This document shows positions 1 to 64,000 of a stretch of DNA of 64,000 nucleotides, piece by piece (position 1 is the stretch's first letter; each line of letters begins with the position of its first letter). This DNA is from Pecten maximus. Taxonomy: Eukaryota. The stretch is from positions 19,778,001 to 19,842,000 of the forward strand of contig NC_047026.1 of the NCBI RefSeq assembly GCF_902652985.1, given 5' to 3'. A program made the position numbers and the translations under genes. The notes beneath the pieces were generated by a model, which worked only from the letters and a program-made list of their open reading frames with translations, had not been told where the DNA came from and searched no databases.

Positions 1-928
1 TCAGAGTTCCATGTGAGTTTCCCCTGAGCCTGCTATTGGCTTCAAATACTCGTAGTCTGTCGTAGTACCTTACAAAGCGCACTATGATGTTTACTTTGTT
101 GTTTTTTATTGGTCCTAGGATGCGACATCGCGAGATAGCGTTGGTAGGAACTTTAACGTCAAGCGAACGTTCACAAATCTCGAGGACCGCGCCGAGAGCA
201 TCAAATGTTTGATTGATAAGTCCATGCGGTACCGGTACGTTCAGGAACTTAAGACATGTCCGTCTAGAATATTGTTCCTGCTCCTCGAGTAAATTTTCAT
301 GCTCAGCATTTACTTTCTCTAATTGTTCAATTTTTACCTATAGAGCGTCAATGGTAGATTCCTGCGAGGAGACCTTTTGAGCTAGATCGCTCTCATTTGA
401 TGCAAGTTGATATTTCGACAAAGCTTGCTCAATAAGGTCACCGTCCCTAAATAAATCTGATACATGCCGTTCAATAATAGTGTTTATCTCGTCAAGAAGT
501 GTATTTCGTAGGACTGCTGCCACCAAGTCGGCTACAAGTTCGACCAGAGACCTATATACTATATAGTATATAGGTCTCTGGTTCGACTAACTGTTGAGTG
601 AAATGGTTGATGAAGAGAGGAGATGATATGGTCTGGTATATAGAGTCTTGTATGGTACTGTAGATGACACTGGGCTATTAAGAAGAAATGACTTTTTGGC
701 ATCGGTTTGAACGGAATTGTCTGGCGAAATTTCCTTGAGAGAACGTTTTTTGCTTTCAACGTCATGCATAGGCGATGTAAACATGAGCGCCCGCTCACGT
801 GTTATTGAACTTGTTTGCCCGCGGGGGGTCGCAGAGTGCATAGTAGATGGCTTATTGACGCTTACCTGGTCACGGCTGGTTGGATTTACCTGTCCGTCGA
901 ATTTACCTGTCTCACCAGAATCAGCCAT
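1..928 (-). pseudogene. Disrupted L1/CR1-type ORF1-like protein (coiled coil followed by RRM-like region); runs off the window start
   Basis: Reading through the TAG at 340-338 gives ...IDAL*VKIEQLEKVNAEHENLLEEQEQYSRRTCLKFLNVP... The coiled coil followed by EQYSRR is typical of invertebrate L1-like ORF1 proteins. Disrupted by the stop, a frameshift near 650-670 and a 43-bp insertion at 538-587. Confidence 0.6.
545..580. mobile_element. 36-bp perfectly palindromic micro-MITE with 7-bp TSD (P-superfamily-like CANRG ends)
   Basis: cagagacctatatactatatagtatataggtctctg is a perfect palindrome, flanked by gttcgac at 538-544 and 581-587. Confidence 0.8.
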
Positions 929-2782
929 TATCAGTGTTCACTGTTCAACACTTTGAAAGTTCAACAAACCAATGTACGGGCTCCAACGCCACTTTGGCTA
1001 CTTGAAACGAATCACCGTTTCAAACAAAATTTGAATGACAAAAAAAACCCAGAACTTTTCATTAAAAGAAAACATTACGAAAAGTTCCGTTTTGAATGGC
1101 GTACGCATAAGGATTCCAAAACAACTACAGTTCCTTGTCAAATAACACAAAAATGGAAATTAGATAATGACATTGTTATCAAAATAAAATTTGAATTAAA
1201 CTCTTTCATCAAACAAACAGCGTGTTCCATTTAGCGGAACGTTCCGGTTGTGCCAACTTGGAACGGGTTCGCTAAATGGTACATGTGTAGTAGAAAAGGG
1301 ATTTCTGGCGAATAGGTGTCAATCCCGGATATAGCGGGTATGATTTTGTACTTCGCGTTGTGTTTAATTTTGTGATCTCATATGTCAGACACCCATTCCT
1401 CAATATCCCTCGTCCACAATGTTCTTTTATATCAGGCGGGAGATAAGAGAAATGAAAACTTGAGTCAGAAATAACAGTTCCAGTATTTAATAACATAACA
1501 AATCATCATCTGAAAACATAACAATTGTAAAGGTTGTTGCCATTGTAAAATATGGACAGCAGTAGTATCAAAAACTTTATCACAGAGACTAGTGTCCTTA
1601 AGTTTAACTTGTAATTATAGACATAATGTGATAGTAAACCAGTAAATACTACCTAAATAGTTCCTATATAATAACTTCCCCGAATAGCTGCATCCAGAGC
1701 TATACATAATTCTACTCTAGAAATTTATCTAGCTATTACTCCTCTATCTTCATTATATTCACCTTAGCAATTATATTTTAACCTAACACTGACAATATTC
1801 ATATATTTCTCCCATAAGCTCATAAAACTACCACCTTGCCACAGTGAAACTGCTGTCTCTAGTGTTAAACGGTCTATTACATTTCTACACAGGGGAAATA
1901 TATGAACTGTACTCAGTCCTGTGCTCCCTCAATACTATGGTAACTATAGACCTATTGTTTATAACATGTAAACACCCCTCAATCAGCTGTTCTGCTGTAA
2001 ATATCTTTGGTACTGTAAGTTGGCTACCAAGCCATAAACTCGTGCCGGCACGTGCTAACTCTATCCATACGCCTATACTGGGTCTCTCGAGCCATCCGGC
2101 CCTATACTAAAGTGGCAGCTAACCCATCCTTACCTGGACGTAGGTTACTGTTGACGAGCTGTCCAGCCCTGTCTGCCTCGTCTATACGGGAACACCGGCT
2201 TATATAAGCCGCGGTCCATTTTGATTGGCTACTGGTGTTGAGCTCAGCCAATGAGAAATCTGCACTATGTTTACATCCCGACACACGTTCCAACATCCGA
2301 GGCGAGGCACTGAAGAGGACGGACGTGTTTTTACTCATAGAGCTGAACAGTGAAGAAACTCTACACTGAATGAATGCCTACCAGACTACCAGACTTTTAT
2401 CGTCAAAGTGTTTGTAATAGCTCTACGGTGTATCAGAGCACAGCATTTAAATGCTGCCTTCCCTGTCTCTCTAGTCTTTATGCTTTTTTTAGCATTGAGT
2501 GCAAAATTTTTTTACGCGGCATTAGGCCGCCATCTTGTTTTTAACTTATTTTTATAACGCACTCGGCTTTTACCTAAGCTAACTGTCCGTCCTTTGCCCG
2601 CCTTTTTTATCATATATTCATTACATGTATCACTGTCAACACAGTGTATAATTATTTTATGCTTTTTATGATTTTTATATGTATTCTTGTGTTCATTATT
2701 GATTTTATCGTGCCCTGTACTATTATACAACCCCTAGTTAGAGTGAACCCCGTACGTGGAGACCCCAACTTTTCCTCACATT

Positions 2783-4912
2783 ATGGCTATGATAACCACT
2801 TCGGTGATAGACAGCTTAACAGTAACCTCCAATATTCCAGTACTCAACCACCCTGTTACAAGTACTACTTCCACAAGGAACTACGAACTGAATAAGATCA
2901 AGTCTCTTCAGAAAAAAAGAAATGCTTGCGAGAAACCATTCCTGAACATTATTCCAAAAGACTCTGGTAACCAAATAAAAATAGAGTGTAGTGCAGGATG
3001 TTATGAAATGCTAAAAACTGAAATCATCAAAGCATGCAATGGTAACTCCCCTATCTCTAAGTTTCAACTCTACCTAGAGCAAGAAAATGTTTATGACACA
3101 GCAGGTAACTCGCCTCAACTCACCATTAAAGCTTATAACAGGCTTACATCCGGCAACAAAGGAAAAAAACATAAAATTACAATAAATATGTATCATACAC
3201 AATGCTCCATCCTAGTTAATGGCCGATGCACAGTATTGTTCCATGACGACATCCTACCAGAAATCATAGAGATCATCAAAGAAAAACCAGGAATGTCGTT
3301 ACTTGATAAACAAATAGCTGCTCTAATTGATCGCTGCGTCACCACCAGTATCAAAAACCCTCAACTACAAACCAGTATCAGCGGACTAGACACAGAGGTC
3401 CATGTAGCCAATATCGTCTCATTTGACCCTAATATATGTCTACACTGCGATAGACAGGTTGACACAGGCATCGAATGTGATCAATGTAGAAAATGGTTTC
3501 ACTTTGAATGCGAAGCGTTTGATAGCGCCATGACATCATTCTACTCTAGAGGTGAACTCCCTTACAGCTGCCTATCCTGTAGGAACCTTACTACTCTTAC
3601 TCACTCCCAGGATGATTATGACAATGAACTATTTATTAGAATCCGAACAGATGAAGTCCCTTCTGCTGAACTAACTCAAATAGACCCCCTACAACCTAGT
3701 GATCACAATACCCAGCTTGTTGACACAAATTCTACAAGACTTCAACAGCCTACCTTGGAACTCCCAGTTACTATTACGGGACAATCAACAACTTTAAGCC
3801 CCACAAAAGTTTATACTCTTTCCCCAAGTAAGACACAACCTGCAACTTCAACTCTACATGCCGTTCCAGCTCAACCCTCACCCCTGCCTGCTACAGATTC
3901 GAAAATGAAATCTACAAAGCCTAAGCAAAAACCCGCCAGTAAGCTGCCAAATACCAACGAGCACATAGAACAACTTTCTTTTGCTAACCAGTTAATATCA
4001 AGACTTGAAACCAAGGTTAAAGATTTAGAAAACACTAACAGATTACTTCGTCTCCACAACATTGCAGACAAGAACCAGGACATAGGCACGACCTCCAACC
4101 AGCAACAAGGAAAGCCACATAGCGACATTCCTTTATACAACCAGGTTTTCTCTTTACAACACCAAGTTAAACAGCTCGAAATGGATTTGATAAGAACCAG
4201 AATTACAAACATTGAGCACCAGGTATCCAGAGCTCCATATAGTCAACCATACCAGCAGTTCTACCATCCTGTACAACACCCTATATGGCCTCCCGGACCT
4301 CCTTTACTGTACCAGAACATCCCACCTCCCTTTATCGGCTACGCTCCACAGTTACACCCATCTGGAATACCGTACCAACCAAGAATGCCACCACCGCCCC
4401 CTGCAGTACCAACCCAGCCACAATACAACCCACAACCAGCTTGTCAACCAAATGAAATAGTCACCCAGACAGCAAACCACCATACAAACCTGGATGAAAA
4501 CCGTTCCAATCCAATATCAAACAACACAAGGGAGAAGTATACCAACAGACCAAACAGAAAAAGATCCAACAGGCAAAGTAGGAAATCCCTGGTACACGAA
4601 AAGACCACAAACCAGCAGTATAACACCAATAACAGATTTCACTCTACTCCCAAGAAAGTAAAATATCAACTTGAAGATAGACAACTGAATATTGAAGAGG
4701 GAAACATCTCACACATCAAGAAACCGAAAACTTCTATATTTGATATGAACAGCACCAGCAGAGACAACTCTATTACAGACCACAGAGATGATGAACCAAC
4801 ATCTTCTGAAACCAACAAGCCTACAGATCCACCAACCAATAACCAGTCTTTTTTATACAAGGGCCGAGCCTCAACAGCAACGTGGAGGGGAAGAGCAAAT
4901 GCCTCCGTCTAG
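2783..4912 (+). CDS. LINE ORF1 protein with PHD finger, coiled coil and Pro/Gln-rich region
   Basis: First ATG is at 2783. C4HC3 PHD: CLHC...IECDQCRKWFHFEC...YSCLSC. Coiled coil: LISRLETKVKDLENTNRLLR. Confidence 0.85.
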   Translation: MAMITTSVIDSLTVTSNIPVLNHPVTSTTSTRNYELNKIKSLQKKRNACEKPFLNIIPKDSGNQIKIECSAGCYEMLKTEIIKACNGNSPISKFQLYLEQENVYDTAGNSPQLTIKAYNRLTSGNKGKKHKITINMYHTQCSILVNGRCTVLFHDDILPEIIEIIKEKPGMSLLDKQIAALIDRCVTTSIKNPQLQTSISGLDTEVHVANIVSFDPNICLHCDRQVDTGIECDQCRKWFHFECEAFDSAMTSFYSRGELPYSCLSCRNLTTLTHSQDDYDNELFIRIRTDEVPSAELTQIDPLQPSDHNTQLVDTNSTRLQQPTLELPVTITGQSTTLSPTKVYTLSPSKTQPATSTLHAVPAQPSPLPATDSKMKSTKPKQKPASKLPNTNEHIEQLSFANQLISRLETKVKDLENTNRLLRLHNIADKNQDIGTTSNQQQGKPHSDIPLYNQVFSLQHQVKQLEMDLIRTRITNIEHQVSRAPYSQPYQQFYHPVQHPIWPPGPPLLYQNIPPPFIGYAPQLHPSGIPYQPRMPPPPPAVPTQPQYNPQPACQPNEIVTQTANHHTNLDENRSNPISNNTREKYTNRPNRKRSNRQSRKSLVHEKTTNQQYNTNNRFHSTPKKVKYQLEDRQLNIEEGNISHIKKPKTSIFDMNSTSRDNSITDHRDDEPTSSETNKPTDPPTNNQSFLYKGRASTATWRGRANASV

Positions 4913-7900
4913 GCTCACTCAACGTAAAAAATGTGCAAAGTAATACAGTATTTGTACAGGAACTCTTGAATCACCTAGATATTTTATGCATACAAGAGCA
5001 CTGGCTCTTTGACTTTCAACTTCATACTTTAAGCAACCTATCAGCAAAACATGTACACCATGGAAAATCAGTTGACAGTATCGATCCTATCACTCCATAC
5101 CAGGTACCACGCGGATATGGTGGAGTAGCTATTTTATTCAATAAAAACCTAGATATAAAGATGAAGAAACATCCTGATGGGAACAACAGAATCACAGTTC
5201 TAGAGGTATTCTCAGATCCTCCCCTACTCATTTCTAATGTTTATATGCCATCTCGAGGGAACTCTACTAAGGCAGACTACCAAGCCACTCTAGACGAACT
5301 ACAAGAAATATTATTCAAATTCAGTAACACTCATGCAATCCTAGTTTCTGGAGATTTCAATGCTTCGCTGGCATCTGGGAGGGAGAATGACCGGGATGTA
5401 ATGCTACAGTCCTTCTGCAAACTTCATGATCTCTCAACCCTCCAGTCTGGCTCACCAACATTCTTCCATGTTAACGATATCCACAGTGCAGAGATAGACT
5501 ACATACTATTCAACAAACGTTGTGAACCTCTGGTACAGTCATGTAACGTTGGACATAAAGACCACCTCAACCTTTCGGACCATATACCTGTGGACGTATC
5601 CCTAAGACTATCCTTACAAGAAAGGAAAGGCACTACTACCATATACCCCAAGCCAAACTGGGACAAATGCGATACCCACGCATACAAGAACTTCATTAAC
5701 AGAAATCTGAGAGAACCACCCGAGGATCTTACCAACCAGACAGAGCTTGACATTTACAAACAAGTACAGCACCTCTGCGATACTCTTAACAAGGCAGGCC
5801 AATGCAGTATAGAGGGGTTCAAACCAAAAGTTACACTGAAAACCAAACGCATCAGAACATGGAGTGCGGAAATTCAAGAAGCGGTAAAAGGTACAAAGAA
5901 GGCAATGTGGAGCTGGAAACAAAATGGCAAACCCAGGAACAGGGATGATATACACTACTCTAACCTAAAACAACATAAAAGGAAACTACAAAAACTCCAA
6001 CGACAAGAATCCTCAAAACGCAGAAACCAACTTCACGAAGAAATTATGAACTCAGATGGAGACCCAAAACTATTTCATAAACTAGTCAGACAACAGCGCT
6101 CTACTACCAAGGAGCATATTAATGAACTTACTGTAAATGGTACAATTTTACAAGATAAGGAACAGATCCTACAAGGCTGGGCTGAGCACTTTGAAAATCT
6201 TGCAACTCCTTCAACAAATCCTGAGTTCAATGAAGAACACAAAGATAATATTAACACAGACCTATGTCTAATAGAGGAACTATGCTCATCTCAGCAGGGA
6301 TCCATTGAACCTATATCAACGGAAGAGATCTTTAAAGCAATCCGTAGGCTTAACTCTAACAAAGCTGCAGACATATTTGGCATCACTGGTGAACATTTGA
6401 AACATGCTCCAGAGTCAGCAGTCAGATTCCTCTATGCTATACTTAATACCATCATATACAAGAAGGAAATACCAAAAATACTAAAAGAAGGCATTGTATC
6501 GCCTGTATTCAAGAAAGGGGATGCTACAAACCCTTCGAACTACAGGGGTATCACAGTCACCACCATAATCCTCAAAATATTAGAGCATATACTCAATGCC
6601 AGGCATTCAAACATACTCAGTAAAGATCAATCTAAACTACAGACTGGCTTCACAAAGAGCACCTCATCCATTAATTCTGCACTTATAGTATCAGAATGCA
6701 TCAACCAAGCCAAGATAGACAAACGACGACTTCTGATGACTACGCTGGATGCACAGAAAGCCTTCGATGTCGTAGACCACAATATACTCCTTCATAAACT
6801 ATATTTCGATGGGATCCAAGGACACGACTGGCTCCTCATGAAAAACCTGTACTCCGAAGTCTCTTCCAGGGTAAAATGGCAAAGTGGCTTATCAGAACCC
6901 TTCCAAGTCAACCAGGGAGTTAGACAAGGAGGAATCCTCTCCACTTCCCACTACAAGAGATATAACAACTCACTCTTACTCAATTTGGAGGATAGATTTG
7001 AAGGGGCAACCATAGGCTCGATAGAAATACCACATACCACATGTGCAGACGACGTAGCCCTGCTGTCTCACGACCCAAAGGAACTACAGTGCATGATGGA
7101 CGTAGTGGAAAACTATGCAAGTGACTCAAGGTATACCATCAACCCGACAAAAAGCAATGTCCTGCAGTTCAACACAAAGGATGCAGATACTTTCCACATG
7201 TACTCCAAAGAAGTGAAAAATCCATCTGAAACAGAACACTTGGGGATAAAGAGAAACTTGGACAACGCCCTCAATGTCGACAGCAAAATCCAGCTAGCTC
7301 GTCGTACAACATACTCTTTGATGGGCTCCGGCCTCCATGGCAAGACGGGACTAAATCAACAGGTCAAGGCTAAACTGTGGAATACCTACGTCGTCCCACG
7401 ACTGCTATATGGTATGGAAATATTCAAAATCAACCAGACCAAGAAGAAACATCTGGAAACATACCAAAACAAAACCATAAAACAGATGCAGCACCTACCT
7501 GACAGAACAGCTACGTCCGCAGCATTAGGTCTATTGGGTATTATACCAATTGAAGCCGCTATTGACAAAAACATGATGAACTTATTCTTTAGACTTACTA
7601 ACAACCCAAATACAGTGGAATTCGATATTGCGCTACGACAGCTTGCAGTACATGATATCGATGCAAACAGCTGGTTCTCGCTGGTTAGAAGAACCCTCCA
7701 CAAATATGATCTTCCAAGCGCTTACAACATCATGACTGAACACAGGACAGAAGACTCCTGGAAATCACTGCTAAATCAAGCAATATGTAAGAAAATTGAA
7801 GCCACCTGGAAAGCAGATATAGAGGCAAAGCAAAGCCTAAAATACCTTAATCCAAATGCAGTGAGCATAAACAAGGTTCACCAGACATACAGATATGTCC

Positions 7901-8316
7901 ATGTCAACAGTCATGATATACACAGAGCAGAGGTCAAATCAAGGATAGTAACAGGTACCTACAATCTACAGTCAAATAAAGCAGTCTTCAACCAGTACGC
8001 CGTTAACCCAATTTGTAAACTCTGTCAACAAGCCCCAGAAACAAGACAACATTTCATAGCAGAATGCCACCAGTATAATCAGCAAAGAGATGCCGTCAAG
8101 AACAAACTCCAGCTCCTAGAGCCCATATCGAACTGTCCAAAACTCCTAGGGGATCCAGAGCTCTTTACACAACTCATTATAGACAGCTCTCATGAAGCAA
8201 TAAGCCATACTGTTGAGCTCAATGACAACGTTACATCAAGTATCGAGCTACACAGCCGGGAGTACTTATTCTCAATCCACCTATGCAGAAGTAAAAAAAT
8301 CCAGTTGACCAGCTGA
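4843..8316 (+). CDS. LINE ORF2: AP-like endonuclease, reverse transcriptase and C-terminal CCHC finger
   Basis: APE motifs SLNV, QEHW, GGVAI, NVYMP, GDFNA, IDYI, SDH. RT motifs NYRGITV, LDAQKAFD, GVRQGGILS, CADD, HLG. C-terminal CKLC..ETRQHFIAEC. The frame opens after the TAA at 4840-4842 and the first ATG is only at 5161. Confidence 0.97.
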   Translation, partial: PVFFIQGPSLNSNVEGKSKCLRLGSLNVKNVQSNTVFVQELLNHLDILCIQEHWLFDFQLHTLSNLSAKHVHHGKSVDSIDPITPYQVPRGYGGVAILFNKNLDIKMKKHPDGNNRITVLEVFSDPPLLISNVYMPSRGNSTKADYQATLDELQEILFKFSNTHAILVSGDFNASLASGRENDRDVMLQSFCKLHDLSTLQSGSPTFFHVNDIHSAEIDYILFNKRCEPLVQSCNVGHKDHLNLSDHIPVDVSLRLSLQERKGTTTIYPKPNWDKCDTHAYKNFINRNLREPPEDLTNQTELDIYKQVQHLCDTLNKAGQCSIEGFKPKVTLKTKRIRTWSAEIQEAVKGTKKAMWSWKQNGKPRNRDDIHYSNLKQHKRKLQKLQRQESSKRRNQLHEEIMNSDGDPKLFHKLVRQQRSTTKEHINELTVNGTILQDKEQILQGWAEHFENLATPSTNPEFNEEHKDNINTDLCLIEELCSSQQGSIEPISTEEIFKAIRRLNSNKAADIFGITGEHLKHAPESAVRFLYAILNTIIYKKEIPKILKEGIVSPVFKKGDATNPSNYRGITVTTIILKILEHILNARHSNILSKDQSKLQTGFTKSTSSINSALIVSECINQAKIDKRRLLMTTLDAQKAFDVVDHNILLHKLYFDGIQGHDWLLMKNLYSEVSSRVKWQSGLSEPFQVNQGVRQGGILSTSHYKRYNNSLLLNLEDRFEGATIGSIEIPHTTCADDVALLSHDPKELQCMMDVVENYASDSRYTINPTKSNVLQFNTKDADTFHMYSKEVKNPSETEHLGIKRNLDNALNVDSKIQLARRTTYSLMGSGLHGKTGLNQQVKAKLWNTYVVPRLLYGMEIFKINQTKKKHLETYQNKTIKQMQHLPDRTATSAALGLLGIIPIEAAIDKNMMNLFFRLTNNPNTVEFDIALRQLAVHDIDANSWFSLVRRTLHKYDLPSAYNIMTEHRTEDSWKSLLNQAICKKIEATWKADIEAKQSLKYLNPNAVSINKVHQTYRYVHVNSHDIHRAEVKSRIVTGTYNLQSNKAVFNQYAVNPICKLCQQAPETRQHFIAECHQYNQQRDAVKNKLQLLEPISNCPKLLGDPELFTQLIIDSSHEAISHTVELNDNVTSSIELHSREYLFSIHLCRSKKIQLTS

Positions 8317-8869
8317 ATTAGTAGGGGTCTCCACAACCCAATTGGTTCTACTCAAATACTAATACTGATAGAGTTAAGATTAAACTCTTTTTATCCCTTT
8401 TAATTATTTTTAAATATTTTAAAAATTTTTTTTAAACAAACGATCCCCAAACCCTTATCACCACAAAGACTATGAACATTGAATGAACTGTGTGTACATA
8501 TTGTATATAGTTGCCGCAAACTGCAAGGATATCACTACGCCCTGGAAATAGTGCCTTACTCTACGCTCATCGAAGCGGTGCCTCGGAAAGTCATCGAGGG
8601 TATCTACGACACAACAACAACAACATGGCTGCCTGAGAGCGAAAATACGACCTAACGGAATAACAGAGGCGCTATATCTATCCTGTAACAGCGAACGCCG
8701 TCGTACAAAATGCATACAACTTTTCTAAAGCTGGTAGTTATATCAAACCATCATATTACCGCTGTTCTGATGTAATAAATCCCCCTAACTAGCTACGTAT
8801 AAACACATCTATTACCCGACTCGACTACACATGACGTTCCAATCACGTTCTGTGCACGCGAAATCCAAC

Positions 8870-9236
8870 ATGGCGGACTTGACCATGATTGCGTCAGCGT
8901 CCTATACGTTTTTGTCGTTTTTCAACGAGGACGAAGACGATACTGTAGAAACAGTAGCGGCGGTTTGTACAAAAAGAAACGAACGTACCCGAATTCCTTT
9001 TTATGTAGAGACTATTGTCAAATATTATGAAGAACAGGAGCTCGAGTTTCATTCACATTTCAGAATGACCAGGAGTTTTTTTGAAATCTTAATAACTTAG
9101 ATCTTATTCATGGCACTGGTAAAGTGCCTGTCTATCATGAGCAGGGCTGTAAGCCCATATCTATTGAAAAGTAAGTTTTGGTAACCATATGTTAGCCAAT
9201 AAAGATTCACATAGAGAGATAATAGCAGACCGTTTC
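8870..9236 (+). pseudogene. N-terminal fragment of a PIF/Harbinger (HARBI1-like) transposase
   Basis: FHSHFRMTRSFFEIL, followed across stops and frameshifts by PISIEK*VLVT..LANKDSHRE..IADRF, matching the Harbinger HTH region. Truncated before the DDE domain. Confidence 0.7.
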
Positions 9237-9239
9237 CAC

Positions 9240-9326
9240 CGGGTTCAATCGTAACCAACAGCGAGGTAACTAGCTTGTAGTAAAACGGCAACGTTACTTT
9301 AGGACGTTAAACAAAAACAAACCAAA
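9240..9326 (+). mobile_element. SINE/LINE 3' tail fragment
   Basis: Ends ggacgttaaacaaaaacaaaccaaa, the reverse complement of the tails at ~59490 and ~60455. Confidence 0.55.
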
Positions 9327-9389
9327 TTCCCCCCTGCTTATAAATACCTCCGTGAAGTTGATTACTTATTCCTTATTCCTTATTCCATT

Positions 9390-10815
9390 ACTTATTCGTT
9401 TACTCTTTACTAATAAACACTTTAAATGGTTCAAAACTAATTATTAAGCAATCCCATCATCCAGTCGACCATTTCATTCCTTATCCATACCTAGTTTCTT
9501 CTTCAATTCCTTCATTACTTATTCGAATTTCTCATTACTTATTCGATTCCTTCATTACTTATTCGATTTCTCTTCAATAATGAATACTTAAAATGGTTCA
9601 AAACTAATCATTACGCATTCCCATCATCCAGTCGACCATTTCATTCCTTATCCATACCTAGTTTCTTCTTCAATTCCTTCATTACTTATTCGAATTTCTC
9701 ATTACTTATTCGATTCCTTCATTACTTATTCGATTTCTCTTCAATAATGAATACTTAAAATGGTTCAAAACTAATCATTACGCATTCCCATCATCCAGTC
9801 GACCATTTCATTCCTTATCCATACCTAGTTTCTTCTTCAATTCCTTCATTACTTATTCGAATTTCTCATTACTTATTCGATTCCTTCATTACTTATTCGA
9901 TTTCTCTTCAATAATGAACACTTAAAATGGTTCAAAACTAATCATTACGCATTCCCATCATCCAGTCGACCATTTCATTCCTAATCCATACCTAGTTTCT
10001 TCTTCAATTCCTTCATTACTTATTCGAATTTCTCATTACTTATTCGATTTCTCTTCAATAATGAACACTTTAAATGGTTCAAAACTAATCATTACGCATT
10101 CCCATCATCCAGTCGACCATTTCATTCCTTATCCATACCTAGTTTCTTCTTCAATTCCTTCATTACTTATTCGAATTTCTCATTACTTATTCGATTCCTT
10201 CATTACTTATTCGATTTCTCTTCAATAATGAACACTTAAAATGGTTCAAAACTAATCATTACGCATTCCCATCATCCAGTCGACCATTTCATTCCTTATC
10301 CATACCTAGTTTCTTCTTCAATTCCTTCATTACTTATTCGAATTTCTCATTACTTATTCGATTTCTCTTCAATAATGAACACTTTAAATGGTTCAAAACT
10401 AATCATTACGCATTCCCATCATCCAGTCGACCATTTCATTCCTTATCCATACCTAGTTTCTTCTTCAATTCCTTCATTACTTATTCGAATTTCTCATTAC
10501 TTATTCGATTCATTCATTACTTATTCGATTTCTCTTCAATAATGAACACTTAAAATGGTTCAAAACTAATTATCACGCATTCCCATCATCCAGTCGACCA
10601 TTTCATTCCTTATCAATACCTAGTTTCTTCTTCAATTCCTTCATTACTTATTCGAATTTCTCATTACTTATTCGATTTCTCTTCAATAATGAACACTTTA
10701 AATGATTCAAAACTAATCATTACGCATTCCCATCATCCAGTCGACCATTTCATTCCTTATCCATACCTAGTTTCTTCTTCAATTCCTTCATTACTTATTC
10801 GATGCTCCCATTACT
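9390..10815 (+). repeat. Left-arm tandem array of the foldback element (167/147-bp units built from ~20-bp cattacttattcga subrepeats)
   Basis: Anchor aaatggttcaaaac at 9424, 9591, 9758, 9925, 10072, 10239, 10386, 10553, and a variant at 10700. Confidence 0.95.
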
Positions 10816-11483
10816 TGTGTTATCAAAATATTTATGTCTTGTATATTATTGGCATAGCATCTTTTTGTATAGAGTCTTAAAAAATACCATTTCAATAAAC
10901 GCCTGAGTCCTTGCATGTTTAGGTATAAACATTAAATAACATATGTTGTTTCCATATTTTCCGTATACAATACAATATTTGTGTGTTCTTTGACTAGTAA
11001 TTAATATTTTTAGGGTTTCTTAATGATGTTGGAACGTTGTTGACATGATAATTACCTGCTAGTTAAGGTTTTCAATATCTATTAAATTTTGCTGTACCAA
11101 ACAAAACAAAACAAAACAAAAGAAAAAAACACATGAAATTACATTAGATACATAAGCTAGATATTTAATTTACCGCTCAAATATTTAATAATGATATTTG
11201 ATGTATATGCAAACATTTGCTAAAAAGCATGCGCTATCGCCACATCGCTTTTACTTTCGCCGCTATTTTCTTTTATAGCTTTTATTTAACTATTCATACA
11301 ATCTCGGATAACAATAGGCCTTCGGCCAAGGTTAAGGGACCATTAACACAATCATACCAACTGTGTTCGTTGTTTATTTACTAAACTTGTGTTACTGTTC
11401 CATATTCTATGTCTATATGTGCACTTTTTTTTAACAAACACGTACCCGTGGCTTGATCAGATTGCTCAAACGGTCCATATTTA

Positions 11484-11677
11484 ACTGCACTGAACCGATT
11501 GAAATTGTTATGGCCATTGAATTTGGTATTTTGTTGCAAATAAAATGAGATTCCATATATGAACAGATGGAAAAGGTATCAATAATATAATGGTGTTTTA
11601 TGAAATTAATCTAACTTTAATTTCATCAAAAAATCACATTTAAAAACCACACAAATATCCATCAGTTCAGTGCAGAT
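11484..11677. mobile_element. Small MITE nested in the foldback element
   Basis: Inverted ends ctgcactgaac / gttcagtgcag. Confidence 0.45.
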
Positions 11678-12806
11678 AACCCTCATTGGAATTATGTTAA
11701 AGGTAAAAGTGTAACACAATTTTAATTATCTATGGAAAGACAGAAAAAGTAAAATTAAAATAAAGTACCATATCAGAAAGGAACGGTTAGCAATAAGACA
11801 ACACTACTAACATAGCTTATATATAAATACTAAAGCTAAAAAAATAGAAAGTTATAAAAAAAAAAAAAGGAAAAAACACAAAGCCTGTCTTGGCTGTTAT
11901 CGAACCAGCATCCCTGTCCACACGAGGAAATGATGTTACCACTTACACCACTCCATCTTCACAACTTCTATAGGTAAAGAATTATCATACTGATAATACT
12001 GAAATATAAACTGTCGCCGCGCATACTCTGCAGTAATCATTTAGGCCAAAAGAAGAAGACCATGGCAGACGAACTGCAGGTCAGTGAAAATAAGTTACGT
12101 CTTAATTTATGTCATGGCCCTGTGGGCTATTTTAATTCACAATTTTAGCTTATATGCATGGTTTATCAAACACGTTTACAGTTACAGTTTTACTCAACAT
12201 TTTGATTTTGACGCATTTTAATGGTACAAGTGATAGGATACGATTTCGCTCTCCCTCTCCTCCAACTGTCTGTTCACTTGTCAGCAGGGAAGTGTATATT
12301 TTAGACGTATGTACTGATAATAGTAATATTTCTACATTGCCGCACGTGAAATATGTATTTTTTTCAAATTATTATTGTGTCAACTAAGCAATGGCTTTAA
12401 ATGAATGAAGAGTTCGTTACAATATTTAAAGCATTTACTTGGATCATATGGAGATAACAACACTGTACAAAGGCATGTCATTGCAACATCATCAGTTCGT
12501 TCATTCATTCTCGGTATTTCTTAATATCTCATGATAACATCATAATATCAGTGTCAGATCTTGAGACTGATCAAGGCAGAGTGTTGAGGGGTGGGGTGGT
12601 GGTTTAGGGGAATGCGCAACGATGTAACGCCCATATGGGATGGATCACTTATAAAAAAAGTACTTGCTTTTAAAGACAATGAGTATTTACATATAAACAC
12701 TACACAACTTTAATTAAATCTGCCTGGGTGTGAAGAATGTTATCATATTTCTCCCAATGATAAAGGATATGGGCGTTATCAATATTCATCAACATAGACC
12801 GAGTTT

Positions 12807-13465
12807 AATTGAAAATTGCATGGATTGAATGCATACCTCTGTCATGAATTAGCTGTAACTTACCTGTGAAAACTATGGTGGATCTCCTTTACGCATGTCC
12901 AGCCAGTAGGCGATGTTTATCGCCTTTTCGCCCCGCGACAGAGCCAAGATTATCGTCTTTTCGCTATTTTCGTTATTTCTGTCGCTGCAAAAAGACGATG
13001 ATTAGCGGGGCGAAATAACGAAATAACGAAATGGCAAGTATCAGTCACCATACTTAATCGTTCTTGGACTTATCTGTGATGGCTGATATATGCCTTTTCG
13101 TTATTTTGTTATTTTTCGTTATTTTGTTCTTTCGCCCCGCTATTCTTCGTCTTTTCGCATCAACAGAACGAAATAACGAAAAAAAAGTAACGCGAAATAA
13201 CAATATTTTAAGGTCGCTGTTTAGCGACCCGAAAGACTTTGCCCCGCTGTTTATCGTATTTCGCACTGCTAACCATCGCTCTGTCGCCCGGCGGGGCGAA
13301 AAGACGATAATCATCGCCCTCCGGCTGGACATGCGTAAAGCGAAAAACTGAAAGTTTTGATGGCTGCCCACAGAACGTGCTGCCGTGCTGGATTTGTTGT
13401 TTTCACAGGTAAGTTGCAGCGAATTCATGACAGGAGTATGCATTCAAGCTATGCCAATCTCAATT
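12807..13465. mobile_element. Two IS3EU-like terminal fragments in head-to-head inverted arrangement
   Basis: Arms 12807-13052 and 13075-13465 are imperfect reverse complements. Both carry the tcttttcgccccgc subrepeats and a tatggtgRctgat-type terminus related to the element at 32308-43195. Confidence 0.65.
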
Positions 13466-14022
13466 GATTTTCTATCGACTGTGACTGAGGGAGTAAGAAT
13501 TAACATACATTGTCAGACACTTACCTGTACACAACGTCTAAAGGTATTTTTTTTTTTTTTCAAACTACGGTTGCTTTGGCAACGAAAGCAAACATTGAGT
13601 TGTAACTTGTTGTCTTTATGGTACATACTTGGACATTTTTCTTAGTCAAACGATTTATTTTATTTCATTTTTTTCCGATGATGTCATTATTTACAATAGG
13701 AAAACTTTCTATAATTTTAGTGACCAAGAATAGGACTTGAATCTGTAAAATTTTATCACGGACCTCATAAAATATATGTACTAGTATGACATAAGGACAA
13801 CTGTTTCAGTGACGCTATTGTTTATTATATTTCAGGATTCAGGAAATGAATCCTCGCTTTCTTCTATTTTCTTATGTAAATATCTCTAGGACGTTGTACA
13901 TGTAAATGAACATTTCTATCTCCATGGGATTTTAACACTCGCATATCAGGATATAACGTCGTTGGTGAATTCGGCGCCACTGTAATTTCGATAGTGAACT
14001 GATTGTAAGCCACGCCAAACAG

Positions 14023-14821
14023 TTTTTAGCTCACCTGCCCGAAGGGCAAGTGAGCTTATGCCATGGTGCGGCGTCCGTCGTCCGTCCGGTTGTCCGGCCG
14101 TCCGGCGTCAACTTTTTCATTTAAACAACTTCTTCTCAATAACCAAGAGGCCCAGGAACTTCATATTGGGCCTGTAGTATGCTGGGGTGAAGGGCTACCA
14201 AGTTGTTAAAATAAATTACTTTGACCTTCATTCAAGGTCACAGGGGTCAAATACGCTATAACCTTCAAACGACTTCTTCTCAATAACCAAAAGGTCCAGG
14301 GACTTGATATTGGGCCTGTAGCATGCTGGGATGAAGGGCTACCAAGTTTGTTAAAATAAATGACCTCGACCTTCATTCAAGGTCACATGGGTCAAATAGG
14401 TTAAAATCTTTAAAAGACTTCTTCTCAATAACCAAGAGGCCCAGGGACTTGATATTGGGCCTGTAGCATGCTTGGGTGAAGGGCTACCAAGTTTGTTCAA
14501 ATAGATGACCTTGACCTTCATTCAAGGTCACATGGGTCAAATAGGTTAAAATCTTTAAAAGACTTCTTCTCAATAACCAAGAGGCCCAGGGACTTGATAT
14601 TGGGCCTGTCTGTAGCATGCTTAGAGCCAAGAGCCAAGACCCAATCTTAGGCCAATAGTATGCTGGAATGAAAAAAAATATATTGACATGAACAAACCTA
14701 GCTTACTCTGATATTTGAATAAAGTTATTATCAGCATATAGTATCTGTAGAAATGACCTCAATCAACTGCAAATTTGCTCTAGAGTCAGATGAGCGATAC
14801 AGGCCCATTGGGCCTCTTGTT
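14023..14821 (+). mobile_element. Non-autonomous Helentron-derived element (HINE/pearl-like) with ~3.5 internal 145-bp repeats
   Basis: 5' tttttagctcacctg...gtgagct hairpin and (gtcc) microsatellite. Repeat anchors at 14129, 14273, 14418, 14563. 3' cagatgagcga followed by the palindrome aggcccattgggcct and cttgtt. Confidence 0.85.
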
Positions 14822-16094
14822 ACACAGAGTTCTCGTGATCGAAGAAAATGATAAGTACATTGTTATTGGTTTTTGATGGCGCAACTGACACGATGATCCG
14901 TGCAGTATCGGACTCGTGCGATATATGGATTCGTCACTTGAGCCAATTTTGTATTTTTTCATATATATATGATGTAGTATAAAGTTTTCTGTTTTAATTA
15001 CAAAAATAATGGGAAATGGTTACAATTTCAATTCTTATATCTTTCTATTCAATCTTGAGTTGAAGATTATTGTATCGTACTTCCTGAAAAGAATTCGTGT
15101 ATGATTGTTTGTGTATGTCCACTAGCACGCCTAGTTATTCATATTACGTTAACACCAAAGACGTATTGGCTAATCTTGACACGTCTTAAGAATCAGGGAC
15201 CGATTGCTGACAAGCACGTTGTTTAAAGGCAGGCCTTATCAGACCCCATTGGTACAGATTCAGCGAGCCTTTAATCGCGGTCAAGACACACATTTACAAA
15301 CATTTACACTACCATAATTATTATTGACAGATATTTAAAAAAACAACACAACATTTGGTAAACCAGAAAACAAAAAGAGCCAACAGAGAAACACTAGATA
15401 TAGAGGATAAGAGTAAATCCTCAATAAATTACATTGTATATTATGATATTATATCTTTATATTTGGTCTCTTATGTTAGTTAATGCTAAAAATGGAGGAT
15501 TCGTTCAGCTGAAACACTTTTAATGCTAAGTATTCTTATCGGAAGATATAAAAAGAGTTGTTTACCCATTGTTTATCTTAATTCATATGTTTAAGAAAAC
15601 AAATTCTAACTTGCAATATCTATATCAATGTTATCCATAAATATTGTAACCTATCACCATACATTTCAAGTTTTATTTTTATCTAAATTCGTAGTAATTA
15701 ACTAGCCAAACATTGTTGAAATAAGTCTGGCATGGATACAATGTGTTTAACTATATATGTGTTATACTCGTTTTGGACTTAATATACAGTGTTGAAACCA
15801 ATAACTGGTGTTGTTCTTTATTTAGCTGCTAATATCTGCTCATTTTTATAACGAGCACATATAAACCGTTCCAAACAAACTGCTCGAGGGAGCACGTCTG
15901 GAACGTATCACCCATATCCACATTTTAGCACTATATATTCCTTTTGATCCGTATTCTCTCCGCACCTTGATAAGTCGAGAGGTAGAAAAGATCGCATCAA
16001 GTGGAAATTGAATATGTAATAGAATGGGTAGTTTTTAATCATTTAGTGTTAATGAGACGGGGGATTCGAATAAGATATAAGTTCTGAATAAAAT

Positions 16095-16950
16095 CATAGA
16101 GAAAGAGAAATCGAATAAGTAATGAGAAAATCGAATAAGTAATGGGTGAATTGAACAAGTAATAATGTATGGATTAGGAATGGAATGGTGGAATGTGTAT
16201 TGGGAATGCCTATTAATTAGTTTTGAGCCATCTTAAGTTTTAATTAGTAGAGAGAAATCGAATAAGTAATGAGAAAATCGAATAAGTAACGAGAGAGAAA
16301 CGAATAAGTAATGGGTGAATTGAACAAGTAATAATGTATGGATTAGGAATGGAATGGTGGAATGTGCATTGGGAATGCCTATTAATTAGTTTTGAACCAT
16401 CTTAAGTGTTAATTAGTAAAGAGAAATCGAATAAGTAATGAGAAAATCGAATAAGTAATGAGAGAGAATCGAATAAGTAATGGGTGAATTGAACAAGTAA
16501 TAATGTATGGATTAGGAATGGAATGGTGGAATGTGCATTGGGAATGCCTATTAATTAGTTTTGAACCATCTTAAGTGTTAATTAGTAAAGAGAAATCGAA
16601 TAAGTAATGAGAAAATCGAATAAGTAATGAGAGAGAATCGAATAAGTAATGGGTGAATTGAACAAGTAATAATGTATGGATTAGGAATGGAATGGTGGAA
16701 TGTGCATTAGGAATGCCAATTAATTAGTTTTGAACCATCTTAAGTGTTAATTAGTAGAGAGAAATCGAATAAGTAATGAGAAAATCGAATAAGTAATGAG
16801 AGAGAATCGAATAAGTAATGGGGGAATTGAACAAGTAATAATGTATGGATTAGGAATGGAATGGTGGAATGTGCATTGGGAATGCCTATTAATTAGTTTT
16901 GAACCATCTTAAGTGTTAATTAGTAAAGAGAAATCGAATAAGTAATGGAA
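16095..16950 (-). repeat. Right-arm tandem array of the foldback element (169-bp units)
   Basis: Anchor ggattaggaatggaatgg at 16171, 16340, 16509, 16678, 16847. Confidence 0.95.
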
Positions 16951-17111
16951 TAAGGAATAAGGAATAAGTAATCAACTTCACGGAGGTCTTATAAATATGG
17001 TTCCTGTCACTAAGCTCCCAAAATGTTTCGAATTCCTGACACTACTCTTTCCGTCTCCAAACCGAAAGTACAACTATGTGGCCTCGTTTTGGGTTGTTCT
17101 TCTTTGACATT

Positions 17112-20100
17112 ATGGCGGCAGTTACGCCAGGAAAACGCAAGCATTTCGATGAGGGACGTGACGATGCCCGAGCGGTAGATATTTCAATGAAGAGATGTCG
17201 CATGGACAATTGCTTTTCCACAACTGGCCACATGTGCATAGACTTCCCTGAACGGTTATTGGATGGAGTTATGAACGTGTTGATGAACAATCTCTGTGGC
17301 AGGTATTGCGGTGCACTGTTGACTGTAACTCCACTCATTGTCATCAACAGTAACGCCGCTGACGAGAGTAGGCCAGTAGGATACACATTTCCAAAAGCAT
17401 ACTGTAGTATTAGTAAATATGATAAGCAGTTCGTGTTGTCGTCTCTCTTCAAGACTGGCTTAGATATTTTAATGGATTATGTGGAACAAAAGAAACTTCC
17501 TCCAAACAACGAAGACAAATATGTACTGGACATTCTCCTGCATTTCATTTTCACGTTGACTAGCACAGGTAACAGAAGTTTTTAAAGCGATCTGATTAAA
17601 ATAGCCCTGCCATCCGCGCTCTGTTCCGTAAACTACTCTGCTACATGTACATGTACAGTTGTACGTCTGAGTTTTAGTTTACAGAATGGGATCAGGTTTT
17701 TGTAAAAGTAATAGTTAAGTCAATGAGGCATTGTTGTTTGGGGTCTGATTTACTCATACCCAATTGAACTCAAACACTGTTATTGATCGGATTTTAGGTC
17801 AACAGAGTGTAGAAATTATGCACCAAGTGACCAACATGTATATTGTGGGGAAATGTATACGTATTTCATTTTAGTTTAAAAACCTAAAAATCAACTTTTG
17901 GTTTTATTTCAGAACTCGGGCAACAATTAAGGCCTCTTTGTCTCTTGTTGGATTTAAATTAAAGCTTTTAAGAACTTCAGGTGTTTTCATTTTCCTTTAC
18001 TTCTCTATTCAGTGATGAAATTGTTACTCTAAGCAGTAACAGTAACTGTTACCCAGATGCAGGATCATACAGTAATATGTGGGTATCATGTATATATGCG
18101 GTTTTGCCCAACTTGTCCCAACGCCACATACAAATGTACTTACATGTACCATAACCGTAGATTCAAATATCCTGACCAATAGCCTGTTTACCATTAGCTA
18201 TCTGCTGTTGTATAAGACACAGGGATTTATTGCTGGAATCTAGACAGCAATTGTGAGAGATTTACAAGTCGACGTATTTGACAGAATATTGATACAGAAT
18301 TCAATTATTTCAGATGATGCCTTTTGCCACAGTAAACAAGTAGATGTTATTTAGTGATAAGTAGGGAGATTTATGTTTTGAAGCAGAGATTTTTTTTTGT
18401 ATCATGATGTTGCATTGTTTCTTTAATAATAATTCAGTTCTAAGTCTGTATTTAGATTCAACTAAACATAATTCAGATAGTTTTGAGCAATGACCATAAA
18501 GGCACATGGGCCTCTTTTTTGGACAAACTATTCTGATTAAAAGAAGGTGTTTGTTCATGAACACTTCTATTTCATTATTTGATTTAGTTTAAACATATTT
18601 TATTGACATAAAATGATAAAGGGATAAGTTGGTCAGTTTTACCAACATTTAACTTCTCCTGTAATAATTATTTGATAATTGGGAGTAACTGCTCATAATG
18701 CTTTCAGAAAATAGCATGTCGAGGGTCTTGACCACACCCCTTAAGTCAGTAATCAAAATGGTTAAGATCCCAACTTATAACTGTACATTGTATCTATACA
18801 AAAGCCTTGTTGGATGTCGATGAGAAATAAGATTTGCTTTTGAGAATCGCTAAGACAAGATCTAGAGAGCAGGGAAACCCTTTGATATTAACATTACACT
18901 ACTATTTCAATATTTTTTTCACAATTTCTTAAATACCAGGTTATACAGGCCCTCTAGACCTCTTGTTTATATATATTTGTCAGTATCATTCAACAGGAGT
19001 GCCACTAGGTGTGGGCCAGGATACATGCTAAATAAAGTGTAGTAAAGTGGTAAAAGTGTTCAATGTCCAGCAGTTCTTTATAAAATTAAACCTTTTTCAA
19101 GTTTATTGACCAACAGATGACTATATATTGTTACTTGATTTTTATCTCTGTTCAATAAATGTTCTGTGTATTTTTTCAGGTGCACAGTCACCATTTGATG
19201 AATTGGATCATTTGTCAGAAACTGATCGCTCCATTATTTTGGCCAATCATCTGTTTGGAAAGCTGTCAACATCATCACATTTTGTCATCAATAAACATTG
19301 GAAAGGGAGAGCACCAAATGCAGCCTCATGTTCTTGTTCCAATCCTTCCTGTAAAATGACAGGCCTGTTTGGAGACACAAGTATAGGTAACTCAAATAGC
19401 TGCATTTTCCAAGTATTCAAATAGCTTTTCATGTTCAATACCTTTACTGGCTCAAATATAGCAGTTCACTTCTGAAAATAAACCCATAGTTATATAATTA
19501 GTAGCTTGTCTTCTACAATACTTAACCGAGGAGCTGTAGTTTTACACTTCTACACATTTTTCAGAAACATAACTTGGTGGTTCTTCCTTAGATCCAAGTT
19601 TTAATATTAACAACATGTTTAGACCCTTTGGGGCCTCCCCTGAGTTGAAACGTGTCAACAACTCTCTCATTAAAATTTGGATCAGAGGAAGAACTGCCAT
19701 GTTTGGCTCACTCTTTTAAGTACATGTATTGATATTAGATGCATTATGTAAAAAGAAACTGCACCATAGTCGTCTATTTGACACATGACTGACTGATGAA
19801 TAATACATGTAGATTGACCCAATAACCTGTAATGTTCCATAGTTGATATGACAATTAACCAGTCTCAGTTGGTTTAATGTGTACTACAATGTTAACTCTA
19901 GTGTACTACAGTGTTATTTCTAGTGCACTATTGTTAACTCCAGTGTACTGCAGTGTTATTTCTAGTGCACTATTGTTAACTCCAGTGTACTGCAGTGTTA
20001 TTTCTAGTGCACTATTGTTAACTCCAGTGTACTGCAGTGTGAACTCTAGTGCACTATTGTTAACTCCAGTGTACTGCAGTGTTATTTCTAGTGCACTATT

Positions 20101-21529
20101 GTTAACTCCAGTGTTATTTCTAGTGCACTATTGTGTATAACTCCAGTGTACTGCAGTGTGAACTCTAGTGTACTACAGTGTTAACTCCAGTGCTCTACAG
20201 TATTAACTCCAGTGTACTACAGTGTTAACTCCAGTGTACTACAGTGTGAACTCTAGTGTACTACAGTGTTAACTCCAGTGCTCTACAGTATTAACTCCAG
20301 TGCACTACAGTGTTAACTCCAGTGCACTACAGTATTAACTCCAGTGCACTACAGTGTTAACTCCAGTGTACTACAGTGTTAACTCCAATGTACTACGGTG
20401 TTAACCCCAGCGTACTACTGTTAACTCCAGTGTACTTCAGTGTTAACTCCAATGCACTAGTCTACCAAGTTTAGTTAGCTCCTAGTTGTATGTGTAGGTC
20501 TAATCAAGTAGTTTTAAACTTCACAAACTTGATATTTTTATGCTAAGCTATATTGACATACCCATACCAAGTAATATTATACTATTTCATAGAAAATACT
20601 TGACAATCTTTCTCAAATCTTATGTATAAGGTCCTGTTGTTTCCTAGTTGTTTATGTTTACCTTTGAGACTAATGAGACAAACATATAGCTATATAGGTC
20701 AACAGGTGACCTTCTTGGATTTTGAAAGTTAAGTTTGTTAATGGTATTTCTCAGAAAGTACTCAAGACAGTCTTTCTCAGATTATATTTGTAAGTTCCCT
20801 AAAGTACTTAGTTTTACATGTTCAAAATTTATGTGAATGTTAAGGTTCTTGGTCAGTCTTCTTTCTTAATTGATGTGTTTTTCTTGTTGCTTTACAGGGA
20901 ATGAAACTGTTTGGCATGGCAATTTGGATGTAATTGTCAACGATGAAGTTGTTGTAGAAGTTCTTGAAGATTTGCAAAATAGTCCAGGGGGAAAATCACC
21001 TGTCAAAGTGAAGTTAAAAACTTCTTCATTTTCAAGAAATCCTCAGATAATCGCTAAAACAATAGTGTTTTCTTTTCTTCAGAAGAAGAGGCACCCAGAG
21101 AGAAGTCATTTTCTTACACCCTGTATTGGAGTAACTGGTAGTGATTTGGTGATCTATTGTTATGACTCTGAACATGATACCCTTCTGGAAAGCAGCACTA
21201 TTCCTTTGTTTGCTCCTGATTCGGTGACTGGAGGCATCAACCTAACCGCCATTGTGGTAACCTGGCTTGTTGTCAATCACAAATATCTTTGCAGTGGTTT
21301 GATTCATATGGATGATTTGAAGACACTAAAGTCAGGATTCTTTGACCAGATACAAGCCAAGTGTGATGTATATGAAAATGAGTTACAGATCGGTGGGATT
21401 GTTCCACAGAATTACAATGCACCTGCTTGTTCTGCCCCAAATAATCTTGTCTTTGATGCTACAGCTGTCATCGCCAATAATCGATGTTTAAAGATTGGAA
21501 TTACTCGAAATGGTCTTTCAAAAAAATAA
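17112..21529 (+). CDS. Gene A: uncharacterised 3-exon protein (~431 aa) with Cys cluster and putative PD-(D/E)xK-like C-terminal domain; exons 17112-17568, 19180-19386, 20898-21529
   Basis: Canonical GT-AG phase-1 introns (acag|gtaac, ttttcag|gt, atag|gtaac, tttacag|gg) join three ORFs into one uninterrupted 1296-nt frame. Clear paralogy with gene B. An extra small exon cannot be excluded, and the domain call is inference. Confidence 0.8.
19575..19697. mobile_element. Small MITE in intron 2 of gene A
   Basis: Inverted ends gttcttcct..gatccaagttttaat / attaaaatttggatc..aggaagaac. Confidence 0.5.
19877..20460 (+). repeat. Minisatellite of ~22-bp units (gtgttaactccagtgtactaca), partly as 45-bp dimers
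   Basis: Directly visible tandem array. Confidence 0.95.
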
Positions 21530-23676
21530 CGAGACGGAACAATATTGATGATGTCTGTTTATACCTTGTAAAAATACTTGATCTGAATGACATGTTAGAG
21601 AGTAGAGAAGTCATTGCTGATGGTACAACATGTATTTTAATTAGTAATCAGACTGATATATTTATTGCCTGTCCATAACATAACTACATCTTCAGAGTTT
21701 ATGATATGCAAATGTACAACTATATATTAATCCTCAGTTGGTTTAAACCTAAAAAAGAATTACCAGGCACTCAATGAATGAGATGTTGATAAGAAGATGA
21801 TTTTCTTTTGGAATTAATGAATCTGCTTGTACTATTTTGGTGAACGAAGTTTATGTGAGTTGACTTTCTCTCCTTAGCTGGAAAGACATTTTGCTATTCA
21901 AAATTCACAGATAGTTAATGCTGAAATGTATGGTTGTACAGTTTTTAACTCCCTATCTGAAGTAAAATTTCGATGTTGAGCCATGTGTACTTGGAAATCA
22001 AAAATGTTTTGTAAAAGAATGTAAATTGGATGTAAGAGAGCCAAAAGGTAATGTTTTGTAATATTATACTAAAATGAGATTGAAGCTTTGCTTTATTGTT
22101 TTGCCAATATCTAAGGTAAAAATACCCCACTGTAGAATTATTATACTCATCGTATACTTTTCAAGGGTTAGAATTGCACTACTTCTGTTTACATGTAACA
22201 ACTCTCAAATACTAGTGTAAACAATCCTGGTTTGTACATGTCTATAATTTGGTACTATGATGAAGTAAGTGTACCTCAAACTTATTTGATGAATATTATC
22301 AGATATTCACTGGCATGTAACATTGAATAAAGAACAAAGAATGACTTTGTGTACATTTTTTTATATTATGTAACCTCCATCAATGACAGTTTTGCACATT
22401 TTATGTTTTTGATTATCTCCTTCCAACAGAATGTGAGAAGTATGATTTAATAAACTCGTACATGCATTATCCTGCACTGCATTGATTGTCATGCTTCATT
22501 TCCCTGCAATAACTGCAGTAAATGTTACAGGTTTTTTTCAAACTTGGCAACAAGGAAAAATGTCTTAAGGGCTCTGTAAAGTTTCATTGCCACTTATGCT
22601 GGACGCTATTTGATGGAGTTATGGTCCCTTGGTTAGCTAGAAACGGTGTTTTCTGCTGTGTCCATGCATTAACTACAACACATGTTTTCAGATTTTCTTC
22701 AATCTAAGTAACAAGATTAAACGTCCCTAGGGCTCAGCCAAATTGCATTGTCACTTTTACCTTATTTTTGACGGAATTATTGTTATGTATATAGTTGAAT
22801 GGGTGTGAGGAGATTACACATTACAGTCTAAGGGAGATAATAAAATCCAGTATGTATCAGAGTTATTCCCCCTTTTGTAAATCTCTTGTGATAAAAGATT
22901 ATAATTGTTAGAATACAGAAAGATTTGGAACTGGAAGGACGTGTTTATTGTTCATATTGTCTAACTATAATATCCGTAATGTAAATCAGCGAGTCCCAAA
23001 CAACATAACAGTTCATTACATTATGGCCCACTGATTAACTAAAAACATAAGTTTTCTGCTGTTTCGTATAATAACTGGAACAGTTGTTAAAAGATTATGT
23101 TCAAACTTAATAACAAAGTTAAATGCCTTAACTGGCTTAAGGCTACTTAGGCCAAGTTCGATTGTCACTTTTGTCGGACGTTATTTGGCAGACTTATGGC
23201 CCTTTATGGTTGAAAAAGTTTGTGCTGTTTCCGTGTAATAACTCCCACAAATATTGTCCATCGGGTTTTCATCAAAATTAATAAAATGGTTTTCGCCACT
23301 TGATTTATGAAAAAAAGATGTAATTTGACGTTAAATAACTCTCCACAATATTTTTTTTCGAAAGTCTTCAAACTTATAAGAACAGAATTCAATATATTAA
23401 GGGCTCTGCCAAATTTGTGATGGGGTTCGGTAATGGCAGATGACAAGAGAAGTCTAGCAAAATGAGTTTTATATATTACTTTATTACGTAATACATGTTC
23501 AATAAAGCACCAAACTAATGTGTCAGGCTATGAGTTTCAAGCAATACATGATGGCTCAACACAAAATTTATCATTCTGCCGAGCTTTAATGACATGTTTA
23601 CACCTGACCACAAAACATATTTACCTACAATATATCAGGAAAGCGGGGGATATCATTTCACGAATTTGCATCGTTT

Positions 23677-24093
23677 TGTAACAGAGCACATGATTAATTA
23701 AATTTAAATCACTGCCTCCGCTGGGGATCGAACCCGGGACCTCTGGCTTACTAGTCTTACGCTCAACCGATCGAGCTAAAGAGAAGATCTCTCTAGCCAA
23801 GCGGTATATTGCGGCTAGTATTTACCAAGGTTACATACTCCCCCTCCAGGAAAGAACTCGTCCTCGGGTTTCCAGGAGTAACAGCGATGCTTGTGGAGCA
23901 ATCCTGAGTATTTTTCCCGGGTCCCTACGTGGGCGCCAATGTAACAGAGCACATGATTAATTAAATTTAAATCACTGCCTCCGCTGGGGATCGAACCCGG
24001 GACCTCCGGCTTACTAGTCTTACGCTCAACCGATCGAGCTAAAGATCTCTCTAGCCAAGCGGTATATTGCGGCTAGTATTTACCAAGGTTACA
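23677..24093 (-). mobile_element. TRIM (non-autonomous LTR retrotransposon) with tRNA-like sequence in each LTR, Helenus-like
   Basis: LTRs 23677-23835 and 23940-24093 (TGTAAC...GTTACA) differ by 1 substitution and a 5-bp indel. PBS TGGCGCCCACGTAGGGAC (23938-23921, tRNA-Lys-like). PPT ggagggggagta (23847-23836). 4-bp TSD gttt. A box TAGCTCGATCGG and B box GGTTCGATCC in each LTR. Confidence 0.92.
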
Positions 24094-25882
24094 GTTTGAC
24101 CCTGTGAGCATAAATTGAGTAAATATTAATGGATTTTGATGAAAAATTATATCAATATTATATGATCTTGAGCAATTTCCAAGTTGAGACCAATTTGATC
24201 TTAAAACTCAGTATATACTTATCACAACTCAGATCACCTATAAGGCCCTTGGGCCTCTTGTTAAGCACTATATTTATCAGAAATAACTAAAAGGATTTTT
24301 TCTCATATTTCGAATGTAATTTCAATCAAATGTCTCCAGTGACTCTTAGTTACCAATTTTGAATTTTTGACCTATTGGAATCGAGAATTTGTGAGCATGT
24401 TAGTAGTTATTTAAAAAAAAATTGACGATTTTTTCTTTATTGTCCGAAGTGCCTATTTGGGATGATCAGCGAAAGAAGATAACTTACAGCGCATGTGGTA
24501 TTTCTTTAAATGGAAAATTTACGCAAGTATTTAAAATCCTCTTGTACAAAATGAAACATTTAAACCATTTTGGACGAAACATCCTTGCTTTGGGCAAGAC
24601 GAGTTCAATTTTGTATAGCCGGAGACTCCGACTCCCGGAGGGAGTGATGAATATCAACCATATTTGGTGTGGACCATTCATTTGTGATAGAAGTTTCAAA
24701 ATTATACCAGTTGACTCCTTGGTTTGAGGGACAGGGCCAACGTTTTTAACTTGAACAATATCAAGATAATCTTGTAAGTATATGTATATACAACGAGAAG
24801 CACAGTGATCATATTAAAAGATGTTATCCTTGGTCTGACTCCACCCTTACTGACTGAAAGCCTGAGTGATAACTTTGTGATATTTAAAATCCCCACCCAG
24901 AGCAACACTCATTCTATGATTGGACATCAAGAGACTACCACAATCATGACATGTGTCTGGCCATGATCCTAGCCATAGCGACTTCTGGGCCGTAATTTAA
25001 CATTATGATTGTTGAGATCCGCAACCCATAACCATGTATGTATGTGGGTATATTGGGTTTGCAGTATTACGTCTTTCTTTCAACTTAAGGAACAGGAGAA
25101 GATTAATCAGCCACTATCTTTAAAAAACTCTACATCAAGATTTCTTAAATAGCTCACAATAGAACGTCTTCATCCAATTAGTAAAAGCGCATTTTCTGCA
25201 ACTTATACATATATGTAAAGGAGATACATGGCTAATAAATCGAGGAAATTAACTTTTCATTTGATGAATTTCTATTTCTTCGGAATGAAAGGTGGAAACT
25301 GTTCCTCCTACAGGATTTTTTTATTACAGTTTTTTTTTCTGATATTGCATGTCCATGTACATGTAGCATGGGTATATATTACACTATATATAAAAAAAAA
25401 AAAACGAGAAAAAATCCATTTTGTATTGATGTAGGTTATTAAAATTAGATACTGTAAAGTTTTTACATTTTCTATATATAGATCTTATGATTCATTGAGT
25501 TTTTCCTAAGTGTAATTTTAAATCAACTACCATTCACGATTTACCAGTGTGGAATATATAATCGATCATCACTTAGGACCTAATTGTGCTCTTGATAGTC
25601 TCATATCTGATGCTCAGTATAGGTTATTATAACTCGACTCGGGTATTTTCCAGATGTTCCAAAGTTGGATAATTAAAAAATTGAAGATTTTTATCATTTA
25701 TAATGTCATTTTGACATGTAGTATTGCCCTTTCTGCCAGCGATGATTTCCGTAGAACACATTCAGGTCCGTTCATGTCTTTAGGAAGACCCGTTACATCT
25801 TCTTTCACTACACATGCGCATTACATGAAAAAAGTGAGTTTGCTCTAAATCGTACATTGACGCTCGAAATAGGCCTACGAGA

Positions 25883-28800
25883 ATGGCGACCAGGGATGAA
25901 ACTCCAGTGGCGTGGAAAATGTTGAAAGACGTTATTGACGAAAGAAAAAATGTGCAAGAGATGATGACACTCCAAATATTGTCATGTAATTGTTTTGGGG
26001 GTTGTCATTTTACAGATGCGTTCGTGACAACGCAAGAGAAGCTGAGTATGTTTTCAAAGCTTTCCCCTTCTGGTGAGAAAGCAAACGGGTTATACTTTCA
26101 ACATGTATGGGACATCCCGAAACTTTCTAGGCTGATTCATGAAAAACAGCGAGAAGAAGAAGATACCAGTTGTATTCAATCAACTAAACGACCTAGATTA
26201 TTAAGTGTGGAGGAAAAGAATGCTTACGTGTGTTTGCAAACTTATTTAAATGGTAAGCTCAAGTTAAACAAATGTGAAGTGATCCTCGGGATCGATTTCA
26301 GTAATACAGGCTCCGTCGAAACATAAAAAATATCTAAATATGCCAAAAAAAAAAAAAAAATATTATGTACCTCTTTTGACTTTTTAAGACCCTTTTTTAA
26401 CTTGAAATAATATTCCGCATAAACATTGTAGTAGTTGGTGACTACCTCACTGAACAATTTAAAGTATGGTATGCATGTCGCAAGCCATCCATAGCAATTA
26501 GGGTCAAGTGTCTAGCCCAATGATGCAGCACTGACAGCACAGACCATCCTGTTTCTCGGCTTCTGGATAGGGAGCATCGTGCTGCACACCAATGATCTTC
26601 ACCTGAGGTTATGTTGCTGATGCTCTGTGATGATGTCGTAGATGTTCATCGACAATGTCATGTAGTTTTGATGATATAGTTACTACATGTATATGTCATC
26701 AAACAAGCCAGAGACATACTAGTATCACTTATTCACTGTAATTGTGTTTTTAGCCCATCATCATATTCAAATTGCCCTGTCATTGGTCCATTTGTCATCC
26801 ATCTGTAAATAATCCTTGTTTATGCTATTTCTGGAAAAGAACTGGAGGGATAAAAATGGATACATTATAAATTTTGTTTGTATTGTCATTTTCCAAACAT
26901 TAAAATGAGGTCAGATAAATTTTGATAAAATATAAATGATGTACAAACTACCAGTATATAGATGGAAAATTCCCCCTAGCGTGAAGCTAGAAGGCAACCA
27001 TATCACTATGTACAATCAAAACCTGCTACACAGATACAGTAGACAAGTTCTGCTGAATAACCAAAAGGTCCAGGGTGATAATATTCGGCAGGTAGCATAC
27101 TTTGATGAAAGGCTACCAAGATTGTTAAAATGAATGACCTTCATCCATATTCAATGTCAGAGAGGTCAAATAAGATAAATTGTTAAACAACTTCTGAAGA
27201 ATAACCAAAAGCATGGTGAGAAGTCTTTCAAGTTTGTTCAAATGAATGACCTTAATCTTAATCTAAAATCACAGGGGTCAAATATGTCTCTTGTTGATAA
27301 TAAAAAAGTCCAGGTTGGTTATATTTGGTCAGTTACGGGCAGAGTTAGTAATGAATAGCCAAAATGCATAGAGTATCAGTCATAGTAACTTTAATTTGTT
27401 CTGAAATTTAATTTTAGTCCACTTGGAGGGTTACAAATGTGAAATGAAGACCAGATTTGAAGTTATATTTGTCGTTTCGATGTATGCTGTATACACATAT
27501 TTTGTTTTCTTTCTTGATGATTACTTCAACAGGTGTATAAGTAAAGTATCATTTGTGAACTGAATAAATTTGTTTCAGACCAGTAACATGTATGAAACTA
27601 AGGTTTAACTGGATTATAACTAAAAGACCACATTAATTACTACAAAAAAATTGTTTTTCTTTTTCCATTTAAGATATAGATATTCACCAGAATAGTCTTG
27701 AGAAAGTGTTAGATGGTGCAACAGCATGCTCCAAGTCTGATGTTGTAAAGGTTGTTGACGCTCACCTATTTGGACCTCTGAGTGGAGGAAACTGTTACAT
27801 TGATAATCGCATGGAGAGTAGTGCGTGCAGCTGTGGATGTGGCAAACAACTTAAGGGTGGTCCTACAGGCCTGGGTGAGTTCATGTTCAGGGCGGTGGGG
27901 TGAATCAATGGTAACATACTTGCCTTTCACCTAAGTTGCCGGGGTTCGATTCCCAGCTTGGACCTCACAAATATATGGGGTCACCTGCCAGGCACATGGG
28001 TTTTCCCTAGCAAACAAGAGTGATTAATATAAGTTGACTGTGAGCTAAATTATGTTAGGGGGTTGGAGGGGGCATCTGTCAATTTTACCTTCAACACACT
28101 TTTAGTCCTGAACAATGGATTATGACCTAAATTTGACCCGCAGTGCCCAGTGCAATTGGGCAGGAGGGACTCAGTTTTTACCCCACCATTATGGAATGAT
28201 GGGCTCTTCGATTAATCCTTTGTCAGTTGTCTGTCGTTCTGTTTGTCATTTTGTGTCCTTAACCATTGTTGATGCCCCGAGGATCATTAATGGGTGGGGT
28301 GCAAAATGAGTCCTAACACTTAATCCTTTGAGTGTCTTCTCCAAATAAGAACGATTTTCTCCCATATCTGATTGGTAGCATTCCTGAAATTAAATAGCTG
28401 ACCTCAAGGGTGATAAGGTGGGGCTAAAAAGACCTTTTATATCATCAATACTGTATCCCCACCCTTTAATTATTCACAAGCGAGGATGGACAGGGTTTTT
28501 GTACCTGCCATAGGGGCTTATTTATTTGGTTAGTTGACTTAGTTGAGTTCCCCATTTTATAACCATATGTAACGATGCTTAACATTAAGAGATGAACAAA
28601 ACGTTTAACTATTCTATAAATATGGTTTGTTGGGTCTAACTCAACCCCAGGGTATTAAATAGTCATCATTTCATCACAGTATCCACTTTATAACAGTCAC
28701 CGCCTCATCACACTCACCACCTCATTACAGTCACGAACCTCACCACAGTCACCACCTCACCACAGTCACCACCTCATTACAGTCACCACCTCATTACAGT

Positions 28801-31368
28801 CACCACAGTCACCACCTCATTACAGTCACCACCTCACCACAGTCACCACCTCATCACATTCACCGCCTCACCACAGTCACCACCTCATCAGTCACCACCT
28901 CATCACAGTCACCACCTCATCCAGTCACCACCTTATCACAGTTACACCTTGACAGTCACCACCTCACCACCTCATCACATTCACCACCTCATCAGTCACC
29001 GCCTCACCACAGTCACCACCTCATCACATTCACCACCTCATCACATTCACCACCTCATCAGTCACCGACTCACCACAGTCACCACCTCATCACATTCACC
29101 ACCTCATCAGTCACCGCCTCATCACATTCACCACCTCACCACAGTCACCACCTCATCATAGTCACCACCTCATCACAGTCACCACCTCATCACATTCACC
29201 TCCTCATCAGTCACCGCCTAATCACACTTACCGCCTCACCAGCTCACCACAGTCACCACCTCATCACAGTCACCACCTCATCACAGACACCACCTCATCA
29301 CAGTCACCACCTCATCACAGTCACCACCTCATCACATTAACCACCTCATCACAGTCATCACCTCATCATACTCACCGCCTTATCACAGTCACCACCTCAT
29401 CACAGTCACCACCTCATCACATTAACCACCTCATCACAGTCACCACCTCATCACAGTCACCACCTCACCACATTCACCACCTCACCATATTCACCACCTC
29501 ACCACAGTCTCCACCTCGTCACACTCACCGCCTCACTACAGTCACCACCTCATTAGTCACCACCTCGTCACATTCACCACCTCATCACATTCACCACCTC
29601 ATCACAGTCACCACCTCATCACATTCACCACCTCACCAGTCACCACCTCATCACAGTCACCACCTCATCACATTCACCACCTCATCACAGTCACCACCTC
29701 ATCACACTCACCACCTCACCAGTCACCACCTCATCACAGTCACCACCTCATCACATTCACCACCTCATCACATTCACCACCTCATCACACTCGACGCCTC
29801 ACCACAGTCACCACCTCATTACAGTTACCACCTCATCACATTCACAATCTCATTACAGTCACCACCTCATCAGTCACCACCTCATTATACTCACCACCTC
29901 ATCACATTCACCACCTCATCACATTGACCACTTCATCAGTCACCACCTCATCACAGTCACCACTTCATCAGTCACCACCTCATCAGTCACCACCTCATCA
30001 GTCACCACCTCATCACAGTCACCACCTCATTTTACTCACCACCTCACCACAGTCACCACCTCATCACAGTCACCACTTCATCAGTCACCACCTCATCACA
30101 GTCACCACTTCATCAGTCACCACCTCATCACAGTCACCACCTCATCAGTCACCACCTCATCAGTCACCACCTCATCACAGTCACCACCTCATCAGTCACC
30201 ACCTCATCACAGTCACCACCTCATCAGTCACCACCTCATCAGTCACCACCTCATTATACTCACCACCTCATCACATTCACCACCTCGTCACATTCACCAC
30301 CTCATCACAGTCACCATCTCATCAGTCACCATCTCATCAGTCACCACCTCATCACAGTCACCACCTCATCACATTTACCACCTCATCACAGTCACCACTT
30401 CATCAGTCACCACGTCATCACATTCACCACCTCATCATACTCACCGCCTTACCACAGTCACCACCTCATCACAGTTACTACCTCATCACAGTCACCACCT
30501 CATCACATTCACCACCTCATCATACTCACCGCCTCACCACAGTCACCACTTTATCAGTCACCACCTCATCCACAGTCACCACCTCATCCACAGTCACCAC
30601 CTCATCACAGTCACCACCTCACCACAGTCACCACCTCATCACAGTCACAACTTCATAAGTCACCACCTTCTCTAATTGATCACCTCGTCACATTCATCAA
30701 CTCTTGTTTTGTTTATTTTTACAGGAGTTGAATACACCTGGCATGGTTATGCTGACATTTTTATTAACCAGACTGTACCTGTGGCAGTGTGGTCAGAACT
30801 GGAACAGCCAGAACCGGACAGTTATATACCTGATTCCGAAGAACAATGGCAGGGTTTGCCAAGTGACATACAAGAGGTTGAAGATAAAAAAGTCAGAGAT
30901 GCATTTCCAGAAACCAATCCTAAATCTGCTGCTTGTAGTCGGTTAATGGCCCAGACAATTACCAATGCTTTTGCTCAAGTAAATCAAAATGAGCAACTTG
31001 CAGGGTTAGCAGTCCCGGCATTTGGTTGTACTCCTTCAAACTTAATGTTTTATGCATATGATTGCAAAAATGATGTACTTCTCCGGAAAATATTTGGAGT
31101 TAACTTTGTTCATAAGCAATCTCTTGCAGAAGCTGCTGTCTTGGTCTGGCTACATTTGAATTTTACAGTTTTTATGAAAGAGGATGTAACAAGTATTGAA
31201 GCACATCCAGAGCTTGAAAACTTCAAATCAAAATTTTGCATCAATGACTCGATCCGTTCATGGTACAAAAATGTCAAAGTTGGTGAAAAAGTTACAGGAC
31301 TCAAACACTCATCTAGAAATGAAACGCATGTGGAATTGGTCACTACAAGAAAAGTCAAAATCGATTAG
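25883..31368 (+). CDS. Gene B: uncharacterised 3-exon protein (~404 aa), paralogue of gene A; exons 25883-26252, 27674-27874, 30725-31368
   Basis: Phase-1 GT-AG introns (aatg|gtaag, ttaag|at, ctgg|gtgagt, tttacag|ga) give an open 1215-nt frame. Shared motifs HLFGxLS, CSC..C, GxTxxG, WHGxxD and YxYDxxxDxLL. AATAAA at ~31417. Confidence 0.8.
27890..28030 (+). mobile_element. Degenerate tRNA-derived SINE (V-SINE-like)
   Basis: A-box-like head, B box ggttcgattccc, then tgggttttcc. Confidence 0.5.
28690..30700 (+). repeat. ~2-kb C-rich minisatellite (cacagtcaccacctcat, 14-17-bp variants) in intron 2 of gene B
   Basis: Directly visible tandem array ending ~25 bp before the exon 3 acceptor. Confidence 0.97.
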
Positions 31369-31584
31369 TTCAGGGCGGCTACAAACTTTCTAAAACAAAT
31401 TGGATACAAATGTCAAAATAAATACAATGATAGTTTCAACTTCTTTTACAAATCATTACCAAAGAGTGATCTTAAACATTTCAGAAGTAACTTCAGCTTT
31501 GGCTGTTGTGATTAACGGGCAATGATTGTGCCGGTCATTAATAATAAGTTGATACATGTATAAGTCATTAAAACATTGCTAAAG

Positions 31585-31733
31585 ACAGGCCAAATATGAA
31601 ATTCCTGGGCCTCTTGGTTAACGAGAAGAAATTGTTTAAATGAAAAAGTTGACGCCGGACGGACGGAGGGACGGACGACGGACGCCGCACCACGGCATAA
31701 GCTCACTTGCCCTTCGGGCAGGTGAGCTAAAAA
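31585..31733 (-). mobile_element. 5' fragment of the same HINE family as 14023-14821
   Basis: Reverse complement of tttttagctcacctgcccgaagggcaagtgagcttatgcc... Confidence 0.85.
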
Positions 31734-31734
31734 T

Positions 31735-32305
31735 AGTATCGGTGGTGAGCTAAAAATAGTATCGGTGATTAATACACAAAGATAGTGTCGGTGATTAATA
31801 CACAAAGATAGTATCGGTGATTAATACACAATGATAGTATCGGTCATTAATACACAATGATAGTATCGGTCATTAATACACAATGATAGTATCGGTCATT
31901 AATACACAACGATAGTATCGATCATTAATACACAAAGAAAGTATTGGTCATTAATACACAGTGATAGTATTGGTCATTAATACACAAAACGATAGTATCG
32001 GTCATTAATACACAATGATAGTATCGGTCATTAATACACAATGATAGTATCGGTCATTAATACACAAAGGCGCATATGGTGTCTGTCATTAATATACAGG
32101 CAGATAGTATCGATCATTAATACACAATGATAGTATCGGTCATTAATACACAAAGATAGTATCGGTCATTAATACACAATGATGGTATCGGTCATTAATA
32201 CACAAAGATGCATATGGTGTCTGTCATTAATATACAGGCAGATAGTATCGATCATTAATACACAATGATAGTATCGGTCATTAATACACAAAGATGCATA
32301 TGGTG
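31735..32305 (+). repeat. 26-bp minisatellite (gatagtatcggtcattaatacacaat); degenerate copies resume after 43195
   Basis: Directly visible tandem array. Confidence 0.95.
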
Positions 32306-32846
32306 CACTAAACATCGTCTTTTCGCCCCGCTGTTTATCGTTATGGCGCCCCGCTAATCATCGTCTTTTCGCCCCGCCATTACGCTGTTTATCGTCATGG
32401 CGCCCCGCTAATCATCGTCTTTTTGCCCCGCCATTACGCTGTTTATCGTTATGGCGCCCCGCTAAACATCGTCTTTTCGCCCCGCTAAACATCGTCTTTT
32501 CGCCACGAGAAGACGATATTTATCGTTATGGCGCCTTCCGGCTGGTCATGCGCTGAGCAATCTTTCATAGAAGATGGCAGAGTAAAGCAGTTACACCATC
32601 CTTTTGAACGGAGACAATACCACTAGTATCCGTCTTATTTAGCTTTAATAACCTTTTAGATGAGTTTTAAAATGGTTTGGTACACATTGTACCGCTTATG
32701 TTCACTTGTGCTGTTTTATATATGTTCGAATATACGGTTAAGTTGCTTTTTCAATTTTACATTTTGAAATCATAATTTATATTCAGTAAAAATGTGTAAC
32801 ATGTTGTTAAATACAATTTCTGATAATTTTCCTTAAACATTGTCAG

Positions 32847-35800
32847 AACAGGATCTAATTAGAGAATATCATTTTGCTGGCTACACGTTTGTTTTTCAGA
32901 CTATTTGGACAACGCTTCAAATATTTGTTTTTTTACCACATCATTGATTCCCTCTTTATGAGGATGTTATATTTTTAATGCATTGAACTGTTACCAAATG
33001 GTAGTATACAGTCGATATGAATACAATTTGGGTGACAGATAAATAGAATGTCGCTTCTCCTATCACTGACGTCATCAAGTTCAAATACCGGAACAGCGGA
33101 AATTTCCAGAAGGAATAATATAGTCCCTCATGTCGTTAACAATAGCAATCACATGAAATGTTTTTTGCACAATTTGGCTTTATATTATATTTTATAAACG
33201 TTTGTAGATATCTTCAAATTGTTCACAATTGCATAATTTCTGATTGTTTAAAAATAAAGCCGTTTTTCGGCGCATGGTATACGGTTAACATTTAGAAGTG
33301 ATGCGGCGTTGAATGGGTACTGCACAGGACAGACTCGATTCCTCGGAAACACTTATATTTCTATCGACTGGATTTACGTTATTTTCAGAGGAATATCATC
33401 TCTTAAATTCTAAATGAATGTCGTCTTGACAGTAGGTGAAAAAGATTCCAAGGATATTTCATTAGAAACAGAATCCAGTCTAACCGGTCACATCAGTGTC
33501 GCTAACTTAGCAGACGATGTTCAACTTCACAGGGGTTCAATTTTGGAGTAAGGTAGGCCTAGGCCTTTGACATCGGTGAATAACCACATAACTATAATTC
33601 AGTATGCATACACAACCAGAAACCATGTCGATACTGCCGATTTTTCGCAATTTAAAAAAAAAAAATGCTGGACTTTAAATGTTGTCGTGTCTAGCATTTC
33701 TGACATTTCGACAACGAGCCCCTGTGTGACGACAGTGACAATTTGATTACTTCCTATAGATCAGGAATAGAGCTTATAATAATTTTGTGTCGAGTCGGTC
33801 GACTTCATTTTTTCTATTATTAAATTTTACTTTCATAACTTGCGTTGCTTTTTTGTGGTGGTTTACGTAGATAAATACTAGCATTCTAAATCTCTCCTGG
33901 CTGAATGTAGGAAACTGGGGACCATTGTTTTGACCAGCAACACCTGGGGCTGTATCCCTACTCTGACCGAATCACTGTAAATTGTAGTATACACTCTGAT
34001 GAATACAATTTGGTTTACTAACGACATATAGGCAAATGCAACACAGAATGTATGTATTTTGAATGAAAGAGCATTGCATGTTATATATAGTGAGTTTACA
34101 AAGCCACGTTTATATTTATGTAATATTAATTATAAGCTGTTATTTCAGCTGTAGACAACGACATCGGATACTCAGATCACTAGGTCTTCGTCGTCAGCAT
34201 GCGGTAACGGATGAAGTAGCTCAAGCTATACAGGTAAGTGTATCCTCCTTATTTGGTAAAATACATACCTGGTGAAAAGTATCATTTTATTTAGCTCATA
34301 TACTCACTTCGGATAAGTTATTCCAGTATGATTTATAATGAAGCCCTGATAGGAATATATAAAACGCAGATGCATTTATAATTGTTATCGCATTTGTCGC
34401 ATATTCTTTAATAAAAAAAACAATAATTGCGGCCATTTGTGATGAGCAACCAATTTTCCACCATTCGCATATGTCGTATGTATTGTTGATCGAGTTTCTA
34501 TTTAAAAAAAATAAGCAAACAAAGCTTCACAGTATGGATATATGCATCACTTAAAACTATGTACACACACATATATCCATGAAAAGGGTCAGCAATGGTA
34601 TACATATTATTACATATTATATGAAAAGAGATGAAAAAAATAGGTTAAATGACATAATAAGGTAAAATAACCTATGTTTAATAGTACGAAACTGTAACAA
34701 AAATAAGAATGTATTGAATAAACTGGTATCTTAATTGTAATTATGATTTTCGTCATCTTTGTACATTTCACAATACAGCAAGACATACAATGCAGTGTAT
34801 CATCGCTTGGTTATAGAAGCATGACGCGTCGTCTTTTGACAAGGCATGGAATAGTAGTTGCAAGGTAAGATTATGTTCGTCAGAAAAAAAACCAAACAAA
34901 CAAATCAAAACAAACCACATTATTCGTTAACACAATGCATGACATGAAAAGTAAAACAAGTATCAATATTAGCATTTAAAAACAGAACGAAATAAATCAA
35001 ACTTTGAGATCATTTACGGCATTTCCATTTCTGAACATGAACAAAGATATGCTCTCGAAATGATGTTCGCTTTTGTTCATTTACCTTCGTTTCCTGCACT
35101 TACTCACATTTTAAGTTTATCCAGTATACGTGCATATGACACATTTATCCAGAATTCAATGTACATGTGGGTGGCACGTGTACCCGGTTTACCTAAGAGT
35201 GACACGTCTAGTATACATGTGTGTGATATGTACACAGGTATACATGTAGGTGACATGTGTACCCGGTATACATGTATGTATGTGACATGTGTATCCGTTA
35301 TACATATATGTAGGTGACATGTGTACCCGGTATACATGTAGGTGACATGTGTACCCGGTATACATAGATGTAGGTGACATGTGTACCCGGTATACGTGTG
35401 TGTGACATGTGTACCCGGTATACGTGTAGGTGATATGTGTACCCGGTATACGTGTATGTGACATGTATACCCGGTATACGTGTGTGTAGGTGACATGTGT
35501 ACCCGGTATACGTGTGTGTGACATGTGTACCCGGTATACGTGTACTCGTCATTTAAAAATTTATAGTTAATACTCATAAGCGATATCCCTGTTTCAATTC
35601 GATTGACGTCGTCTATAAATTGTAATAAAGTGACTAAAACTTTATTTACCAGTATCGATCCCAATATAAAGTGTTTGTGCCTTTTGGTTATAGGGAAAGT
35701 TATATAAATGCTTCAGTATATTCGAAGCATGTGCACTTGAATTAAGACCAAGGTCAATGCACAGCTATACATTTGGTAGTTATTATACAATACCGCAATT

Positions 35801-37500
35801 GATGTTAAATATCGAGTATGTTTGTGAAATATTAAAGGAGCTGAAACATCCCTAACTTTGGCATGAAAATTTACGTCTTTAACACTACACAGTGACCTTG
35901 AAATATATGCAAAACATAAAGGCACTGAAACGGATCAAATGGATCAAAATGCCATTATCCACGTGATATATCGTGGCCATATTGACCTTGAAATTCTGCA
36001 TTATACCTTTGTTAAATCATGCTGAGAGAGAGAGATTGCAAATGAAATAACATGTTAAATATATCAGACATTTCATGTACAATAGAGATGTTTAATTCGA
36101 TGAAATACATGATTAACATTGAACACTACTTGACTAAATGTTGAGTTGGCTTGCTTTTTTCACTTCAGGAGCAATGTGTTGACTCTTCAGCGCGAACTGG
36201 ACCCGGACGGTGTTCGTAGCAGACAGATGCACCGAAGGACCGAGTATCCTTATACATGTCGATGGCTATGACAAACTTAAACGATTTGGTTTTGCCATTC
36301 ACGGTGCAATATGCGGGTATTTTTTTCACGTCAAAGCTTATTTTTCATTTCTATCTGAAGTACAGTATGTAAATAGGTATGGAATATGTGCGATATTATT
36401 TTGAGGTCGAGGTCAATATACATTGTACGTAGCGGTAGATTAAGTTTCTTGATTAAAACAATATTGGAAAAAAGTCTAGTTTTCTTTCATATCATTTTCA
36501 CATATGTAAGTATTAATGAAATTATAGGTACAAACTTTCAATTTCGTTTCTTTTTCGAAATAGTCGTGTCTGTTTACAACGACATTCAAGCGACATCACA
36601 CGTGTTTTGACGGTATGCACAAAGTGTTTTTAATGTCACCATGTTATTTAACAATTAAATGATTGGTAGATTCTATTTATAGTCAAGGTGAATGCAATCC
36701 GAGTGACAAGGAAATGTAATGTTACATTAACACACGTAAAGTTTTCCTTTTTCTAAATCCGTAGTTAATGTTCAGCCTTCCCCTAGTATATGTTCATTAA
36801 AAAAAACGGCAAACTTAAAATCCATTAACCTCCTGTGATTGATTTGCATTCAAACTGACACAGCCATATTTCAAAGAATCGCCGTTGTGATGGTAGACAA
36901 AGCGCCAAAATGAAAATTACGCGATGGTTCCAATGACAAATCCTTGCTACGTTTGATTTACCCCCAACGCATCGCAAAGAATTCTGTGACGTAAATAATA
37001 CCTTGTACATATTTGCTTTATGATATTAATTATAATATAATGACATGACAGAGCAGGTCATTTATGGGATAAAATAATGTTTTGTGAGATTCATGAAGGA
37101 CACCAAAGACCAAAAGAATCTTCATGGTTGAGAATGGAGAATTGAATACAGTCAAGCCATATGGAAAAATAAACTGCAACACACAACTTGTTTCTTATTG
37201 CAAACATATAGGAGGCGCAAGACGAAACCAATTTTTACAAATAAAATAAGTCAAGAACATGCATAACTTTATGAACTGTATATATTTATTTGTCGCTTTG
37301 ATTGTTGTAGGCACAGTTGATTACAAGATACTGGTGGGTAATGAAGACATCGAAGGAGTTAAAGAACTCTGTACTTGTGAAAATGTTCAAGTTAATTCTG
37401 AAGTAGTCACTGTATTATAACAGGATATGGATGAGAAGAGGATTAGAAAGCCATCCACATATAGGGAAGCTCTGGAACTGTGGAGAACTAGTTCACTACT
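32847..37500 (+). pseudogene. IS3EU-type integrase-core transposase pseudogene; exon remnants ~32847-32890, 34149-34233, 34779-34864, 36169-36316, 37311-37500
   Basis: QDLIREYHFAGYT; RHRILRSLGLRR; LGYRSMTRRLLTRHGIVVAR; LQRELDPDGVRSR; IHVDGYDKLKRFGFAIHGAICG; GTVDYKILV...PSTYREALEL. Internal exons are bounded by GT-AG sites; contains frameshifts and stops. Confidence 0.8.
35165..35545 (+). repeat. ~28-32-bp purine-pyrimidine alternating minisatellite (gtgacatgtgtacccggtatacgtgtag)
   Basis: Directly visible tandem array. Confidence 0.95.
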
Positions 37501-50969: not shown

Positions 50970-52941
50970 GTGAGTCACTGGTGAATCAAATTAACCACTT
51001 TAGAAAAATAAAAGTCCTTCAATTCAGCAATGTTTGGGGTCCAATTACTGTCCTGGAGAATCCTGACAATGGCAATGTCCTTTGTCGTCCAAACTAAAAA
51101 ATCACAGGCAGACTTGTTCATGATATGTAGCTGTCCTTGAGGCAGACTTGTTCATGATATGTAGCTGTCCTTGAGGCAGACTTGTTCATGATATGTAGCT
51201 GTCCTTGAACCTGGTCATAGTACTTGTGGTTCTCTTTAAGCCGGTACATTTCCGCCCTCATGTGCTTGGTATTCTGCAATAATTTGCATTGATAATAAAG
51301 AGTAGCTCAACATTTTTGAAATTAAATAAATTTGAAAAACTAGAAGATTAAGCTAACTATATAAGCTAATCCTTGTCCATGTTTAAATTCTCTGGCCTGA
51401 TGCCAGACTTACAAATACAATCAGAACATCCAGGTCTTATGTGTAAAGAGCCTGAGGAACTAATCCAGCTAATAAAGTTCCTTCAATTCCCCTCTCCCAA
51501 TCATTTGCGTACACTTGTAATGATCATTGATACCCATTACAATATATCATCACATCAGTTTGAACCAAGTTTGAATGAAATTGATCTAAGGACTTTTTTG
51601 GGCATAACACAATATAACAATACTTGGTCAGGACCATCACGGGGTCATTTCAGAAGTTTGAAATATGTTTTTTCAAAATGGTGGCCATCTTGGATTTTGA
51701 ACCGACTGAAAAAATAATGATGGATGGGTAAACATTTATACTTTATGTATATCATTATCAATAAATATTCTTTTTTTTTACCTAAATAAAAATCTTTGAT
51801 TGATCCAATGGCTTCTGAGATGGTCATATTCCTGGCACTGAATGGGCACTTAATTTCTAAAATCTCAGGCTTTAACCTCATGCCTTCAAGAATATCTGTC
51901 AGCTCTGCCACCTGATGACAGTAATTATGAGTTGCGGCACGGCGAATTATACCATCTGGGCTTGCTCCCAATACACCGTTTTCATGAAGCCACACTCCTG
52001 CAAACACGTGAATTTACAAATGAATAATGCTATTATTCATAACCATAAGTTATGTGCTTAGAAGAATTTACTATGTTTCGATATTCACCAGTTCTTTGTT
52101 TTACATACCTGTTTCCTCCACAACTGCATCACCGTAGGAACAGTATTTTTCACTGGCAGCAGCTTCACTACTGGTTCCCCACAATATCGCATCCTTTGTG
52201 GCTAGGTTGTATGAAGCAAATATTTTCTTAAATAATGATGGTGGAAATCTTGAAAAAAAATGGTAACAGTGTTTCAACACAATGACACTCTATATGAGCA
52301 ATATCAATTTAAAGAATGTAAACAATTATTTGACAGGTATATTACTATACTTGTACTCTGTTATGGTACATGTCACCAGCCCATGCAACTAAGATATGTA
52401 TTGAATTTGAAATTCATTTAATTTCAGAAGCAAATTACCTTTTCCTTCGAATAGCAGCAAGAACCAGGCCAAAATTTGATGCCGTCAAACGATACTTTCG
52501 AACCAACGCCCATAAATGATTAGTCCTTGTCCAGTGGTCAGTTTTGCAACCTGTAAAAAGTCAGTGTCAAACTGATATTCTATGGATATTTTTCAAGTTT
52601 AAAAACCGTGAAAGATTTCTAATTTCTTTCTTCTAGGGAAAGGGTTCTATAAATATATTGTAGAAAAAATTCACTAGAAACAGTATCAGAAAATATTTTG
52701 TACAGAAGTTTTGTTGGCAGTGATTTCACTTTACTAACTCACTCTTATACATACACTGTATGTATTTCTTGTATATTTATTATATATTTACCTCCTCTAT
52801 CTGCTCCTTTGATACTGTAAGGTTTGTTCTCAGCCGTTGCACTTTATCTGTTGCATTTGTGTAGGCCTCCACTAAAAAAAGGTCTTCTACACAGGGAATG
52901 TCCAGTTTGGGTGTTGGTGGCTCATCAGACACTATCCAGTG
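50970..52941 (-). pseudogene. YqaJ/lambda-exonuclease-like gene of the ISL2EU element (multi-exon, disrupted)
   Basis: W..RKYRLTASNFG; ILWGTSSEAAA; GVWLHENGVLGASPDGII; LEIKCPF; HKYYDQVQGQL..CDFLVWT. 34-bp triplication at 51107-51208. The 5' part is cut off by the Gypsy LTR. Confidence 0.88.
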
Positions 52942-54075
52942 TGTTGTGAAAATAGGTTTGACTGTATTACTTTACCAATGACTTGTTATTGTAACTATGC
53001 AAAACGGTATGTCGTGTCAGTATTTAAACGTTAGTCAATAATGCTTTTATAATACGTTGCAAATTACATACTTTAGAAGTAATATCTTGTAGTTTTGAAT
53101 ATGAGAAACAAACGTGCCATGTTGTTAGAAACTTCTGGATAATGTCATCCGAGTATATATATATCGCTCGCGTTTATGTGTCAAATATTCCCGCAAACTC
53201 TTGTCAGTTTACATTGTGACGTCATACTTCCGGTTAATTTCGGGAGCTATTTTTAGTATTATACGTCATTGGGAATCGCGCTTTTGTAAATAGTCATTAT
53301 TTTAGAAGTGATAAATACTTACATAAGAATGTGTACAGTTGAATTTCTGTATTTTATTTGTTGTTGTTGTTACCATTGTGGCACGTGAATTGTACTATAA
53401 AAACTGGCTGCAACGGGTTTTCAAAGGGCAGAACAGCTGGTAGCGTAAGGGAAGCAACTCGCATAAACAAGGTAACTTTTAGGCATTTTTTGCATAAGTA
53501 CTTCGGTACGATTGTATTTGGTATTGTGAGTTGCTGGTTATTAGAATAAGCGTTAAAGCATTTATTAGGAATTATCAGACATATGATTAGGATCAGTTTA
53601 GCTAGGATAAATGTGTGAAGTACGTAAGGTATAAGCACATATGATGGAAACCTCGGATAGATTTAGGAATAGAAATTAGATAGGATAATCGCGGAGTACG
53701 CAATGTACAAGCGAATTGATATGTATAACTATGAGTGGTTAAGCGTGGAGTACGTAATGTTCCAGCGCATTGTTAGGGATTGATGTAGATTGTAGATTAG
53801 TTAGTTTAGCGCAGAATAAGCTTTATTGCAGTTTATTAGATTTTTCATAGTGGTACGTTTTATAAGTACCGACTAGTTCATATATATTCATTAATAGCTG
53901 TTCTGTTCCGCATTGATGGGTGTGTACTGTGTGAACTGAGAGGATTGTGTAATATTGCCAATTTCATTGTATATATTGAGATTTTGGGATTCGTTCCTAA
54001 ATAAACCAAATCATTTTACGACGTTGTCTATCTTTCCATCCACCTCGCAAAACTACAAAAGTAAAAAACACAACA
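52942..54075 (+). mobile_element. 5' LTR (1134 bp) of a Gypsy retrotransposon
   Basis: TGTTGTG...CACAACA terminal inverted repeat; AATAAA at ~54000; immediately followed by a PBS. Confidence 0.85.
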
Positions 54076-54077
54076 AT

Positions 54078-54090
54078 TGGTGGCAGCGGT
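54078..54090 (+). promoter_or_regulatory. Primer-binding site complementary to the tRNA-Leu 3' end
   Basis: TGGTGGCAGCGGT is the reverse complement of ACCGCTGCCACCA, 2 nt after the LTR. Confidence 0.85.
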
Positions 54091-54198
54091 AAACATTTGT
54101 ATTTTTAATATTTGTTAAATATTTGGTAACGTCTCAAACAGAGGTTGGTGGAAGGATTGATAGTATTTTGATTTGGTGAATAGAATGTAGTATTGAAA

Positions 54199-55874
54199 AT
54201 GCATTTAAGGAATAGACAATTAAGTACACATGAGTTTCCTAGCATGGTCAAAGGTGCTGCTCAGGATCTAGATGTAGGTCAGAATTTTTATACTGATAAT
54301 GATAATTCAAATGTACGCTCTCCGAGTACATGTGAATTGGGGGAGGTACGTCATACTAGTGTTAGCGGAGATTACGTAGATGTGATAAACGAATCTGTAC
54401 ATAATCAAGGACAGTATGATAGTCAGATTTATGGTAATGGTCCGTGTCACGCAGTTTCTATGGAAAGTCCTAGAAATCCCTGTTTCCAAACTCCGAACCA
54501 TAACGGTTCATACGAAAACGGATACGAGAGTTATAATAGCTCTCATTTCCAGTCCCGTCCTTACCCATTTCATGATGCTCGAAAAAACGCAATCGGGAGC
54601 TACAACTCCTATACCCACCCTGAGTCTCAGAACGCATCGAAATACGCATTCGAGGGGTACAACAACTCTTCAAACCAGCGCAAGGATTGGAGCAGACAAA
54701 GTTACCCGATCAGAAGAAATACGTGGGACTTGCAACAGATGTATTACCGGGACGTTCAGACCAATCCGTATCACTATCACAATCGGAATGGGTCTTATCA
54801 CAACATATGGAGCAACGGAGAATCAGAGTCTCAAGCAGTGCAGTTTTCACACAGACCTGTCAATGCAACAGTGCAGCGACAAGAAGACTGTTATGGAACA
54901 GACTTCTTGAAAGAGAACTATCATGCCCCATATCAGTACAGCCAACAAGCACAGAATCCAGATCTACCAGACCATATAAGGCAAGGACCTTCTATGTCGT
55001 CGTCAACCAAGTCAACTGAAGAACCAAGAACAAGGTTACCGGTCTATAATGGCAGGGGAGACTGGAGCTCATTCATTGTACCGTTCCAGTTGGTGTCGGA
55101 GAGATTTGGTTGGGATGTTTACAGACAAAGCGAAGAAATGCTGCTCTGTTTCCGGGACGATGCCCTGACATATGCTACGAAATTGCCATACCACGTCCGG
55201 ACAAATTACAGTTGTTATGCATGAATATGGAGAAGAGATTTGGAGACCACGTCCTACCGGAAACTCACAGAAGAAACCTTTCAAATCTACGGATGTCCGG
55301 AGAGGAGAACTATCAGCGATATTCTTCCAGAGTTGCGGAAATGGTTCGCAAAGCTTATCCAGGTATAAACGAGATCCTGTTTAACAACTTATGTGTGGAA
55401 CATATGCTGAGCGGAATTGCAGACCAGAGCATAGCCTATGATGTTCTTACAAAGCGACCACAGACTCTAGACGAGGCAGTCAACTTGTTAACTTGGCATT
55501 ATTCGTGCAAGAGGGGAATGAAACAGAAGGGAAACACCATACGGAAAATTTCATTTGGAGAGGATACCTGTCAAATAGAAGATGAGTCTGAGAAGGACAT
55601 CAGAAAAATAAATCAACACCGATTTGTAACAGAAGAGAGATTGAATCAATTTGGCAGAGATTTATCAGATCGGATTACTAAAGCGATAATCGACAACCAG
55701 AAACAAACGCAACCTAAGAACAGGCCTCACACTCCAAACAAGCTTCGCCAAGGTAAAACATATGGAGGACAAGTTACGTGTTACGGATGTCAAGAAGAGA
55801 GACATTATAGAAAAGATTGCCCATATGAACGACACGACGAGACTCTTACTAATAAACAAAACAGACCAGACTGA
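54199..55874 (+). pseudogene. gag: Gypsy gag, frameshifted near 55205
   Basis: RLPVYNGRGDWSSF..F..VSERFGW..L.DDAL in one frame; continues as MEKRFG..Y..RVAEMVRKAYP..PQTLDEAV and the zinc knuckle CYGCQEERHYRKDC in another. Confidence 0.85.
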
Positions 55875-57125
55875 ACTCAAGAAAGGCAGTAATACGGTAG
55901 CGGTTGATGTGGATCTTCAGGTTGAGGACAGTGATGTTATCAACATTGCAAGCTTATTCGAAGAACAGGAAGCGGACATTGAAGAAATTCCAGCTTATTT
56001 AGGGCAATTGTCGGGACAGCAGAGGATGGACTAGGAAATCCAAAGGGAACTAGTCAGAACAAAGGAACTAGTATTGGATAGGGTCCGAGCTGTGACAATT
56101 AAGGCGCCTATCTTAGTGGAGGGAAAAACAGTTAAGGCAGTTATAGATACTGGAGCTGAAGTGACTGTTATAAGTGAGCAGATGTTTAATGAAATACCAG
56201 AGGACCAAAGGCCAGTTTTACAAAAATCAAGTTTTGGATTAGTTGTAGCAGAGGCTGGGAAGAAGATGACCACACACGGTACAGCAAATTTAAAGTTACA
56301 GATTGGATCTGAAGATCTTGCATGGGATGTTTACGTAGCGCCGATACGGGATGACCTGTTGCTAGGATGTGATATTATAGACAATATGGATATCACTGTC
56401 AATACAAGAAGAGGTATAGAAGTTGGCGGACAATGGGTAGATTGTGAAGTTTCAAGAGCTCATGAAAACGTTGCGAGGCTGATCGTAAATGAAAAAGTAA
56501 CCATTCCTCCCATGTCTGAAGTCATTATAGCCGGGAGAAGTGAACATCCTGAGTTAATTGATACCAGATACTCTTCAGTAGAACCTGTGGTTGAAGATGG
56601 ACGAAATATTATTATCGCAAGGTCTCTGATAGATCCTTTCCGGGAAACTATACCCGTAAGGTTGGTGAACACAGAAAAGTTTCCGATCAAACTTAGAAAA
56701 AAATACGTTCTGGGAGAGCTGCATCCGGTTCTCTGTGTTGGACGTGTATTGGAGAAGGCGGGAGATCCATGGGACTACGCTTGTCAAGCGGCGTTAAACA
56801 TTGGCCGCTTAAAATCTGAATATAGAAGCAACAACATAGATATATCTAGCGATACGATTGATTCCGTGAAGCCTCCAGAGATACCAATTACCTGGAAAAC
56901 TGCCAGAACAGGACTGACATCGGAGAAAGTGACCGCTTTCCCCGAGGTTCCAGACTATCTTACTGAGCTATTCCAGAGGAGTTGTGAAAATTGTACAGAC
57001 CAGAAACATCGAAAACACTTAGCCGAAGTCCTGTGCAAAAACCAGGAGAGCTTTGCGAAAAACAAACTAGAGTTAGGTACATGTTCTGTCATCAAACATT
57101 CCGTCGATACTGGCACAGCGACACC
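55875..57125 (+). pseudogene. pol: Gypsy pol N-terminus (aspartic protease), in-frame TAG at 56032-56034, truncated by the assembly gap
   Basis: AVIDTGAEVTVIS; LLLGCDII; ELGTCSVIKHSVDTG immediately before where RT would start. Confidence 0.9.
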
Positions 57126-57625
57126 NNNNNNNNNNNNNNNNNNNNNNNNNNNNNNNNNNNNNNNNNNNNNNNNNNNNNNNNNNNNNNNNNNNNNNNNNNN
57201 NNNNNNNNNNNNNNNNNNNNNNNNNNNNNNNNNNNNNNNNNNNNNNNNNNNNNNNNNNNNNNNNNNNNNNNNNNNNNNNNNNNNNNNNNNNNNNNNNNNN
57301 NNNNNNNNNNNNNNNNNNNNNNNNNNNNNNNNNNNNNNNNNNNNNNNNNNNNNNNNNNNNNNNNNNNNNNNNNNNNNNNNNNNNNNNNNNNNNNNNNNNN
57401 NNNNNNNNNNNNNNNNNNNNNNNNNNNNNNNNNNNNNNNNNNNNNNNNNNNNNNNNNNNNNNNNNNNNNNNNNNNNNNNNNNNNNNNNNNNNNNNNNNNN
57501 NNNNNNNNNNNNNNNNNNNNNNNNNNNNNNNNNNNNNNNNNNNNNNNNNNNNNNNNNNNNNNNNNNNNNNNNNNNNNNNNNNNNNNNNNNNNNNNNNNNN
57601 NNNNNNNNNNNNNNNNNNNNNNNNN
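57126..57625. other. Assembly gap (exactly 500 N)
   Basis: Run of N. Confidence 1.
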
Positions 57626-58470
57626 ACCAATTTCCAGCTCAATGGCACCAGTGGAACTGGAGAAGAAGTTTAAAATGTGTTTTTCAAGATGGTGGCCATC
57701 TTGGATTTCTCGCCAACCCGATAAATAACAACACTTGGTAAGGACCATCTCAGGATCATTTCTGGTAAGTTAGAGCTGAATCCCACTGGTGGAATTTGAG
57801 AAGAAGTTTGAAATAGGTGTTGTTCAGGAAAACCACGATTGCGCAATCATGTTACAAAATGGCCGCCATTGCTGCCATTTCAAAGTTTTTACGAGGCCGA
57901 AAAAATAACAACACAATGTTGGCTCGCCTTCCTTGACATCCTCACCCATTTCCAGCGCAATGGCACCAATTGAACTGGAGAAGAAGTTTAAAATGTGTTT
58001 TTCAGATGGCGGCCATGGCGGCCATAGCGGCCATGTTGGATTTCAGATCAATCCAAAAAATAACAACACTTGGTCAGGATCCTCTCAGAAACATTTCAGG
58101 CAAGTTTCAGCTCAATAGAACTGGTGGAACTCGGAGAAGACGTTTAAAATGTGTTTTTCAAGATGGTGGCTATAGTGGCCATCTTGGATTTCAGATCGGC
58201 CCGAAAAATAACAACACTTGGTCAGGATCATATCAGGATCATTTCAGGCAAGTTTCAGCCCTACAGCACAGGTGGAACTTGAGAAGAAGTTTAAAATGTG
58301 TTTTTCAAGATGGTGGCTATGGCGGCCATCTTGGATTTCGGATCGGCCCGAAAAATAACAACACTTGGTGGGGATCATCTCAGGATCATTTCTGGCAAGT
58401 TTCAGCCCAACAGCACTTGTGAAACTTGAGAAGAAGTTTAAAATGTGTTTTTCAAGATGGCGGCTACGGC
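57626..58470 (+). repeat. Satellite-like array of ~147-bp units (probably HINE-internal)
   Basis: Anchor aaaatgtgtttttcaagatgg at 58146, 58293, 58440. A related solo fragment lies at ~51610-51710. Confidence 0.85.
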
Positions 58471-59470
58471 AGTTTTTAAAAAAGCAAATCAACTTTTGAG
58501 ATGATAGAGCATACATAAATTTTTAGATGGACATGTGTGTACCCTTTACTTTAAATGTAAAAACATTGAAATTCAATTACATTACAATAGATAACTAATT
58601 TTACCATCTGCTTCTGTTCTTCTTTCATCTATTCGGAGAACAAATACATGCAACATTTAGCGACATTGGTTATGTAACAAGAATATGTATAGAAAACCAT
58701 ATACTTTCCCACCTAAAGAAAATATTTAGAAATATGCATGTTATAAGTTAATGCAAGCACATAATGCATCAAGCCAATCATATCGACACACTTGAAATCA
58801 TTTTAACACATTGGGAAAAAATACCTGTATTTTTTTCATTTTTGTATAATTTACCTGGTACATACTATGATCAATATTTAAATTACGCCAAAATTGATTT
58901 ATAAACAAGTTAATGTACATGAAGAAAATAACAGACAACTTGAAACGATTTCAATTAATACCAATGCATTGTTTCTTTTAAAATAACAGATTTTCTCTTG
59001 ATTAATGAAAATAGGAAATCATGTTTTACATTGTATGATAATGTTTTGTCCATCGAGCATAAAAGTATTGTAAATTATCAAATTGATACTTAACCACTTA
59101 CCTGCAGTACTATCATTGCTTATGACCGTCTCTATTACAGAACTGTTGTTATCACTGTTGTTTGCCTCACCTTTATTACACAAGAGGACATAAACAATGT
59201 CAATGCCTGTCAACAACAGTCTCGTATAGTTTGTATATATAGATTGTTTGAATTACCTCCCTTTAATTATTTTTTCTAATACATGTATTCATTTCTAAGT
59301 GTTGTGCTTATAATTATCACCCTAGTAGTACATGGGATTTAACTGCTGACTTGTTACATCCTAACTTCAATAGCATTTGTTGAAATGAAATAAAATACAT
59401 ATATATATCAATCATAATAAATGTCTGTTCATATAGTGTGAATAGTTTGAAAGGCATAGTGATATGAAAC

Positions 59471-60079
59471 TGCCCTGCAGGTAGGGTTTGGTTTGGTTTG
59501 GTTTATTTTGTTTAACGTCCTATTAACAGCTAAGGTCATTTAAGGATGGCCTCCCGTGCGTGCGACATGCATGTGTGTGTTGAGTGCGCATGTGTGTTTT
59601 GGTTTGGTTTGGTTTATTTTGTTTAACGTCCTATTAACAGCTAAGGTCATTTAAGGACGGCCTCCCGTGCGTGCGACATGAATGTGTGTGGTGAGTGCGT
59701 ATGGGTGGTTTGGGAGGCTGCGGTATGTTCGTGTGAAGTCTCCTTGTGGTAGGCCGGATCTTTTGCCGATTTAAAGTGCTACCTCACTGAAGCATACTGC
59801 CGAAGACTCCCAGCAGCACACCCCACCCGGTCACATTATACCGACAACGGGCGAATCAGTCGTCCCACTCCAAATATGCTGAGCGATAAGCAGGAGAGGC
59901 AACTACCATTTTTAAAGACTCTGGCATGTCTCGGCCAGGGGACAGAACCCAAAACCATCCTCACAGGGGCGAACGCTCAACTAAAGGCCAAAAGTGAGGC
60001 ATTGTCAAGGGAGACATTAGGAAGAAGAAAGTTGCAATGGGGGCAGCAGGTACAATTCTTACGCCCTACCTGCAGGGCA
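59471..60079 (-). mobile_element. Composite SINE (5' extension, tRNA-like region, Meta-like domain, (ccaaa)n tail, tail duplicated)
   Basis: Head tgccctgcaggtagggcgtaagaattgtacc; tRNA-like tagttgagcgttcgcc...gggttctgtccc; tail ggacgttaaacaaaataaaccaaaccaaa. Confidence 0.7.
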
Positions 60080-60275
60080 ATGAATGTCCCTTGACCATGC
60101 CTCACTTTTGGCCTTTAGTTGAGCGTTCCCAGACTTGTATGATTCATAATAGTTTCCACGATAGTTACTCACTTTTGGCCTTTAGTTGAGCGTTCCCAGA
60201 CTTGTATGATTCATAATAGTTTCCACGATAGTTATATTAAATCAGTGGTTGGTACTGTTAAAACTATGGCCATTC

Positions 60276-60712
60276 TGCCCTGCAGGTAGGGCGTAAGAAT
60301 TGTACCTGCTGCCCCCATTGCATGACCGTAAGAGGCGACTAAATTTGGGATCTTATCTTTTCTTTTCTTTCTTATCAGCTTTCTTCTTCCTAATGTCTCC
60401 CTTGACAATGCCTCACTTTTGGCCTTTAGTTGAGCGTTCGCCCCTGTGAGGATTGGTTTGGTTTGGTTTATTTTGTTTAACGTCCTATTAACAGCTAAGG
60501 TCATTTAAGAACCCAAAACCTTCCTCACAGCGGCGAACGTTCAACTAAAGGCCAAACATGAGGCATTGTCAAGGGAGACATTAGGAAGAAGAAAGTTAGG
60601 AAGAAGAAAGTTGTTCAGAAGGAAGAGAAAAGATAAGATCCCAAATTCAGTCGCCTCTTACGATCATGCAATGGGGGCAGCAGGTACAATTCTTACGCCC
60701 TACCTGCAGGGC
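60276..60712. mobile_element. Palindromic arrangement of two heads of the same SINE (Nin/Deu-like cgtaagaggcgact motif) around a tail fragment
   Basis: 60276-60452 (+) and ~60510-60712 (-) are inverted copies, with the tail at 60455-60508. Confidence 0.7.
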
Positions 60713-61232
60713 AGATTTACAAACACTATTATATCTACAATACACATTATTTATTGTGACTACAAACATTATTATTATCTACAATACACATTATGTCTTG
60801 AAACTACTAACAATATCATGCAATATGTCATATTTACAATATATTATATTGACATGCAGATATTTGTGGTGGAGGATTTTAGACTGCATATTACAATGTA
60901 TCGGATACAAACATGCATGTTTGATTGACATCTAGCTACCCTGCTTGTTAATCCTACCAGTGAACCTGTATCCATGTCGGCACCACCTAGCCTATGCGCA
61001 ATGTCATCCATGTGTTAAAACATGCTTACTGTGCCAGTCTGGTTAACTTTTGCTATTCAACTTTAAACCATGCCCAAACTTCTCAGCTTGTCAACGTGCC
61101 AGCTTTTAACTTCTACTTGCCTGAATCACTGCACTGCATGTTACTCAACATTCTTTAATTGCTTGCTGTTATATCTTCATACCACGGTGAAATAAAATTA
61201 CAAACAGATTGTTTGCTAAAACTGTGCTGTGA

Positions 61233-64000
61233 CAGTCTGCGACGTTAACCGCAGGCCCGAGACCCGGGGCCTTTAAAAATATGGTCGGGCCTATAGTTTC
61301 CCCAAACCCACAGGCCCGACGGACCTATGAAATTTCAAAAAAGAAAATTTTATATATAAGGTAATAATTCATCTATCTTAAACACGAAGCCATACTTTTT
61401 CATCGCGGTAAAATGGTAAAACTAAAATACGAAGTCATTGCATGTCGTCACACAACAGTCGAAACACGGTAGAGGCTTACAGTTGATCTTCCGGTCTAAG
61501 GGAAGTAACTCTAATTTACCTAGAAATACATTTCCGGTTCGAAAATGGCTGGCTTGCTCCGGTATGTTGATGGGGCAAAGCCCGGAAAAAAACTTGTAAT
61601 AGAAAGCAAGCATATTTCTTCAGACAAAAAGTATGAAGATAAGAGGGTGCGTAAATTCCTGGCCGAATGGAACAAGGGAAGGCCTTGGCTAAGGTACGAA
61701 AATGACAAAATGTATTGTGAATGTTGTCGGGAAAACGAAACTACCGGCGCTTTTTGTGTCGGCACAACAAACTTCAAACTGACTGCAGTTAAACAGCATG
61801 AGAGCTGTAATGTTCATAAGAAATTTGCTTTGAAATATTTAAGGCCAAAAACAGTCGAAAAAAGCCAGGCAGCGGAATGTCTCATGAAACTGAAAAAAGC
61901 AGAGTATGACAGGCTTGTCATAAAGTTCAGGACAGCACACGCTATAGCAAAATCTCATCAGAGTTTTCGTTTTTACAACACTATGTGTAGACTCGACAAA
62001 GCCAAGGGCCTTGACATTGGCAGCTCATACTTGAATGACAAATCGGCTTCAACTTTTGTACAGACTATTGCTGATGTTACCCAGGACAATGTGAGAGAAA
62101 AGATCCTCAAGTCCAAATATTTGAGCTTCACCTGTGATGGCAGTACAGACTTCACTGGAGAGGATATGGAAAATGTGTATGTGCGTGTCGTTGTCGACGG
62201 AATTGTTGAAGATTTATTTCTTTACATTGGGACTGCTAATTCTGCTGGAAGTGCAGATATTTTCAGATTTCTGATGGAGACATTTGATAATCTGTCCTTG
62301 AATGTAGAGGAAAAGGTCATAGGGTTTTGTGCTGATGGGGCCTCAAACATGCAAGGTATGTTTATAATGTAGATTGTGCTCCACAAATTAGTCATAGTTG
62401 TATGACAAAATCACATTTTATCATGCTAATTAGTAATATTATCTTTTATTAACAATCTGTTTTAGTTAACTTATACTTCAGAGTTTTAAGCATTGTAACA
62501 GTTGTTCTAGAATCACAATAATCAGGAAAAATAAAATTCAAATATAAATCAAATTAAGTTCAGAAAATAATTTTTCATTATCAAAAAATCCAACATGTCT
62601 GCAAATTGACTGCAATAAAATTAAATTTCAAAAATTATTTCGGGTACAAAAACTGGTCTGGCAGCACTCCTAAAGGAGAAATGGCCTCATATCTTCATTA
62701 CCCATTGCTTGGCACATCGCCTGGAGTTAGCCTTCAAGGATGCTATCAAGAAATCTGCTGTTTATGATAAGATGACTACTCTTCTTCTTGAAATTTACTA
62801 CCTGTACAGAAAAAGTCCAAAACAGAAAAAAATATTGGGCAGGGCATTTGAGGCATTGGGCATGACAGTGATTCTGCCATCACAAGTTGGAGGAACCAGA
62901 TGGCTTCCCCACCTTCAGCGGGCTATTTCTGCTTTTATTAAGGGTTTCCGAGCATTTGTTTCAGCTTGAAACTTCCTCCCATGACAACCCTAAGGCAGAA
63001 GGCCTTGCAAAGCTTGCAAGTGATGGAAATGTCATCATCTTCATTCTCCAGTTAAAGGTGCATGATCCTTATCTACTATAATTGCAGAAAAATAAATAAA
63101 TTATGGTTAAACATTACATTGAGGATTAAGTTTTGAAACATTATTTTTCATTCAATTTGTTGTTCATGAAAAGTTTAATAACAAAATAGTATCTTATTAA
63201 ATAATGTATATCATAAAATGTAATTACAGATGATCATCGGTGTCCTCGCAAGGTTGTCTCCGTATCTGCAGCGCCGAGAACTTTGTATAGGAGATGCGTA
63301 CATGCGTGTGAAGGCTACTAAAGCTGAATTGCTACAAATACTTCAATCGTAAGTATATGCTGACGGTTGATATGTTCAGATGGAAATAATATTACAATTT
63401 CAGTATTGAAGTCTTGGGTTTATTCAAAGTTGAGATGCATAATTGGTATTGTATGTCAGTTGATGAATTGAAATTATCTTAATGATTTCGGCAGTGAGTG
63501 TGAGGAAGTTGCCAACATCTTGGTGTCCAATGAGTATCAGGACCAGAAGCTGACTTTCAAAGGACGAAAAACCTGAACCCATTCCTTCTGCCCTTATTTA
63601 AGCCCTGATCAAAGCCATTGATACACGCTTTCCTCATACTGGTACATCTCTGGTGGATGCGACACTTGTTGCAAACTTCAATACTTGGCCAGATCCGACG
63701 GAACTTACGAAAGATACTTCTCTAGGTTAATCATAGTTCTAAATTTTGAAAATTACTTAACATTTTGGTTGATGTCATTGGTTGGACCCTTTCACTCATT
63801 TTTTTGTTGTTGTTTTTTTTTTTTTTTTTTTTTCATTTCAGTTGGTCTTCATTTGCTGTTTTGACAAGTGTTGATGATCTTGTTAATATCAAGAACATAA
63901 AAATTAAAGTTTTATTTTTGTGGCAAATATAGTATCACATGTAAATATAGTAAATATGTTACAGAGTTTGGAAAAGAAAACATACAGCAAATTTTTGAAC
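61233..64000 (+). mobile_element. hAT DNA transposon (left end probably cagtctgcgacgttaac at 61233), continuing past the window
   Basis: CAG-starting end followed by GC-rich subterminal ggcccga repeats, upstream of the transposase. Confidence 0.7.
61545..63725 (+). pseudogene. ZNF862-like hAT transposase with TTF-type zinc finger; exon 1 (61545-62355) intact, later exons disrupted
   Basis: RKFLAEW..RPWL..MYCECC..F..G..NFK..VKQHE..H; FTCDGSTD; CADGASNMQG; HCLAHRLELA; GGTRW. The exon 2 acceptor reads cg, there is a frameshift at ~62965 and a stop at ~63574. Confidence 0.88.

Follow-up and report, generated by a model that had tools for sequence, protein, structure and literature searches.

The window, a stretch of 64,000 nucleotides of Pecten maximus DNA, carries a LINE copy with two ORFs, and the features of this copy are collected in Table 1. 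Four further long copies match the LINE at 99.5-99.7% identity, three of them beginning at positions corresponding to 2300-2302, and the genome holds 12 near-identical 3' ends, several of which belong to 5'-truncated copies. The element is intact and was active in the recent past. With APE and RT domains in ORF2, a simple-repeat tail and 5'-truncated copies, it shows what defines an autonomous APE-type non-LTR retrotransposon. The ORF1 frame is free of stops over 2747-4912, and ORF1 has 273 relatives at E <= 0.001. The best PDB match of the ORF2 endonuclease region is L1 ORF2p. Matches in the ESM Atlas were solely unnamed clusters, mostly from molluscs and all under 0.9, and no relatives were found in the viral contigs searched.

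Table 1. Features of the LINE copy and of its ORF1-ORF2 junction, by position in the window.
Feature	Position	Strand	Remarks
Full-length two-ORF LINE (APE-RT type)	2301..8623	+	intact, 6.3 kb, young family
5' untranslated region	2301..2782	+	8 upstream ATG triplets within; boundary from copies
ORF1	2783..4912	+	709 aa; first ATG 2783, stop TAG 4910-4912
PHD-like finger inside ORF1	3428..3580	+	weak: Pfam zf-HC5HC2H and PHD, E ~0.002, below Pfam cut-off
TAA closing the ORF2 frame	4840..4842	+	six bases 5' of the heptamer
ORF2 frame	4843..8316	+	1157 codons; first ATG 5161
Slippery heptamer T TTT TTA	4849..4855	+	ORF1 phase; predicted -1 shift site
GGCC	4862..4865	+	6 nt past the heptamer; candidate stimulator
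Proposed stem-loop	4866..4916	+	able to form, equals shuffles, unconserved
In-frame GTG of the ORF2 frame	4882..4884	+	rival start, unconserved
Trp codon	4883..4885	+	tenth ORF1 codon past the heptamer
APE-type endonuclease domain	4930..5583	+	Pfam Exo_endo_phos, E 1e-12
Reverse transcriptase domain	6511..7182	+	Pfam RVT_1, E 2e-25
C-terminal zinc-binding motif	7993..8076	+	weak: Pfam zf-RVT, E 5e-4, below cut-off
3' untranslated region	8317..8623	+	(CAA)4 tail at end

The RT motifs of the LINE point to a possible place in the Proto2 clade of the RTE superfamily. All six bivalve RT sequences with GG[IV]LSTHLYK that were looked up carry the Proto2 label (Martelossi et al., 2023; PMC10294476), and a look-up of motifs found GG[IV]LSTHLYK in two members of the clade described below (L104 and L106) and GGILSTSHYK in the LINE itself. 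The exact GGILSTSHYK-type motif was absent from the alignment of PMC10294476. The mean length of 5.7 kb reported there for Proto2 is similar to that of our element; the word 'frameshift' has zero occurrences in the main text of that paper.

An earlier note on this DNA had proposed that ORF1 and ORF2 are joined in the manner of retroviruses by a -1 ribosomal frameshift. Its description of the junction was borne out by a coordinate check: the ORF2 frame lies one base back from that of ORF1 and overlaps it over 4843-4912, T TTT TTA is present there in the phase of ORF1, and the first in-frame ATG of ORF2 lies downstream of the LNV and QEH motifs of the endonuclease.

The note had also asked for conservation of the heptamer among related elements. 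Clades were delimited on an endonuclease tree, in which the heptamer was not used, giving a clade of 58 families with a median endonuclease identity of 33% and an outgroup of 25 families; loci from two further searches of the element's own genome, mostly the same loci again, were left out of the counts. An in-phase TTTTTT[AG] was found in 41/58 clade families versus 0/25 outgroup families, where clade families share ancestry and their counts are not independent events. Among outgroup families, 23/25 possess an in-frame ATG ahead of the endonuclease. Counted over relatives in this way, the heptamer far exceeds what chance would give. In small parts of two files of the published bivalve library (354,000 and 377,000 characters of 2.5 and 4.1 MB) no junction with the heptamer turned up, a result that carries no weight. 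Of the 41 heptamer families, 39 have a T run of exactly six, and heptamers are present in 27/32 intact-looking families.

The heptamer might be a by-product of a conserved C-terminal peptide of ORF1, Phe-Leu-x-x-Gly-Arg-Ala. Long ORF1 relatives do have Phe-Leu within their last 50 residues in 30/57 cases (5-6% expected), and the ORF1 tail is conserved at the peptide level with silent changes (GRAS, TNHE and PP motifs). However, Phe-Leu at the junction is encoded by T TTT TTA in 40/45 cases, Phe-Leu elsewhere in the element body in 1/59, and codon use would predict 1.4%. The heptamer is thus conserved at the nucleotide level beyond the need of the protein. A peptide cannot fix TTT, TTA and the preceding wobble T, nor does it offer any route to the ORF2 product, and this explanation, largely refuted for the heptamer, has the least chance of all those considered.

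Stops of the ORF2 frame make up 62/820 codons directly 5' of the heptamer and 0/1099 codons between heptamer and endonuclease (287 of the 1099 being open by filter), and in 30/41 families such a stop lies at most 60 nt 5' of the heptamer. The ORF2 frame opens at the heptamer. Only 10/41 families contain an in-frame ATG ahead of the first endonuclease strand, at scattered positions, leaving 31 of 41 with none; the note had regarded an in-frame ATG or a fused ORF in most copies as speaking against its proposal. Because the heptamer is kept at the overlap in the LINE and in most of its distant relatives, ORF2 is likely made by a -1 slip. On this comparative evidence we estimate a probability of roughly 80% that the ORF2 protein arises as an ORF1-ORF2 fusion through programmed -1 frameshifting at U_UUU_UUA. 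Most ribosomes would then end at the ORF1 stop, while in a minority the Phe and Leu tRNAs on UUU UUA would re-pair one base back and the shifted ribosomes would continue through endonuclease and RT, with a predicted fusion product of about 1,840 residues.

ORF2 could instead be started separately, by reinitiation past the ORF1 stop or at the near-cognate GTG, as in L1 and SART1, with the heptamer serving otherwise. In SART1, ORF2 is translated by translational coupling. L1 ORF2 is thought to use an unusual initiation, as stated in PMC5009743. The in-frame GTG had been overlooked in the earlier note. It has a good context (aacGTGg), opens a frame of 1144 codons that includes the whole endonuclease, and is an ATG in one of five long genomic copies and in one contig of an RNA run; also, ORF1 stops cluster by the first endonuclease strand. 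Yet the G-to-A change that creates this ATG leaves the ORF1 protein unaltered and falls on a CpG, and in this genome two sister families lack the GTG. A separate start has to cope with the 31 families that lack an early ATG, and it leaves the opening of the ORF2 frame at the heptamer and the fixed codons unexplained, and we regard it as improbable.

Two readings at the RNA level address the same T run. It might be the pyrimidine tract of a 3' splice acceptor, ORF2 being read from spliced RNA; TTTTTTAG is found in 28/41 families and the first AG falls in a single phase in 37/41 (hand count). But the tract is six T, into which C is never mixed, always in one codon phase, and in our LINE itself the first AG stands in another phase. 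Contigs of four runs, one of them on record as RNA and all of a kind that hides rare forms, span the site unspliced, and the sole joint seen in contigs, a 422-nt deletion, has a counterpart among the genomic copies. Cis preference would spread spliced copies, so that the five of five long genomic copies with ORF1 joined to the junction speak against splicing. A mixed tract in free phase, joints in RNA (here contigs) and intronless copies, by which a 3' splice acceptor is recognized, were not found, and splicing seems very improbable.

The other reading, RNA polymerase slippage adding a base in the T run, would yield a nearly identical fusion by ordinary translation, and the run is placed exactly where a one-base insertion joins the frames. 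Against this, the run is six T (39/41), whereas the bacterial slippage cases cited in PMC5009743 use runs of 9, and conservation extends to the final A and the codon phase, which are relevant to tRNAs and irrelevant to a polymerase. Slipped RNAs would also be copied back, but no indel was seen at the run in the contigs or the five copies. We give this reading as slight a chance as splicing.

Seventeen of the 58 clade families lack the heptamer, and 12 of the 17 are not intact-looking. The intact-looking exceptions are two families with an in-phase A AAA AAC, one with T TTT CGG and two with an in-frame TAG. In one of the latter (L119) at least 528 open codons are followed by TAG CAA TTA, presumably a readthrough motif of the TMV type. 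Each of these routes would give a fusion product, and judged by their sequences some lineages appear to have swapped the heptamer for another heptamer or a leaky stop. In the L209 copy ORF1 and endonuclease share one frame, but as this copy is decayed and its sister L007 broken upstream, it was given little weight.

The junction resembles HIV-1 gag-pol, which has the same U_UUU_UUA in the same phase and, as in the LINE clade, an enzyme ORF that lies in the -1 frame relative to a structural ORF preceding it. A further likeness is a G that often follows the heptamer (28/41 LINE families). The HIV site gives a mixed Leu/Phe product, as described in PMC5009743. Unlike HIV-1, the LINE, whose shift is predicted, is a non-LTR element with no protease in which a conserved 3' stem-loop is absent. 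The retrovirus-style proposal of the note is strongly supported by the relatives for the -1 slip and the predicted fusion, but not for the HIV-style 3' structure, as a conserved local fold was not found among the 41 families: no downstream fold had a z below -2 and the mean was +0.15. The four segments of the proposed stem (4866-4871, 4884-4888, 4902-4906 and 4911-4916) are present and are paired with one another when 4856-4920 is folded at minimum energy, but this fold is no more stable than shuffled sequences (z = -0.28 and -0.08). Covariation of the stems in relatives, which the note had proposed as a check, did not emerge: of the cells for the proposed 11 pairs in eight aligned sequences 52% are paired, against 50% in shuffles. 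Also, the stem would begin 10 nt past the heptamer, outside the usual spacing of 5-9 nt given in PMC5009743. Pairing of the 3' tip with a segment past the slip site was not found in nine elements; the best element was equalled by 2/30 control segments and our LINE by 8/30. Compared with a classical frameshift cassette, an X_XXY_YYZ heptamer is present and in phase with the upstream ORF, and the downstream ORF lies in the -1 frame, is open from the heptamer and has no start codon of its own. A stem-loop or pseudoknot conserved 5-9 nt past the heptamer was not seen among the nested folds and proposed pairs examined. With conserved structure and 3'-tip pairing both absent, the classical cassette is incomplete.

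Slipping at a site with no conserved structure may depend on an uncommon stimulator. The zero-frame stop is at least 10 codons past the heptamer in 41/41 loci, where 17 would be expected closer, and in 30/30 proteins; it is exactly 10 codons away in 10/41 loci and in both A AAA AAC families, together in 11 separate tree clusters. At about the place of the Trp codon of our LINE, the relatives show a stop, Pro-Pro or Trp. Such a feature near the tenth codon, defined after the data were inspected, occurs in 42/71 cases versus 2.3% upstream and is missing in 29/71; it could instead belong to the conserved ORF1 tail peptide. As stimulator we tentatively prefer a ribosome queue, with a likelihood clearly below even: an unshifted lead ribosome, paused at a stop, Pro-Pro or Trp some 10 codons further on, would hold the next ribosome on the heptamer. 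That a stalled leading ribosome raises slipping of trailing ribosomes is described in PMC8310308 for mutant HSV thymidine kinase and with reference to Smith et al. (2019). The former is a mutant message that lacks a stop and the latter a study of mRNAs from bacteria, whereas the ten-codon spacing of the LINEs would be evolved. Instead of a queue, a single-stranded GGCC element may act, the slip may happen bare and at a low rate, or structures may differ by lineage; GGCC at +4 to +17 after the heptamer, seen in several codon phases, occurs in 21/41 families versus 2.0% of control windows. That this marine-invertebrate LINE clade produces a Gag-Pol-like fusion through -1 frameshifting that needs no structure, with a queue as stimulator and the pause signal one ribosome length downstream, is as a complete scheme rather unlikely, at perhaps one chance among several.

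A frameshift in LINEs has precedent in Dictyostelium TRE5-A and TRE3-A, for which a review (PMC5911963) states that -1 frameshifting is required for ORF2. As presented there, these LINEs have two ORFs and, like ours, APE, RT and a zinc finger, and they belong to another lineage and host group; in the LINE clade the site is kept over dozens of diverged families. Mammalian L1 has the same order of ORF2 domains, but its ORFs do not overlap. The translation of ORF2 in LINEs has long been in question, and here a large clade yields a precise answer that is open to test. Frameshifting at the heptamer would put ORF1 and ORF2 into one fusion, unlike the two separate proteins of L1, and would account for the ragged, truncated ORF2 protein starts in gene calls. 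Through the ten-codon rule, collision-driven -1 frameshifting would become directly testable.

All coordinates that the earlier note had assigned to the LINE junction were correct on recheck. A -1 slip at the heptamer T TTT TTA would lead to a fusion of 691 + 1153 residues, and such a frameshift, giving a predicted ORF1-ORF2 fusion, is in our judgment the best explanation for the junction (probability about 0.8).

Features of the window's LINE and of its 3' flank (window coordinates)
Feature	Position	Remarks
LINE	2301-8623	
Predicted pairing of 5' tip with segment near 3' tip	2303-2312 with 8576-8585	10 bp, one G-U, -17.3 kcal/mol (window only)
ORF1	2747-4912 (open)	weak PHD-like finger inside
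ORF1 N-terminal domain	2840-3382	residues 20-200; conserved, without Pfam family
ORF2 frame	4843-8316	one base back versus ORF1; endonuclease, reverse transcriptase (RT), weak zinc motif
Heptamer T TTT TTA	4849-4855	in ORF1 phase
Earliest ATG in ORF2 frame	5161	
Short ORF	8789-9100	just past LINE; may resemble the start of a Harbinger-type transposase
Imperfect tandem repeat	~9340-10880	strong negative GC skew

The LINE family is young, because four long copies besides that of the window are 99.5-99.7% identical in the genome of Pecten maximus and 12 of its 3' ends were identified; several copies are 5'-truncated. Named protein relatives come from bivalves or from bacterial bins, the latter likely representing host DNA in the bins; the ORF2 relatives P0003, P0004, P0024, P0028 and others are deposited under symbiont bins (Sedimenticola, Thiodiazotropha). 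Atlas matches to the N-terminal domain of ORF1 were unnamed clusters, mostly from molluscs (0.87), and weak matches to clusters of the RnlA N-terminal domain (0.84 and 0.76) serve as a lead only.

An endonuclease search of the P. maximus genome gave 50 loci and a pattern search 12 further ones, and from metagenome contigs the 80 best of 121 confirmed endonuclease loci were taken. After removal of 27 of the 142 loci (no match, endonuclease start unaligned, stop near the start, or <200 nt upstream), the remaining 115 were grouped into 83 families at a cut-off of 80% nucleotide identity, none of the counted families coming from the pattern search. The midpoint-rooted endonuclease tree separated a clade A (58 families, including that of the window) from an outgroup B (25 families) with a support of 0.998, and the same split was obtained in an RT tree built from those 32 sequences that extend into this domain.

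The earlier note had proposed looking for the heptamer in related elements. Upstream of the endonuclease, TTTTTT[AG] was found in phase in 41 of 58 A families (27 of the 32 intact-looking ones carry it) versus 0 of 25 B families. Sampling is tilted to clade A because the metagenome query was built from it, and p-values would overstate the independence of families, since these share ancestry. An in-frame ATG upstream of the endonuclease occurs in 23 of 25 B versus 19 of 58 A families. Of the 41 heptamer-bearing families, only 10 contain such an ATG upstream of the first endonuclease strand, and its position varies among them. Among these 41, the median endonuclease identity is 33%, and the T run is exactly six in 39. 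Stops in the ORF2 frame number 62 in 820 codons directly 5' of the heptamer and 0 in 1099 codons from there to the endonuclease, 287 of the latter being open by filter. In a separate set of long ORF1 relatives, which may partly overlap with the loci, 30 of 57 proteins have Phe-Leu within the last 50 residues (5-6% expected). That the heptamer is a by-product of a pure ORF1 peptide motif is excluded, since Phe-Leu is spelled T TTT TTA in 40 of 45 cases at the junction versus 1 of 59 in ORF bodies (codon-use expectation 1.4%). The junction feature is thus genuine and its conservation strong; by this comparison of sequences the heptamer is conserved as RNA.

If the T run were the tract of a 3' splice acceptor, the presence of TTTTTTAG in 28 of the 41 families and of the first AG in one phase in 37 (hand count) would fit, but the tract is pure T and its phase is fixed. 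Furthermore, contigs of four sequencing runs, one on record as RNA, cross the site unspliced (rare forms would be hidden), the sole joint in these contigs is a deletion also present in the genome, and the junction is intact in all five long copies, which makes splicing very improbable. RNA polymerase slippage would likewise require the T run, which is short, and we give it hardly any credit. Separate initiation of ORF2 could occur, for example, at GTG 4882, which opens 1144 codons and is ATG in one copy; however, this GTG is absent from sister families, and the explanation is unlikely.

As to the retrovirus-style fusion of the earlier note, -1 frameshifting at a conserved heptamer stands as the best explanation, whereas an HIV-like 3' structure is unsupported. 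The proposed stem-loop (4866-4916) was rejected as stimulator: its fold is close to that of shuffles (z = -0.28), and its 11 pairs are formed in 52% of cells in eight aligned sequences, compared to 50% in shuffles. Folds of 70 nt downstream of the heptamer gave a mean z of +0.15 over the 41 families, with z < -2 in none, and pairing of the post-heptamer segment with the 3' tip was not seen in nine elements. Of the 41 families, 21 have GGCC 4-17 nt past the heptamer, in several codon phases, versus 2.0% of control windows.

The zero-frame (ORF1) stop lies at least 10 codons past the heptamer in 41 of 41 loci (17 expected nearer) and in 30 of 30 proteins. In 10 of the 41 loci (about 2 expected), and also in both families with A AAA AAC instead, the distance is exactly 10 codons; together these cases are spread over 11 separate tree clusters. 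Other lineages have Pro-Pro or Trp at the tenth-codon place (Trp in the window); a stop, Pro-Pro or Trp, a feature defined post hoc from data seen, is present in 42 of 71 versus 2.3% upstream and missing in 29. Since queued ribosomes are spaced about 10-11 codons apart and ribosomes are known to pause at Pro-Pro motifs, a ribosome queue is a candidate stimulator; a conserved peptide of the ORF1 tail may equally account for the feature. Precedents for stimulation of frameshifting by ribosome queues are cited in PMC8310308.

ATGGC directly follows the (CAA)n tail in 10 of 12 copies (window 8624-8629; L210-L221), mostly as CATGGC, and [AT]TGG also follows other clade families with different tails (L087, L089, L091, L108, L202), which suggests a clade-wide target motif. 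Copy L207 (G000:C6:26776500-26784000) has an intact ORF1 and a 422-nt deletion (window 4934-5355) of most of the endonuclease, with a 988-codon RT frame whose ATG is in frame with ORF1, six codons past the ORF1 stop; the deletion joint is present in contigs of three of the four runs.

The clade likely belongs to Proto2, as judged from a motif look-up in which 6 of 6 RTs sharing the motif were so labelled in supplements of PMC10294476 (supplements 19, 23, 24 and 25 searched; files 1-12 searched, no match); 'frameshift' is absent from the main text as retrieved. According to PMC5911963, TRE5-A and TRE3-A need a -1 frameshift for ORF2, as is predicted here for the window's LINE. The retrieved portion of PMC5009743 names HeT-A, TART and mammalian LINEs and does not mention a conserved slippery site of this kind, and nothing on the clade was found in the accessible parts of PMC5753468, PMC5006619, PMC11797035, PMC1925062 and PMC1965478. 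Among the matches listed (Repbase and subscription journals outside the scope), no paper concerned a conserved slippery site in the clade.

Some clade members lack the heptamer. L104 and L106 carry A AAA AAC in phase, a strong -1 site (PMC5009743). L108 has T TTT CGG at the junction; T TTT CG[GT] (Phe-Arg), a possible variant shift site, is found in two lineages (L108; L010, L011, L024, L025). In L119, the ORF2 frame shows at least 528 open codons, a single TAG 87 nt upstream of where the endonuclease begins, followed by CAA TTA, and then an intact ORF2 without ATG. TAG CAA TTA is the readthrough context of tobacco mosaic virus. The upstream frame resembles an ORF1 tail, with no match in BLAST against ORF1 relatives, and in L119 readthrough of a stop appears to have replaced frameshifting. 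L115 likewise carries an in-frame TAG, and the open frame that precedes it is shorter. Together, L104, L106, L108, L119 and L115 suggest that the trait kept in this clade is the ORF1-ORF2 fusion, not the heptamer as such.

Follow-up and report, generated by a model that had tools for sequence, protein, structure and literature searches.

Which proteins are encoded by two neighbouring genes, A and B, on the forward strand of Pecten maximus contig NC_047026.1, and to which family do they belong? The genes lie in a 64,000-nucleotide window (positions 19,778,001 to 19,842,000 of the contig), for which a sequence-only reading had proposed a tandem pair of three-exon genes with phase 1 introns, coding for putative zinc-binding nuclease-like effectors. 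The proposed gene structures are confirmed (Table 1) and the sequence blocks quoted at the time are present. All four introns are of the GT-AG type and in phase 1, and intron 2 of both genes splits a Gly codon five codons 5' of WHG.

Table 1. Features of genes A and B, with positions counted from the first nucleotide of the window.
Feature	Position	Strand	Content
Gene A	17112-17568, 19180-19386, 20898-21529	+	Three exons; 431 aa
Gene A exon 1	17112..17568	+	Family-conserved N-terminal alpha/beta domain; basic motifs KRK and KRCR
Gene A exon 2	19180..19386	+	Predicted first core helix (E166, H176); Cys cluster C203, C205, C210 (19329-19352)
Gene A exon 3	20898..21529	+	WHGNLD (D232, 20927-20929), VKVK (K258, 21005-21007), QIIAK helix, remaining core, stop
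Gene A 3' untranslated region	21530..22446	+	Covered by a spliced contig beginning in exon 2 (run X1)
Gene B	25883-26252, 27674-27874, 30725-31368	+	Three exons; 404 aa
Gene B exon 1	25883..26252	+	N-terminal domain as in gene A, by profile; basic motif KRPR
Gene B exon 2	27674..27874	+	Helix with H154; Cys cluster C175, C177, C179 (27826-27840)
Simple tandem array within gene B intron 2	28659..30680		
Gene B exon 3	30725..31368	+	WHGYAD (D201, 30754-30756), acidic loop, E-D-K (30880-30888)
Gene B exon 3, 3' part			RLMAQ helix, remaining core, stop; E-D-K position is E-V-K in contig G000:C271

Evidence for splicing comes from contigs of four runs, one recorded as RNA and three guessed to be RNA. 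Intron 1 of gene A is joined in contigs of two of these runs and intron 2 in three, a single 940-nt contig covering all three exons, and intron 1 of gene B is joined in all four, those runs having been picked with gene A. For intron 2 of gene B support is limited to the donor, at which contigs of two runs diverge (position 27875). With three of the four introns joined in RNA-type contigs, genes A and B are real, spliced and expressed. A near-identical copy of gene B is present on a colinear second haplotype (contig G000:C271), in which intron 2 spans about 18 kb as compared with 2.85 kb in the window. The second haplotype stops at the 3' end of gene A.

The proteins encoded by A and B share 27% identity over 207 aa (E 1e-15). 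Exon 1 had been described as unalignable, which holds for the pairwise comparison (best E 2.3-2.8) but not for a profile built from 30 distant homologues, which gives each of the two exon-1 proteins a higher score than 500 shuffled versions of it; exon 1 therefore encodes one conserved domain across the family and not the variable N-terminal module that had been suggested. Nor do A and B form an isolated pair, as about 68 places in the P. maximus genome, dispersed over 16 large contigs, and 938 database clusters match the family. Thirty of these clusters were looked up, and all 24 that carry a name are from bivalves; members occur in scallops, oysters, mussels and clams, the database proteins analysed below being drawn from the best 150 matches. 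Stops inside the match are found at three of the roughly 68 genomic places. A and B fall in the two deepest branches of the family. An obligate pairing of one gene of each type was considered and rejected, because the other close neighbours among the matches listed are each of one type, as read by hand.

As had been anticipated, Pfam searches with the exons and with 113 family members gave no match above the cut-off. The PDB sequence search returned unrelated proteins at best (E 0.17-0.2), and Pfam, PADLOC and PHROGs yielded just scattered, weak single-member matches, with no sequence link to any nuclease family. No relative was found among viral contigs, phages and prokaryote genomes by searches that reach close relatives only, and no description of the family was found in open-access text. 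A and B are members of a large unnamed bivalve gene family.

The reading frames of this family are under purifying selection, as their openness had suggested. Values of dN/dS range from 0.14 to 0.53 for the listed close paralogue pairs; over eight disjoint pairs they amount to 0.12 and 0.21 in the core and to 0.65 in the loop, and the closest tested paralogues, with dS of at least 0.37, have dN/dS well under 1. Allelic differences in A and B show no depletion of amino-acid changes (8 of 12 in A), and exon 3 of gene B has an allelic dN/dS of about 1 (10 differences), a pattern that may reflect weak constraint on these two copies. The open frames had also been set against broken transposable-element genes nearby, which does not apply to all of them, for the LINE at 2747-8316 contains two long frames that are open.

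Structural models were made for two homologues standing in for the window proteins, P0005 (48% identical to A; mean pLDDT 87.6) and P0047 (63% identical to B; mean pLDDT 88.1), and were compared with 48,161 chains. For both models the same four entries rank first, namely the mitoribosomal proteins mL37 (Z 9.9 for P0005 and 8.5 for P0047) and mL65 (Z 9.4 and 8.9), followed by the type IIG restriction enzymes BpuSI (Z 7.6 and 7.5) and DrdV (Z 7.3 and 8.1), and mainly further restriction-fold nucleases come after them. The mL37 and mL65 alignments extend over 181-192 residues (rmsd 4.0-4.4, identity 6-10%), and their Z scores of 8.5-9.9 barely exceed the background of 7-8 stated for the tool; those with BpuSI and DrdV are shorter and tighter (128-146 residues, rmsd 2.8-3.5). 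Two Foldseek searches against PDB and one against BFVD gave no match at E <= 0.001. In the Atlas search the nearest named family was PF07147 (0.81 in both queries), and PDDEXK_12, which makes up 55% of a cluster, scored 0.78, both of which serve as leads only. Since the homologue models best match mL37/mL65 and type IIG restriction enzymes, the predicted PD-(D/E)xK (restriction-endonuclease) fold, as proposed earlier, is supported for the family.

The likeness to mL37 and mL65/mS30 (PF07147, PDCD9; 3j7y_5, 7a5f_s3) starts at model residue 26-37 and ends at about 288-330, thus reaching into the exon-1 domain, and the proteins are of similar length (about 400 aa). These mitoribosomal proteins have been described as former endonucleases put to a new use, in which a pseudo-dimer binds rRNA (PMC8998825). 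In contrast to them, the A/B family is multi-copy, has NLS-like motifs and no presequence-like start, and possesses a Cys cluster together with partly kept candidate catalytic residues. The listed family matches (E <= 0.1) include PF07147 for none of the 113 members, and hhalign of the family against two exons of the PF07147 gene that P. maximus carries separately (contig C9) gives a probability under 1%. With the nuclease domains of type IIG and type I restriction enzymes (BpuSI 3s1s, DrdV 7lo5, HsdR 3h1t; HSDR_N PF04313) it shares the core (111-146 residues, rmsd 2.8-3.8, Z 4.8-8.1) and the order of Asp, E-x-K and Q-x-x-A-E. Unlike these enzymes, the bivalve proteins have no methyltransferase or helicase partner, add an N-terminal domain, a Cys cluster and a long acidic loop, and are encoded by intron-containing animal genes, most copies of which have an incomplete motif.

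The candidate strand-2 Asp of WHGxxD (D232 in A, D201 in B), which precedes a predicted strand in the homologue models, occurs in 100 of 107 database proteins, as well as in 35 of 40 copies from the P. maximus genome itself. Conservation of the Cys cluster, claimed along with that of the Asp, is likewise borne out: among 56 members C203 is kept in 52, C205 in 50 and C210 in 37, and H228 and H176 in 54 each, as candidate ligands of a putative zinc site. For the third element, (D/E)-x-K on strand 3, gene B has E-D-K as a candidate; gene A lacks the motif and has VKVK, with that codon invariant in four runs, and roughly two thirds of members lack it too. E-hydrophobic-K is found in 37 of the 107 database proteins (4.0 expected) and in 13 of the 40 genomic copies (1.8 expected), scattered over both main branches; the tree shows 11 changes, of which at least seven are forced. 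In scallop, oyster and clam proteins it recurs nine times as often as in shuffled sequences, with the spacing to the following helix that is expected. In the P0005 model this segment, VEVK there, is a low-confidence loop and not a strand, so that even motif-complete members may lack the usual site. Possible stand-ins for the missing motif in gene A are E242 and K275, and its catalytic residues might have migrated, as described by analogy for PD-EXX-K (PMC3424549). The basic NLS-like motifs pointed out earlier are indeed in excess (43 of 56 members, 16.1 expected); by a crude rule none of the 56 has a mitochondrial-presequence-like start, and only two of the N-termini are as much as mildly hydrophobic.

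Our preferred reading, to which we give a probability of roughly 0.55, is that A and B belong to an old, dispersed bivalve family of PD-(D/E)xK-fold proteins, likely nuclear and acting on nucleic acids. Because most copies, gene A included, are without part of the cutting motif, the family likely mixes working and disarmed nucleases. Its ancestor would have been a metal-dependent endonuclease with the WHGxxD Asp and E-x-K and, next to these, a small zinc site of Cys/His residues. Copies would have arisen by ordinary duplication and been retained by selection, and E-x-K, located where a fast-evolving loop ends, would have disappeared on many occasions; what is left would be binding proteins, or enzymes whose site has been rearranged. 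Gene A would be such a copy that has lost E-x-K and keeps D232, and gene B would retain both E and K. Going by fold and birth-and-death evolution only, the family most likely serves in defence or in genetic conflict, directed at nucleic acid that is foreign or selfish.

It seems rather doubtful that the whole family is non-catalytic and employs the restriction fold as a scaffold for binding RNA or protein, as mL37 and mL65 do, with E-x-K as a decaying relic. The identity of the nearest structures, the scarcity of E-x-K and its place in the loop of high dN/dS, where the model has no strand, are what such a scaffold would lead one to expect, but the persistence of the Asp and the recurrence of E-hydrophobic-K in scallop, oyster and clam argue against it, as a neutral relic is unlikely to survive so long. 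Only tentatively can one suggest that the family is a surviving, partly active sister lineage of the nuclease repurposed as mL37/mL65, expanded in bivalves into dozens of nuclear genes whose active and disarmed products would form pairs to defend the genome.

That A and B are Crinkler-type effectors, joining a swappable header to a toxic restriction-fold domain, as the sequence-only reading had it, appears improbable. Motif order and fold class are in common, Crinkler-like genes are known from free-living eukaryotes (PMC5289972, PMC12957317), and an unnamed Mucoromycota cluster reaches 0.91 in the Atlas search. Crinkler/CR REase effectors (Zhang et al., 2016, as cited in PMC5289972) are also eukaryotic restriction-fold proteins of expanded families, and are nuclear, as the bivalve proteins likely are; the bivalve family differs in having no swappable header, NTPase or kinase and in its free-living animal host, and no sequence match to those effectors was found in the searches above. 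A single conserved N-terminal domain runs throughout the family, none of the 113 members has a Crinkler, NTPase or kinase Pfam match, nor is there such a structural match, and the near lack of hydrophobic N-termini speaks against this architecture as well.

Two inverted arms, at 14023-14175 and 31585-31733, were considered as element ends and rejected, since they are a dispersed repeat that also occurs at 18 of 40 further loci. Although mobile elements with restriction-fold domains are known (PMC5289972) and the copies are dispersed over many contigs, it is very improbable that an unrecognised transposon or virus-derived element carries A and B, be it as cargo or as its catalytic gene. A set of 42 loci of 10-12 kb (extending about 1 kb beyond the stop, with an often partial 5' flank) has no inverted arms in common; no terminal repeats or transposase were found with the family, seven of eight close pairs share little apart from exons and common repeats, there are no young near-identical dispersed copies, given the divergence and constraint of the closest tested paralogues, and there is no close viral, phage or prokaryote relative. 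Such an element could conceivably lie in the remote past of the family.

To our knowledge, few restriction-fold proteins have been described in animals other than those of repair, RNA processing and mobile elements. An unnamed family of which one genome holds dozens of expressed copies would be a candidate for a new arm of bivalve genome defence. As it keeps candidate catalytic residues, these relatives of mL37 and mL65 make the 'repurposed endonuclease' origin of the latter testable, and the recurrent disappearance of the catalytic motif while selection continues offers a natural series on how pseudo-nucleases originate.

Genes A and B are real, expressed genes, placed as the sequence-only reading had it, and both frames proved open when nearby GT and AG sites were tested. 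All of their introns are in phase 1, and the two proteins are 27% identical across 207 amino acids. Junction support comes from contigs of four public runs, one recorded as RNA and three guessed to be RNA: both introns of gene A are joined at the predicted sites, with a single contig covering all three exons, and intron 1 of gene B is joined in all four runs. For intron 2 of gene B the donor is supported (contigs of two runs leave there), and the acceptor lies beyond the compared stretch. The length of this intron differs between the haplotypes through simple-repeat expansion, and the exons remain intact.

Coordinates of the two genes, of neighboring elements in the window, and of a head-to-head pair of family members in L062, another DNA stretch (G000:C271, second-haplotype contig colinear with the window)
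Feature	Position	Strand	Observation
Gene A, exons 1-3	17112-17568, 19180-19386, 20898-21529	+	431 aa frame
Gene B, exons 1-3	25883-26252, 27674-27874, 30725-31368	+	404 aa frame
Gene B, intron 2	27875-30724	+	2.85 kb; ~18 kb in G000:C271
Tandem array	~16100-16950		Stops ~160 bases upstream of gene A start codon
LINE	2747-8316	+	Two long frames without stops: one of 721 aa, measured stop-to-stop, with a weak PHD match; one of 1157 aa with endonuclease and reverse transcriptase domains
~10.8 kb block	~42128-52942		Absent from G000:C271; DDE_Tnp_4 pieces facing YqaJ exon; insertion polymorphism likely, Harbinger/ISL2EU-type element
Genes in this block	49775-50496; 51645-52013	+; -	
LTR-retrotransposon-like frames	54184-57741	+	Extend into 500-base gap; presumably zinc knuckle and protease motifs
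Frames with zf-C17orf113 match	61524-62969	+	Likely hAT-type transposase
L062, first exons of two members	8791-9141; 9614-9979	-; +	~470 bases apart; suggests a shared promoter

The fold was predicted from models of full-length homologues used in place of the proteins of the window: P0005 (48% to A; mean pLDDT 87.6, alignment of 113 sequences) and P0047 (63% to B; 88.1, 106 sequences). Foldseek gave no significant structural match in PDB or BFVD (E ≤ 0.001). An exhaustive structural aligner, which itself cautions that Z below 8 may reflect a common arrangement, returned the same top four for both models: 3j7y_5 (Z 9.9 for P0005 and 8.5 for P0047), 7a5f_s3 (9.4 and 8.9), BpuSI (7.6 and 7.5), and DrdV (7.3 and 8.1). 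Behind these, at Z 3.4-5, come HsdR, DUF820, NucC, McrC, Hjc, and a large number of type II enzymes. The chains 3j7y_5 and 7a5f_s3 are mL37 and mL65, which align over 181-192 residues starting inside the exon-1 domain, whereas the alignment with the type IIG enzymes runs from exon 2 and covers 128-146 residues. Because the two models agree, one fold class dominates, and Atlas, a resource giving clusters and their nearest named family, leads separately to PF07147 (the Pfam family of mL37/mL65), the restriction-endonuclease fold suspected from sequence is probably correct, the top matches of both models being mostly restriction-fold nucleases together with mL37/mL65. The bivalve family falls outside PF07147, and neither its members nor a profile comparison revealed a sequence link to mL37/mL65; common descent with them is therefore something we infer from the models. 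PMC8998825 describes mL37/mL65 as a pseudo-dimer of repurposed endonucleases.

According to PMC3424549, two elements define a PD-(D/E)xK site, an Asp with which strand 2 opens and a Glu-x-Lys carried by strand 3, and site residues are known to migrate to the second helix. The family appears to resemble such proteins both in the fold of the homologue models and in its strand-2 Asp. Of 150 database proteins, 107 had both anchors; 100 of these 107 retain the WHGxxD Asp, as do 35 of 40 own-genome copies. Scored 8-24 residues ahead of the helix anchor, E-hydrophobic-K occurs in 37/107 and 13/40, respectively, vs 4.0 and 1.8 expected from shuffles, and the looser E-x-K in 46/107 and 19/40. On a tree built with the motif's own columns included, E-hydrophobic-K appears in both main branches, needs 11 changes, and clusters no more than shuffled labels; repeated loss of an ancestral E-x-K motif would be the simplest reading. 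Gene A has VKVK at this position, with no variant across the four runs, and its E242 ends the preceding strand while K275 lies on the helix, so its active site may be rearranged. Gene B reads E-D-K in the window and E-V-K in G000:C271. In the P0005 model the E-x-K segment is a loop (pLDDT 53-63). Among 56 full-length rows, the candidate zinc ligands C203, C205, H176, and H228 are each retained in 50-54, and C210 in 37. The main rival reading, that the family is wholly a non-catalytic scaffold, has to be weighed against these motif counts, incomplete in most copies and in excess of shuffles, and seems to us unlikely.

Exon 1, described earlier as unalignable, is so in pairwise comparison of A with B (best E 2.3-2.8). 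When 30 database homologues, each <30% identical to both genes, are combined into a profile, exon 1 of A scores 23.8 bits and that of B 21.9 bits, each above all 500 of its own shuffles; with profiles from the B-like set alone, exon 1 of A is not separable from shuffles. The N-terminus, proposed earlier to be a variable module, is one diverged domain and is not swapped. Basic NLS-like motifs occur in 43 of 56 members vs 16.1 expected and a crude rule found no presequence-like starts among the 56 full-length members, so the proteins are likely nuclear.

Selection on the frames, also suspected earlier, is borne out between paralogues, where dN/dS is 0.14-0.53 (45 closest pairs listed, two pairs saturated). 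Across eight disjoint pairs the ratio is low in the WHG strands (0.12) and the core (0.21) and higher in the tail (0.45) and in the loop (0.65), where alignment is uncertain. Counting against this signal, amino-acid changes are not depleted among alleles (A, 8/12; B exons 1-2, 2/5; B exon 3, 8/10).

Exon 3 of A has 56 matches in the window's own genome and that of B 46; merged by hand, they occupy about 68 places (all lower bounds), 10 on small contigs and the remainder on 16 large ones, with in-match stops at three. The exon-3 acceptor is identically positioned in all 38 loci parsed (40 fetched), and the exon-2 donor is in phase 1 in 32/32 with a parsed motif (37 loci with exon 2 found). The deepest split in the tree of the 40 own-genome copies separates A from B (support 100/100). 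Searching 1.84 billion representatives with a profile of 24 exon-3 sequences retrieved 938 clusters (E ≤ 0.001; the best 150 viewed in detail). Among 30 looked up, 24 are named, every one bivalve (Pecten, Ylistrum, Mizuhopecten, Argopecten, Pinctada, Crassostrea, Saccostrea, Mytilus, Mercenaria, Mactra) and titled 'uncharacterized' or 'hypothetical'. Atlas assigns the sequences to three unnamed clusters from molluscs, with 458, 167, and 116 members, and also to one unnamed Mucoromycota cluster (at 0.91), so the family may extend beyond bivalves.

Two further proposals find no support. Cargo of a mobile element is disfavored: the long inverted arms flanking the pair, considered as element ends, are a dispersed repeat found in 18 of 40 other loci, and 42 loci share no inverted arms within limited flanks. 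In seven of eight close pairs little is shared apart from exons and common repeats; the remaining pair also has introns in common, which fits a segmental duplicate. Searches reaching close relatives found none in viral, phage, or prokaryote collections. The Crinkler-type resemblance fails the architecture tests derived from PMC5289972.

No description of the bivalve family was found in the open-access literature; the accessible text of PMC12957317, whose topic is an ADP-ribosyltransferase, contains neither molluscs nor bivalves on word search. The novelty is an unnamed family with a known fold and an unexpected nearest relative. Our preferred reading, to which we assign a probability of roughly 0.55, is a host family of likely nuclear proteins with a restriction fold that would descend from a metal-dependent endonuclease, a minority of present copies keeping a complete site and the majority being disarmed or rewired, maintained by selection and used most likely in defence or genetic conflict.
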